From assembly GCF_964204865.1 (NCBI RefSeq), contig NC_135264.1, positions 15,128,001 through 15,192,000 of the forward strand: 64,000 nt of DNA, written 5' to 3'. The notes beneath the pieces are model-generated. The model was not told where the DNA came from and did no database searches. It saw only the letters and a program-made list of their open reading frames with translations. This DNA comes from Styela clava. Lineage: Eukaryota. Positions 1 to 64,000 of the stretch are shown in pieces (positions within the stretch are counted from its first letter, which is position 1; the number at the start of each line of letters is the position of its first letter). The position numbers and the translations under genes are program-made.

Positions 1-12
1 GCCAATAGACAA

Positions 13-292
13 GAGTGGGTAAGGTTTTTGGATCGGGGGCTATAAATTTTAACCACTTAGAGTAGACTGACAGGCCATGTAAGTGTGACGTAAAAAACTA
101 AATTTTATAAACTATATTCACACTGTTACAGGAGCAAAAGTGGAAAACAATGAGCCTCGTATCAAAACTAAATTTAATTGCAATCTCAACAAATTCCTAG
201 AGCTATATTTTAGCTAACACAGGATTTTGGTTGTGGCGGACCAGTTTGAAATATCCAGCCGGCCCGCGGGCCGTAGTTAGTTCCTGCCCATG
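13..292 (+). mobile_element. ~280-300 bp hAT-like MITE family A; other copies ~25985-26250, 28170-28475, 34140-34420, 41120-41420, 57215-57500
   Basis: Shared core GGGCCATGTAAGTGTGACGTAAAA...AAAACTAAATTTAATTGCAAT...GGCCCGCGGGCC with GGG(C/T)AAGG / TGCCCATG ends; found in both orientations. Confidence 0.75.
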
Positions 293-341
293 TTAGATCC
301 TGAGCATCGATAATTTAGTGAAGTGAAAAAGAAAAACTTAC

Positions 342-403
342 TTCTCTCCTACTGCCGCCTGTGTTGCAATCAACAGCAACGACAAGATTGACAGTAATTT
401 CAT
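342..403 (-). CDS. First coding (signal peptide) exon of a second A2M/CD109/TEP paralogue; gene continues off the left end of the window
   Basis: Reverse strand reads cag|AATTAAACAGTCTAAG ATG ... MKLLSILSLLLIATQAAVGE-AA|gtaagt. Exon is 342-419; the 62-nt coding part matches plus-strand exon 31800-31877 (MKLLATLSLLLIATQAAVGE) in length and phase. Confidence 0.85.
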
Positions 404-1361
404 CTTAGACTGTTTAATTCTGAAAAATAAATTAAAATCCGTTAGTAGATAGTAACATATATATTTTATTCGGATTCCGTGCAGAATATAATTATGATAG
501 AATATGAACCACAATTCTGCCCGTCACACTGTATTGATTTACGCATCCATATTTAAACCACAGTACTACTATGAGATTCCCGAAACATTAAAATATCGAA
601 AAACTTTAACCAAAAAAATGCGTGATAACTAATCCCATACCCGACATGGACGGGACAGGAGGCTGTGGTTTGCCATATAATTAAGCCGTCTAATCGGCTC
701 TCCTCTCTCATGGGATAAATATGTAAAACCTATCCCATCCAAGTGGCGATTGGGATCATATAAACAAACTTATTCCTAGTCTTTTTGGGCCATTCAGTTA
801 CCCATCGCGACCAGTTATGTACATCATAAACTTATTACTTTTCGCCGCGGAAGGAAAGTCTGCGGTAAAGCCAAGGCACATGGAGAACCACGGCTTTTTG
901 ATCGTAGCTAGATTATTCTGTCTGTATTCTACTACGAATAGTTCCAAAATATAGCAAATCGAAGAGATCTGGGACTTCTTAATATGAATTATATAGCAGG
1001 ACTCGTATGTTTTATTGCAAACACAATTATGTAATTCCCATTCCATAAAGCAGGTGTGTGCAACCTTTTTTACAAGAGGACCAGATACAATTGACTGGGT
1101 GAAACCGCAGGCCACAAATTTATTTAACATAGGCTTTCTAGTCGTCCTATTTTTTTGTTTGTTATCGATCTAATGCGCTGTTCGCTTCGCACAAGCTACC
1201 TGTTAGGACATTGTATTGTCATATGCGTAGATAATAACTCGGATTTAGGTATATATCATTAAAAATTGGCATCTCCCCGCGGGCGGCACAATTTTCCTTG
1301 TGGGCCGCATTTGGCCCGCAGGTTGCACATCCCCGCCGTAAAAAATAAAAAAGATTCTTAC

Positions 1362-1470
1362 CTTACAAGTTGTGTAGTCTTTTTCATTACTCTTAAGATA
1401 TCTAACTTCTAACTTACAAATCATGGATTTATATAACGCCGATCAACTCTGCCCTTGGGGCTAAAGTGGA
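1362..1470 (-). promoter_or_regulatory. TATA promoter and non-coding first exon of the minus-strand TEP paralogue
   Basis: Reverse complement of 29640-29785. TATATAAA at 1428-1435 on the minus strand; exon ends ...ACAACTTGTAAG|gtaagaatc at 1362. Confidence 0.7.
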
Positions 1471-1969
1471 AAAAGCTTCCACGCGATAATAATTTCGATA
1501 TGTACGCAACAAATTAAAAAGCAAAAATAAAAATTTTGATTTAGTAATCTTGTATCATTTGCTATATGTCCATAGCTTTGCTCAGAGCGATGTTGGACTA
1601 AGGATTAAATATAAAACAATTTGATTTAATATGACATTTGTATTTCAATTAAATAGGAAAAGTCGATGGTAATTATTATATCGTAACAACCCATTTCCTA
1701 AATACTATTTTCAATTTTACGTATAATAATAACACACCAACCCAATGAAGTGCTAGATGTAAATTACAATCAATAATTATAAAATTGAATTTTCTAATAA
1801 TAAATACAGATATTGTGATTACAGATTGAGCGTACTAAATTAACGTTCACGCTACAAATGGAAGCGGGCGCCGCAAAACATGTCACAATTCAAAAAGTCT
1901 TGCAGAACATGATTTCGAAAATAGGATGCCCCAACTTCTGACAAAAATATCTTCTTGAATCGCTTAGAT

Positions 1970-2313
1970 CTGTGGTTTTCAAACGATGGGGCGTGGCCCA
2001 CAGGGGGGCGTAGAAATTTTTTTTTTTTTTTTTGAGGGGACGTGAAGCTAATTAAAAATATTTGTTAGATTCGATCTTGCCCGCCTAAATTTGGATATTT
2101 ACATTTCAAAACTTTTTATTTATTTCATTATTACGTTCTATTGACGTATTTTCAACGTGTTTAACTTTTCATGTTTTTTTTTTCAATGAAACATACTTTC
2201 TCCTTACTATCTATTATTTGTAGCTTATTGTTGACTGGTTATTTCTGACGTGAGACGCGGGACTTCACAAATTTTAAAAAGGAGGCGCGGCTTGAAAAGT
2301 TTGAGAACCACTG
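1970..2313. mobile_element. Non-autonomous hAT MITE; related copy ~10227-10492
   Basis: Imperfect TIRs CTGTGGTTTTCAAAC / GTTTGAGAACCACTG flanked by 8-bp TSD GCTTAGAT (1962-1969, 2314-2321). Confidence 0.8.
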
Positions 2314-3342
2314 GCTTAGATTAATATGGCCTAGTTTGATCGATACATGAATATCTGTCACAACGGACTTGTGTGTTGTTTTCGCGGTGAAGGATCGTAG
2401 CGGGATCTAATATTATTCGTCTTTACTGGCGCGGGGTACAGTCAGATGAGATTACGAATAAAATGCGGATTGACTTGGAACGATATCCCACAAGTTAACT
2501 TTCAAAATGCTACGCAAGCTTGTACTTCTAGGCTAAGACACTGCTTTGAAGCACACGGATGACATTTTGAGAACCTATGAGTGTAATATAACATAGGCAC
2601 CAAAAAAACTTTGAAAAAGGTTTTCCTTTGCAAAAATAAAAACCTGTTTGACCAAATTTCTTGTTTTCAACGACCACCCTGTATAATTGATAAAATTGGC
2701 ATTCTTTTATTTTATTTATAATCCCCAACAGATACTCATACTGTATTTGTCAATATTTATCATATTTATATTTTTTTAATATTTAAATGTTCGAAAAAAA
2801 ACAGGAAACACGTGATGAGTAAAATAAAAACAACTGTATTTGTTTTCACAATTCTTATAACTTCACAGTTTTTGGCCAATTTATAAATATTCCTATTTAG
2901 TCTAGATCAGGGGTCTCCAACACGCGGCCCGCATTTGCGAGCAGTTTTTTTCAACTATGAAAGTTAGCAAGTCAGCTCTCCGCACATGACTAACGGACGA
3001 GCATTTTCATTCTGTATTAAAACAAGCAAACCAACGCAAAATAAGGCCAAACATCGAGACAAATATCCAGCATAAGTAAATGAATATGTTTTATATCTTG
3101 TTTGGTGTAAGATTCAAGTGTAATTCCAACAAAGATATTCAGATTTATTTTAATATTATTTTTGTATCAACTTTGAGACCTCATACAAATAGGAAACAAA
3201 GCCATTGATAAATTTTTCTTGTAGTCATTGATCCTAAATGAATTTTGCAATCGCTGAAATTTAAATCTACAAATGATATTTTAGTCGTTGCATCATGGCC
3301 ATTCTTGGTTATGTGCTTCCTCTCCACTAAAACTCCCGCTCT

Positions 3343-3550
3343 CTGGAAGTGTGTGTACCAATACGTAGTTAACTATTTTTGTTCGCCCACTTTACATCAA
3401 GTTGTGTAAAAAGACTGAAGCCTGCTATAGGCAGGGGGTATATTCACTTGGCTAACACAGACAGATCTCGAACTCGTAATAGAACTAAAACAAGGCCAAT
3501 CCGAATAAAATTATGGCCTAAGCCTAACCTGGTACACACACTACAGGAGT
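3343..3550. mobile_element. ~200 bp MITE family B; copies ~15870-16070, 17130-17320, 36075-36280, 40830-41030, partial 50570-50650
   Basis: Ends GAAGT(A/G)TGTGTACCA ... TGGTACACA(T/C)ACT with a conserved internal TTACATCAAGTTGTGTAA...CCTAACCTGG, repeated through the window. Confidence 0.75.
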
Positions 3551-5357
3551 ACCCAAAAAGTTAATATCTAAAGAGTTCGCGCGTCCTCGCTTAGAGTAAA
3601 TATAATTTTCTATATATAAATAAATAAAAATTAGTACATGTGTATTTTTGTCCGCGTTTACAGATTTCAAAATTTGTATCAAGATTGTAAATTGTAATGT
3701 ATATGCTCGGTTCAAATATGGACCTAATATATATAAATCCCTGCGAACATAGTTGTAATTCATCAGTGATACTGTCACGAACTTTTCTTAAAAAAAACGC
3801 AAAAAATAAAAAAAATGATTTCAAAAAGTTACCTTTAAAATACAACTCCACCTCGAAAAAAAAATAATGGCAAAGCAAACTTGTTTTCAACAGTGTAACA
3901 TCATTTTTCTGAATTATAGAGTCTTCGGAGAATGAATTTTCATGAAATGTTGTGCAGTGTGTAGAAATGACGTGGGCAAACTACGATCCGTGTGCCAAAT
4001 CCTACGTGTTGATCTCATCTCTCTTACAGGGTGACCTAACAAAAACAGAACTTGGGCTATTTGAAACATATTCTGGAGAGAAAATAACTTTTGTACAAAG
4101 CGTCCTAGATTATCGTAACTTTCGGGTACAATCATACACAACCAGAAGTTTAATTTTATGTTTTAGGTCATATTATTTGCACGCTCGGAAACATGACATG
4201 AGATGTCGTTGTTTATGGCGGAGGAACCAGAATTCGAAGGTTTACTCTAAATTGATTGTCGGAGATAAAAATATGTTTACCAAACACTTTCATAACAAAG
4301 TACGAATTATTTGAAAACAAATTCTATTTGTCAAATAATGTTATACAAAACACGAAAACGTGCATTATATTCAAGTAAAATGACTCACTTAATACCGCAA
4401 TACAATAACATATTATATTTACACTTAAACCCGCGATTTTAATATTATAACTATCGGTATAACTCATTGAGTGGGACGGTCACGAAAATTTGAGTCCGTG
4501 CCCTGTGCTGAAGATCAAATTGGACACCTTGTGGCGTTATAATACGACGCTTAGATTATATTCTGTTACGCCATAGAACAACCATGCCTGTCCGAAGTAG
4601 ATATAGCGACGTAGGCCACAGAATTGCCTTAGGATACGTCAGTCTAGACTCGCATAAACTTCATTTTTATCTTCAATAGTCGGTAGTCAACTTTGATCCG
4701 TTCATCACCAGATTTTCCAATTTTGGCGACTTCGTTTTGTAAGTACGCTTCAAGGAAAAATATATGATGTGCGTGCACTTCCTAATTTCGCGGAAATTAT
4801 GAATCGCTGAGTTTTTCAAAATAAAATCTTCTCGCTCTTAGAGAGAAGAGAATAGATTCTGGTTCTTTTTAAATAGATACTTGTCTGTAGTGAACGGCAT
4901 TTAAACAAAATCAATTTGATATAAAGCTAGTATGTTTTTGGAAGTACGGCGAAACTATCACACATTCGTTGGAGTGGTAGCCATGGAGTTTCAACCTGAA
5001 ATCTAAACTAATCTTATAATAGCAGAAAACATCAATTAGTGATTTTTTAAAATAAGCGCATTGCAAAATATGATTTTGTGTTGTAGGCATATTTAAAATA
5101 ATTATCAATAAAATGTTATACAATTACCTTTTAAAATATTTCATACAAAACTTTTCAGGGATTTATTTTCGCTCCTGGATATAAAATAGCAATACGGACA
5201 TAAACACATTCATGTAACCAGATAAATCACTTTTTCTCAGCAAAAGGATTCGTAAGAAACCGGAAATGGGTATTGCGTAACAATAACGGGCAACAATAAT
5301 TGTCTATACTACTTTGATGACTATTTCACCAGACAAAGTAACATACATACATACAAC

Positions 5358-5782
5358 GAGTGATGAGCTGGAAAAATCGTAACAACCGGAACGCACCTAA
5401 TTCGCAAAATTGTAATATATTCACAACACGACGCGGACGTTTATAGAACTGCGAAGAAATTATATGAAATATGTTTGTGTAAAATTATAAGAGTAATCAT
5501 AGCAATTCAATACAAATCTTATTATTAGAAAGGTATATAATGAATTTTCATGGGGTCAATGGTCGGGGAAACACCTTTTACACTTTACTAATTATTTGAG
5601 TGATGTGACGTAAAAAGACTTACGAATTATGATGTAACAAAACATAAATGAATAACTAAGTTAACCAGAGAGACTAGACTTTTTGTACAACAATTTTATT
5701 TCAACAACAGGAACGCAAATGCAGTAAAACGTCCAACAGCCGGAACGCCGTTCCGGTGCGTTCCGGCTACAGCTCACCACTG
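5358..5782. mobile_element. Non-autonomous hAT MITE
   Basis: TIRs GAGTGATGAGCTG / CAGCTCACCACTG; 8-bp TSD CATACAAC (5350-5357, 5783-5790). Confidence 0.8.
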
Positions 5783-6060
5783 CATACAACACAAGATCAG
5801 CCTCTTTTTATTTACCTTGTCTTTCTCATCTCAAAACTGTTTCAGATAAAAAGGAGTAAAAATATGGACTGGTATACCATGAACGATAGCAGTAATTTCT
5901 CTCGATATTCACGGCTGTAATAAACCTAGTACGCCGAGCACACGATTACTTTGCGACGGTAAGCGCGAGCCGCCTAAATTGGTATCACAGACACGGTGAT
6001 CGTATCGGGAACGAGCCACACCAGGTTCAGATATATGTACTACAGCAAGAGTAGCGAGAG

Positions 6061-6824
6061 TAGGGTTGCCAACCGTCCTTTATTACAAAGGACAATCCTT
6101 TATTTGAGATTTTTGTTTTTGTCCTTTTTAAGATGATAATTGTCCTTTATTTTTTTCACCGTCGTTTTGCCCGATAGTTATAGTACTGTGTTTAATATTG
6201 TTTCGTTCTTAAATCGCCTCCGTTTATGTATTTGCAAGTTTTTAAATTGCCAAAGAAATACCAATTTTATTAACAATTTCAAATATTCTACATTAATTTT
6301 CCGAAGATGGCAATAGTGGCAACACTCGAAGATTTGAGTGAACTCTAGTTCAATAACTGAAAATTCTACGTATAATTGGTCTCTAACATTTTAGATTATT
6401 TCTCAACTCTGCGATAACGTATTTGGAAAAAAGATTTGACTTTGATGAAAATTCAACATTTGGAAAATTATCTCTTTTGGATAATCTTTCTCTAAAATAT
6501 CAGACACTTGTAAAAATTGTAGAACATTTGAAGCTAAAAGACAAACTCAATTTGAATATGTTTGACCTATTGGATGAAGTTGCACTCATTCAAATAAAAT
6601 TTGGCACGATTCAAAGCACTAAACTGTTCACAGAATGCAGTTTGATTGCGTCAATGTTAAATAAACATTAAATGAAAAACACATAAAGATTTTTTGATAT
6701 ATTTTTTTAGCTTGTATATAGTTTGTATTTCATTGTTTTATATTGTTCATTCCTGCAAGTTACAAAATAAATGACGACGGTAATCGTTGTCCTCTATTGA
6801 GACTTTTCATAGTTGGCAACCCTA
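6061..6824 (+). mobile_element. Non-autonomous hAT element, possibly with a transposase remnant (ORF 6423-6671)
   Basis: Perfect TIR TAGGGTTGCCAAC / GTTGGCAACCCTA; 8-bp TSD AGCGAGAG (6053-6060, 6825-6832); subterminal GTCCTTTA repeats. Confidence 0.85.
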
Positions 6825-8270
6825 AGCGAGAGTGTCCGGGCGAGTATTAATTAAACAACCAGTACACACACTTTTGGAGCGCCATTTGAACTGTACAAAA
6901 GACAAAGTGTTGCGGGTAAAACTAGCAAAGAATTCTTCAAATATAGAACGAATAACGGAAACAATAGTTTTTTTTGCAAAGTGAGTCAAGAAAATAGTTA
7001 TCCAAAACAGGCAGACGTAATAATAGAGAGGTTTTAAGAGGTTGGAAAATCAACTCGCGTTTATCTGGCATTTTGTTTCAAATATTGTTTTTTTCGCGCG
7101 AGCCCATTTTACGTGAAAAACATTACAAAGCACAGTTGCCAAGTGTGACTACCTTGACCTTGTGCAACCACTAACTGTTCTTTGCCGCAGCGTGCTCCGC
7201 ACTCCACTCACTAATTTAGATGCGAGTTGTTAAATTTAACTATTATGAATTAAAACCATATAAGTCGGCGTGTTTATTCTGAACACACAAGCCTCGTCAA
7301 GTAAAGTTACTTTAAATAGGATTCGGTACTTTGATGGAGGCAGCGGAGGGTTCCGCAATTAAGGTACGGGTTCCTCTGCATCGAACTGATTAACAACAGA
7401 TTGAAAATTTTGAAACGTCAAATCCCATCACTGAATTAAATTTAATAAAAAACTCAATTTAAGGCAAGTAGCTTCACCGCAACTTAGACCGAGCGCCGCG
7501 AAATTATTATTTTATTTAAATAGTGCTTACAACTGTCGTAGTTTTGTGAACGTTGGGTGTTCAAATGCATCTGCCTGCTATCAGGGCCAAAACAAAAGAT
7601 ATAATTCTGGAATTGTTAGCAAATTGATAAAATTTACGGTATATATTCAGTTCTTTGCACTGATTAAACAAAGATCTTGCGACGTCATAGCGGGGACAAT
7701 ATATAACAAATTGTTAGACGGTTTCGTTTTCCAAGTAAGTGTCTAGGATCTACGAAAAGATAGGTGAATTTCGCTTACTCCATGAAGTGTTAAGAAAAGC
7801 ACTCTGATAGCATAGAAAGATGAAACATATACCGGTATATATATCAACGCATCATTGATGGTGAAAGACTACTCTTTCTACATCCGCTTTGGTTACCTAA
7901 ATTTAAACTGCAATATGCAGAATAGGCGATAATTTTTCCAATATTTCATTCTTAATAATCAATTTATTGCACGGAACGTTAGCTGCAAATAATACGGTTT
8001 GAAAAATTATAAAAACAAATCTAAATGGTACCGAACTACATTAAATAGTATGAAATATGTAACCACATGAAACTTTTGTTCATAAGTTTTGGCATTGAAT
8101 CATAAATTTCCTAAATATTTTTGCAAGGATCTTTTTAAATGTAGATTGTCAAGAATGGCACTATAGAGATGGGTATATTGTATATCACTTGTGAGAAATT
8201 AAGAATTAGACTTCATAATGATATTCTAATGTTTCGCCAAAGAATTGTGTCTATAATAAAAGAAGGGCGC

Positions 8271-8368
8271 TCCCGAAGTATGTGCACAAAAATGGCGCAC
8301 AACCTGAAACCTAACCTGGTACACTTACTATGTTCAGGTTGTGCGCCATCTTGGTGCACATACTTCCA
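8271..8368. mobile_element. ~95 bp palindromic MITE related to family B; copies ~9025-9110, 37376-37475, 52750-52855
   Basis: Near-perfect hairpin with family consensus GAAGTATGTGCACCAAGATGGCGCACAACCTGAA...TTCAGGTTGTGCGCCATCTTGGTGCACATACTTC. Confidence 0.8.
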
Positions 8369-9452
8369 TGGGTCTAAAAGAAGCGTGCTAAAGAAAAACA
8401 AAATGCGGCACCACATTTCTGAGACACGCACTGTGAGAAATACTTCACGAGAATTCGGGCACTTATAAAAAAAAAACTAGGAATTCGGGCTGAGCTAGAA
8501 AGGTATACTCAAGATTGATGGGAATCAAGTTTTGACAACATAAACTTTGACAATGGGCAAGTTTCATCGTTAGCTGAGAACTTTGTGGTAACAGAAAGAA
8601 TATAGATTATGCTGAAAATTTTACCTTTAAGTCTACTATTAAAAGTCTCATACTGATGAAGTCGTTTTTTGAAATTTTAAGCCCCCTCTTAAAAGGCTCT
8701 CATATACCATCTGGTGGCAATATATGAGAATCGGTTAACTACTGCGTTAGCGTACACGAAAGTCGGAAATAATGAGAAAAAAATTCAGACATGTCATGAT
8801 GAAGCTGGCTATGAGGAGGTATAGCATGATGATGGGTGTATATGCTGGAAAATATTAGAATACTGAATAATTGATAGCATATGGTGAATAAAAGTAGCAA
8901 TACAAAATATATTAAGCACACGTTTTGAAAAATTTAAAACTTTAGATTCAAAATGATCAGATTTGATTCATTTTGTTTAAAATTTAATTATCGGCGGTTG
9001 AAATCTGGAAAAAATTTAGGGAGCTCCAGAAGTATGTGCACCAAGATGGCGCACATCCTGAACATAGTATGTGTACCAGGTTGTGCGCCATCTTGGTGCA
9101 CATACTTCAAGAGCGCCAAATATAGTAAAAAATGTAAAATATTGAGTGGAATGTCCCTTAATCAAAATGATATACAGATTTTAGCCCAGACCCTTTGGGT
9201 TATGGGTGGCATAAGGCAGTTTGATTCTCACTCGCATTGGGATTTGTTTAAAAATAATAATATACGAATACATTTAGATTTATAGGACATTCAGGATAAT
9301 TAGAATTAGATTGTACTGATGCCGCCAGGTTTGGTAGAAATCAAGAAGCGAAAAATTGTAAACCAGGAATTTAAATTGCATATCAAAATTTTCTTTTACA
9401 TTCAAATTGCACTCTTCTATCTTAAACTGCTTTAAATCACAGACCATCTTTG

Positions 9453-19827
<10,375 letters not shown>

Positions 19828-22800
19828 ATTTCTATACCTCCGCCTTTGAATGCCGCAAAACATCAGTAGGCTACATGAATGCAAAGCAAAACAACTCAGC
19901 CTGAAGCCCTCACTGTTTGGTGGTGAAAGGAGCAAGGTATTAATGTGTCCAATAATATATTCAATAATAAACGTAAAATGTCATTTTATACTTTGTATAT
20001 TATACTTTATATTGTTTATTTAAATAAATGATCACGAATTTAATGATTTGTACTTAAAACTACTAAATTTATTCATTGTTCATTCGAATACAAGTTATCA
20101 CACTCGTGTACTTTAATTAAGATAAGATTTACTTATATATATATATATATATATATGTAACCAGCGTTTACGTGAACCGACCAGCGTTTACGTGAACCAC
20201 CCTACGGCGGCGTGGAGTCCAGTAATCCTCTCGCACATTACTATCCCCGCATTGGTTTCGAACCTGCGAACCCACGCAGAGTTTTCAGAAGTGCGGTGGC
20301 GAGCCTATTCCTAACGCTCAGCACGATGAGCCACACCGCCACATTTTGCTCAACATTCTGACACTGCCCTTTCGTGATGATTAACAAATCACATTTTGTA
20401 AGGCTAATTTACAGAAACACACAGTAGCCTATTAATTTATCCCAAGGAGAGGAGAGCAAATTTTACGGCTTAATCATATTGCGTATGATGGCATCTTGTC
20501 CGGTTACCAGTCGGTATTGTAATAGTTAGCCAGGTATTTGTTTCATACGATGACGGCGGATATCGTCGAAACCGACAAACAGTTACGCGAACCGTTATAC
20601 GGCGATGGGGAGCAATCCTAATTATCCATCACAAGATTTAAACTAGCGAAGAGTACGCAGGGTAATCGAGGGTGCGATGGCAAGCTTATTCCTAACACTT
20701 AGAGCGATGCGACACTCGCCACGCTCTCCATAAAAGGATAAAATATAGTACTGATGTCTTGAATAGCATCGTGCTGATTAATTTGATTCATTATATCTGG
20801 AGATTGGAAAAGTTTGCTTATTCGAAAAATGGTATATATGTGTGATATATTGTCGTTGCGGAATATGGATATCAGGTTCCTTCCCACAGGGTGTGAAAAT
20901 ATCATGACAATACAATATTTTATACAATTTTAATTTGATCTTTCGTCTAGTAGAACATAGAAAACAAAATAAATAAAAAACACAGACAAGGGCGAAGAAA
21001 AGATCGGAAAAATGGGCAAAACGTAGGGAAAGGTTTATAGCGAACGCTGCAAGCGTTTGTGCGCATTTACCCACACTCACACAAGTGGAAAACACATCAC
21101 GGCAATTATACTGAAAAAAAATTAATGAACAGCATGTACATAAACACGAGAAAGTAAAATTCACGAGCAAAGCTTACTTGTAGAATTGCAAATAAATTTA
21201 GATGAGCGAAAGTAGTGAAAAACAATTTGAAGTCATGTGACGGTGTCTGTGCCGAAATGCGAATCCCAATAATAGCATTTAAGTGATTAGCTTCTGTTTT
21301 AGTTGGTAAACAAACAAAGCGTAAACAAAACAAAAAGTAAACAACAAACTTAAAAACTCGATTCGGGCGTTGCTTTTTGTGGTTAGAATTTATATAGTTT
21401 TCACTCCAAAATTTGGGTATGGTTAGCGATGATTAATCAGCTTTGGTATTCCGCGACTTCCCTTCCCAAATAATTTCGTGTAATAAACTTTTCCCGTATT
21501 TGTAAACTGCCGTTTTTTTTAATTTTATTGACTTTAAAATATACAAATAAATATGACTAATTCCTTACTTTCTGTTTGCACCGATTTCGTACAAGAATGA
21601 AGTAATTTCTGATGTCTGAAGGTTGCGACATAAGTCGGCTGTTATCGGTCACGTTTACAAATATCAGCTGATTTATTTTGCAAACAAGCCCGAAAATAAC
21701 ATTTGCAGAAATTCGCCGTGTCTGTAGTCATAAAGCCTTTTTTATTAAAACTTTGCCGACGTACCAATTGTGGAATAACTGCTTCTCAGTCAACTTACTT
21801 GACATCAATAGGTTACGAAACGTAAATATATATAGTTCGCTACACTAACAAACACAACGTAGAAATTGCAATAAATCTCATCTAATTGATAGCGAATGAT
21901 AAAATTAACTGCGACAAGTTGGAAATATACCGTTATGTCAAAGTAGCCGAATCAATCATTGCGATATATCCAACAGTATAAACTATCTGTTTCTTACGAA
22001 TCCCTTTACGAATTTATCGAGCTACATGAATGTGTTTCATGTCCGTATTGCTATTTACTAATAAATAAATCACTGAAAAGTGCTGTATGGAACATTTTAA
22101 AAGTTTGTTGCATAATATTTATTTTAGGTGTGCCTACAACACGGCTTGCTATTTTGCAATGTGCCCAACTTTAAAAAATGATGAAATATGATGAAAAATT
22201 AGTCAAAGATTAATTACCGACTATACGTTTTGATTTAAATATTTATTTTGTGTTTATACTTGAAGCCCTATTAGAGAGTAGGCCCATCTATTTCAGCGTG
22301 TTTTTTCAATTACCGGTATATTTTATGTCACAAAGTAATATTGCCTACGCAGTACCGCAATGGTTGAGGTGAGTTCAATATTTTCCTTCGCTATGTAACA
22401 TTATTTTGCAAAGGGACGCGAACTCGCCCAACAGCTTATGGGCATTTACAGCATCGTCAATTTGAAGTGCCGGTAACTTAATCTTCTTATTTATTTCCAT
22501 AAAACAGTGAAAACGTTTGAAAAAACGTTTTGCGGCAATAAAGACGTGATATATTTACTCAAATTAAAAGCGATAGTAAAGACCTCATGATTTAAGTCAG
22601 TTATATAAATAAAAATTGAAGATGAAAATGAAGTTTATGCGAGTCTAGACTGACGTATCCTAAGGCTATTCTGCGGCCTACGTCGTTATATTTACTTCGA
22701 ACAGGCATGGCTGTTCTATGGCGTAACAGAATATAATATAGGCGTATTATGACGCCACAAGGTATCAAATTTGATCTTCAATACAGGGCACGGACTGAAA

Positions 22801-24960
22801 TTTTCGATTCGTGACCGTCCTACTCAATAAGTTATACCGGTAGTTATAATATTAAAAAACTGCGGTTTCAAATGTATAATTTGATATGTTATTGTATTGC
22901 TGTATTAAGTGACTCATTTTCCAGAATATAATGCATGTTTTCGTGCTTTGTATAATATTATTTGACAAATAAAATTTGTTTTCAAAAGATTCGTGCCTTG
23001 TTGTGAAAGTGTTTGGTAAAAATATTTTTATCTCCGACCATGAATTTAAAGTAAAACTTCAAATTCTGGTTCCTCCGCCATAAACAACGAAATCTCATGT
23101 CATATTTTCGAGCATTCAAATGAGATGACCTAAAACACCTGTTTAACAACTGAATTTCTGTTCGTGTATGATTGTACCCAAAAGTTTCAGTACTCTAAGA
23201 CGCTTTGTACAGAAGTTATATTCTCTCTAGATTCGATACCATATATTGTTTTAGACTTCACAGATATATTAAATGAAGTAAAATACTTTTAAACAACTAC
23301 CAATTAATTAAAAAACAACAAACTCGGTTGAGATTCATTGAGAACTGACTTCATAACGAAATTGAAATTGTAAATAGACTTAATGGACATCCTGTACATA
23401 TAAATTCCCAATCTTGACACAAATTTTGAAATTTGTGAACCAGGCCAGGGATATTCCTGTAATATTTTTATTAATATGGAAAATGAAATTTGCTCAAAGC
23501 GAGGTCACGCGCACTCACTTAGAAGGAAAGGAGGTCTCGTAGCTATAAAATATAAAAACTACCGACTAATGACCAATCAGCGCTGTTAAATTCAAATTTA
23601 TGGAGTTGACCTCATTTAATTAAAAGTGAGGTTAAAGCCCAATAAAACATTCTTATGCGTTCCTTTTTATGATAGGTACACGTTAGCATTTGTGCTTGTA
23701 CTATTACCCTTGCCAAGCCTGATGGCTACCAGTACCAATGCCTTTGCGCTAGGGGATCCGTATGCGTATGGTGTAAGAATGCTGTAGCAGGAATAAAAAT
23801 GACCATACTATGTCTGAGAAGGCACACCTACAGAAATACATTGGTGTGAGTGTGCACCAGGACTTTCGAATTGCATGTTAGGTTTATTGATAAAATTTTT
23901 ATATATATGGCAGTTTTAAATAAAAGTTACCGAACCCCTAGTCGTGAGTCACGGGTCATCCTACAGTGTAGTGAGTGATATCCCTACACCCAATCCCTAT
24001 GGGGGGCGAACCCCCTCCACCGTAAAATTTCACCACTCATGACATTTTTATAGGTTACAAATAGTTTTATCACCGATAGCAGAATATCTACCCTACCCCA
24101 TTAATTTGAACCCCCCCCCCCCCCCCCCTCCCCGACACACACACACCCTTTAATTGATGAGCGGGGGACCACACTGTGCATATTCAATAAAGTATTTCAT
24201 TAAAAAATTTCAGGCGTTAAAAATCCAAAATATAGGTTTTTTCAGTTTTTCGAATACTCCCATAATCACGGCTATTTGTACAGAATTTATTGAGGATTGA
24301 AATCTTCTTTCTTGCAGCGAATTTATTTTTAAAACTTCCCATTTACCACCGCAATCATAATTGCCCAATTTAAGGTCATTAGAGTTCATTTTAATATAAG
24401 ATGCCGGTATTCGTGATAGTCAGCAGCTGATTTCTCAGTATTTCGCTGCAAAATCCAATCAATTATACCGGCTGATTCTGCAGTAATGGAAAATGACCAG
24501 CTGAAAATAAAATACCAAAACGTGACAGACCACATGGTTTCGAAATTTTTTACGGTGCAAATTGGCGATTGCTGCAATTGACCGTATCGCGGCTGCAGTA
24601 TGTCTGCAATGAATGTCGCAATACTTAATTGCAGAGTTTAGCTTGGCGACATATAATTTCGATTTGAACTGGTAATGTGAAATTTGCTTCAAGCATTGCC
24701 GCAATCATCCTTACGTGGTTTCTTCTATAATGCACGAACGCCATTCAATTTTTTACACACGTTTCTCAAAGCAAGTTTCTGATCCCTAAACTAAAAGCAG
24801 ACTGGCATTGGTAGAAAAAACACAAGCAACTATACTAACTTCGTAAGAACTGCAATTTGTGGATTATTCTTGACACGGAGATCTTAGTGAATATCGGTTC
24901 ACACAAGACACAATGGTGATCTCTATTGAGAGAGATTGATCCACAAAACTTCCGTCGACA

Positions 24961-25281
24961 TAGTCTGGGTATGAAGGCATCGGGATGGATTCCAGATGTG
25001 TCGTCCTGATCCGTGGAAATGAAAAAATTGACAATTTTATTTGAACCGTTAGGGAAATGGTCACATTCTGCTCGAGCAAGAACGAAACGAAACGCAATTG
25101 AATTATTTAATAAGTGAAACCGTAACCACTCCTCACGATTTGTATTGGTCTGCCTCTCTGTTTAGTCTGGGTATGAAGGCATCGAGATGAATTCCAGATG
25201 GGTCGTCCTGATCCGTGGAAATGAAAAAATTGACAATTTTATTTGAACCGTTAGGGAAATGGTCACATTCTGCTCGAGCAA
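24961..25281 (+). repeat. Local direct duplication of ~120 bp (24961-25080 and 25163-25281)
   Basis: TAGTCTGGGTATGAAGGCATCG...CTGCTCGAGCAAG occurs twice, nearly identical. Confidence 0.85.
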
Positions 25282-28200
25282 GCACGAAATGCATTGATTA
25301 ATTAAGAGGTTAAACCAAACAAAAAAAAAACAAGCACTACTCGAGAATTTCATCGTGCCTTTCTGTTAGTTTAAAGAATTTACTTTTGGAATACAAACGA
25401 CTGGGCTCTGACGCACATAGGGGCCACGAAGCGGTTTTTAAGGGCGACGAGCCTTCAGTTATTCATCCGACTAATTCAATTTTAATTGAATTGACTGAAA
25501 TTTGTTCAATTCGTATGCTGCGCTAATGATAAACTTGTTTTTTTATCCAAGAGTTGAGAAACTTTGGAGAAGAGTTATTGATCATGTCAGTTTAAGAAAC
25601 ATCGACTTATGCAAAATAATGCTTTAAGTATCGCCCAAAATATTTCCAATCAATCCAAAAAGTTGGTGAACTCCAACTTCACGCTTGTCACGTAGTCTGA
25701 TTAATTTGATATTTCATGAAATCATTAGAAAGAATATTTCACCAGTCACATGGAGATGTCGCGCGATGAATTTTGTTTCAGTTCGTGACAAAAATCATCT
25801 GAGAACCAGAACCACCTAGAGTAAAAATTCGAACTCATCGGACCTGAATAAATTTCAGTGATAGCAAACATGATAGCCCTGTTTATAATGTTTTATACTT
25901 CGATTTCGAAACGATTTCTGTCTTTGACCAACCACGATAAGGCCTTACGCGAATCGCCAATTTCGCATGGATGTCACTCTATATCAAGAGTGGGCTATAG
26001 GTTTTTAAACCAGTGGCCAAAACGGGCCATGTAAGTGTGACGTAAAATTTACATTTTTTGAACAATATTTATAGTGTTACAAAAGCAAAAAGGGACATCA
26101 AAAACTTCACGTCAAAACTAAATTTAATCGCAATTTAAACCAATTCCTCGAGATATTTTTTTGCTTTTAGTTTGATTTGGCAGCATCAGGCGGGCCAGAT
26201 TGATTTACCCAACGGGCTGAATTTGGCCCGCGGGCCGTGGTGTGCCCATGTCAGCCATATATGTTTTCTATATTTGGTAATAACGGGGATTACCGCCAAG
26301 GGTCAACCGACTTTATTTAACAAGTTTGTGAAATGATTTGCATCATATAGAATTTATAAAAGTGGCCATGACGCAACGACTGCAAATTCATTCGCAGGAT
26401 CAAATGCAGCGATTGCAAAATATATTCAGGGTGAATTACTACAGTTGAATTTATCAACGGCTTTGTTTCCTATTTAAATGATTTTAACTGCATCTAGACT
26501 AAATGGGAAATAGTGACAAATGAGTAAGATCTGTTTCACGTTTTCTTATAAAGAATTCTGATATGAACATAAATGTTTTTACTTTAACCATAATCTTACG
26601 CTTTCTCCAATTAATCATTGCCATTTAAAAGTGATACTTAATTTTTAATTATTTTTTTTTCAAAATTTGAATACAAATTAATTAAAAACTAAATATAAAT
26701 ATGATAAATAATGACAAATACAATCGTGATATGAGTATATGTTGATGGTTCTAAAGGAAAAGGATGTCAGTCTTATCGATTATATATCGTACGTGTCTAC
26801 GTGATATTCCAGAGCTGCACGGTTCAACGTTTTTTAGAATTTCTTAACTACCCTTTTACACCAACAAGATAGGGATAACTATACACTTACTCTAATTCGT
26901 TTTAACTTTAAAAAATATTGCATAGTATAACGATTTTCTTGTTAGGGTTTCAAGGTAAAAGGACAAATGTTGAAATGTAAAAAAAACGTTTATTACAAAA
27001 TATGCAATATATGCTCTTTCATAAGGTATATAATCATAGTTTGAAGCATAGTTTCTCTTGACCTTTTTTTTTCATTTTCGCCCTTTCCATGTGAAACGCT
27101 CGATTGCAAAAAAGTGGCATCACGACTGATAATACAAAATAATATCAGCAATAACAGCCGCTGTATATTTAAAAAACAACTTTAAAGTTTAGCTGTGATA
27201 AACGTTGTCGTATAAAAAAATTATTATCATTGTACGTTTATTATGCTATATGAGTCAGTTGTATTCGTCAAAACGTTGAAAAAAATCTCCTTCAGTTTTA
27301 CGGACAAACAAGTTTATGAATGAGTGGTTAAACACGAGATTTCGAAAAACACTCGAAATTTATTTACAAACTTCTTGAAGCTGAATAAAGACTTTACGAT
27401 CGCTTTATTTTCCCTCTTGTTCAATGTTAAAAATGTCCAGCACTCATACTTGATTTCAACAGTTTATAATAAAGCAACTTTATATTAACAACGCAACGGG
27501 CATGAACATACAGGATATGAAACCATAGATTTCTTTATTACTTTCACAAAAAGGGAGTAATGATTTATTAAATTGTGTTTAACTCATAAAAATCTCTACA
27601 TTTAAACTTCTGTTTGCGTATGATTGCGTTAATAGGTTTTAGTAATCTAGGACGATAAGTTCTCTCTAGAATGTGTCCCAAATATATGAGTCGCCATATT
27701 TGGGAAATCTTTGGGGCGTCTACATGTAATAAAGAGTATTAAGACAATAGATTTACGTGATATGTCGTATAGATTTTGTGTTGTATTCAATTTTTACTCT
27801 AATGTCCTTTATCTTAGACTCTGAAAACATGAACTAACTATACTTTGCTCAGAGACGCGGCTCCTTTTTTTTTGATCGAGTGTGCGTGAGCTTCTTTTAA
27901 CAAATTCTTTAAAAAACTGTTGGGTTTCATTGCAGAAATATATTTGTGCTAGTTCGCAATAATCACATCAAGATTGCGAAATATCGCGGGATTTTTGTCG
28001 TGATCTGCTGAACGACGTTTAAATGAAACTTAATCATAAGGTGGGCGATAGATAACTCGGACTTGAAGAATTGAAGGTCAATAAATGTTAAATTCACCTA
28101 TACATCTTATCACATAATACAACATCTTGTATTTTTGCAGCTACCCTGAAATTTGTTCTAGTCTCTATATCTGACATGGGCAAACTAGGGCCGACGGGCC

Positions 28201-29639
28201 AAATCCGGCCCGTTGAGTAATTCAGTCTGGCCTGCGTGAAGCCGCCACAACCAACCTAAATCCAAATTTTGATGTTTTAGCTGGAAATAGCTCATGAATT
28301 TGTTGAGATTGCAATTAAATTAGGTTTGGCACGAGGCCTATTGCTTTCCACTTTTGCTGTTGTAACACTGTAAATATTGTGCATAAAATGTAACTTTTTA
28401 CGTCATACTTACATGGCCCGCCAGTCTAGATAGGCAAAATTTTTGGCCTCAGTTCTAAAAACCTTGCCCACATCAGGTCCACACCAGATGGATACTCACG
28501 TGAACAGCCAAATATCCCTCTGTAGTAGCGGCTAAATGACGATTCGGACCGTCCTAATTGTTTATAAGTTAGCCCAATAGTCTTTTACGGCGGAGGCGAA
28601 GCAAATAGCCACCATATGTGAGTCCTACTGTCTAGGGAGCAAACTACTTGGGAAGCTAATAATATGATAATTATGAACAAATATCTGCCTGTAGTACAAA
28701 ACAGATGTCTAAATAATAGTCCAATAACCGTATAAATGTTACTAGGGACAATATATCCACCCCGTCTCATAAAAGTATATTAATCAGCCTCTAATAATAT
28801 AGTCCGGTACGGAGGTGTATTCAAATAGCAATTGGGATCTCATATTTATCGCTAATTCAAAGCTGTATTGAAAAAGGTATCCTGGAGTGGTGTTCTACGT
28901 ATTAGTTTTGCTACTTGAAATATTGGTAAATTAAAAACTCAAACAAGTAATTATAAAACATTACATTGCAATATCAGTTAATATGACACTTCTTTCTTAC
29001 AGTATAAATGAAATTTACGCTAACGGAATACATGTATCGACCAAGCTTGGCCAGTGATATTAATATAAGCTTCGTAAAAACGTGAGATATTTTGACAAAA
29101 GTCAGTATATCTTATTTTCGAAATTATGTTCTGCACGACTTTTTGAATTGCGACATATTTTGCGGCATTCGCTTTCATTTGTAGCGTGAACGCTATTTAT
29201 TACGCATAATCTGTGATCTTAATATCTGTTTTCTATCTTAGGAGATTCAATTTTATTATTGATTGTGAATTGCCTCTATAGCACGCCATTGGGTAGGTCT
29301 GTTATTATATACTTGAAATTAGAAATAAAAATCGTTTTTTAGAAATGGGTTCTCACAATATAATAATTAACCCATCGACTTTTTCTATTTAATTAGGATG
29401 CAAAGGTCTTTTACATTAAATTGTTTATTTCATTTCTATGCCCACATCGCTGTGAGAAAAGCTCTGGACAGATAACAAGTGATAGAAAGTTACTATATGA
29501 AATCTTTTTTTGTTGTTGCCTAATTTGTTGCGTGCATATCTAAATTAAATATTTCAAATCCAACGGTTTGCATTTTTTTCGTACGCAGAAACCGTACTCG
29601 CGATTGCGCTCTTTACCTCTCGTCGCGTCGAAGCCTTTT

Positions 29640-29760
29640 TTCCATCTCAGCCCCAAGGGCAGAGTCGATCGGCGTTATATAAATCCAAGATTCGTAAGCT
29701 AGATGTTAGTTCTCTTGCTGAAAAGTAAGAGAGTAAGAGGGAGACTACACAACTTGTAAG
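29640..29760 (+). promoter_or_regulatory. TATA promoter and non-coding first exon of the plus-strand TEP gene
   Basis: TATATAAA at 29676-29683, Inr-like TTAGTT ~29706, strong donor AAG|GTAAGA at 29760/29761. Conserved in the inverted paralogue at 1362-1470. Confidence 0.7.
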
Positions 29761-31815
29761 GTAAGAATCTTTTTTATTATTTACGCAACGGGAGTTCGTT
29801 TGCAATGAAACACACGATGGCCCTACTATAAAATTCAGATTGAAAAGTTTCAGATTTCATGATAGAATTTGATATATTTTGGAAATATTCGACAGATTCA
29901 GATTTTTATTTTCGTCGTGCATGAAATATTGTACAAACAAAATTGATCAAAATATATAACAAAACATCAATTAAAATATACTGGAATACAATATTTGCGC
30001 AATTGACGAGGAACCGCGAGAGACTAATAAAGTCATCGTGTCAGCGACACCGTAAAGCTGAACACCGTAAAGCTGAAAAAATGATGAAATTCTAAATTTA
30101 ATAACTGAATTATGAATGTAAAATGGAGTTTTGACTTATATTTATTACTTTTTTTAAATCGCTCCTCGAGTGAAACAACTAAAAAAAATAAAACACCGAC
30201 AGAATAATCAGAATAATCATAGGACCGAGGTTCTCCACGTGCTTAAGCTTTCAAACCAGCTTTCTTTCCCCGGCGAAAAGTTTTAAATCTATGGTAAATA
30301 AATATGATCGCGATTGGTAATGAATGGCCTAAACATGGACGATTATAGGGCTGCCATACCCATACAGAAGGTTAGCAATAGCGATGAATATATCGTCGCA
30401 ATCGCTATTTGAATGACATTGTAGAGTCTTGTGTAGACGATTAGGAGACTTGGAATAAGTTTGTTTACATGATCGCCGCTTACATAGGATTTACATATTG
30501 ATCCCGGGAGAAGAAAGCCGATAAGACGGCTTAATCATATGACGAACCACGGCCTCTCGCCAGGTTACCAGTTCATGTCGGGTACGCGATGAGTTAGTAC
30601 GTTATTCGTTTTCGGAAGCATGGACTTGAACATCCTACTTTGTAAAGGGCTATCGGGCAGCCATATAGGCACCAAGTTAGGAATAGAGATGGAAATATTT
30701 TCCAAAATGTCATTTAAATTTCACCCTATGTAGAGAGCTATAAAGATAGGCAGTAGGTTTACTCTTATTATTGTCTTGGCGGTCGTAAATAGCGTAATTA
30801 CAGTAATGGAAAGTACTAAAATGAAGACTCATTTGCGGCAGCCACTCAGCGGCAAATTAATTTTCGCGTGTCCAATGTAATGAGGCAATAAAACCTAAAG
30901 AGAGCAATTACCGACTCAAATGACACTTAGTAGTTAGCGACGACAACAAATAACACAGTACATAAACAAACAAGATGGCAGATAAAGTCAGAAAGGTTCA
31001 GACACGATCTGCCGAAAGCAAAAGTCTGGAATAAACAGATATTACCACACAAGCGCAGGCGAGGCCTCGTGTATATCTCGGAAATGGAAGGGGATCATCT
31101 CTGAACAAAGTTACGTATGCCGATCACTGAAATTACGAGAGGCACTAAAACTATATAGGGTGGCTAACACGGCGATCACCACGTCTCGAGTAGCCGGGCT
31201 CTATATCGAAAGGTCCACCCGGTGAAATTTAATTCTGAATTGAATTAGAAAGTTGTTGTTATCGTTCATTTAAAATCTTTCGAGATTAAACGAACGGTCT
31301 GATAATGTACGTCATCTATGACGTCATTTATTATATCACAACATGGTATTAGTAAGCTTGTCAGCAACCAATAAATGTTTGTACTAGTTGCAAGAATATC
31401 TTTTGTAAATAGCAACACAGCAAAGGGATTAATCTTTTCGTTCTATATACGTTTGAATATCGTAAAACCTCATCTAAGAGTAGATAGCAATTAAGATACC
31501 TAAAAAAATATTAAGAATAAATACAAACACTCGAATATAGGAAGAATATGTGACTATATACCAAATTTTACCAGGTTTTGAGTACTACGTCAACCATTTT
31601 CGGTTTAAATTTTTCGCTTTTTTCAAGTTGTTTAGAGAATCTCATAGTAGTACTAATGTGGTTCAAATATGGATGCCTAAATCAATGCAGCGTGACGGGC
31701 AGAATTGTGGCTCATATTCTATCATAATAATATTCTGCCCCAAATCTGAATAAAATATATCTGTTTCTGTCTACTAACTGATTTTAATTTGTTTTTCAGA
31801 AGTAAACAGTCTAAG

Positions 31816-34800
31816 ATGAAATTACTGGCAACTTTGTCGTTGCTGTTGATTGCAACACAGGCGGCAGTAGGAGAGAAGTAAGTTTTTTTTTTCTACTCCA
31901 CATTACTAAATTATCGATGTTCAAGGTTACGGGTCGGCAACCTTTAGTATTGAAAAAAGCCATTTGTCATCCTTTCCATAAACCGGTGCTGCAACATCTA
32001 TTCTAATGTCAGTGGCTATTAAAACAGATTGTCGTAATCGACATCTCGACGAGTTCATCTGACTTCTGAAAATTTGATTTGCTTTCGACGACTGGAAATA
32101 AAATTTAGGCTACAAAATCCACAATTTTTTAAGGAAATGCCGACCTTTATACTATTATAAGTAACAGCAAAAATTGCCGAGCGTTGGAACTCGACGTATA
32201 GATGTGTGGGGACAACTGCGACAGCATAGGTCGCAGCGTCCCAAAGCAGGTCCAGTTGCAAGGCTTTTCTATGCTACTATAATTTAACAAATCCCGTTTT
32301 GTTTCCTCAGTACCTACTCCATTTTCCTGCCTAAATATGTTCGACCAATGACACCATTTGCTTTTGACGTTGAGATAATCAAGAGCGAAAATCCCGTACG
32401 AGTGACCGCTACTTTGGAATCTGATGATGGTAAATTCGATGCAAACCTGATAACGGTCATCAACAGCGGTGAGTGATGTTTATTATGCTTTATTTCATAT
32501 AGCTCCGAACAAAGCAGCTCCAAGTTATGTATACCAACATACCTTTCGTGGAAGCGATGTTATGAATGACCTCAGTCTTTGACTCACAATAGAGACTTAA
32601 GTAATCTGAATGGAACGAATGAGACTCACCCTTTCAGCTAACCCAGGGGTTTTCAATCTTTTGGGGTTATTATGCCCGTGAAGAGGTTGACTATCATTTA
32701 CGGAGCCCCACAGTAAATTTATACTCACAATGTTCCTGAGTAAATTAAAATTACTTTACTTAATGTCTCGAATGTATTTGCTGCTTGTCAAAATTTATTA
32801 ATGACGTTAAGGCCAGTTTGAATATTTACAAAATTAGCCAAGTCAGTATTTTAATAAGCAAACTTATAGCTCGCTCAGCCCCTTGGTTTCTCGCGGAGTT
32901 CTGGGACTCCGTAAGAAGCACCTTGAGAACGTATGAACTGACTGACTTGTCTCTGTGATTGGACTCGATCACCCGTAATACTTATATAAACGCTGATTTG
33001 TGGAAGGCCAGCTAAAAGCACGCTATAGACAACAATATTTAAAAATAAACATATATCTATTTGTGTGTAAAGTAATCAATTACAGATGAATAACACTGAA
33101 TTCACACATCTAAACTATTCGTATCGTTGTGTTTTCAGGTTCAAGCCAAAGAGTTGTCTTAGAACCGGTAAGCTGAATCTTTTAACGAACTCCTATTTTG
33201 ATATTAATTATTTTTGTGTTTCAATGCTTCGTAGGGATCATTAAACACACATGTATTCGGGAACCTGATCTGAGATGAAAAAATTGAATTCACGAACCGA
33301 AAAGAAAAGCGTTGAAGTGATCAATTCTGAGTCGATATATCTAGCGGTTTCAGTTCACTACGAAACCATGCCCGCCCATCTTCAAATTTTCTTAAAGTCA
33401 TTTTGTTATATTCAGATTCCCGCTGACTATGACGGACCTACAGATTTCCTTTTTTCGATTATCGGTGAAGACACAGTAACTGGTAAAACCTTGTTCCAAA
33501 ACAAAACTAAGAAGAACGATATCAGCTTCCAGAAGAAATTTGTTTCTATTTTTATTCAAACTGATAAAGCTATTTATCAACCAGGACATACAAGTAAGCT
33601 TAACATTCATGCTGATTTTTTTATTATTTTCGCTCAAATTAAGAGTACAGGGTACATAGTATATGGTACATATTACTTATATCAAGGGGAAGAAGAAAAT
33701 AGACCAGGGCTTGCTCATATGTCGAACTAATTATTACCTGTTGTTCTGCGGCTAAATAAATTATCGTAAACAACTCGCCAGTTAGTTTTTGCATTGACAC
33801 GAATACAAGCCTTACGAGAACCACCGTTAAGAAGTCCAGTAATCGTCTCAAACATGAATATTCTCACTCGGATTCAAAATATAAATCTTTAACGTTAATT
33901 TTGTAATGCTTCAAAACACCGACCTATCTAGTTTGGTACACACTGCGTTCTGTCGATGAATTACGTTAAACAGGATTTTCAAACTTATTCTAAGGAGAGA
34001 AAAGTCAACAATTCGGCATAATACAATGGCTTACCATGTCCTCTCATCAGTTTACCAGTCCGTGCCGGATTGGGGAACAGTTGACCAGTTATTCGTTTCA
34101 TATGCATGGACTTTTCCTATGATCTAGAATCTGACATGAACATACCATTCGGCCCGTTGCTTGATTCAATCTGGCCCGCCTGGTGCTGCCACGACCAAAC
34201 TAAATTTTGATGTTTTAGTTTAAAAAATACCTCAAGGAATTTGTTGATATTGCGATCAAATTCAGTTTTGGCATGAGGTTTATTGTGTTCCACTTTTGCT
34301 TTTGTAACACTGTGAATAATGTTCATAAAATTTAATTTTTTACGTCACACTTACATGACCCGCCAGTCTAGGTGGGCAAAATGTTTGGCCCAGGGTCCAA
34401 AAACCATGTCTACTCTTGATCTAGTCTAGATTTTGACAGCTCTACACGGCAATATTCCTTCATCCATTTACGTATTTTTTGTCTAATATAGTCAAATTCC
34501 GTGGAGTCGTCACCACACCCGACCTCACTCCACTTATGAACGCCGACGGTACAACTCCGACTGTGACATACAAACTCGCCGATCCGATGAACAATGTTAT
34601 TTTGATGGAAAGTGACGTCGCATTGAGTAACGGAGTTGCGGGTTCAGAGTTCAAACTGGGAAGATACGCAACACTTGGTGATTGGAGAATTACCTATAAA
34701 GTTTACGTGAGTTGATTTTACAATTGTACAGTGGTGTAGGGTACAGCTCACGGAATACTAACTATCTCACCAAGTCTGGTTCAAGACCACTGACTCGAAA

Positions 34801-37800
34801 GACTTAATTTTGTACTGTATGCATTAAAATACTATATAGGACGAATTCATTTACCCTTACTACTGCCACAAACCAAAGGCGTTTGGTTAACACGTCAGCA
34901 AATTGAAAACCATGGCGGATAAAATGATGCGACCACAAACCAAGACAAGTAGGCTGTAAAAGCAGGGCTGCCCCTGATGGTGACAAACTTTTGATGAGTT
35001 GTAACATTTTCCTTATGAATAGATCCAGTTTTGATGGATTTGGGGTTAGGTTTCAGGTTTAAGTAGATATAATTCCGCATGATAAACTAAAATCGGGCAC
35101 ACGACTTTGTTAATATACCGGCGCTACCGTCATAAAATAATGGGAAGAGACGGTGCGGTTCGTTCGTGGCAGGAGCCGCCATGAAGCGGTAAGAACTGCG
35201 CCTCGTAACTCTCGTCACGTAGTGGTCGTCTGTGACTTTGCTCAGAGATCAGCTTCATATATTTCTTAGAAAATGCTTTGGGCAAATCATCTTATAAAAA
35301 GACCAGTAGCATTTTAACAGTAAACACTTTATAAAAATCTCATATCTCAACTATGAATAAAACGGTATTTTTATCACAAGTAAAAGCTATAATATAGAAA
35401 TCTTAGTTTGTATAATTCAGCGATTTTTTCTTCGCTTCTCATATGGTAAATTTAATCTTTTTAATCTCCAGTAATCTGTATTATCGATACCTTGTGGTTG
35501 TTTACCCATCACTTAGACGAGTCGTCTGATGTGTAAAATAAAAAAAAAACGCTGCCTTCGGGCGATTTGTCGTTAGATTCATCTCAGACAATGACAACGC
35601 AGAATTGCGGGCGATTGTTCGCAGTTATTCAGAAGAAAAAAAAGGAAAATTTTGTGGCCCGCAAACTTTTTCATTATCAACAACTCTAGCAATTTTAATA
35701 CGTCTGTGGTCACCTAAAAGTGTTCCCGTGGCCCTGCAGTGGGCCATGGCCTATTGGTTGAGAACCAGTGAGCTAGACGGACTTGATTTGAGATTAAATA
35801 ATTCAAAATTGTCATTGTCGCTGTATTCCAACCTTAAAACTCAAAACTGCGATTTTCCTGAAAATTCAAATAAATGTAATATCTAAGTAAAGTGACATAA
35901 GGTGGACTCTCGGCGGGAACTCAAAAAAAACTTGCCAATTGTCAACGTTACAACACGGCAAAAATTTTGATACCCCAGATTCAGAAACAAAGAAATTGAC
36001 TTCAATGTAGGGAACAATGTCTAAATTTGCATTGCAAGATCAAAGTTGAGGCAAACACGTGATGTATGGATACTTCCGTAGTATGTGTACCAGGTTATGG
36101 TTAGGCCATAATTTTATTCCGACTATCCTTTTTTTAGTTTTATTTACGAATGCGGACACGCTCTGTGTTAGCCAAGTTAATATACCTCCTGCTCACAGAT
36201 TTCAGTCTCTTTACACAACTTGATGTAAATTTGGTGAACAAAATTAGTTACCTCCATATTGGTACACTTACTTCTGGAGCGCCGGAGTATGTCATAATAC
36301 GTTGATATTAAACTGAAAATTATTTATTCATCGCAATTTAATAAATGAAATCTTTTGAATATTTTCGTTAATTTAAATTTGTAAGATCACGAACTGAAAC
36401 GGAGATATAAAATAAGTTGTTGTCTCCCAATTCTGAATAATAGCAATTTTTATTTCATTATCTGTTGTCTGTTTATATGTTCATGCGGCGTTTTGAAGTT
36501 TGTGCAAACCTCTAATAATAATTAAACGCTGGCGGCTAATATGCGGTAAATGAAGATTAAAACCTGTTGGTATAGAACTTGAATCTTGCGTCAAATGAGT
36601 ACAATGATGGTTTATCGTGTTTACTTCGGAAAGGTTTTTCCAGGAATCGCAACATTGAATCGTTAATATTGTAATCTTAGTTTTGACTCGAGCGGTTTTT
36701 AAAACCCGTCTTGTCACTCAGGATTTCTGGCTTTAATTTGCGCCACTAAAAGTGATGGATATAATCACGTGATTTTATGGGACGAAAGTTTTCGTTAGAA
36801 CATGTTTTAAATGAATGGGGTTCTGATTTTTGGGTTACACTGTATTTTGAATGCGATGACCAAAATGTTAAAATGTTATAGAATTTTGACAGCGACTATT
36901 TAAATTCGCCGGTAATTTGCGATGAACAAAATTCTAAAATGTTTTGAGTCTTCACAACAAATCGAGTAATCCATACATTTATAATTCGTTCTGTGTACAA
37001 GCGACGGTTTGCTCTGAAGCCAGGCTTCAGAGCTTCAGCTTATTCAGCGAACAATTTCTCAATATGCGCATCCACTCAAAAGCACTCGACGTATCCCTAA
37101 ACCACTCAAGATGCCTATTTATCATTCTCAAAAGTTTAGTAAAATCACGACGTCCTTACAAATTTGCGTAAACACATCAAATCACGTTTTATAAGTCAAG
37201 AGGTATTTACGTCACATTGGTGACGTCATATGTATCACGAAAACTGTAGTTTATAACTCTAAGTGCCACGATTTATTCAATAGGCATTATATTTCTTAAA
37301 AAGGGTCCCGAAGAGAGATTTCGAAAACAAATATAATACGTGGCTTTACTCGCGCACTCGAAAGTACTTATGGTGCTCCAGAAGTATGCGCACCAAGATG
37401 TCGCACAACCTGAATCTTTACCAGTACACACATACTATGTTCAGGTTGTGCGCCATCTTGGCCATACATCTGGAGGTCCGTACCTATTCTACTCTAAGCG
37501 ATTGTAGTTCAACGCAAAGTGGTGTCGTATATCATGCAATATGCTTCTTGAAAATATAATCGTGCTTTGAAATTCAAAAATAATTTTGCAATCGGAGTAT
37601 AAGCCTGTTTTAATGTTAAACTATAAGCTCGGGAACGATATTTATTTACAACTAAATTTTAATAAGAACATATTTTCGTAATGCTTTTGAGAGTTTTGTT
37701 TTCGCAAAGCTAAAAATACTTGGCTGAATTTGAGACAAGAAGGGCCTCAAGCAATTCGGAAGATTTTAAATAAGAAATACTATAATATATTAGTGCTAAC

Positions 37801-40800
37801 GCGATTTTCTTCTGACTGCCTCGTGATAAAGTTTTAAATCATGACCGGACAAGCAATTTGTAGAATTCTCTATGATATTAGCGCTTCCGTGAGTTTCTCC
37901 TGGCGCATTTTTAAGTTGTATGCAATGATTGGCGCTTAGCATGACGCCCCGACTGTATGAACAATAAGCTATTTGCTTTAACGGATATTACCGACTGAAA
38001 TGATAAAAAGCTAGTTAACAATACAGGATAGCCAAGCACTCTCTTCATATTCGCTGGTCGTCTCAGCTAGTTATAACACTCGTCAACAATGACATTAGTG
38101 ATGGAACAATGTCTCAAGTTTATTTTTCTGTGTTTTTTTCATGACGAAACAACACCAAATAGAACGCGGGCCACAGATAATGATGCTGCGGGACACATGT
38201 GCCCAACCTCACTAAAATTGACTATTTTATGTTCAGGCATATGAAGAGAGCATCACAGTATCAGTTGAAGAATACAAACTGCCAAAGTTCAAAGTTGAAA
38301 TTAAAACTGATCAGAGTTTCTTGCACCCTGGGTCCATGAAACTTACCGGAGAGGTTGAAGCTTTGTAAGTAAAGTTCTTCAAAATTGAATTTAAATTACA
38401 GTTGATATGTCTCGTTTGAAGTCAATTTTAAATTTAAACATGACGCGACTCGAAAAATGCGACTCGAATTCGGCTATTATATGTACAGGGTTTCAAGTTA
38501 TGGAATATATTGGTTTTAACAGGCAATCCTCGGATTCAAATTCGAAAGTCTACCATTTTGTGTATTTAAATATAATTAAATACATATCAGGCCACTACTA
38601 TTAAGCTTTCTACACTTTAAATATCATTGTTTTGTCAAGACTTTTGATTTGTTTCATTCATCCTCATAATTTAATGCACACTTCCGGGATTCCAAGGGTG
38701 CACTGAGCTTCCACAAGCCTCTCGAATGTTTTATTGGGGTTCAACCAAAAACATTGAAAAACACTGCATTACAATGATGTAGTAGTACCTTGAATGACTG
38801 GTCGTCTCAGCTCAAGACAATTTTCGATTTAAAGATGATTCGTCTCTAGAAAGACGACTTGACCCAGGTTATGACATACATACGCGATGGTTGAATACTT
38901 GGGTGTCGATCGCTAAATTGGATTATTTAATTCGAAAATTCCTAAGTTATTCTGTACCAAACGTACCCATTTAAGCAAGCGTGTGCTATTTCACAGATTC
39001 ACCTTTGGACAACCAGTGAAAGGAAGCGGCAGAATTGAATTCACAATTGATAGATGGGTACCACGCGGACAAAAACCCAACATGATTCTGGAGAAATTTG
39101 CGGTAAGAAACATTGAATTTTCTCGTGTGGATTTTTTTATTCTCTTTTTTAAAACCCAATCCATAACAATCAGATCAAATGACTATTCGGCATAATTGTT
39201 GAGAACTATCTTGCAATTGTTGTATGAATAAGACTTAAAGATAAAATTTGTCCAAGTCATCCCATTCTGATCAAACATTTTTGTGACGAAAACAGCATGA
39301 CCTCAAGATGATGCTATAGATGGGGCAATTCATTTATTTTTTAAAATCAAAGAATTTCACCATATATTATTTTCAAGTAACAATATTCCTATTTCGCAGG
39401 ATTTCGACGGAACAGCTTCATTCTCCGTCAATGCATCTGATATTGAAAAAATCTTGAAATGGAATCCCAAATATGGTTCGAGTCCGCTCAAAATAACCGC
39501 GTTCGTCAAGGACAAAAATACAGGAGACGAATTCAATGGTGAGTATATATTATTGACTGCATTTCCATGACCCTTGACTCCAGGAAAATATCTTCCTGTA
39601 CTTTGCTATTACGAAGTTTCTGATGCATATTAATGAGTGTTTTCATGAGTTCGACCCAAACTAGTTACACTCTCATTACCAGCATTTTAATTTATAATAG
39701 TTAACCACTTGGCAAGTACTGGTATAATAAGCTTATGAGAAGACAAAAAGACCATTGAATTATTTGATCTGTACATAAATTTCAGAAACACAACTAAAAA
39801 CTGACAAATAGCATAACAAAAGATTTTGTGTATGCATGTTTTCTCTAATCGCCTGTTGAGAATATTCAGTCAAAGCTTTTTATGTTTTTTAAGCTTTTTA
39901 AGTTTAAGCTCCAAAAAATTAGGAAGTCTTACTTTGGCTTCGGAGTGTTTGGAATGATGCCTTCGACCAATATCAACAGAAGCGCGCCAAACCCCGACTT
40001 TGCAGCCTTAAACGTTGGCCTATGCTAGGAGTGTGCGACGTTTATTGTTGGTGGGTCATGTAACCAACTTCAGACATCTATAGCTGGGCCACTCAAAAGA
40101 ATGTAGCTATTGGTATGAATGCAAAACAACGAGCGATTTAATGCAGTGACAAGAGCAAAAAACATGTATTTCTACCCACTTGAGCGCTTTATTAAACATG
40201 AACAGTCTGATAAGGTAAATATGCTTGATGGGAAAAATTTGAGTGTTGAAAAGGGCACACTTAAGGGCTTGATGGGCCGAGATGTGAGCCGTGGGCCGTC
40301 TGTTGCACACCACTGGCCTATAGACTATTTCTTATGTGAAGCGTTGCTTTGGGTGAAGTAGAAAATGCTTGTAATTTATGTTACTATTATCATTAAACAG
40401 CTACAACGTCTGTTGACCTTCACAGTAAGCGAATGAAAGTTGAAGCGATTGCAAAACCTGAATTCATCAAAGCTGGACTTCCATACGTGGCATACGTGAG
40501 TTGTTTTTTATTTTCATTATCTTGGCAAAATCGCCGATAGCTGGGGGTTTCAACCTCATTCATCTTAAATTCTATCGATGCCTAAGGATATATATAGATA
40601 ATAAGAATTGAGAAACCCTGATCTAGGGGTGTTCGCGTGGCGCTGACGTCAAACAAACGTAAAGATGAAGTCAAATAAACATCAAATCAGGAGCTTCAAG
40701 TCTTTTTTTCATTTTTAGTTAAAAGTATCAGAACAAGATGGAACTCTACTTTCTGAAGATGACAGAGAGAACCTGGATATGATTATTAATGTTGAATATA

Positions 40801-43800
40801 CGTAAGTCAACTTAATTTGTGAGTACTCCTGTTGTGTGTGTACCAGGTTGGGGTTAGGGCATAATTTCATCCCAATTTTCCTTATTTTAGTTCTATTACA
40901 AATTCGGGGACTAGCCAAGTGACTTCCGTAGTATTTTTTGGACCTGAAATTATGGCCTAACCCTAACCTGGTACACATACTACGTTCCGGTGTCCGTCAA
41001 CTAGGTTCACATACTTCGGAAGTACCAAAATACGGGTTCACTGACTACCGCAACGTTCCAAAAACGATGTGAGATAATCCACTCACTTCAAGTTAATATA
41101 AAAACAATATATACCAAACATGGCTCAATACGACCCGCTGGCCAAATCCGGCCCGCTAGGTATTCAATCTGGCCCGCCTGATGCTGCCACAACCAAACTG
41201 AAACCAACTTTTGAAGTTTTAGTTAAAAATAGCTAAAGGAATTTGTTGATATTGCGGTTAAATTAAGTTTAGCTACGAAGTTTACTGATTTCCACAGTTG
41301 TATTTGTAACACTGTAAACATTGTTCATATAATGCAACTCGTTACGTCATACTTACATGGCCCGCCAGTTTTGATGGGCAAAATTTTTGGCTCACATTCT
41401 AAGACCGTGCCCACTCCTGATATATACTCTAACATTCTTAATTCATGATCACAGTTATCGATGGAACTGGCGACCATTCGGAGGAAATTCAGATGGAAGA
41501 CGAGAACCAAAAAAAATGTCGGTTCCCTTACAAGTAGGAAAGGACGGGATTGCTATGTTCAAGATCACAGCCGATGCGAGCGACTTCCAACGAGTAAACT
41601 TCCAGGTGGGTTTAAATTTATAAGTCTCCTCTAATTTGGCAACTCAAATACTTCTATTGGGCGTAGCATAACAATTTTTGTACATGTAAATCCTAACCCC
41701 CACCTGACTATTCCATCCAAAATGACGTCACTACGACGTCACAATCACGTCATAGAGAAGACCCACATGACAAGACTAGACTGAGTAATATCAGAAAGGA
41801 AAATGCTATTATATAGACTTTAACGCATATTTGCACCATCAAAGTCAGACGAATCGTTACAGAAAGATATTCGTGTTGTGTGCAGCAAGATCTTTGACTC
41901 ACTTAGGATAGTTATATCCAATCTTGCTACAACACTCTTGCATTATATCCATACAGATCCACCGGCACAAAAGCATAAAAGAAGGATAAATAGAAAATGT
42001 CTCATAATAACCCAATCGATACAATTACATCGTTTTATTAATTTGCATATCTCGATTTGAAAAAAATATTTGATTTTATTCTGAGATCATCAGGTTATCA
42101 AAAATGCCCAGCCATACTTCCAACTATTTATTTCTGAGAGGCTATAAATGGTGTCATTTCTAGGACTGGGTGTTTTCGAATATGTGATGATTTCAGAATC
42201 GAATCGAATATTTTTTTCGACTCGAACACTTGTGAGATTTAAAATTGTATAAAATTTTCTTATTGTATTAGATCCTGCGGAAACATAAATTACTGAAAAC
42301 ATAGAATACATCACTCAGGCAGATTGCTGAGCGTTCACACACAATAAAAAAAAAACTTATTCATAAAAAATCACTACAGAAAAGAGTCATATATCAGAAT
42401 TGCGTTGAAAAAATATGGCTTTAATAGAAAAAAATTTAGAAATTTACCTCGACCATTGGCGGAAAGAAAAATCAAGATGGTGGCGATTCGAAATTTTGCT
42501 CTGAACCAATTCGAATAATTTACTAATCGATTCGATTTGAATATTCGATTCTAAATGCCCAGTTCACACAACAAACTTTGCCTTCAGGTCAAAATCCTCT
42601 CTTACCCAAACAAAGACGAATACTGGACAAGTTGGGGAGCGGAACCGTTCAAATCGCCGTCAAATACATTCATCCAAGTTTCTACTGATGATACTACATT
42701 GACCGTAGGCGACAAAGCCAGCTTGACTATTTACACCACAGAAGAGGCGGACAGTTATAGATTTACGGTAAGAATAGTTTATAACTTAATTGCTCTAGAA
42801 TTGAGTGTTTCTCAACGTTTTTTCTTTCTTTTACCGCTTTTGTTTTACAAAAATTATTTTGTTGCGTTCCCGTTATTTCACAACAATTTTTCGGTTTTAT
42901 TTCAAGCCATGGGAACACTTGTATTTTGCGCATGTGAACATTTAAATGCTTACGTTTAATGATGAAACATTTATCTATTGTTATAACAGATCCTAGCCAG
43001 AGGAAAACTGCTCAAGCAAGAGCTTTACACTCCAGCAGAATACGTGAAAGAAACCGACAGTTTTAAATTCAGTTACATGTTTGACGTCACCAAAGATATG
43101 TCACCAAATGTTTACGTCATTGTATCATTCATTCGTTCCGACGGTGAAATTGTTGCTGACAGCGTGAAAATTACAGTCCAAGCTACTCTCGAAAACAAGG
43201 TAGGTATAGGCTAAAGTGGGATAGACTCGAGTTACTTTTTCTCTAGCTCTTTAGCGTTTTAGTGGTCGCCCGTAGTGAACTTGCTACGAGCGAATATACT
43301 CAAAAAAACTGTTCAAAAGAAATGACCTGACTCGAACTAAAATACCCACCAGAGAGACTCGATTTCAGCAAAAAAACTCTCGGCCCGACGTACAACTTGC
43401 GTTGCGTTACTAACAATTGAAAAGGTTTTTCTAAATTGTAAAAGAACATAAGGACAAGGTCCTACCTCAAAAAAATGAATTTAACCGTTAATTTTTATAC
43501 GACGATTATACGCATTTCGTTCTGAAAAAGACTCTACACAGCCAACTTTACGTTTCGGCATTGCACACTCAATTTCTCACATGCAGATTTTGAGAATAGT
43601 GTCCCCGTTCTTCAAGACAGATGACCAAGCCAAGCACTGACAGTCTCAAAATACTAATATTTCTAATTTTTAATTCAGGTTACCATGACAACAAGTACTG
43701 CTAAAACCGACGCAGGGATGCCAGTTAGTATTACAGTTAACGCAGCAGCAGGATCTTTCGTAGGTCTGAGAGCAATTGATCAAAGTGTTTTACTGCTCAA

Positions 43801-46800
43801 ATCTGGCAACGATATCACCAAAGACAAGGTAAGAAACTTTTATCTTCTACATGGGGGTGTTTCAGCACCTTGATAAGGTTCTGTACAAAAGAGAAGGAAC
43901 CTAATAAGTGGTGGGATTCAAATTTTTTGTCAGCCGGTTCCTTCACAAAAGTTATATTTTTCAGCCGGTTCTGTTAAAAACAGAACATTGACAGTAACTA
44001 GTAATGCTAACCGGTTCGCTGATCTCATAAAAATCAGTGAGACCGTTTCATAGATCCGTTGCGAACTGACTGAATCCCATCACTGGACCTAATCCAGACC
44101 CAATGTAACCCCAGATCCACAAATATACAAACTTGTTCTATCTTTTTAGATTTTCCAAGACTTGGATAAATATGGAGCTTCAAGCGGTTCCATTGGCTGG
44201 GGCGGCGGATGGGGCAGATGGTGGTGGCCATACCCCATAGGAGGTGCTGATGTTAGTGAAGTATTTGATGTAAGTATCTCCCTACGACTAATCAATCATT
44301 TTTTATGTGGCGCTCATTTGGACCTCTCGCTCCGACCAAGGCCTGGGCAAAAACAGTCTTCCAATTCTCCATTTAAAACTACATTCGTATAATTAGAAAT
44401 TTATGAAAAATGTTTTAGACATGAACCCACACAAAAGTAGGAGAACAGATATCAAAAAACACGTTCCGTCAGTAATAAAATTCCATGCGCTTAGAATATC
44501 AAAATTTGCGCGTTCATCTGTGTGGTATTCTCTTCCAGTTACGAAACTCAATTGAAACAAACAGATTTCTTAGTAATCTTCATTCTCTATTACTTAATCT
44601 TTGTAGTCATAGTCAAGTTTATTTTTTTCCAACCAGCAAAATAATAAATATTCTTCAGTTAAAATACTTGTGTTACCATTTACAATTGTCAACTTTTACG
44701 TAAAATATCACCACTTCATTTTTGTATAAGCTTTGTATAATGGTTTTGAGCCCTAAAAAAACAGTGCACTAAAATCAGTTTTCAAAGTTGCCAGAACCGT
44801 GTCCGACTCCATGGGAGTGCAGTGTCAGTATTGGTGTGAGACATTATTTTCATCTATCTAAATTGCTGTTTTCTTTTATTCCAGAACTCCGGAATCCTTG
44901 TTCTTACCGATGCTCTCGTCTATTCAAGCAAGCCGGACTGTGAGTTTGGTTTATTATTTTTTTGCCTTTGCAGTCAAATTCATTCGCCACAAATTACACT
45001 TTCGCGCCAAAACGGGTACACGAACTTCTAAATTCGGGCCTCGAAAAATTGTTTTTAAAGGGAAGAATTATTATATATTTGGTTTTATCGAAAAATTTCT
45101 TGACATAGAATTATTTGAAAATTTCAACTATTGTATGTAAAAGTTCCGCATTAGGGAATCGCCCTAGACATTCAAACACATGCGAAAATGTCTCTTTTTA
45201 TTCAAAATTTCAATTTCCTAAAATCGAATTTGACTGCGAAGGCGGCTTCTTGCATCAAATAATAATATCAGTTAGTGTACTCCATAAGAGACTGGTACAA
45301 ACGTGTTTGGAGTTATTTGTCTGATATTATAGTTTGGTGCAAAAAAAATGTGTTTATCCTTCGTCATGGCCCCTCACAATAGCGTGACTTGGCGGAGGAT
45401 AATCTGTGCAATTTTAGCGAAGTTAGACGAGGTTAAGTCAAATGTTTCAGCTTTAGTTTAAGTGTTAGTGTTCTGTACTAATGTTTTGGAGTTTGAGATT
45501 GGTTAAATCTGTCTCCTATTTACGAGACATTGAAAAACGAACTAAATTTAACAATTCAACCCGACCCGACTATGGGGTAAAAGAATAGATTCCTGCATTA
45601 GTTTCAATCCGTAATAGCAAAATTTTGGCTGTAGAATCTATTTATAAGTTTCTGTCAGAAATTTCAATCTCATGTCTTGAAGTCTGGTTTAAAATTTGTA
45701 AATATAACAAATTTGAAGCTGCGAACCTATTACCAGTAAAGATCGCTAAATTTAGACTTCATAGCTCTGTATTTCCTTACCATCAGATCGAACTTATGCT
45801 CTTACAAGTATAGTCAGTTATTGAATGTACAGACTAGTTCAGATATGTTGGATAAAAGTGCTACCAGGAACTTAAATCACAAACTTTTAATGCAATGATA
45901 CAAATGTAACCATTTTAGTTAGTATGTATAATCTGGTACGTTTACGTCATGATACTAACACTTATAACACACGATCAGATGATTTTGGTTGTCCGTTTTG
46001 TGGAGGCGGAATTGGATTCGGTGGCGGAGCAGGGGGAGGTAGACCAATCAGACTCATGTCTTTTTCTGCCAAACCTGCTCCCTTGAGACGCCAGATGGCG
46101 CAATCGTCTTCCGTGCCAAAAACGAGGAGCTACTTTCCAGAAAGTTGGATCTGGGCTAAAGAAGAGATAGGGTTAGGAAAAAATTACGGTTGGAATAACG
46201 AGAATGCAAAGAAGTTTATTAACCACAGAGTGTTTAATAAAGCATGGTTATTGAAAACTCGTCACGATAACGTCACAAATTTGTTACGTCATCAGATAAC
46301 CGAATACCACAAATTAATTTCCATAACTAATAAGGTGTGAATCAAAAGTTCGACACATCAGCTTCTTTGAAGCATAATTGACGTCATAACCCTGGTGACG
46401 TCATACAAATATTTCACAGATTCTGGTAGCTTTTTTCGACCGTTTCGGCCTCTTGGAGCGAGAAATTTGGTAATGGCCATGCCGAGAGCCCTGATGGGGT
46501 TTGCGAAACCCGCGCCAATGGCACGGCAGTATTCGAAGGCAAAGAGTTCCGCGCCAAAGACCCGCAGTTATTTTCCTGAGTCCTGGATATGGGCAGATGA
46601 ATATATAGGGTTAGAGACTGGTGTTTTAGATATTGGTCATTGGGAATGCAATTTTCGTGGTTTGAGGTGCTCTGAATCATGAAAACTAATGAAAATCATA
46701 TTTGCATCTTGATAATTCGCACGTATTGGAAGTTGTTAGTTAAATTTTCAAAGCATTTCCAATTATTCAACACTATTTAATTTAAAATGAAGACCCTAGC

Positions 46801-49800
46801 AGAAATATACATATATAAAACCTGATAAATTAATTTCTGAAAAGGCTCAGAACCTTGCCTTAGAAAACTTATAAATATTATGTTATGGAATTCCGATTTT
46901 ATCAGGGAATAGAGGGATACTTCGGAGAATTGCTGGTGAACCCATCGCGGAGGATAGAGGAGGTGCAAAAGCATGGGCCTTATTTTACACCAGAAAATTG
47001 AAAGCTGAAATTGCGGCGCAAAAACTCCGAAGTTATTTCCCAGAAACTTGGATATGGAGTCAGAGTTATATAGGGTTAGAAAGTCATATCTCAAATGCAT
47101 TGCTTGAATTTTTAAACTAAAAATCTTAGGAGATGTTTGTGCCATAGCTTTGCTTGCTACATTGCAAAAATCTGGCCCATGCATGTCGCCACCGTCTTGT
47201 ACATAAATATCCAAGTCTCGAAAGAATTACTCCAAAAATAAATCTACGATATACCGACAAAACTCTAATGTCATTATCGCCAAGCATCCAATCTTGACAC
47301 TTTGAATTAATTAGTATGGTAAATGCAGATATGCAGAGTTTGCAAACAGCCCGATAACATTTAAAATTGAAAACACATAAATTCACCTAAACGAAAAATA
47401 TCCGTACCGGCGAACGGAAACAGCCGCCCAATCTTAAACGTTGAGCTGGCTCGATATTTCGTAAGTTCTATACTTAGGTTTTTCTTTTACCTCTCAATGC
47501 ATTCCATATATTTGAGTTAGTTTTGTTCGATGAACTAAGTGAAAAAAACTACAAAGATGTAAATTGTGAATCTCCCCTTCTCCAATCGGACGATATTTCT
47601 CATTTCGATGTTTCGATCCGTCAATCATCTCAAATCTCAAGAATGTTCACTCTTTGCACGAGGATAGCTCACCCTTTAATAATTAAATCACCGGCCATTT
47701 TGCCTTCAAAACATATTACTATCCGACCCCAAAGTCATGTTACAAGACTAATGATATTTGGATCGGCAGTGGAGAGTATATGTTATTCATTTTAGCGATT
47801 TGGCCAAAAGAAGAAACTATTTGTATAGAAATCGAAGGAGAAAAAGTGTGCCATACTTTTGCCTTACCACAACCCATAATGTTATCGGCATCAGCACCGG
47901 CAACAGCTGTACTGAGATCACCAGAAGGAACAAATAATGTCAAAGTCACAAGATTTTTTTTCCCTGAATCATGGATCTGGACGGATAGTATTTCAGGGTA
48001 CGGGCTCTCAAAAGTTGCCTCCGCCTCTTCAAAAAGCGTTGAAATACCACGCTCTGTCCTGCTTTGTCGGATCATATATGTTTCACAACTATATGATAAA
48101 AATGTGGCATGAGTTATGTTGGAAGTTCGTCGTAAGTTTGACACAAACAACTGGTCGACTTGCCTCATACCTGTCTGATAACTGGACAAGGAAACATGCT
48201 TCTTCGTATATTTAAGTCGTCTTATCTGTTTTCCTCCATCCCCCAACTCACCCCCTGATAAATATACAGAATAATACTTTTGCAGACAAATGTTCACAAC
48301 TCACTAAAATGAGAATCAGTACATTGTCGGCTGGCTCGTCGTTAAAATCATCGAATTGTTAGTTGCCAGAATAATCGCATTTTAAAGAAAAGCACCAATG
48401 CTGCTATTTTACACTTGGTTGATTTTCGATTTTGCGTAAACCACGCCTTATTCAATGAAGTATACTTGCAATTCGACTCACTGGTACTGGTAGACAAGAC
48501 ATCCGACCGAAAACGTCATCTTACATTTGTACTACATCTACCAGTTGGAACTATAGTCTACTCCATCTGATTCGATATTATTCTAACGATTGAAACAACC
48601 CAACAAAGAAGCGAATGGCGGTTAAGAATTGGGATGCGAGTATTCTGACCTGTCATGCGCCAGTGCTGATAATTCTTAGATGTATAATTTATTTCGAAAA
48701 CTCCATGATGTAAACTAATTCAAATGCAGAATTCTGGAAAGCGAGAAAAACCTAGTTAAACGAGACTTAGGCCAGAAATAAACAAACAAAAACTCGCGAA
48801 CGTCTTGATAGTTGAAAACTCCATAATGTAAACTAATTTAAATGGAGAATTCTGGAAAGCGAGAAAAACCTAGTTAAACGAGACTTAGGCCAGAAATAAA
48901 CCACCAAAAAGCCGCGAACGTCTTGATAGTAGACGCCCAATATAGCAGTTATATTACATGCCTTCAATATGAAGTTAGATGACAGGTAGAGCAAATAGCT
49001 TTTGGAAACTTCATTACGGTATCGCTTCCGAACTCGAACTGTTTAGCTGCGACGCGACACTTGCGATACCCCATATCACTGTATAGTATTTGTTTTGAGG
49101 GGTTAGTGACACCTAGAGTTAGAATATACTATATATTCTTTATTCGAGAGACGACGCATGAGCGATAGCATTTCAGTTTACTGTATATGTTGACTTGCAT
49201 CACTTCTCAAATAATCTTTACTTCAGTCATTCAACCGATATTTTCGTGTCGTCGTAAACGAGGACTCCTACGAAATAAGAGATGTGCTATGTTCGATCGA
49301 AAAGATATGCTTAGACCAGCAGCGCCAGGAATGGCTGCTAACTCCGGGCTGCGATTCAAGGGAGATTCGAAACAAACATCGAAAGCTAGAACGAATTTTC
49401 CCGAGTCCTGGATCTGGACGGATAGTACCTTAGGGTACGGTTTGAGCTAAAATAGATGAATGTTACACAAGCTGGTATTATAGGTGAACCCCGCATGTTT
49501 TCAAACTCATACTTCAATACCCAGCCATGGTATGTGTGATGAACTGGATAAGCTTTACGGTCTTTCCAAAAACATAACAGCTCTCTCTTTCCGGTCTGAA
49601 GCCTACATCGGAACATGGTGGGGAAATTCTCAAATCGTGTTTGCACGAGATTTTTTACAGAAACACTTCACGCACACACGACCAGGCACTGCATTCACTC
49701 CACACAGCAATTGATTTTTTTCAAATAAACAAATTGGTTACGTATTTGCTAGTTAGACGTTGAGTACACTTGCTACTCTCTGTTAAAGATTCTTTCCGTG

Positions 49801-52800
49801 TGCGTAAGAACTGCGAATATCTTGGTTTTGCAATGAAAGATTAGCATTGTTTCGCCGCTGCGTCTGAAACGCTGAGCTGGTACGCTATTTTGGTAATTTT
49901 CACTCTATTTTATTGTTTCAATCTTACATTATCTTCGAATTAGTTTTACCCAGCTAACTAAGTATAAAACGCTGAAGAATCTTTAACTTTGAGACGACAG
50001 CCTACTTTAATCGAATGATATTTCCAATTTTTCAAAAACTATCACTAGGGGGGGACACAGGGTGCCGCATGACTGAAGACGGATTTGAAGTCTGCGCAAT
50101 GATGATGATGCGAGGTATACAGGATGAAACGTTTATCATGAACTCTCCCCCGAAAACAAGATCTTTTTTCCCTGAGACTTGGATTTGGACCGAAGATAAA
50201 ATAGGGTTAGATCTAAATACTGCATGAAATGATTCATCATCTAACTATACTCGCCTACTTTACTTACTTGCTTGATTTAATCATTAACATTCTTCTTGTA
50301 CTTTGTGACATATGCTTCAAACAACATAAACGTAAAAGTTATTTCGAGTAATCTAAAAAAAAACACAAAACATATCAACAACTCACACACATGGACGCTG
50401 CGACACTTGAGATATCATATTTCGACAAAGTATTTATTGTGACATCACGCATTGTTATGACGTCATGTTGTACTCCTCCACGAGAAAATTTAGATACGAT
50501 AGTACAGGGTTAGGTTAGTAATATAGACATACCTGTACATTATTAGTAACATTCCGATCTTTTTTATCGCTCCAGAAGTGTGTGTACTAATATGGAGGTA
50601 ACTAATTTTGTTCGCCTATTTTTTATCCATTTGTGTAAAGGGACTGAAACATATGATCTGAAACATACAAAGCAGTGGCCTCTTTTCAGAATTTTGTATG
50701 GCGTGAAGACATGAAATATAGTTATGGAAGTTATAGTAACAATATTTCCAAATTTTTGATTTTAAGTTTTTGATCCATGCCCGCGGTGCATGCGACCATT
50801 TTTTGGCGTTCAACGTATCGTTGGCGGTCCTGCTGATGGGAACATTCGTCACAGAGTCTCTTCAGGAATAACTCCTGCAAAAGCTACATCCACTAAAACG
50901 ACGAGGAGTTATTTCCCAGAGTCGTGGATATGGGCGGATGAATATATCGGGTTAGAAACGCTTGCTTGTGGCTTCTATCGTGTGATAGAATCATCTTATG
51001 AACTTGCATGTGTATCTCTGCTTTGTCGTAAATGAATCATAAAATTTACTTTAAGTCTGATTTTGATTATTTTATATAATCTACTCTTTCTCAGCAAAAT
51101 CACGATTGCAAATTTAAACTTTCAAGTCATAGTGATTTCGTAACAGAAATGACAAATTTGAAGAAAATTACTATGCACAATAAACATAAAATTTTCATAA
51201 AATCTGATTTCGATTATTCTACTCTTTCACAGCAAAATCGCGATTGCAAATTGAAATGTACATAATGTAATAAACAATAAACCGTAATAATCATTTCTCA
51301 CATAAAATGGCGAATGCCAATAAAAAAACAAAACATCCTAAACCAGTTCTCAAACTTTCATTATCTGTGGACCCTTTTCAAAGACTCCCAACACCAGTGG
51401 TTGTTGCTTAGTTTGACAAACACCCAAATTATTTTTTGGGTTAGTTAGGTATAGGGGGCAACATTAACAGAAACTGGCCCCGGGCACCAGGAAAGTTTGA
51501 CACGTCACTGTCCAACAATTGTATAGATCTGCTCTTATTAAATGCCAATTTTTGTTTTAATAAGTTTCTATTCGTTATTTTATGCACAGTTTTGCAGACA
51601 GCACTAGTTTTTGAAATGTATTGTTATTGTGTAAGGGTATCATCATATAGATCAGTGTCTCTCAGCATTTATCTCTTGTGTCCCATCTGTAGCGTTAAAA
51701 AACCATAAGCCGGTACATGCAATTGCTGAACAGGCAATTGCTGTTGCTATTTTCGATGCATTTTTTTTTCAAATACTACGCTGACATTGTTTCTTAAAGC
51801 AAAACGCTCTTAGGTTTCCATCAACGTAGTTTATACGGAATCATTTTTCATATATCTATATGTACGTAGTCAGTGTAGTCAGAGACCATACGTCATCTCA
51901 TGGCACATCTTGTCCTGTTATGGTATATCATGTCACATTTTATTGTGACATCACGTTTTGGTATGACTTCATGTTGTACTTACTCACGAAGGGATTTAGG
52001 TACGCTATTGCAGGATTTGGTTAGTAATATAGGCATAAAAGTTTATTATTAGTAACCTTCAGATAAAAAAATTCGCAAAACAGTAGCTTTTTACAGAGCA
52101 GTAGCCGCTTTCACAGAATTTTGTTAGAAGTGAAGACAGGAGAAATGTCGTATAAGTAGTTTCGTAAGAATAATTTGAAATTTTGCTTCAAGTTTTTGAT
52201 CGATGTCCGCAGTGTATTCGTGTAAGAATCTTTGGCGGTGCTGCTAATGGGAACATTCGTCACAGAGTCTCTTCAGGAATAGTTCCTGCAAAAGCTACAT
52301 CCACTAAAACGACGAGGTGTTATTTCCCAGAGTCGTGGATTTGGGCGGATAAATATATCGGGTTAGAAACGCTTGCTTGTGGCTTCTATCGTGTGATAGA
52401 ATCATCTTATGAACTTGCATGTGTATCTCGGCTTTGTCGCAAACGAATCATAAAATTACTTTAAGTCTGATTTTGATTATTTTATATAATCTACTCTTTC
52501 ACCGCAAAATCAGGATTGCAAATTTAAACTTTCAAGTCATAGTGATTTCGTAACAAAAAAGACAAATTTGAAAAAAATCACCACGCACAATAAACAGGAA
52601 ATTTTTATAAAGTATGTGTTCCATTATTCTGCTCTTTCACAGCAAAATCACGATTGCAAACTAAATGCATATAATATATTAAAACCTGAAACAGAAATAA
52701 TCATTTTTCAGCGAAATATCGCAAATACCAACAAAAACAAAAGGGTACTCCTGAAGAAAGTATGCGCACCAAGATGTCGCGTAACCTGAAACTCAACCTG

Positions 52801-55800
52801 GTACACAACCCGAGTTCAGGTTGTGCGCCATCTTGGTGCGCATACCTCAGGAGGTCCAAAAGAAGACTTTCTAAATCTGTTTTCAAACTTTCCTGATTGG
52901 GGACCCCTTTTAAAGACTTTCAAACACTTGTATACATCTGCGCCAAGTTTCGTTTTGATAAGTTTCCATTCGTTATTTTATGCACAGTTTTGCAAAAATC
53001 TCTAGTTTTTGAAATGTATTGTTAATATGTAAAGCTATAAGTTTATAGTCATGTAAACCAATGGTTCTCAGTCTTTTAACTCTTGTGGCTCATCACTGTA
53101 TAAAGAACCTTAGGCCGACACAATGCACGTTGAGGAACACCGCTGTAAACGGTGTGGCAGCCTTTAGATTGTCAGTATTTGTACGCGTATTTTCTCGGTT
53201 AGTTTTTTAGGTGGGAGGATCATTGATAGCAAGCCAGGGAAAGTTAGTTTTCAGTAAATCGTTCAAGAATAGTGTAAAATGGAGTTGGAAAAAACGTAAG
53301 AATTTATGTCTCACTACCAATGCCACAAAACGTTTTCTGTTTTTAGTCTTTGGATCTAGCCCTTGTTGCATGAGAAGACAATTTATGCGTCGGCGACCCG
53401 GTAATGCCCGTATTGTGGGTGGAAACGATATGAATAGAAACGCTCCTCCCGCCGCAAAAGTGGGGACTTCTACCAAAACAAGAAGTTTCTTTCCCGAATC
53501 GTGGATTTGAGCGAATGAATACATGGGGTTAGGATTCTCGATGGTTGTTAGTTGTCTGCTTCTGGCTTGTCTATGCTTGTACTATTACGACAAGCAGTAA
53601 TGCTGCATGCGTTTTTTTTTCGAACAACTCAAGTTGTTTTCACATTGTAGAATATAAAATAAATACAAAAAAAACAGGAATAAAACATAATGAAACAATG
53701 TTAAATTCACTGTTATGTAAAACGTAATAAATAAGTCATAAGGTGACCCACGAAAAAATTGTTACCATGTCATTGCGGAACACATTATAGGGCAAGAGTG
53801 GAAAATTGCTTTTCTAAAGGGGCCACGCAAATATAATATACTTGGGAGGCTACTGGGAAGACGTTCAAAAATCGATATGAAGCTGTGAAGCTGTAAAAAA
53901 CATTTTTTTTGCAAATAACTGGACTCGATAATAATCGCATGTCTGCTCATTTCACTGATGTAATACAATAGGTTTTAGTTAAAATTTATAGCCATAAAAA
54001 CAGTAGTAGTAATTTAGTCGGGCACAAGAGGGCAGGATGAAACCCTTCGGTGGGCCGGATTTGGCCCGCGGGCCCCAATTTGACCATCCTTGTTTTAAAA
54101 AGAACATAACTTGTTTTTACATTTAACTATCTTCATTACGAGTCTTGTGTGCATAGAATAAACATACTGAGTTAATATATGATTCAATATATAGTCAATA
54201 TGATGCCTAAGTTTAATATAAATCTTACCTAGAAAAAGCGCGAAGCGAACTGCGACTGCATGAGTTGAGGTGGCCTAAATGCCAGGCAGGTACCTTAGTT
54301 TTAGATCAAAATAGTAAACTTGCGTTAAGGAAGTACACATGCATAAAATTCAGACAGGAAAGAAATCACTATAGGGCGTAGAACGAGAATTGTATTAGTG
54401 AAATTTGTACTTTTTTGCAATGGGTTACTTATTATTTCAAAGTTCCAATGCATCCATGGATGCTTTTCCGCCTCGGAGGCCCTGGACCAGAATCGGCAAT
54501 GGCGATGGCGGGACAGCCTGGTATGGCGGGACAGCCTGGTATGGCGGGACAGCCTGCGCCACCACCTTCCCAACCTGGACAACCTGGAGGGTCTCAGCCA
54601 ACTAAAGCTCGGAGCTACTTCCCAGAATCTTGGATTTGGACAGAGGAGCTTGTGGGGTTAGGAATTATTTTAAACATAATTGTCTTGCAACCTGGCATGT
54701 TTTAAAAATCATCATTTTATTTTTGTTCTGTGATTAGCTAAAAGTTTTATAAAATGCCACGCCTACTTTTTGAAACGCTCAACTAACCAAATTATTGCCT
54801 AACGCATTACGCAATCGGTGCTGGTGACGTAATATTACTAAATAAATCAAAAAAGGAACATGTTGTTTTGAGTCCGATTCATCAGAGAAATCGTTCTTAA
54901 AATGTTGAATCTCTTCACCGCATGTATTACATTACTGAAGAACATTTATAATTGCGATATATAATATTTAGAAATACGTGATTTGGTGGAGACTAGAAAC
55001 TTCGTTTTCGGGCCTTGTTTGAACACATTGCTTCTTTTCGAAAAATTTCATAACATTAATTAACAAACGAAGGATATATTTCACATTGTGTAACACATAG
55101 TAATCAGCGGAAAACCCCGTGCTTTAGGCACAATGTACAGACTTCTTATGATTGAACGTAGCGTTTCTTATTATTATATGCTCACGAATCTGATATCACA
55201 AAAATAGGAAATCTCTAATATGTGATGAGTCCATATATATGCCTCAAAGTAAAGAGGTAGTCTTGAGGATAGTCTTGAATACATTATAAAATATAATTGG
55301 TCCACTCAAACACAGCACATCCGGTCCATATTAACTTTAAACAGAATTTGCATGTTTTTTTTTCATTTGCGAGCAATCAAAAATCATACGTTAATAACTC
55401 ATGCCGATTTCGTTTATTTTTTATTTTTTGCTCATGGGACAAAAATACTTGACACTATTAAAAATGATCAGAAACTTTATCTAAATTACACAAAAATTCG
55501 AATATCAGAATACAATAGAGATCATTTAGAAGGTAACAAACACGTCTTAAATTCGTCTTACCAAGTAAGGCGGCTTATTTACGGGCATCGGTAATATTTT
55601 GTGTTTGACGGTAAACTAATCAAATGATTGAATATTATATATGTAATCTTATACGCAGAGTATGGTATATGTTACAAAAACAAACTGAGTTAGTTTTGAG
55701 CAAATAGGAATCTGTAACGTAAATATCAAATAACCAGAAAAAAATCATCAAAATTAGCGTATAAATTAGTTACAAACAGTAATACAGACTGAGAGTCAGA

Positions 55801-58800
55801 TGTAGAGTCTTTATATTGTTTATTTTGTTTCCTCGTTGTATAGGAATCGTTGTTTTGTAGTAACTAGTTTTTGTCTTTTTTTTATAATTTTGTTAGGTTG
55901 AGCCAAGTTAGTGAGTGATGAATAAAATTTCGCGCGCTCATATTGTTTACTCATGAATGAGTGTGTGTCAATTAGCTTGGGATAAATTCTGGTAGAGCAA
56001 CCAAAGATTATTCTGTTATGCTCTTATATTCAGCTTTTTACAGTACGATACGGTAGTATCTATATTCGAAATGTAATCATAAAGATATTTACGTATTTAT
56101 TTAATTAGATGCGAGCCGGTACGTTCAAAATATGTACAACCTTCGTAGTCGTGAGGCTTAAACTCAATACTCTATATCGCTATCTCGTGGTCAGAAAAAT
56201 ATCAGATTTTAAAATATTCTAATCTCTGACGACCTTTTCACATCTTTTCAAAGTTGGAGAATTCTATTATTACGACGGTCCAGTAGGATTGGCAGGTGTA
56301 AATTTCAGAGGGATGGCGGAGGTCGATTTTGAAATGCTTGCAGATTATTCGATGGACTTTGACATGGACGACGCTGATGGATTTGCAGGGAGTTCCCAGC
56401 AATTAGGCTCCAAAACAAGGAGTTATTTTCCAGAATCTTGGATTTGGACTGACAGTAAAACGGGGTTTGTGATCTGTGTTATTAATCAGCAAAATCGCCC
56501 GACATGCGAATGGGTGGTGTCATTGAAATAGAAATCACTGAATATTTTGGGATGTCAGAAACATGTTGTTCTATAATTTTAACATTTGGTTTGTTTATTT
56601 TGGCAAGTTGTAAATGAAGTATGCAAAAAATACTGGTAGATTCCTAAAAATGGGGTTGACTTGTTCTATTAATCTCCATACCGACATGCTGAGACCTCTG
56701 TACCACATAATAACACTCTTTTTTGACTAATTGGTGAATTAATTGATTGAAGATCACATCAAATCTTCAGTTATGATTAACCATTGAATTAACTGAAAAA
56801 TTCGATACTAATTTACCTCAAATACCACTAAGGTTGTGAATCCCAAAACAAGAACACACATGTCGTGTAGGATTACATACGCATTCTGGCATTTGTATAG
56901 AATCATTTAACAGCAGAAAAGATCACAATGTTTCGAAAGTTGAATTTGAACTCCCGTATGCGCGATCTACTTGTCGGCGGTTTGTTTTTTGGGCGTTCTT
57001 GGAATTTCATGATAGTCAGCGAACTCGTTTCTAGACCCATGACCTACATTGATTTCTCGTTGTTAGCGAGTCCTACACAAAAGAGAACCTGTTACAAGAT
57101 TTTTGAATCCCAGCACTGGTGGACTATTTGTTGATCGACAATTAGAATATATAACATAATTTCCTCATTTTGGTCTCTGACTTCATTTATTATGGTAATC
57201 TGATATATATCTGATATGGCCAAATCCTGCCAGTTCGGTAATTCAATCTGGCCCGCTCGATACTGCCGCAACCAAACTGAAAACAGATTTTGATATTTGA
57301 GCTAAAAATAGCTCAAGAATTTTATTGAGATTTCGATTAAATTTAGTTTTGTCACGAGGCTTATTGTTTTCCACTTTTCTTTTTGTAACGCTGTAACTAT
57401 TTTTCATAAAATGTATCTTTTACATCACACTCACATGGCCCGCCAGTCTTGGTGGGCAAAATTTTTGGCCCTTGATCCAAAAACTTTGCCTACCCCTGCC
57501 TATATCCATGCTCATAGTATCATATCAACAGATTATCGATCAAGGCCAAACAATACGTCCCTTTGCACGTAAATTCAGAATTGGAACCTCGCGTTCGCCC
57601 TCCTTTTTGTACAGACTAGAGATAGAAAACAGCTGAAGGTTTAGCTTAGAGAAAGATCTAGTTCTGTCCAGAATTGCAAAAATTGTACAGGTTACCACAG
57701 CACCACAGCTTTATCTAAATTTGAAAAGGAAAAGTTTATTATCTTTACCAAACTAGAAAACACACTACACGCACACATACATATGTATACAAAGTTTTCA
57801 GTAAAAAACTGAGTAAGCAACGTTTCAGGGTTATCGTAGTCTGTTATCATAACGTCTGTTTCCGACATTGAATTAATAAATTTGCCCCCTTGCAAGGATA
57901 ATTATTTATTATCATTTATCAATTTATTTGAAGACCCCTTTGGCGGATTGGAAGGAAACGGTTTTCACTTTTTCCCTTCGGTTCCCATGGCTCTTGCGAG
58001 GACGGAATCCAGAATCGTTGGATCCAATAAGCAGTCCGGAGCTTCAAAAACTCGAAGCTATTTTCCGGAGTCATGGATATGGACTGATGACCATACAGGG
58101 TTAGCTTGAAATTCGAAATACATTCTTCGCATGCAATGTGTGCTTTATATTATCGTGCATGTGCCGACTTATTTTGCACGATCCGCCTCAAAGGCCTATC
58201 GTGTCCACTAGCGCATACACCAATGCTCATCCTTTTTCTTAAATGTTGCTATGACTTACTTTGTATATCACAATTTGTAATTTGGCGTAGAATGTCGATA
58301 TTATGACTTCACACTTTTGGTATGTGACGTCCCTCTTTGGTATTATGATATCACAGTTTTGTTTTATGATGTCACGTTTTGTGATATGACGTCACGCTTT
58401 GAGTGTTCTACTTTTTGTCAGAATGTAAAAGTTATCCCAATTATTTGCTCAATGCATTTATTCTATGATTTAGTATAATACAGTATAGGTTCAGTTATAC
58501 TGGGGGAAATTATTTACCGTATATCATTACCGGTAATTATACAGGGTGTCTAAAAATTCGCCTGATTTTATAGTAATAACAATTGTAAGTTTAAATAAAT
58601 TTTATTGTATGATAAAAGAGAATTACAAGCACAATAAGAACTATTAATAAAAACATCATTTGTGTCGTGCCGACACAAATGCTAATATATCCGAAATGTG
58701 CATTTTTGCTCTGAAACGTTCATATGGATGTAAAATAGAATAGTATTTGAATCGTGACGGACGGAGAGTCACAGCCGTGCATAAATTGTTTTGAAAATAG

Positions 58801-61800
58801 TTGTATTTTGGAAACTGAGAAAAAGAAAAGATATTTGATGTATGTTTACTTCAGTAGTCAGCACTGGGGGGGAATTAGTAATGCCCATCGTAATAGTCAG
58901 GCTTATGACTTTGATAATGTTTTATGCAGCTGGCATCTTTACAGATTAGTTACAGATTAGCTTGAAAACCAACAACTAAAATTACGATCTCGCTAAATCT
59001 TTCTTGTGTTTAATAATATTTCTCTCTAGGGGGCCATGGTCGACCAATGCCAATGATGATGGCTATGAACGCTGCGCCTATGCTTAGGTCGGCAGTGCCG
59101 GTAATGAAAGGAGCCTTTCGGCAATCGTCGACTAAAGTTCGAAAGTACTTTCCTGAAACATGGATATGGGCTGAAAAGAGTTTAGGGTTTGTTTGTAGAA
59201 AAAACATGAATAGACAAATGGTCTGGTCTGGTTTAGCACGATTTTGACCTTCACATCAAATAACAGCAACGACACTGTGCTTTTGCGTAATGGTCATGCT
59301 TCAATGAATTTTAATAATAGTTGTGTAACCTAAATATAATTCAGGTTGTGAGACAAGTTGCATTCTTTTGCATGAATAGAAAAGTTTGTATCTGGGCACA
59401 AAAACAGGCTGCAAGACCTTAAATGCAATTTTACTTTTAAATCTTTTCAGGGAGACATGGACCAATAATGTTTAAAACATTGGAGTTTGCACGAATGATG
59501 TTAGGAAGTTCCTTTACCAAATCTGCACAAAGTATTGTTAAAGTTCGGAAATATTTCCCAGAAACTTGGATCTGGACAAATGACACCATAGGGTTGGTTC
59601 GAGGGTGTAGTGTGATCATGAATCATGTAATACCATTATTATTAGGGGCGTCCACCACAGATATTTCAAGGGGGGAGGTGCAAATCTGCAAATGACTTAC
59701 TTCTTTTGGGTTGGTCAGCTGGACGCCCATGGTTTGAACATCCTTAACCCAATAATCCTTATCATCCTAACTTGTCATGTTAGTGTAAATTTATCCCTGA
59801 TTACATTGAATGGTTTGGAATGTAATAAACTCATGATGGGGTTGGACCAAAAAACACGAGGGCATGCATAACGATTTTGAGTTTCAAATAATCCTATTTG
59901 CCAGTTGGTTCCGTGCTCGAGAATGCAACTTGTCAATTATCTGGACAGTAGTTGAACTAGGTGATTGCAGTTAGCTATGTACTGTGTGCAGCTGTAGTTT
60001 TGTTTTGTAGTATCATTAGAGAAATCATATCATTTGAACTTTTCCATACTCAATAATTTCATCCTCATTCATTCATTTCTGTAGTTGTATGTTAACATGT
60101 CTGATTGTAGAGTTTGTCATTACTGTATTAACATAGAAAATGTGACTTTCATCTTTCCATGTTGAAAGAAATGTACTGAGTAGTTTTTCTTTGTTTGTGA
60201 AATGCTGCCTACAATTTCAAGTTATGGTTCGAAATTAGTACAGCAGAAAAGTGTTGACGAAAAGATGAAAAGGGTAAATTGTAGTCATGCAATTTTAGAA
60301 GGTTAATATGTGTGAGTGACTGTTTTTAAAATGTTTCTTTGAGGAGAAGACATATTGTAGACTTGGCTACTAAAATTGATGTTCTTGTTTTTATTGTAAA
60401 GTTAGTGTTATATCGATCAGTTATTAAGAACCTTACTGGTAGAAAAATTTGTATGAAACATTGCTATAATGGAGTTGAGTGTTCATGTTCTCCAAACTAA
60501 AGTGGATTTGGGCATAGCAAGTTGGGCATGTCTAGAGCATAGCTTAGCCGAAATTGAATCGCATTATTTACAGATGTACACACCATGTACAGCGAGTACA
60601 GGTGTTTAAAGTGAAGTGTTCTTTTTTTTAAAGTCAACTACTTCTGGCTTGAAGAAGACGCGCAACATGTAATGTTTGCCATGGCGACAGATGATGGAGC
60701 TCCAGTCAATAAAGTATTAGTAGATCAAGGCTCAGCGTCTACCCCTTCAGTAACAAGAAGTTTTTTTCCTGAATCTTGGATTTGGACAGATAGTCAGATA
60801 GGGTGGGAATATGTGTGAAGTGTGTTATACTTTTCAAAGTTTGTCTTGTGTGTTTTGACAGTCTTCCGAACCCCACGAGTCTTTGAGTCTTGTTTCATCA
60901 TTTTTGTGATGTTACCTGGCAATTAGATATACCTCCAGTTTCCTAACCTACTGTCTACATGTCAAATCAGCAGCAGAAAAGGTCCTTCAAGTGATGTTTG
61001 CGGAATTTATAAACATTTATATAAACATCACTAATTCTAAATGTAGCTGTATAAACTATGTAATGCTCTCAAATATCCAGTTTGGTATAGCAACACTTAC
61101 ATCCATAGACATAGACTCACTAAATTCATTTTTACATTTCGTTTTAAAAAGCAATTCCATATACTTACATCTACATAAATATGATCTCAAACATTCTATT
61201 TGCTCAGGTATTTTCAGAGATTATCGCTTTCGTGTGTCACCAACTAAGGCTTAAAGTACTTGCAACCTTTTTTACAGCCATACATTCATAACAACCCTGT
61301 CTATAATATATACGCCTTAAACATTTTAAAGACAATTTTTTCTTACTAGTTAATTTAACTACTTAAATTAAATACTTGTGATCCTGCTAATAATAAAATA
61401 GCTCGGAAAAAGCTCACAATGCGATCCAAGTGTTATATTAACCTTACAGATACACAGATTTCACTGTTCAAGCAATAACCTTCGACTCTCATATTTCTCC
61501 TTCGTCATCCTTCTACTATGAAAAGCATTGGTTTAATAACGTTCGCCTAGCTTACACAATAAGTTGCGCTTACATGTTACTTACTGCAAATCTGCGCTAA
61601 ATACTACAAATCTGCGCTAAATACTGCAAATCTGCGCTAAATACTGCAAATCTGCGCTAAATACTGCAAATCTGCGCTAAATATCGCTGCTTCAAGCTCG
61701 CATATATCTTCTTCTTCCTTGTAGCTAGGCTGTAAATGAACAAAACCCTCTATCTTTGTCAGAAAAACATCTATTACTCGTTACATTCATTCCACAATTC

Positions 61801-63802
61801 ATTAATATTGCATGATGCATGTGTTTATACTTCTTCAATTTAACAATTAGCACTAGCATGGTTGAATTTAGTATGTCACGAACATAAATTGAATGAAACT
61901 TGGCATTGAATCTAATTTGAGTTGGCACCCAATTCTGCTTAATATGAAACAGTATATGCCTGAAATCATTGCTTCAACCAGCTAATGAGAAAAGTAATCT
62001 GCACCTGCTTTGGCCAGTATTGTTTTCGCTATAACCCTTTTCTTGGAAAAAGTTATAGACGCATGATTTTACCATTAGCTTACATTGTTACAATAGTGGA
62101 TGCATGAAATTTTTAACATCACATATATTGTGTTTATTTAACTTGTTTGCATGTTTACTTGCTGTAGTGCAGTTTCTTGCATTTTTATTGTTAAGTGGCA
62201 TTGTTGCAATTGGTATCTCGAAAATGAAAAAAAAAATCTAATACAAACAATACATACCAAAACTGTCTGGCAATGCTGTTTCCAATTCCAATAATTCCAT
62301 TTGCAACATCTTGGTGATTGCATGGGCTTGCTTGCTGCATGTTAGAATAAAGTTAAGTCCAAAATGTATGATTGATTCATCCAAATTGATAAAAAAAAAA
62401 TATAGAAATATTCGGTACTTTTTATTTGTTTAAATCTAATTTTATCATACATTTTGGATTGTATGTTGGTAGCTTAAAGCCTGTTTACACCCCATATTTT
62501 GATAAATTCAGTTTGTATAAAAGTAATCATAAATTTAACTGTTCAGCTTTTCCCATACCTAATCTGGCAGACCCTCAAATTATGATAATTTATTATTAAA
62601 TTGTTTTATTGACTTCCACGCTTAAGATTAAATAGGAAATCTCACTTTTTTTTTATTCTATCCCATTGTTAACGTGATTTAATGATAGGAAATAAGAATG
62701 AATAAAAAAATTGGTATTATCCAATTTTTAATTAAAAAATCTACTCATGTTTGTTGGGCCTTGCTGGACTTATACTTATCCTAAATTATGATCTGAAACC
62801 AACATCGCAAATTGATGTGATGGATTTGTTTATGACTTTAAATTTATTGAAAATCATTTTGCAAAATACTTGGTGTAAACAGGATATAAATTCAAAACTT
62901 TGACACAATTTTTAACGTTGTTTTTCTCCAAATCCAGGGACGATGGTTCGACAACTTTTACCTACAACACTCCCGATACAATCACTACCTGGGAGCTCAG
63001 TAGTTTTGCTGTTTCTGACAAGAAAGGTCTTGGAGTCACTGATGAAACATCAAAGGTTGAATTTGTTAACTGACTCTATTTCTGGTTATGATTGTGTACC
63101 GAGTGCTATGAACATGTTTATCATTGTAAATTTCCCGCGTGCATTACCATGTTGGGGCTCTTATTATAATGAATGTACAAACCCTCTTCAACACAGGATG
63201 GTATGTTTTGAATAAACTGCATTTTACCTTTATTAAATTTTATATTACTGATAGTTTCACATATTACCAAACTATACCAGCAGTTCTCAACCTTTTTTCT
63301 GCACTTCCAATTTGGGTCTTCGTTTCCAACATATTACATCCTACAATAAAATTTAGCCGCTGATTGAACTTCTTTTTTTTGTCGAAATTCATTCAAAGTA
63401 ATTTCATCCCCATTAGAGACCTCTCAATTACTCATCGGTTGGAAACAACTGCAATAGACTAACACATTGGAAGAAACCTTTGAATGTTTTCAAAACCTCA
63501 AATATTCGCATATGTGCAAAAAAGTACTACATTGGCAATCTCATTTTGTTACAGATTATTACTAAAAAATAAACATGATGAGATACTTCCTAAACGAGCT
63601 TCAAGCTCGTGATTATTGGGATGATAATATCATCAACTGAAATCTGACCATGAACTAGATTTTATTTAAATTACCCTTTATATCACAGATCACAGTCTTC
63701 CGCAACTTCTTCATTTCCCTGAATCTTCCTCCAACCATGATCAGAGGAGAAACACTGAATATGAAGACGACCCTCTTCAACTACTTTGATGATGAGCTGA
63801 CA
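31816..63802 (+). CDS. Alpha-2-macroglobulin/CD109/TEP-family protein, N-terminal part (MG domains, bait region, start of A2M domain); gene continues beyond the window
   Basis: Constitutive exons: 31816-31877, 32311-32468, 33139-33167, 33416-33593, 34492-34706, 38237-38364, 38997-39102, 39400-39538, 40401-40495, 40719-40801, 41455-41605, 42588-42767, 42990-43199, 43679-43828, 44150-44269, 44885-44939 (2059 nt = 686 codons + 1), then one cassette, then 62938-63055 and 63689-63802. Family motifs: IFIQTDKAIYQPG, VEEYKLPKFKV, FTFGQPVKG, SPSNTFIQV, DGEIVADS, GLRAIDQSVLLLKSGNDIT, FPESWIW, PDTITTW, FFISLNLP..IRGE..FNY. The thioester GCGEQ would lie downstream of the window and was not seen. Confidence 0.93.
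43906..44085. mobile_element. Small hAT-like MITE in a TEP intron
   Basis: TIRs AGTGGTGGGATTCA / TGAATCCCATCACTG; near-identical 8-bp flanks AACCTAAT / GACCTAAT. Confidence 0.7.
45979..46171 (+). CDS. Alternative bait exon 1: YDFGCPFCGGGIGFGGGAGGGRPIRLMSFSAKPAPLRRQMAQSSSVPKTRSYFPESWIWAKEEIG
   Basis: cag| ... GG|gttagg, 193 nt (3n+1), open frame. Confidence 0.85.
46420..46609 (+). CDS. Alternative bait exon 2: YSGSFFRPFRPLGARNLVMAMPRALMGFAKPAPMARQYSKAKSSAPKTRSYFPESWIWADEYIG
   Basis: cag| ... GG|gttaga, 190 nt. Confidence 0.85.
46906..47074 (+). CDS. Alternative bait exon 3 (absent from the ORF track): WNRGILRRIAGEPIAEDRGGAKAWALFYTRKLKAEIAAQKLRSYFPETWIWSQSYIG
   Basis: cag| ... GG|gttaga, 169 nt. 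Confidence 0.85.
47796..47997 (+). CDS. Alternative bait exon 4: SIWPKEETICIEIEGEKVCHTFALPQPIMLSASAPATAVLRSPEGTNNVKVTRFFFPESWIWTDSISG
   Basis: tag| ... GG|gtacgg, 202 nt. Confidence 0.85.
48697..48930 (+). repeat. Tandem duplication of ~117 bp
   Basis: GAAAACTCCAT(G/A)ATGTAAACTAATT...CGCGAACGTCTTGATAGT twice, head to tail. Confidence 0.85.
49227..49434 (+). CDS. Alternative bait exon 5: FIQPIFSCRRKRGLLRNKRCAMFDRKDMLRPAAPGMAANSGLRFKGDSKQTSKARTNFPESWIWTDSTLG
   Basis: cag| ... GG|gtacgg, 208 nt. Confidence 0.85.
50049..50205 (+). CDS. Alternative bait exon 6: WGDTGCRMTEDGFEVCAMMMMRGIQDETFIMNSPPKTRSFFPETWIWTEDKIG
   Basis: tag| ... GG|gttaga, 157 nt. Confidence 0.83.
50767..50950 (+). CDS. Alternative bait exon 7: FFDPCPRCMRPFFGVQRIVGGPADGNIRHRVSSGITPAKATSTKTTRSYFPESWIWADEYIG
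   Basis: aag| ... GG|gttaga, 184 nt. Confidence 0.82.
52193..52361 (+). CDS. Alternative bait exon 8 (recent duplicate of 7): FFDRCPQCIRVRIFGGAANGNIRHRVSSGIVPAKATSTKTTRCYFPESWIWADKYIG
   Basis: aag| ... GG|gttaga, 169 nt. Confidence 0.82.
53347..53527 (+). pseudogene. Alternative bait exon 9 with an in-frame stop: FFGSSPCCMRRQFMRRRPGNARIVGGNDMNRNAPPAAKVGTSTKTRSFFPESWI*ANEYMG
   Basis: tag| ... GG|gttagg, 181 nt; the conserved Trp codon TGG reads TGA at 53508-53510. Confidence 0.78.
54443..54656 (+). CDS. Alternative bait exon 10: FPMHPWMLFRLGGPGPESAMAMAGQPGMAGQPGMAGQPAPPPSQPGQPGGSQPTKARSYFPESWIWTEELVG
   Basis: aag| ... GG|gttagg, 214 nt; internal 18-bp tandem repeat at 54505-54556. Confidence 0.83.
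56254..56464 (+). CDS. Alternative bait exon 11: FGEFYYYDGPVGLAGVNFRGMAEVDFEMLADYSMDFDMDDADGFAGSSQQLGSKTRSYFPESWIWTDSKTG
   Basis: aag| ... GG|gtttgt, 211 nt. Confidence 0.8.
57934..58099 (+). CDS. Alternative bait exon 12: YPFGGLEGNGFHFFPSVPMALARTESRIVGSNKQSGASKTRSYFPESWIWTDDHTG
   Basis: aag| ... GG|gttagc, 166 nt. Confidence 0.8.
59030..59186 (+). CDS. Alternative bait exon 13: WGHGRPMPMMMAMNAAPMLRSAVPVMKGAFRQSSTKVRKYFPETWIWAEKSLG
   Basis: tag| ... GG|gtttgt, 157 nt. Confidence 0.85.
59451..59592 (+). CDS. Alternative bait exon 14: WRHGPIMFKTLEFARMMLGSSFTKSAQSIVKVRKYFPETWIWTNDTIG
   Basis: cag| ... GG|gttggt, 142 nt. Confidence 0.85.
60634..60802 (+). CDS. Alternative bait exon 15 (absent from the ORF track): FNYFWLEEDAQHVMFAMATDDGAPVNKVLVDQGSASTPSVTRSFFPESWIWTDSQIG
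   Basis: aag| ... GG|gtggga, 169 nt. Confidence 0.83.
61582..61683 (+). repeat. 20-bp minisatellite, 5 copies
   Basis: (TACTGCAAATCTGCGCTAAA)x5 with one mismatch. Confidence 0.9.
61809..62341 (+). promoter_or_regulatory. Putative intronic splicing-regulatory cluster of Rbfox-type (U)GCAUG motifs
   Basis: TGCATG at 61809, 61816, 62101, 62148, 62319 and 62336; GCATG at 61856 and 62061. Confidence 0.55.
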
Positions 63803-64000
63803 GTGAGTTTTCCGAGCTTATAAAATCGATTTTCATCAAAGTTAAGGATATACAAATTCATTGATTTGCCAACCAAAAACAAATAAATAAAAGTACACAT
63901 ACAATAAAAAAAAGAAAAATGTTTTTTAGTAAAGACCGGATGGAGCGATAGGACCATACGATCATGAGAGTCAGTCCCCTACATTATAGAGACAGCCTAC

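What the first reader, a model, noticed from the sequence alone, without database searches (positions are those of the whole stretch)
46242..58161. (T)GCATG Rbfox-type motif just downstream of most cassette exons
Seen: GCATG occurs within ~115 nt of the donor for 10 of 15 cassettes, at 46242, 47181, 48107, 49493, 50222, 51006, 52417, 53605, 54695 and 58129/58157. It is further away for exons 13 (59370) and 14 (59862), and I saw none close to exons 2, 11 and 15. Apart from the 7/8 pair these introns are otherwise unalignable, and a given GC-containing 5-mer is expected well under once per 120 nt of this AT-rich DNA. Established: Rbfox proteins bind (U)GCAUG, downstream sites promote inclusion, and Rbfox controls mutually exclusive exons in C. 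elegans egl-15. Inference: part of the cassette-selection code.
Basis: partly seen in the sequence, partly recalled or inferred. Interest (0 to 1): 0.7.

Follow-up and report, generated by a model that had tools for sequence, protein, structure and literature searches.

The report
Rbfox motifs in immune-gene exon array
A sea-squirt immune gene picks one of 15 interchangeable exons, most of which are followed by the short word GCATG, which likely lets the splicing protein Rbfox switch on their weak splice sites and so would help decide which version of the protein is made.

Summary
The window carries an ascidian CD109/alpha-2-macroglobulin-like thioester protein gene whose variable (bait-like) region is encoded by 15 mutually exclusive cassettes. 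RNA contigs and RefSeq isoforms support single use of 10 of them. GCATG lies within 110 nt of 10 of 15 donors: 9 of 14 independent cassettes, against 0 of 35 constitutive donors of this gene and 9 of 86 donors of related genes (p 2e-6 pooled). It is not an inherited relic: fourfold sites among cassettes are saturated (26% identity). No shared RNA docking site was found. Against a simple code: the motif is not needed for inclusion (four cassettes without a near GCATG are used), one shared motif cannot choose among ten carriers, and binding is untested. Best reading: an Rbfox-type activator of weak donors that gates a subset of cassettes (0.6).

The parts
31816..64000 (+). CD109/alpha-2-macroglobulin-like thioester protein (TEP) gene, coding start; runs on beyond the window
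   Evidence: P0001 is 100% identical; spliced mapping gives 37 coding exons; Pfam MG2, MG3, A2M_BRD, A2M, TED, A2M_recep, Laminin_G_3
44885..44939 (+). Constitutive exon upstream of the array (phase-1 donor)
45979..46171 (+). Cassette 1; GCATG at 46242 (+71)
   Evidence: RefSeq isoform P0001
46420..46609 (+). Cassette 2; no near GCATG, GCACG at 46719 (+110)
   Evidence: RefSeq P0005
46906..47074 (+). Cassette 3 (acceptor predicted); GCATG at 47181 (+107)
   Evidence: no transcript support seen
47796..47997 (+). Cassette 4 (acceptor predicted); GCATG at 48107 (+110)
   Evidence: no transcript support seen
49227..49434 (+). Cassette 5; GCATG at 49493 (+59)
   Evidence: RefSeq P0008; RNA contig piece 49227-49435
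50049..50205 (+). Cassette 6; TGCATG at 50221 (GCATG +17)
   Evidence: RefSeq P0006
50767..50950 (+). Cassette 7; TGCATG at 51005 (GCATG +56); AAG acceptor
   Evidence: RNA joints on both sides; RefSeq P0007
52193..52361 (+). Cassette 8, recent copy of 7 (acceptor predicted); TGCATG at 52416
   Evidence: no transcript support seen
53347..53527 (+). Cassette 9 (acceptor predicted), in-frame stop in the WIW motif; TGCATG at 53604 (GCATG +78)
54443..54656 (+). Cassette 10; GCATG at 54695 (+39); AAG acceptor
   Evidence: RNA joints on both sides
56254..56464 (+). Cassette 11; no GCATG or GCACG within 300 nt
   Evidence: RefSeq P0009
57934..58099 (+). Cassette 12; GCATG at 58129 and 58157, GCACG at 58176
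   Evidence: RefSeq P0015, an allele-like variant
59030..59186 (+). Cassette 13; GCACG at 59236 (+50), GCATG at 59370 (+184)
   Evidence: RNA joints on both sides
59451..59592 (+). Cassette 14 (acceptor predicted); GCATG only at 59862 (+270)
   Evidence: no transcript support seen
60634..60802 (+). Cassette 15, last of the array; no near GCATG or GCACG
   Evidence: RNA joints in 4 of 5 organism-A contig sets; RefSeq P0004
61810..62341 (+).
   Evidence: only other genomic match is the paralogue
62938..63055 (+). Constitutive exon downstream of the array (phase-2 acceptor)

Best explanation
The GCATG words after the cassette donors are enriched and are likely binding sites for the ascidian Rbfox protein, which would strengthen the weak donors of a subset of the 15 mutually exclusive bait-region exons of this thioester-protein gene. 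Shown: one cassette at a time is joined between the flanking exons; every cassette is 3n+1 long, so skipping all or joining two shifts the frame; cassette donors and many acceptors are non-consensus; the motif sits 17-110 nt after the donor. Inferred: with little Rbfox the motif-free cassettes (15, 11, 14) are the default; where Rbfox is abundant, the near sites, helped by the eight-site cluster after cassette 15, let an upstream cassette donor splice to the downstream exon first. Which carrier wins must then be set by other factors or by competition, and double inclusions would be removed by nonsense-mediated decay. The motif is thus a gate on a group of cassettes, not the selector.
For: 9 of 14 vs 0 of 35 and 9 of 121 control donors; top 5-mer. 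Near-donor density 6.4/kb vs 0.8/kb deeper in the same introns and 0.6/kb elsewhere. With GCACG, the second primary Rbfox motif per bioRxiv 10.1101/840272 (passages): 11 of 14 vs 3 of 35, p 4e-6. Fourfold sites saturated, 64 of 248 identical. Donor +3 T in 12 of 15 cassettes vs 4 of 35, U1 match p 8e-6; AAG acceptors 6 of 15 vs 0 of 35. Cluster of 8 in 532 nt, Poisson p about 3e-7 after 120 windows; highest elsewhere 4. Paralogue keeps 5 of 5 alignable array sites where 41% of 5-mers are kept. Rbfox RRM exon matches RBFOX1 at E 4e-10. Other animals' arrays: 17.1 of 47 clusters vs 3 of 36 single-exon clusters (p 0.003) and 8.4 expected (p 0.002); without the dominant lineage 10 of 37 donors vs 4.9 expected, p 0.02, with CATGC 5 vs 5.5. 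Downstream (U)GCAUG enhances inclusion: PMC2777236 (passages).
Against: No binding, knockdown or tissue data. The motif does not predict use: 6 of 10 carriers vs 4 of 5 non-carriers have support; cassettes 3, 4, 8, 9 carry it with no support, and 9 has a stop. GCACG alone is not enriched (3 of 14 vs 3 of 35, p 0.22). In other animals the enrichment is about twofold, GCATG ranked only 8th among 5-mers, many donors come from one lineage in which CATGC is also raised (21 vs 15.6 of 57, p 0.08), and 'single' contigs may be cut arrays. None of the 18 metagenome loci reaching the next exon has a comparable cluster (at most 2 GCATG). One of the 3 unrelated single-bait-exon donors mapped also has a near GCATG. 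The paralogue keeps sites although only one cassette is intact, and two of them lie in 88%-identical stretches. Local folding predicts most sites no more open than their surroundings.
Confidence: 0.6

Rival explanations
1. Rbfox binds the sites but acts mainly as a repressor: each site silences the next cassette from its upstream intron (FGFR2 or egl-15 logic), and the cluster silences default use of cassette 15.
For: Every site is also upstream of the next cassette; in the 248-nt first intron the site is 178 nt from the next acceptor. GCATG within 200 nt upstream of acceptors: 5 of 14 vs 2 of 35, p 0.015. Precedents: PMC2880598 (passages), PMC3585155 (section 15).
Against: Sites track the donor (17-110 nt) while their distance to the next acceptor ranges from 178 to 1559 nt. 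No enrichment within 120 nt of acceptors (3 of 14 vs 2 of 35, p 0.13).
Confidence: 0.14
2. The CATG core is a selector that base-pairs with a docking site after cassette 15, as in Dscam-type arrays; the last cassette needs none.
For: CATG follows 13 of 14 independent cassettes, all but the last. GCATG-containing windows of the last intron top the duplex scan (best z -2.9). One strong pairing between the cassette-3 flank and 62309 (-28.9 kcal/mol).
Against: Best z is unremarkable among 522 windows. Mean best pairing to the cluster (-18.7) is exceeded by 3 of 17 control stretches. No common register in either flanking intron. CATG without the leading G is not enriched (6 of 14 vs 12 of 35).
Confidence: 0.08
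3. Another RNA-binding protein, or a wider muscle/neural-type motif set (UG-rich, YGCY), reads these flanks; GCATG is one part of it.
For: TGCTT 7 of 14 vs 4 of 35 (p 0.007) and TGTG 11 of 14 vs 12 of 35 (p 0.006) are also raised, uncorrected. Assigning them to MBNL, CELF or RBM24 is recalled knowledge.
Against: Neither survives correction over all k-mers; GCAUG is highly specific to Rbfox.
Confidence: 0.1
4. Non-functional: a word inherited through exon duplication, or chance.
For: Cassettes arose by duplication; 7 of 9 sites have AA 5-6 nt upstream (6 of 22 elsewhere), which suggests common ancestry. In other animals the flanks are clearly homologous. The 120-nt window was chosen after seeing the data.
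Against: Neutral sites are saturated (26%), so an unselected 5-mer should not survive in 9 of 14; the result holds at four window sizes; independent arrays are enriched.
Confidence: 0.08

Closest known systems
TEP bait-region exon arrays: Biomphalaria BgTEP2 (12 exons), Chlamys CfTEP (6), Drosophila Tep2 (5 isoforms); PMC7016707, passages
   Same: Tandem mutually exclusive exons encoding the variable cleavage region with a conserved C-terminal end.
   Different: Here 15 exons, in a chordate gene with a C-terminal LamG domain; no cis-regulatory motif is given in the passages read.
C. elegans unc-32 exon 7a/7b (RBFOX plus UNC-75); PMC3585155, abstract and section 15
   Same: Weak upstream exon, default last exon, UGCAUG in the intron after the last exon needed to select the upstream one.
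   Different: Two exons with genetic proof; here 15 exons, a site after most of them, no proof.
FGFR2 exons 8/9 and C. elegans egl-15 5A/5B; PMC2880598 and PMC2777236, passages
   Same: UGCAUG between or beside mutually exclusive exons with unbalanced splice sites.
   Different: There Rbfox mainly represses an acceptor, with ESRP or SUP-12; here sites hug donors.
Docking-site/selector arrays (Dscam1 and others); PMC6071210, abstract
   Same: Large array of duplicated mutually exclusive exons.
   Different: No shared complementary docking site detected here.
Ciona alpha-2-macroglobulin homologue (CAD24311.1) and Clavelina CD109-like genes
   Same: Same domain order with LamG; annotated isoforms differ only in this region (3 variants in Ciona, 4 in each of two Clavelina genes).
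   Different: Their introns were not available, so the motif could not be tested there.

Membership tests
TEP/CD109 gene with mutually exclusive bait-region exons | A2M-family domains and GCGEQ thioester motif | tested here: met
   Pfam; GCGEQ in P0001
TEP/CD109 gene with mutually exclusive bait-region exons | One variable exon per transcript | tested here: met
   Listed joints link the flanking exons to cassettes 7, 10, 13, 15 and show no cassette-to-cassette joint (one joint not shown); each of 14 RefSeq members holds one cassette. Contigs drop rare forms.
Rbfox-regulated alternative exons | (U)GCAUG enriched in the proximal downstream intron | tested here: met
Rbfox-regulated alternative exons | Rbfox protein with the conserved RRM encoded in the organism | tested here: met
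   G000:C4:16984723; two RRM exons read, first matches RBFOX1 at E 4e-10; Fox-1_C not found; whole gene not assembled
Rbfox-regulated alternative exons | Motif conserved in orthologous introns | tested here: inconclusive
   Kept 5 of 5 in the paralogue; enriched in other animals' arrays; no other ascidian intron available
Rbfox-regulated alternative exons | Rbfox binds the site and inclusion depends on site and protein | not testable with these tools
   needs CLIP, knockdown or minigene
Docking-site/selector mutually exclusive arrays | One docking site complementary to a selector beside each exon | tested here: not met
   prediction from one species only, weak pairings could be missed
Steric or U2/U12-incompatible mutually exclusive exons | Very short introns or mixed splice-site classes | tested here: not met
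   introns 248-1597 nt, all GT-AG, no U12-type donor; distant branch points not tested

The most novel reading that the evidence does not exclude
Bait-region exon arrays of thioester immune proteins across animals share a protein-based splicing grammar, weak donors plus downstream Rbfox sites, which diversifies an innate immune effector by cell type without Dscam-style RNA docking.
Probability: 0.25. Interest if true: 0.72.

Novelty: new variant of a known kind. Interest (0 to 1): 0.45.

Why it matters
TEP isoforms are reported to be tissue- and pathogen-specific (PMC7016707), but I found no paper linking them to Rbfox (0 papers for thioester-containing + Rbfox + alternative splicing; the listings showed none on this ascidian array; the library lacks most subscription journals). 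The finding names a candidate regulator and exact sites, so the choice of bait region becomes testable in an animal where embryos can be electroporated (recalled for Ciona). It would also extend Rbfox control from exon pairs to a 15-exon array.

Tried and rejected
Docking site in the first or last intron: none above controls. Hairpins hiding cassette donors: unpaired probability 0.36 vs 0.36. Sites complementary to the GGTTAG donors: fewer than in constitutive introns. Cluster as a repeat: only the paralogue matches (the search skips very common words). Rfam over 44000-64000: no match. Exonic GCATG at 46971, 50067, 50788, 53368: in coding sequence, two as Cys-Met codons, not counted. Fox-1_C Pfam search: no match. 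A second array in the genome: none in the six other regions fetched; one bait exon each in four genes, none found by my motifs in the C4, C5 and C9 stretches. Runs of organisms B and C: almost nothing laid. No run is on record as RNA; the RNA label is a guess, though the GT-AG joints show splicing. Earlier scan notes: none. No supplements were read; those of PMC7016707 (exon-intron boundary tables) may bear on the cross-species claim.
Full report
Context. The window is G000:C19:15128001-15192000. A gene starts at 31816 on the + strand. Its product is identical to P0001, labelled by NCBI 'CD109 antigen-like isoform X4 [Styela clava]', with A2M-family domains, a thioester domain and a LamG domain. 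Fifteen exons ending in FPE[S/T]WIW plus five codons and GG|GT lie between 45979 and 60802. All are 3n+1 long, between a phase-1 donor at 44939 and a phase-2 acceptor at 62938, so only one at a time keeps the frame (short of four together).

Mutual exclusion is real. Contigs from five organism-A runs, guessed to be RNA, join 44939 to cassettes 7, 10, 13 and 15 and those to 62938; no cassette-to-cassette joint is listed (one joint not shown). A contig also covers cassette 5 exactly. The 14 RefSeq members each hold one cassette: 1, 2, 5, 6, 7, 11, 12 or 15. Ten cassettes thus have support; 3, 4, 8, 9 (in-frame stop) and 14 have none seen. Cassette 15 is joined in 4 of the 5 sets, but contigs cannot rank levels. 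Ciona and Clavelina homologues have isoforms differing only in this region, so the array is old in ascidians.

The observation. Every listed position is correct. Counting 7 and 8 once, GCATG lies in +7..+120 of 9 of 14 donors. Background is 0.069 per window and it is the top 5-mer (Bonferroni p 5e-5). Controls: 0 of 35 constitutive donors of the gene (p 1e-6; windows of 60, 200, 300 nt give p 0.005, 8e-5, 1e-4); 9 of 86 donors in four other TEP genes, placed by a heuristic; pooled p 2e-6. Dinucleotide shuffles expect 2.5 of 14 (p 1.4e-4). Density is 6.4/kb near donors, 0.8/kb deeper in the array introns and 0.6/kb elsewhere. CATGC is mildly raised, largely by overlap with GCATG.

Additions. 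(a) GCACG, a rarer primary Rbfox motif (bioRxiv 10.1101/840272, passages), follows cassettes 2 (+110) and 13 (+50): GCAYG in 11 of 14 vs 3 of 35; GCACG alone is not significant. (b) Eight GCATG and no CATGC lie in 61810-62341, after cassette 15; no 550-nt stretch on either strand of the 29 other loci then held exceeded 4; the only other genomic match is the paralogue. (c) Cassette splice sites are weak: T at +3 in 12 of 15 vs 4 of 35, AAG acceptors in 6 of 15 vs 0 of 35, three of them confirmed by RNA joints. The three unrelated single-bait-exon donors mapped have A/G at +3 and A at +4, one with a near GCATG. (d) An Rbfox gene is present: an exon at G000:C4:16984723 matches the RBFOX1 RRM in 21 of 22 residues.

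Relic or selection. Fourfold-degenerate sites in the shared 3' part of 14 cassettes are 26% identical (64 of 248), i.e. saturated, so neutral words from the founding duplications should be gone; yet both the GGGTT donor and the GCATG persist. An inverted paralogue beginning near window position 1950 has about 79% intron identity and a collapsed array: cassette 1 deleted, 2 and 15 broken, 6 intact. It keeps 5 of 5 alignable array GCATG where 41% of 5-mers are kept; outside the array 2 of 4 GCATG and 4 of 9 CATGC are kept. By my arithmetic that is p about 0.01, weakened by locally higher identity and by the loss of choice in that gene.

Independent arrays. Of 208 unique donors with 114 nt of flank, 137 lie on contigs with two or more cassettes. 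After clustering similar flanks: GCATG in 12.5 of 39 array clusters vs 3 of 36 single clusters, 6.4 expected, p 0.0075, but only 8th among 5-mers; with stop-containing hits dropped and clustering on 114 nt, 17.1 of 47 vs 3 of 36 (p 0.003), 8.4 expected (p 0.002), CATGC 10.9 vs 8.7. Array donors match U1 less well than singles (3.9 vs 4.4 of 6). Leaving out the dominant lineage (loci hand-picked by peptide signature): 10 of 37 vs 4.9 expected, p 0.02. The hosts are unnamed, relatedness is only roughly controlled, and no downstream cluster was seen in the 18 loci that reach the next exon.

Rival tests. A Dscam-type docking site was sought in both flanking introns: best z -2.9 of 522 windows, no common register, and pairing to the cluster beaten by 3 of 17 control stretches. 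Donor-hiding hairpins and donor-complementary sites were not enriched. Introns of 248-1597 nt with GT-AG ends argue against simple steric or U12 exclusion.

Mechanism. Established: downstream (U)GCAUG enhances and upstream represses (PMC2777236, passages); in unc-32 a weak upstream exon is selected over the default last exon by RBFOX plus a partner, while in egl-15 RBFOX represses an acceptor (PMC3585155, abstract and section 15); FGFR2 uses unbalanced splice sites (PMC2880598, passages). Inferred: Rbfox lifts the weak donors of carrier cassettes so that one splices to the downstream exon, motif-free cassettes serve as default, and frame-shifted products are degraded. Limits: use does not follow the motif (6 of 10 vs 4 of 5, p 0.6), and a shared site cannot choose among carriers.

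Verdict. A real, probably selected motif in a known kind of immune-gene exon array (BgTEP2, CfTEP, Tep2; PMC7016707, passages). It works like an Rbfox-regulated exon set; membership awaits binding and perturbation data. I found no print link between TEP arrays and Rbfox (listings). New variant of a known kind; interest 0.45.

Noticed in passing
window 1952 down to G000:C19:15088000 (- strand; L001-L004): Inverted paralogue of the TEP gene whose cassette array has collapsed to one intact exon (orthologue of cassette 6); an insertion moved its TGCATG from +17 to about +260.
   Followed up: partly
window 53347-53527: Cassette 9 has an in-frame stop in the conserved WIW motif yet keeps its donor and TGCATG: pseudo-exon, poison exon or allele.
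   Followed up: no
window 15600-19830 (- strand): Sulfatase gene exons between the two TEP paralogues.
   Followed up: partly
window 47175-47192 and 62309-62330: Single strong predicted pairing (-28.9 kcal/mol) between the cassette-3 flank and the GCATG cluster; control maxima reached -27.
   Followed up: partly
window 44939-54523: One contig joins 44939 to 54523 (GT..GT ends) inside the repeated AGQPGM codons of cassette 10; probably a repeat-length allele or mis-laying.
   Followed up: no
L059, L099, L118, L156, L163-L165 and others: Unnamed animal contigs hold bait-exon arrays of up to 9 cassettes with a shared non-consensus GTACC donor.
   Followed up: partly
G000:C17:7895001-7945000 (L013-L017): Another divergent pair of close TEP paralogues, each with a single bait exon.
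   Followed up: partly
P0002: RefSeq protein of the paralogue type that runs through the frame-shifted cassette-15 orthologue and ends early.
   Followed up: no
window 48705-48920 and 61585-61682: A local duplication of about 118 nt in the intron after cassette 4 and a short tandem repeat in the last intron.
   Followed up: no

What the first reader, a model, noticed from the sequence alone, without database searches (positions are those of the whole stretch)
45979..60802. Array of 15 mutually exclusive bait-region exons in an A2M/CD109/TEP gene (Dscam-like immune diversification)
Seen in sequence: 15 tandem exons of 142-214 nt sit between constitutive exons 44885-44939 (ends in phase 1) and 62938-63055 (starts in phase 2). 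All are AG..GT bounded and 3n+1 long, with a largely unrelated 5' part and the same R-x-x-FPE(S/T)WIW-x4-G|gt end. Including none or two shifts the frame, so only single-cassette mRNAs encode full-length protein. They start after residue 686. Established: the protease bait region of A2M-family proteins lies at about this position, just before the FPETWIW motif, and Drosophila Tep2 uses a handful of alternative exons there. Inference: one gene makes 14-15 protease traps or opsonins with different trigger specificities. This is larger than the arrays I know of in this family, and gene predictors would likely miss it. Exons 3 and 15 are not even in the ORF track.
Basis: partly seen in the sequence, partly recalled or inferred. 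Interest (0 to 1): 0.95.

Follow-up and report, generated by a model that had tools for sequence, protein, structure and literature searches.

The report
Alternative bait exons in sea-squirt macroglobulin
One secreted thioester (alpha-2-macroglobulin/CD109-like) gene of the sea squirt Styela clava carries 15 tandem copies of its protease-bait exon, and only one copy can be used per mRNA. The array is real and large, but this kind of array is already known from snails, scallops and flies, and public annotation already has eight of the isoforms.

Summary
**Observation: confirmed exactly.**
- Window 45979-60802 holds 15 tandem cassettes. All are bounded AG...GG|GT and all are 3n+1 long.
- Each has an unalignable 5' part and an invariant R-x-x-FPE(S/T)WIW tail.
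- 14 are open; cassette 9 has a TGA inside WIW.
- They lie between exon 16 (44885-44939) and exon 18 (62938-63055) of a 37-exon, 1830-aa gene.

**The protein.** It is a secreted Styela clava protein with MG2, MG3, bait-region, A2M, thioester (GCGEQ) and receptor-binding domains, plus a C-terminal ConA/LamG-like domain.

**Interpretation: partly supported.**
- RefSeq already lists isoforms X2-X8 in two annotation releases. Each has exactly one cassette (1, 2, 5, 6, 7, 11, 12 or 15).
- Skipping, double and triple inclusion all run into early stops.
- Cassettes 3, 4, 8, 10, 13 and 14 are unannotated. They keep frame, splice sites and tail residues while synonymous sites are saturated.
- No RNA reads could be examined.
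- No Dscam-type docking/selector pairing was found. Instead the cassettes have weak splice sites and GCATG within 120 nt downstream (10/15, against 0/35 constitutive exons).

**Novelty.** The kind is known: Biomphalaria BgTEP2 has 12 exons, Chlamys TEP 6, Drosophila Tep2 5. RefSeq isoforms of Ciona and Clavelina, and of the mollusc abalone, show the same design. This is a new, large chordate member, not a new mechanism.

The parts
31816..44269 (+). Coding exons 1-15 of the gene: signal peptide, MG domains and the A2M bait-region domain. The gene continues past the window end to window coordinate 78451.
   Evidence: Exact spliced mapping of RefSeq protein P0058; Pfam.
44885..44939 (+). Constitutive exon 16, 55 nt, ends in phase 1. 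Strong donor ACT|GTGAGT.
45979..46171 (+). Cassette 1, 193 nt. Gly-rich, with CxxC. Used in RefSeq isoform X4.
46420..46609 (+). Cassette 2, 190 nt. Used in RefSeq isoform X5.
46906..47074 (+). Cassette 3, 169 nt. Open, with no transcript model; acceptor predicted.
47796..47997 (+). Cassette 4, 202 nt. Open, two Cys, no transcript model; acceptor predicted.
49227..49434 (+). Cassette 5, 208 nt. Has RRKR between two Cys. Used in RefSeq isoform X3.
50001..50205 (+). Cassette 6. RefSeq isoform X8 uses the acceptor at 50049 (157 nt); 50001 would give 205 nt. Its closest relative is the single intact cassette of the neighbouring paralogue.
50767..50950 (+). Cassette 7, 184 nt. Has CxxC and Q-R-IVGG. 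Used in RefSeq isoform X6.
52193..52361 (+). Cassette 8, 169 nt. A recent duplicate of cassette 7 (1.41-kb unit, 90% identical exon). Has three Cys and no transcript model.
53347..53527 (+). Cassette 9, 181 nt. Pseudo-exon: TGA at 53508-53510 replaces the second Trp of WIW. Has A-R-IVGG.
54443..54656 (+). Cassette 10, 214 nt. Collagen-like GQPGMAGQPGMAGQP. No transcript model seen.
56254..56464 (+). Cassette 11, 211 nt. Acidic. Used in RefSeq isoform X2.
57934..58099 (+). Cassette 12, 166 nt. Has S-R-IVGS. Used in isoform X6 of the older RefSeq release.
59030..59186 (+). Cassette 13, 157 nt. Met-rich. No transcript model.
59451..59592 (+). Cassette 14, 142 nt. No transcript model.
60634..60802 (+). 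Cassette 15, 169 nt. Used in RefSeq isoform X7.
60803..62937 (+). Last intron of the array, 2135 nt, with six TGCATG copies at 61809-62341.
62938..63055 (+). Constitutive exon 18, 118 nt, starts in phase 2. Encodes (G)DDGSTTFTYNTPDTITTWEL...
63689..63802 (+). Constitutive exon 19. Exons 20-37 lie beyond the window and carry the thioester domain with GCGEQ, the receptor-binding domain and the LamG/ConA-like domain.

Best explanation
The window holds the 5' half of a Styela clava gene for a secreted thioester protein of the alpha-2-macroglobulin/CD109/TEP superfamily.

**What is shown.** The single exon that encodes the protease-sensitive bait (hypervariable) segment, plus the start of the next macroglobulin domain, has been duplicated into 15 tandem cassettes. 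Each mRNA model takes exactly one cassette between exon 16 and exon 18. At least eight cassettes are used this way.

**What is inferred.**
- The other six open cassettes are probably used too, at lower level or in other conditions. Cassette 9 is dead.
- Exclusivity is enforced at least by reading frame. Every cassette is 3n+1 long, so zero, two or three cassettes give an early stop, and such mRNAs would be removed by nonsense-mediated decay.
- Choice among cassettes most likely rests on uniformly weak cassette splice sites that need help from intronic enhancers. (U)GCAUG downstream of most cassettes suggests an Rbfox-type factor. A Dscam-type RNA docking site is unlikely.
- The protein products share scaffold and thioester but differ in the about 30-55 residues that a protease must cut to trigger the trap. 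The gene would therefore yield up to 14 protease traps or opsonins with different trigger specificities.
For: **Structure.** 15 cassettes, all 3n+1, with an invariant tail.

**Annotation.**
- P0058 maps exactly and gives the flanking exons and phases.
- 14 RefSeq proteins (XP_077965464-71 with gaps, and XP_039257840-46) each hold one cassette: c1, c2, c5, c6, c7, c11, c12 or c15. Seven of my eight predicted acceptors match theirs.

**Frame.**
- Skipping gives a stop 51 codons on.
- Double inclusion gives a stop a median of 9 codons into the second cassette.
- 0 of 455 triple combinations reach the normal stop.

**Selection.**
- In the 10 tail codons, synonymous sites are saturated (pS about 1) while pN is 0.10. 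The figures are the same for the unannotated cassettes.
- Every open cassette except c8 has 0 or 2 Cys.

**Position.** The segment lies between Pfam A2M_BRD and A2M. Homology to CD109, A2ML1, A2M and TEP1 structures resumes at residues 731-735.

**Protein features.** GCGEQ at residue 969, an N-terminal signal peptide, and no C-terminal hydrophobic stretch.

**Splice signals.**
- Donor +3 is T in 12/15 cassettes against 4/35 constitutive exons.
- AAG acceptors occur in 6/15 cassettes against 0/35.
- GCATG lies within +120 nt of 10/15 cassettes against 0/35 constitutive exons. Background is 5-7% and the binomial P is about 4e-8.

**Relatives.**
- Ciona intestinalis has 3 cassettes in its isoforms.
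- Clavelina lepadiformis has two genes with 4 each.
- Contigs of 5.5-5.8 kb from JGI and Logan give proteins that differ only in this segment.

**Precedent.** BgTEP2 has 12 mutually exclusive exons with a conserved C-terminal part (PMC7016707).
Against: - No RNA reads or junction counts were seen here. RefSeq isoforms are models. That the NCBI pipeline builds alternative variants only from transcript alignments is my knowledge, not a test made here.
- Six open cassettes have no model in either release, and isoform X1 was not retrievable.
- Cassette 8 has an odd Cys count, including a Ser-to-Cys change in the conserved tail.
- The search for short transcript-derived fragments with cassette 4 found no candidates at all, not even for annotated cassettes that share six words with it. 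It is therefore uninformative.
- The Rbfox idea rests on motif enrichment only. A six-frame search for the Fox-1_C domain in the genome found nothing, and the controls did not ring either, so that says nothing.
- Protease-bait function is inferred from position and from motifs (R-IVGG, RRKR, collagen-like). It was not tested.
Confidence: 0.78

Rival explanations
1. Only the eight or nine annotated cassettes are ever spliced in. The other intact-looking ones (3, 4, 8, 10, 13, 14) are unused relics of exon duplication, like cassette 9.
For: - None of these six appears in either RefSeq release.
- Cassette 9 shows that decay does happen.
- Cassette 8 has three Cys and lost the RIVGG of its twin.
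- The neighbouring paralogue keeps one intact and one frameshifted cassette.
Against: - Variable parts are unalignable, so the copies are old. Yet all six keep an open frame. The stop-codon frequency in this base composition is about 7% per codon, so about 2% of 55-codon stretches stay open by chance.
- All six keep a 3n+1 length, AG/GT sites and tail residues, with saturated synonymous sites (pN 0.10, pS about 1).
- Cassette 4 keeps an even Cys pair.
Confidence: 0.2
2. The variable segment is not a protease bait in the inhibitor sense. It is the hypervariable or processing region of an opsonin-type TEP, as in mosquito TEP1 or snail BgTEP. The isoforms would then differ in target recognition or activation, not in which protease they trap.
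For: - The best solved relative is CD109, and TEP1 also matches well.
- The thioester GCGEQ is intact.
- The extra C-terminal ConA/LamG-like domain suggests carbohydrate or ligand binding.
- The BgTEP2 variants are discussed as recognition molecules (PMC7016707).
Against: - Cassettes carry recognisable protease substrate motifs: R-IVGG in c7 and c9 and R-IVGS in c12, RRKR in c5, and a collagen-like Gly-X-Y run in c10.
- The two readings are not exclusive, because cleavage of this segment also activates opsonin-type TEPs.
Confidence: 0.3
3. Cassette choice works as in insect Dscam1: one docking sequence in a flanking intron pairs with a selector sequence next to each cassette, giving stochastic one-of-many choice.
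For: The layout is a tandem cluster of many variants between two constitutive exons, with long flanking introns of 1039 and 2135 nt.
Against: - 12- and 14-mer reverse-complement matches between either flanking intron and the inter-cassette introns are no more frequent than in the reversed, complemented or same-strand controls. The maximum is 4 of 14 introns.
- Ungapped pairing scores that allow G-U show no docking position shared by more cassettes than in shuffled or reversed controls.
- No conserved 6-7-mer is shared upstream of the cassettes.
Confidence: 0.05
4. Several cassettes are joined in one mRNA to make longer, combinatorial bait regions.
For: None found.
Against: All 105 pairs hit a stop a median of 9 codons (maximum 55) after the first cassette. 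0 of 455 triples reach the normal stop. Every RefSeq model has one cassette.
Confidence: 0.02

Closest known systems
Biomphalaria glabrata BgTEP2 (12 mutually exclusive exons over 30 kb) and BgCD109 (8 predicted variants), Duval et al. 2020, PMC7016707
   Same: - Tandem duplicates of the exon that encodes the bait-like hypervariable region of a thioester protein.
- One exon per transcript.
- Variable length and composition, with strongly conserved residues at the C-terminal end of the exon.
   Different: - Those are in a mollusc; this one is in a chordate (tunicate).
- 15 genomic copies here (14 open) against 12.
- BgTEP2 variants were recovered from transcriptomes. Here only eight have models and no reads were seen.
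- This protein has an added C-terminal ConA/LamG-like domain.
Drosophila Tep2 (5 bait-exon variants) and Chlamys farreri CfTEP (6 mutually exclusive exons, 7 isoforms), as cited in PMC7016707. Tick and shrimp A2M bait-region splice variants: Saravanan et al. 2003, cited in PMC12939704; shrimp A2M-2, cited in PMC7016707.
   Same: Alternative splicing confined to the bait region. The proposed role is a wider range of proteases or pathogens.
   Different: Those arrays are smaller and all are in protostomes. CfTEP isoforms have shown sex- and pathogen-dependent expression; nothing of that kind is known here.
RefSeq isoform sets of other ascidians and of abalone: Ciona intestinalis 'alpha-2-macroglobulin homologue' X1-X3, Clavelina lepadiformis CD109-like (two genes), Haliotis rufescens and H. 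cracherodii CD109-like
   Same: - Isoforms differ only in the segment between ...LVY-x5 and FPETW(I/L)W-x5-G, which is the same exon at the same protein position.
- The ascidian proteins share the LamG-like C-terminal domain.
   Different: - Fewer annotated cassettes in Ciona (3) and Clavelina (4 per gene).
- Cassette variable parts show no clear one-to-one orthology with Styela: z is mostly below 5.
Human CD109 (PDB 8s3o), A2ML1 (7q1y), A2M (6tav)
   Same: Same domain order and thioester. The variable cassette part sits where the bait region lies. The alignment resumes at A2M residue 729, just after the bait region, which I recall as 690-728 in UniProt P01023.
   Different: - Vertebrate genes have a single bait exon.
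- CD109 is GPI-anchored. This protein has no C-terminal hydrophobic signal and instead carries a LamG-like domain.
Insect Dscam1 variable exon clusters
   Same: Tandem arrays of mutually exclusive exons in a gene with an immune role.
   Different: - One cluster of 15 here, against three or four clusters and thousands of combinations in Dscam1.
- No docking/selector complementarity detected.
- Frame-based exclusion applies here.

Membership tests
A2M/TEP/complement thioester-protein superfamily | Macroglobulin domain series (MG2, MG3, bait-region domain, A2M domain) and receptor-binding domain | tested here: met
   Pfam hits over curated cut-offs: MG2, MG3, A2M_BRD 477-618, A2M 742-833, A2M_recep 1370-1456.
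A2M/TEP/complement thioester-protein superfamily | Thioester domain with the CGEQ motif | tested here: met
   TED_complement at 946-1256, E = 6e-86. GCGEQ at residue 969.
CD109 subfamily (the name given by RefSeq) | C-terminal GPI-anchor signal (hydrophobic tail) | tested here: not met
   The only hydrophobic 19-residue window is the N-terminal signal peptide. The C-terminus is a Laminin_G_3/ConA-like domain followed by a Pro-rich tail. A paralogue, P0006, does end in a hydrophobic tail.
CD109 subfamily (the name given by RefSeq) | Closest sequence relatives are CD109 rather than A2M or C3 | tested here: met
   Best PDB hit is human CD109 8s3o at E = 4e-180, against A2ML1 at 1.5e-132, A2M at 4e-119 and C3 at 1e-82.
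Mutually exclusive bait-exon arrays of TEP genes (Tep2, CfTEP, BgTEP2, BgCD109) | Tandem duplicated exons that encode the bait/hypervariable segment, with a variable 5' part and a conserved 3' part | tested here: met
Mutually exclusive bait-exon arrays of TEP genes (Tep2, CfTEP, BgTEP2, BgCD109) | Mature transcripts contain exactly one of the exons | tested here: inconclusive
   - Eight different single-cassette RefSeq protein models exist.
- Frame arithmetic excludes 0, 2 or 3 cassettes.
- No reads or cDNA were examined, and six cassettes have no model.
Mutually exclusive bait-exon arrays of TEP genes (Tep2, CfTEP, BgTEP2, BgCD109) | Isoform-specific expression or function | not testable with these tools
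   Needs expression data and protease assays.
Dscam-type docking/selector control | One intronic docking sequence complementary to a selector next to each variable exon | tested here: not met
   No excess over controls in k-mer or G-U-tolerant ungapped scans. Gapped duplex searches timed out, so weak or bulged pairings are not excluded.

The most novel reading that the evidence does not exclude
The bait-exon array is an ancient bilaterian device that survives in the chordate lineage only in tunicates.
- In Styela it has grown to 14 working cassettes.
- Each cassette would mimic the cleavage site of a different protease class: the zymogen-activation site R-IVGG, the furin-type RRKR, and collagen-like Gly-X-Y.
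- Choice would be set by weak splice sites plus an Rbfox-type (U)GCAUG enhancer behind each cassette, with nonsense-mediated decay as the backstop.

This would give a simple, tractable chordate model for one-of-many exon choice in innate immunity.
Probability: 0.3. Interest if true: 0.6.

Novelty: new member of a known kind. Interest (0 to 1): 0.42.

Why it matters
- It extends a known invertebrate way of diversifying thioester proteins, many alternative bait exons in one gene, to a chordate. The array matches or exceeds the largest one described in the literature I could search (12 in BgTEP2).
- Ciona and Clavelina isoforms indicate that the design is shared by ascidians, while vertebrate CD109 and A2M genes have one bait exon. 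This bears on when vertebrates replaced exon arrays with gene families.
- The locus is compact (17 kb). It has clear sequence signatures: uniform weak GG|GTTAG donors, downstream GCATG, and strict 3n+1 lengths. That makes one-of-many exon choice testable in an animal where electroporated minigenes are routine.
- It is not a new principle, and public annotation already holds eight of the isoforms.

Tried and rejected
The genomic arrays of Ciona and Clavelina could not be counted.

**Searches that led nowhere**
- Short transcript-derived fragments: a search with cassette 4 by reference found no candidate sharing three words. Fragments of annotated cassettes would share six words, so the collection simply lacks such fragments. 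The blank says nothing about cassette 4.
- Isoform X1: not in the 14-member cluster, and not found with P0002 or P0058 region queries. Which cassette it uses is unknown.
- Rbfox gene: a Fox-1_C Pfam search of the genome gave nothing, and its controls did not ring either. Uninformative.
- Papers: no paper in the searchable library describes bait-exon arrays in tunicates or in Styela.

**Tests with a negative result**
- Docking/selector RNA pairing: two RNAduplex scans timed out. The k-mer scan and the G-U-tolerant ungapped scan showed nothing above controls.
- One-to-one orthology of cassettes with other ascidians: local alignment z-scores are mostly below 5. The exception is cassette 6 against the neighbouring paralogue, z = 10.8.
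- Higher allelic divergence in cassettes than in the scaffold between the two RefSeq releases: 11/373 against 30/1765 differences. That is too few to claim.

Full-length queries were database proteins returned by the tools. Frame checks for skipped, double and triple inclusion were done locally and only stop positions were printed.

Full report
**Where we are.** The window is G000:C19:15128001-15192000, + strand, in a 377-Mb assembly. Proteins nearly or fully identical to its translation are NCBI entries of Styela clava, the leathery sea squirt, named 'CD109 antigen-like'. One cluster sits on a contig of 18,707,400 bases, which is the length of C19. Earlier notes of this scan also name S. clava.

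**Checking the observation.**
- A six-frame scan finds 14 exact FPE[ST]WIW matches, all on the + strand between 46134 and 60785. A relaxed scan adds a 15th at 53490 that reads FPESWI*, with TGA at 53508-53510.
- Each copy ends five codons later in GG|GT. Each has an upstream in-frame AG that gives an exon of 3n+1 nt, from 142 to 214 nt.
- A nucleotide profile of the last 60 nt plus the donor finds exactly these 15 in 144 kb around the gene, plus two in the neighbouring paralogue. The next best hit has E about 1.
- Across the genome the degenerate pattern occurs 18 times: 14 here and four single copies in paralogues on C1, C17 (two) and C19. The reversed control pattern occurs 0 times.
- The 5' parts of the cassettes are essentially unalignable (36-59% nucleotide identity), except cassettes 7 and 8 at 90%.

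**The gene.** I mapped the RefSeq protein P0058 (XP_077965467.1, isoform X4, 1830 aa) back onto the contig, requiring exact translation and GT/GC-AG introns.
- This gives 37 coding exons from window coordinate 31816 to 78451.
- Exon 16 is 44885-44939 and ends in phase 1. Exon 17 is cassette 1 (45979-46171). Exon 18 is 62938-63055 and starts in phase 2.
- 2059 nt precede the cassette, that is 686 codons plus one base.
- Pfam finds MG2, MG3, A2M_BRD (477-618), A2M (742-833, which starts at FPESWIW), TED (946-1256), A2M_recep (1370-1456) and a C-terminal Laminin_G_3/ConA-like domain (1570-1721).
- The thioester motif GCGEQ is at residue 969. There is an N-terminal signal peptide and no C-terminal hydrophobic tail.
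- Among solved structures the best match is human CD109 (8s3o, E = 4e-180), then A2ML1, A2M and mosquito TEP1.
- In all of these the alignment of the C-terminal part starts at query residue 731-735, the conserved tail of the cassette. In A2M (6tav) it starts at residue 729.
- From memory, the A2M bait region is 690-728 in precursor numbering. The variable part of each cassette therefore occupies the bait position.

**Are the cassettes used one at a time?**
- The 90%-identity cluster of P0058 has 14 members: isoforms X2-X8 of two RefSeq releases. Extracting the segment between LTDALVY and TPDTITTWEL shows that every model has exactly one cassette.

| Release | X2 | X3 | X4 | X5 | X6 | X7 | X8 |
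|---|---|---|---|---|---|---|---|
| Newer | c11 | c5 | c1 | c2 | c7 | c15 | c6 |
| Older | c11 | c1 | c2 | c7 | c12 | c15 | c6 |

- The junction residues confirm my acceptors for seven of the eight cassettes. For c6, RefSeq uses 50049 (157 nt, still 3n+1).
- X1 was not retrievable.
- To my knowledge the NCBI pipeline builds alternative variants only from transcript alignments. These models are therefore indirect RNA evidence.
- Local frame arithmetic gave these outcomes:
  - No cassette: a stop 51 codons after exon 16.
  - Any of the 105 pairs: a stop a median of 9 (maximum 55) codons after the first cassette.
  - Triples: none of 455 reaches the normal stop.
  - A single cassette: an open frame for 14, and a stop at codon 741 for c9.

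**Are the unannotated cassettes alive?** Cassettes 3, 4, 8, 10, 13 and 14 have no model.
- In the ten tail codons (R-x-x-FPExWIW), pairwise synonymous differences are saturated (pS about 1) while pN is 0.10. The values are the same when only the unannotated cassettes are compared with the rest.
- All six keep open frames, although this base composition gives about 7% stops per codon. All keep a 3n+1 length and AG/GT sites.
- Cys counts are 0 or 2 in every open cassette except c8, which has 3.
- I read this as continued selection on most of them. c8 is the weakest candidate. It is a 1.41-kb tandem duplicate of c7, and its variable part (84% identity, 10 nonsynonymous against 5 synonymous codon changes) has diverged more than the adjacent intron (92.6%).
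- A search for short transcript-derived fragments with c4 returned no candidates at all, so it is uninformative.

**How might choice work?**
- Cassette donors are uniform and suboptimal: GG|GTTAG in ten, GTACG in two, GTTTG in two, and GTTGG or GTGGG in one each.
- Position +3 is T in 12/15 cassettes against 4/35 constitutive donors. Six of 15 acceptors are AAG against 0/35.
- GCATG lies within 120 nt downstream of 10/15 cassettes against 0/35 constitutive exons. Background is 5-7% per 120-nt window, and the binomial P is about 4e-8 without c8. 17 of the window's 25 TGCATG copies lie in the array, six of them in the last intron.
- It is established for other animals that Rbfox proteins bound to (U)GCAUG downstream of an exon promote its inclusion. 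That this applies here is inference.
- Inter-cassette introns are 248-1597 nt, so steric exclusion is unlikely.
- Searches for a Dscam-type docking site gave nothing above reversed, complemented or shuffled controls. Gapped duplex searches timed out.

**Relatives and history.**
- A head-to-head paralogue lies upstream on the minus strand, at window coordinates -458 to about -24901. It has one intact cassette, most like c6 (z = 10.8), and one frameshifted copy like c15, in the same order.
- The other paralogues have one copy each.
- Isoforms of the Ciona intestinalis 'alpha-2-macroglobulin homologue' (X1-X3), of two Clavelina lepadiformis genes (four cassettes each), and proteins from 5.5-5.8-kb JGI/Logan contigs differ only in this segment.
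- Abalone CD109-like RefSeq isoforms show at least nine distinct cassettes at the same protein position.
- Variable parts show no clear orthology between ascidians.

**What is known.** Duval et al. 2020 (PMC7016707) describe the following:
- 12 mutually exclusive exons over 30 kb in BgTEP2, with conserved residues at the C-terminal end of each exon.
- Eight predicted BgCD109 variants.
- Five Drosophila Tep2 isoforms, six CfTEP exons and six shrimp A2M-2 variants, all cited there.

Tick A2M bait splice variants are cited in PMC12939704. I found no paper on tunicates.

**Verdict.** The core reading, mutually exclusive bait exons, is well supported for eight cassettes and plausible for six more. 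The comparison with Dscam and the claims of novelty are overstated. This is a large chordate member of a known kind. The two most useful additions are the splice-signal signature and the evidence that the design is shared among ascidians.

**Limits.**
- No stretch of N occurs in the window or in the 144 kb examined.

Noticed in passing
window 46172-60922 (the 120 nt after each cassette) and 61809-62341: GCATG, often as TGCATG, lies within 120 nt downstream of 10 of 15 cassettes and of 0 of 35 constitutive exons of the same gene. 17 of the window's 25 TGCATG copies lie in the array, six of them in the last intron.
   Followed up: partly
cassette donors, e.g. window 46169-46179, 46607-46617, 50203-50213: Cassette 5' splice sites are uniform and weak (GG|GTTAG in ten), and six acceptors are AAG. 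Eight donors read TAGGGT, which resembles the UAGGG core bound by hnRNP A1-type repressors. That resemblance comes from memory and was not tested.
   Followed up: partly
G000:C19:15103100-15127543 (window coordinates -24901 to -458), minus strand: A head-to-head paralogue of the gene has one intact bait cassette (like c6, at about -14234 to -14410) and one frameshifted cassette (like c15, at about -14745 to -14903). An older RefSeq model, XP_039257927, reads through the frameshifted one.
   Followed up: partly
window 50817-50835 (c7), 53410-53424 (c9), 58006-58020 (c12), 49245-49290 (c5), 54505-54560 (c10); positions approximate: Several baits look like protease substrates:
- R-IVGG (c7, c9) and R-IVGS (c12), the activation site of trypsin-like zymogens. 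It also occurs in a Clavelina cassette.
- RRKR between two Cys (c5).
- A collagen-like GQPGMAGQPGMAGQP run (c10).
   Followed up: no
window coordinates about 75119-78451 (beyond the window, exons 34-37): The protein ends in a Laminin_G_3/ConA-like domain (residues 1570-1721) instead of a GPI signal. The same addition is present in the Ciona, Phallusia and Clavelina homologues but not in the solved CD109, A2M or TEP1 chains listed.
   Followed up: partly
window 50433-53048: A tandem duplication of about 1.41 kb produced cassettes 7 and 8. The variable part of the exon (84% identity) has diverged more than the flanking intron (92.6%), with 10 nonsynonymous against 5 synonymous codon changes and a 15-nt deletion.
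   Followed up: yes
window 48696-48931: Two tandem copies of a 118-nt unit (93% identical) lie in the intron between cassettes 4 and 5.
   Followed up: no
window 45979-46171 (cassette 1): Between the two RefSeq releases, which come from different assemblies, cassette 1 differs at 6 of 65 residues. The scaffold differs at 1.7%. Other cassettes differ by 0-5%.
   Followed up: partly

What the first reader, a model, noticed from the sequence alone, without database searches (positions are those of the whole stretch)
54505..56297. Collagen/MMP-substrate mimic baits (exons 10 and 11)
Seen: exon 10 has an 18-bp tandem repeat encoding Gly-X-Y triplets GQP-GMA-GQP-GMA-GQP, and exon 11 has GPVGLAG (56277-56297). 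Exon 2 has PLGA and exon 5 has APGMA. Established: collagenases cleave fibrillar collagen at GPQG|IAGQ or GPQG|LAGQ, and P-x-G|L peptides are standard MMP substrates. Inference: these are dedicated baits for matrix metalloproteases or bacterial collagenases, one of them built by minisatellite expansion within the exon.
Basis: partly seen in the sequence, partly recalled or inferred. Interest (0 to 1): 0.75.

Follow-up and report, generated by a model that had tools for sequence, protein, structure and literature searches.

The report
Two alternative protease-bait exons, sea squirt
These are two of fifteen interchangeable "bait" exons in an immune protease-trap gene of the sea squirt Styela clava; one looks like the spot where collagenases cut collagen, but whether it is aimed at such enzymes is untested.

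Summary
The window is Styela clava. Its + strand carries a CD109-like thioester protein gene with 15 tandem bait-region cassettes. Exon 10 (54443-54656) holds a perfect 18-bp x2.9 repeat encoding GQPGMA units. Exon 11 (56254-56464) encodes GPVGLAG.

Both exons are used. RNA-like contigs end exactly at exon 10's splice sites. RefSeq isoform X2 carries exon 11. The repeat has two or three copies in different runs, so recent slippage built it.

- GPVG|LAG matches the collagenase consensus. The 7-residue pattern occurs once against 0.003 in shuffles, but it was chosen post hoc.
- The exon 10 repeat lacks the generic Pro-x-x-hydrophobic MMP motif. It is five Gly-X-Y triplets and falls below Pfam's Collagen cut-off.
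- Exon 10 is instead a 43-residue tract with no basic, aromatic or branched residues.
- Neither motif appears in the neighbouring paralogue, elsewhere in the genome, or in the Ciona, Clavelina and Phallusia proteins fetched.

No cleavage data exist. Alternative bait exons are a known kind. The scan's earlier notes concern this same window, not other DNA.

The parts
54443..54656 (+). Cassette exon 10, 214 nt. It enters with 2 nt completing a codon and leaves with 2 nt of a Gly codon. In-frame peptide: PMHPWMLFRLGGPGPESAMAMAGQPGMAGQPGMAGQPAPPPSQPGQPGGSQPTKARSYFPESWIWTEELV.
   Evidence: RNA-like contigs of run X11 lie on 54443-54534 and 54568-54657 with unaligned letters beyond, and no intron coverage. 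Acceptor ttcaaag|TT and donor GG|GTTAGG.
54505..54556 (+). Perfect 18-bp tandem repeat x2.9 (unit ATGGCGGGACAGCCTGGT) encoding MAGQPG units. In-frame and variable in copy number.
   Evidence: TRF score 104, 100% matches. 18 bp 'left out' at 54505 in DNA run X1 (1 contig, depth 14.6) and in X5 (1 contig, depth 2.9), but not in X11 (0 of depth 83.9).
54571..54588 (+). Second small tandem repeat, 9 bp x2, encoding QPGQPG.
   Evidence: TRF, 100% matches.
56254..56464 (+). Cassette exon 11, 211 nt. In-frame peptide: GEFYYYDGPVGLAGVNFRGMAEVDFEMLADYSMDFDMDDADGFAGSSQQLGSKTRSYFPESWIWTDSKT.
   Evidence: RefSeq isoform X2 (P0284, P0288) contains exactly this bait between LTDALVYSSKPD and DDGSTTFTY. A 164-nt contig of run X6 lies on 56298-56461 with 0 differences, depth 3.6. 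Acceptor ttttcaaag|TT.
56277..56297 (+). GPVGLAG, a candidate collagenase/MMP-type scissile site (G|L).
   Evidence: Sequence. It is the only GP.G[LIM] among the 15 cassettes. Among 175 TEP baits examined the pattern occurs only in the two copies of this isoform.
44885..44939 (+). Constant 55-nt mini-exon (NSGILVLTDALVYSSKPD plus 1 nt) that splices to whichever cassette is chosen.
   Evidence: The loose letters before 59030 in the exon-13 contigs of X5 and X6 equal the end of this exon.
62938..63055 (+). Constant exon downstream of the array (DDGSTTFTYNTPDTITTW...), start of the Pfam A2M domain.
   Evidence: The loose letters behind 59187 equal its start, so exon 13 joins it directly and skips exons 14 and 15. 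Pfam A2M E 1.7e-9.
45979..60802 (+). The whole array of 15 alternative bait cassettes. Exon 9 carries an in-frame TGA inside the WIW motif.
   Evidence: RefSeq isoforms use exons 1, 2, 5, 6, 7, 11, 12 and 15, one per protein.

Best explanation
Exons 10 and 11 are two of 15 mutually exclusive cassettes. Each cassette encodes the protease-sensitive bait loop of a secreted, thioester-containing CD109-like / alpha-2-macroglobulin-homologue protein of the ascidian Styela clava. One cassette is spliced between a constant 55-nt exon and the first A2M-domain exon, so each transcript encodes a trap with a different bait. A protease that cuts the bait triggers the thioester trap; this step is inferred from the family. 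The bait sequence therefore decides which proteases are caught. Exon 11 offers a near-consensus collagenase-type site (GPVG|LAG) next to an aromatic and a very acidic stretch. It probably adds MMP-type enzymes to the set that trigger this isoform, without being exclusive to them. Exon 10 is a 43-residue Gly/Pro/Gln/Ala/Met/Ser tract with no basic, aromatic or branched residues, made by recent in-frame slippage of 18-bp, 9-bp and 6-bp units. It most likely acts as a restricted bait. It would be poor for trypsin- and chymotrypsin-like enzymes. It would be open only to enzymes that cut Gly/Pro/Ala/Met-rich unstructured chains, such as gelatinase-type MMPs, bacterial collagenases, or elastase- and subtilisin-like or prolyl-specific enzymes. 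Shown: gene family, exon borders, expression, one-cassette-per-transcript use, repeat polymorphism. Inferred: everything about which protease cuts where.
For: Family: Pfam A2M_BRD (E 8e-12 and 2e-6) and A2M (E 2e-9 and 5e-10) flank the array. GCGEQ and the rest of the gene lie just downstream. RefSeq names it CD109 antigen-like [Styela clava]. Splicing: the exon-13 contig joins both constant exons directly. Fourteen RefSeq proteins each hold one cassette. RNA-like contigs stop at exon 10's borders. Exon 10 is an outlier: its longest run free of K/R/F/Y/W/L/I/V is 43 residues, against at most 13 in the other 14 cassettes, and 39 of 52 core residues are G/P/A/Q/S. Exon 11: GP.G[LIM]AG was seen once against 0.003 expected. 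Linear GPQGIAGQ is an MMP-degradable peptide (PMC11026400). Principle: replacing the human A2M bait with Gly-Ser repeats abolished cleavage by 12 proteases, and inserting an MMP substrate made the protein MMP-selective (PMC8267569, abstract and passages). Possible targets exist: 23 Peptidase_M10 matches at about 10 loci in this genome. Other cassettes also look like substrates: R[IV]VG was seen 3 times against 0.02 expected.
Against: There are no cleavage data. The motif was chosen after it was seen. P.G[LIMVFY] is not enriched (1 against 1.46). The GQPGMA unit has no Pro-x-x-hydrophobic site. No conservation was found. The own-genome search finds exons 10 and 11 at full length only at themselves. 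The adjacent paralogue lacks the whole exon 7-14 block. The 22 ascidian proteins looked at included Ciona, Clavelina and Phallusia proteins and four S. clava paralogues; 21 had a recognisable bait, and none has GP.G[LIM] or a Gly-X-Y run. G/P/A/M-rich low-complexity baits are common in mollusc TEPs, so exon 10's composition may be family habit. Variable copy number argues against tight constraint on length. Exon 11 was seen only at low depth in the RNA-like runs (3.6 and 0.89).
Confidence: 0.6

Rival explanations
1. One reading: both cassettes are dedicated collagen mimics, selected to trap matrix metalloproteases or bacterial collagenases and little else.
For: GPVG|LAG matches every fixed position of G-P-x-G|[IL]-A-G. 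Exon 10 has five Gly-X-Y triplets and Met-Ala-Gly-Gln after each Gly. MMP genes are present. An MMP-selective A2M can be made by bait design (PMC8267569).
Against: The exon 10 unit lacks Pro at P3 for a G|M cut and lacks a hydrophobic P1' for a Pro-P3 register. Pfam Collagen is far below its cut-off. Five triplets are too few for a triple helix (my own knowledge). Exon 11 has many aromatic and acidic residues open to other proteases. No conservation was found.
Confidence: 0.15
2. Chance features of fast-evolving, weakly constrained loops. The cassettes only need to be exposed and cleavable by something, and the 'collagen-like' look is slippage-driven low complexity plus one lucky heptapeptide.
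For: The repeat is perfect and polymorphic. Cassettes differ between the two RefSeq releases: exon 1 by several residues, and exons 7 and 12 by indels. Similar G/P/A/M-rich tracts occur in Haliotis, Pecten, Lingula (GPAGPAGPAGP) and Anopheles (PVGMAG) baits. The motif is absent from relatives.
Against: Exon 11's peptide is identical (71 of 71) in the two RefSeq releases while five other cassettes differ (only two assemblies). The array as a whole carries non-random substrate-like motifs (R[IV]VG 3 against 0.02; P..[LIM] 14 against 7.5, P 0.009). Exon 10's 43-residue run is extreme within the array.
Confidence: 0.2
3. The variable region serves target binding or maturation by a host protease, as proposed for insect and snail TEP hypervariable regions, rather than acting as a bait for foreign or matrix proteases.
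For: PMC7016707 (passages) says the variable region of BgTEP2 and BgCD109 corresponds to the A2M bait. [quoted passage not shown]
Against: The position is exactly that of the A2M bait, between the two halves of MG6. The thioester is intact. Nothing in the sequence points to a binding fold.
Confidence: 0.05

Closest known systems
BgTEP2 and BgCD109 of the snail Biomphalaria glabrata (PMC7016707)
   Same: A thioester protein gene with tandem mutually exclusive exons for the bait-like variable region: 12 exons over 30 kb in BgTEP2 and 8 predicted in BgCD109. The C-terminal part of each cassette is conserved (passages).
   Different: Mollusc, not chordate. No substrate-mimic reading is given in the passages I saw.
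CfTEP of the scallop (Azumapecten/Chlamys farreri), Drosophila TEP2, shrimp A2M-2
   Same: 6, 5 and 6 alternative bait-region variants respectively, some induced in a pathogen-dependent pattern (as cited in PMC7016707). CfTEP-B to -F were among the hits.
   Different: Smaller arrays. Their baits are Gly/Pro/Met/Ala-rich but have no GP.G[LIM].
Ciona intestinalis alpha-2-macroglobulin homologue and the Clavelina lepadiformis CD109-like gene
   Same: Same architecture (about 1800 aa; Pfam A2M domains plus PF13385 at the C-terminus). RefSeq isoforms differ only in the bait: Ciona X1-X3, Clavelina X1-X4. One Clavelina bait has ENRIVGS, like exon 12's SRIVGS.
   Different: Only 3-4 annotated baits each, none collagen-like.
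Human alpha-2-macroglobulin bait region, and engineered 'tabula rasa' A2M with an MMP substrate (PMC8267569)
   Same: The bait sequence alone sets which proteases trigger the trap. A Gly-Ser bait is cut by none of 12 proteases. Inserting a Pro-X-X-hydrophobic site gives cleavage by MMPs only. From memory: fibroblast collagenase cuts human A2M at a G|L bond after G-P-E-G (Sottrup-Jensen and Birkedal-Hansen 1989). I saw only that paper's title, in a reference list. My searches for the site found nothing.
   Different: One broad bait per gene in vertebrates, a tetrameric cage, and laboratory design rather than natural cassettes.

Membership tests
Alpha-macroglobulin / thioester-containing protein superfamily (CD109-like / ascidian A2M homologue) | Macroglobulin domains, with the bait-region domain and the A2M domain flanking the variable region | tested here: met
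   Pfam A2M_BRD E 7.9e-12 and 2.4e-6; A2M E 1.7e-9 and 4.7e-10; weak MG2 matches. Precomputed Pfam for P0165: PF01835, PF17791, PF07703, PF00207, PF07678, PF07677, PF13385.
Alpha-macroglobulin / thioester-containing protein superfamily (CD109-like / ascidian A2M homologue) | Intact thioester motif GCGEQ | tested here: met
   PSGCGEQTM in L025 and at residue 975 of P0284.
Mutually exclusive bait-cassette array (as in BgTEP2, CfTEP, Drosophila TEP2) | Tandem exons of the same phase, each with AG/GT borders, and one per transcript | tested here: met
   All 15 cassettes end in GG|GT and have an acceptor in the same phase. The exon 13 contig joins both constant exons. 14 of 14 RefSeq proteins hold one cassette each, eight different cassettes in all. 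No joint between cassettes 10-14 appeared in 4 runs, apart from one odd low-depth 'goes back' joint. An exon 10 isoform was not among the 14 proteins; its use rests on the X11 contigs.
Collagen triple-helix repeat (Pfam PF01391) | A long uninterrupted Gly-X-Y run scoring over the curated cut-off | tested here: not met
   E 0.54, 10.5 bits against a cut-off of 27.2. Only five triplets are in phase.
MMP / collagenase substrate site | Pro at P3, small residue at P1, Leu/Ile/Met at P1' (generic Pro-X-X-hydrophobic); collagen form G-P-x-G|[IL]-A-G | tested here: inconclusive
   Exon 11 GPVG|LAG meets every position by sequence. Exon 10's repeat does not, because P-G-M-A puts Ala at the hydrophobic position. 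Exon 10 has one generic site, PWML, near its start. A sequence match is not cleavage.
MMP / collagenase substrate site | Actual cleavage at G|L or G|M by a metalloprotease | not testable with these tools
   Needs digestion of recombinant isoforms or peptides.

The most novel reading that the evidence does not exclude
A chordate, Styela clava, keeps a germline library of substrate-mimic baits in one thioester-protein gene. Different cassettes would copy the natural substrates of different protease classes: the collagen cleavage site for MMPs and collagenases in exon 11, a protease-restricted Gly/Pro tract in exon 10, and zymogen activation sites R-IVGG in exons 7, 9 and 12. New baits would be born by exon duplication and by in-exon minisatellite slippage that is still polymorphic. 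Splicing choice would then tune which proteases are trapped in a given tissue or infection.
Probability: 0.25. Interest if true: 0.7.

Novelty: new member of a known kind. Interest (0 to 1): 0.42.

Why it matters
If single cassettes really carry class-specific baits, this gene would be a natural counterpart of engineered selective alpha-2-macroglobulins (PMC8267569). It would also be a simple system for asking how an invertebrate chordate diversifies innate recognition of proteases. Each isoform can be expressed and digested, and the polymorphic repeat gives natural length variants of one bait. If the motifs are chance, the locus is still a clear case of a 15-cassette bait array in a tunicate. 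That array is only partly annotated: 8 isoforms, X1-X8, of which I saw X2-X8. My two literature searches on ascidian or Styela TEP baits found no paper describing it.

Tried and rejected
Collagen domain: rejected, since the Pfam Collagen match is 10.5 bits against a cut-off of 27.2.

Pseudo-exon or unexpressed exon 10: rejected, because RNA-like contigs end at both of its splice sites.

Recent duplicate of a neighbouring cassette: rejected. A self-comparison of the array shows exons 10 and 11 resemble other cassettes only in the last 34-43 nt. Only exons 7 and 8 share a long block, 673 bp at 84%.

Antisense gene: the minus-strand ORF at 54328-54657 is just the reverse reading of the repeat. 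I did not pursue it.

Searches for relatives of the two baits all came back empty.
- Word search with the exon 11 peptide: 1 candidate, none scored.
- Word search with isoform X2 residues 687-757: 12 candidates, none scored.
- Own-genome searches: only self at full length.

These blanks are weak evidence. Isoforms collapse into one representative per 90% cluster; the exon-11 isoform itself is hidden behind P0165. The length window also excludes fragments.

It was not spent on the baits.

Literature: searches for the human A2M collagenase site by residue numbers or sequence found nothing relevant, so that statement is from memory. Supplementary tables of PMC7016707 (BgTEP2 cassette sequences) may bear on whether snail arrays hold collagen-like baits. 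Supplements are closed and I did not open them.

Caveat on the polymorphism: it is read from k-mer contigs, not raw reads. A contig assembler could in principle collapse a short perfect repeat. However, X11's contigs break at the repeat while those of X1 and X5 run through it. That is what a three-copy and a two-copy allele would give.

I built no joined, spliced protein model from the window. Full-length context comes from RefSeq proteins that the tools returned.


Full report
WHAT IS THERE

The window has no N and about 36% G+C. A six-frame scan finds 15 plus-strand copies of the peptide motif [YFN]FPE[ST]WIW between 46.1 and 60.8 kb. Each copy is followed about 12 codons later by GG|GT, and each is preceded by an acceptor in one shared phase.

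Pfam places A2M_BRD just upstream (42987-43211, E 7.9e-12; 43667-43870, E 2.4e-6). It places the A2M domain just downstream (62879-63070, E 1.7e-9; 63659-63820, E 4.7e-10). The rest of the gene lies in the next 10 kb of the chromosome. It includes an intact PSGCGEQTM thioester and a Cys-rich C-terminal part.

A representative search with one constant thioester-domain exon returned 1076 proteins at E <= 0.001. The sources' names for the best hits identify the organism as the ascidian Styela clava. The gene is 'CD109 antigen-like', about 1830 aa, on a contig of 18,707,400 bases. That is the length of the window's own contig C19.

THE OBSERVATION

Exon 10 is 54443-54656 and exon 11 is 56254-56464.
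- Tandem Repeats Finder reports 54505-54556, period 18, 2.9 copies, 100% matches, score 104. A 9-bp x2 repeat lies at 54571-54588.
- Translated, the tract is ...AMAMA-GQP-GMA-GQP-GMA-GQP-APPPSQPGQPGGSQP....
- GPVGLAG sits at 56277-56297.
- PLGA (exon 2) and APGMA (exon 5) are also present.

ARE THE EXONS USED, AND ONE AT A TIME?

I laid four public runs on 54300-60299. All four are kept as contigs, so depth cannot be used to rank expression. Run X1 covers all 30 bins and so behaves as DNA. X5, X6 and X11 cover mainly exons and two multi-copy repeats, with a few low-depth intronic contigs, so they behave as RNA. Their records are only guessed to be RNA.

- In X11, contigs lie on 54443-54534 and 54568-54657 with unaligned letters beyond and nothing in the flanking introns. 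Exon 10 is therefore spliced at exactly the predicted sites.
- In X5 and X6, a 1323-nt contig covers exon 13 (59030-59187). Its loose letters on the left equal the end of a 55-nt constant exon at 44885-44939. Its loose letters on the right equal the start of the constant exon at 62938, so exons 14 and 15 are skipped.
- Exon 11 is covered by a 164-nt contig in X6 (depth 3.6, no differences) and faintly in X5.
- Independently, the 14 RefSeq proteins of this gene (isoforms X2-X8 in two annotation releases) each contain exactly one cassette: exons 1, 2, 5, 6, 7, 11, 12 or 15. Isoform X2 carries exon 11 in both releases.
- An exon-10 isoform was not among these 14, and I did not see isoform X1.

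REPEAT POLYMORPHISM

At 54505, 18 bp are 'left out' in X1 (one contig, depth 14.6) and in X5 (one contig, depth 2.9). They are not left out in X11 (0 of depth 83.9). So 2 of the 3 runs that cover the repeat show a two-copy form. The caveat is that these are k-mer contigs, not raw reads.

Other cassettes also differ between the two RefSeq releases:
- exon 1 differs at several residues;
- exons 6 and 15 differ at one residue each;
- exons 7 and 12 differ by indels;
- exons 11 (71 of 71) and 2 are identical.

HOW GOOD IS THE COLLAGEN/MMP RESEMBLANCE?

For exon 11 it is good at the sequence level. G-P-V-G|L-A-G fits G-P-x-G|[IL]-A-G. The type I collagen site lies between Gly775 and Ile776 (PMC2120510, abstract). 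The linear peptide GPQGIAGQ is degraded by MMP-1, -2, -3, -7, -8 and -9 (PMC11026400, passages).

Shuffle statistics, 20,000 shuffles within cassettes:

| Pattern | Observed | Expected |
|---|---|---|
| GP.G[LIM]AG (chosen post hoc) | 1 | 0.003 |
| GP.G[LIM] | 1 | 0.12 |
| P.G[LIMVFY] | 1 | 1.46 |
| P..[LIM], generic Pro-x-x-hydrophobic, whole array | 14 | 7.5 (P 0.009) |

Exon 11 is not exclusive, though. Its core has nine aromatic and eleven acidic residues.

For exon 10 the resemblance is weak.
- The unit GQPGMA has Ala three places after Pro, so it lacks the generic MMP motif named in PMC8267569.
- A G|M cut would have Gln at P3.
- Only five triplets are in phase.
- Pfam Collagen scores 10.5 bits against a cut-off of 27.2.

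What is striking instead is a 43-residue run without K, R, F, Y, W, L, I or V. The next longest such run in the array is 13 residues. Harwood et al. showed that a Gly-Ser bait in human A2M is cut by none of 12 proteases, and that specificity is then set by whatever site is inserted (PMC8267569). I therefore read exon 10 as a restricted bait, not as a collagen copy.

CONSERVATION

None was found, within limits.
- Own-genome searches with each cassette peptide find the full length only at itself. All 15 (exon 10) and 13 (exon 11) other hits cover only the conserved C-terminal ~20 residues.
- An inverted paralogue lies just left of the window; its first exon is at window 341-523 on the minus strand. 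It is collinear with the window gene through the intron after exon 1 and the start of exon 2, exon 6 and exon 15. It lacks the whole 50.2-60.6 kb block holding exons 7-14. Its RefSeq protein uses the exon-6-like bait.
- I looked at 22 ascidian proteins: Ciona A2M homologue isoforms, Clavelina CD109-like proteins, a Phallusia A2M homologue, one unnamed JGI protein and S. clava paralogues. Twenty-one had a recognisable bait, and none has GP.G[LIM] or a Gly-X-Y run.
- Of 175 baits extracted from all 301 fetched proteins, GP.G[LIM] occurs only in the two copies of S. clava isoform X2. P.G[LIM]AG occurs also in one Anopheles funestus TEP (PVGMAG). A Lingula CD109-like bait has GPAGPAGPAGP. Gly-rich baits are common in Haliotis and Pecten.
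- Word searches for the exon 11 bait were blank. Isoform collapse in the clustered databases makes such blanks weak evidence.

Within the array, exons 10 and 11 resemble other cassettes only in their last 34-43 nt. They are therefore not recent duplicates, while the perfect repeat inside exon 10 is recent.

CONTEXT AND PRIOR KNOWLEDGE

Alternative, mutually exclusive bait exons are known in several animals (PMC7016707, passages): 12 in Biomphalaria BgTEP2, 8 predicted in BgCD109, 6 in scallop CfTEP, 5 isoforms of Drosophila TEP2 and 6 variants of a shrimp A2M.

The ascidian orthologues also show alternative baits in RefSeq: three in Ciona and four in Clavelina. My searches found no paper on this for ascidians or Styela. 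In one search, none of the 15 listed papers contains 'Styela clava'. In one search, none of the 6 papers is on the topic.

The genome encodes MMP-family catalytic domains at about ten loci (23 matches over the cut-off), so endogenous targets exist. Three other cassettes carry R-IVG[GS] (3 against 0.02 expected). That fits the general idea that the cassettes imitate protease substrates.

VERDICT

The features are real, expressed bait cassettes of a known kind of system. Exon 11's collagenase-type site is a clear, testable lead. Exon 10 is better described as a slippage-built, polymorphic, protease-restricted Gly/Pro tract. 'Dedicated MMP/collagenase baits' is not shown. But the genomic cassette arrays of other species could not be read, so this is not decisive.

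Exons were searched one by one.

Noticed in passing
window 341-523 (-) and G000:C19:15098001-15128000 (L031, L028, L032): An inverted paralogue of the TEP gene lies head-to-head with the window gene. Its constant exons are very similar, but its array is reduced: one intact exon-6-like cassette, a broken exon-15-like cassette (FPESWIW motif lost) and remnants of the exon 1-2 region. RefSeq XP_039257930.1 (P0001) is this gene.
   Followed up: partly
window ~9400-20000 (-): An arylsulfatase-like gene sits between the two TEP paralogues (ORFs such as [30 protein letters not shown]). It was identified by eye only.
   Followed up: no
window 53347-53527 (+): Cassette exon 9 has an in-frame TGA inside the conserved WIW (FFPESWI*), so in this assembly it is a pseudo-cassette or a nonsense-decay trigger. 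It still carries ARIVGG.
   Followed up: no
window 57100-57500 and 58550-58650: Two short stretches in the introns have very high contig depth in all four runs (up to 2503), with many loose ends. Copies also lie in the paralogue region. They are multi-copy repeats, probably transposon fragments.
   Followed up: no
window 57934-58099 (+): Exon 12 differs by a 3-residue indel between the two RefSeq releases (PFGGFEGLEGNG against PFGGLEGNG in the window). This is another small in-frame length polymorphism in a bait.
   Followed up: no
L029 (G000:C19:15202001-15212000) and the C-terminus of P0284: The gene continues past the usual TEP end into a concanavalin/laminin-G-like domain (PF13385 in the precomputed Pfam list) and a Pro-rich tail. 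This gives about 1830 aa, as in the Ciona and Clavelina homologues.
   Followed up: no
P0294/P0295 (Clavelina lepadiformis), P0272 (Anopheles funestus), P0270 (Lingula anatina): Similar short motifs recur in distant TEP baits: ENRIVGS in Clavelina, PVGMAG in a mosquito TEP, and GPAGPAGPAGP in a brachiopod CD109-like protein.
   Followed up: no
window 60273 -> 56414: One low-depth X5 contig (depth 4.14) joins intron sequence at 60115-60273 back to the conserved 3' part of exon 11, with only 43 letters on the short side. It is probably an assembly artefact through the conserved motif, or a paralogous sequence.
   Followed up: no
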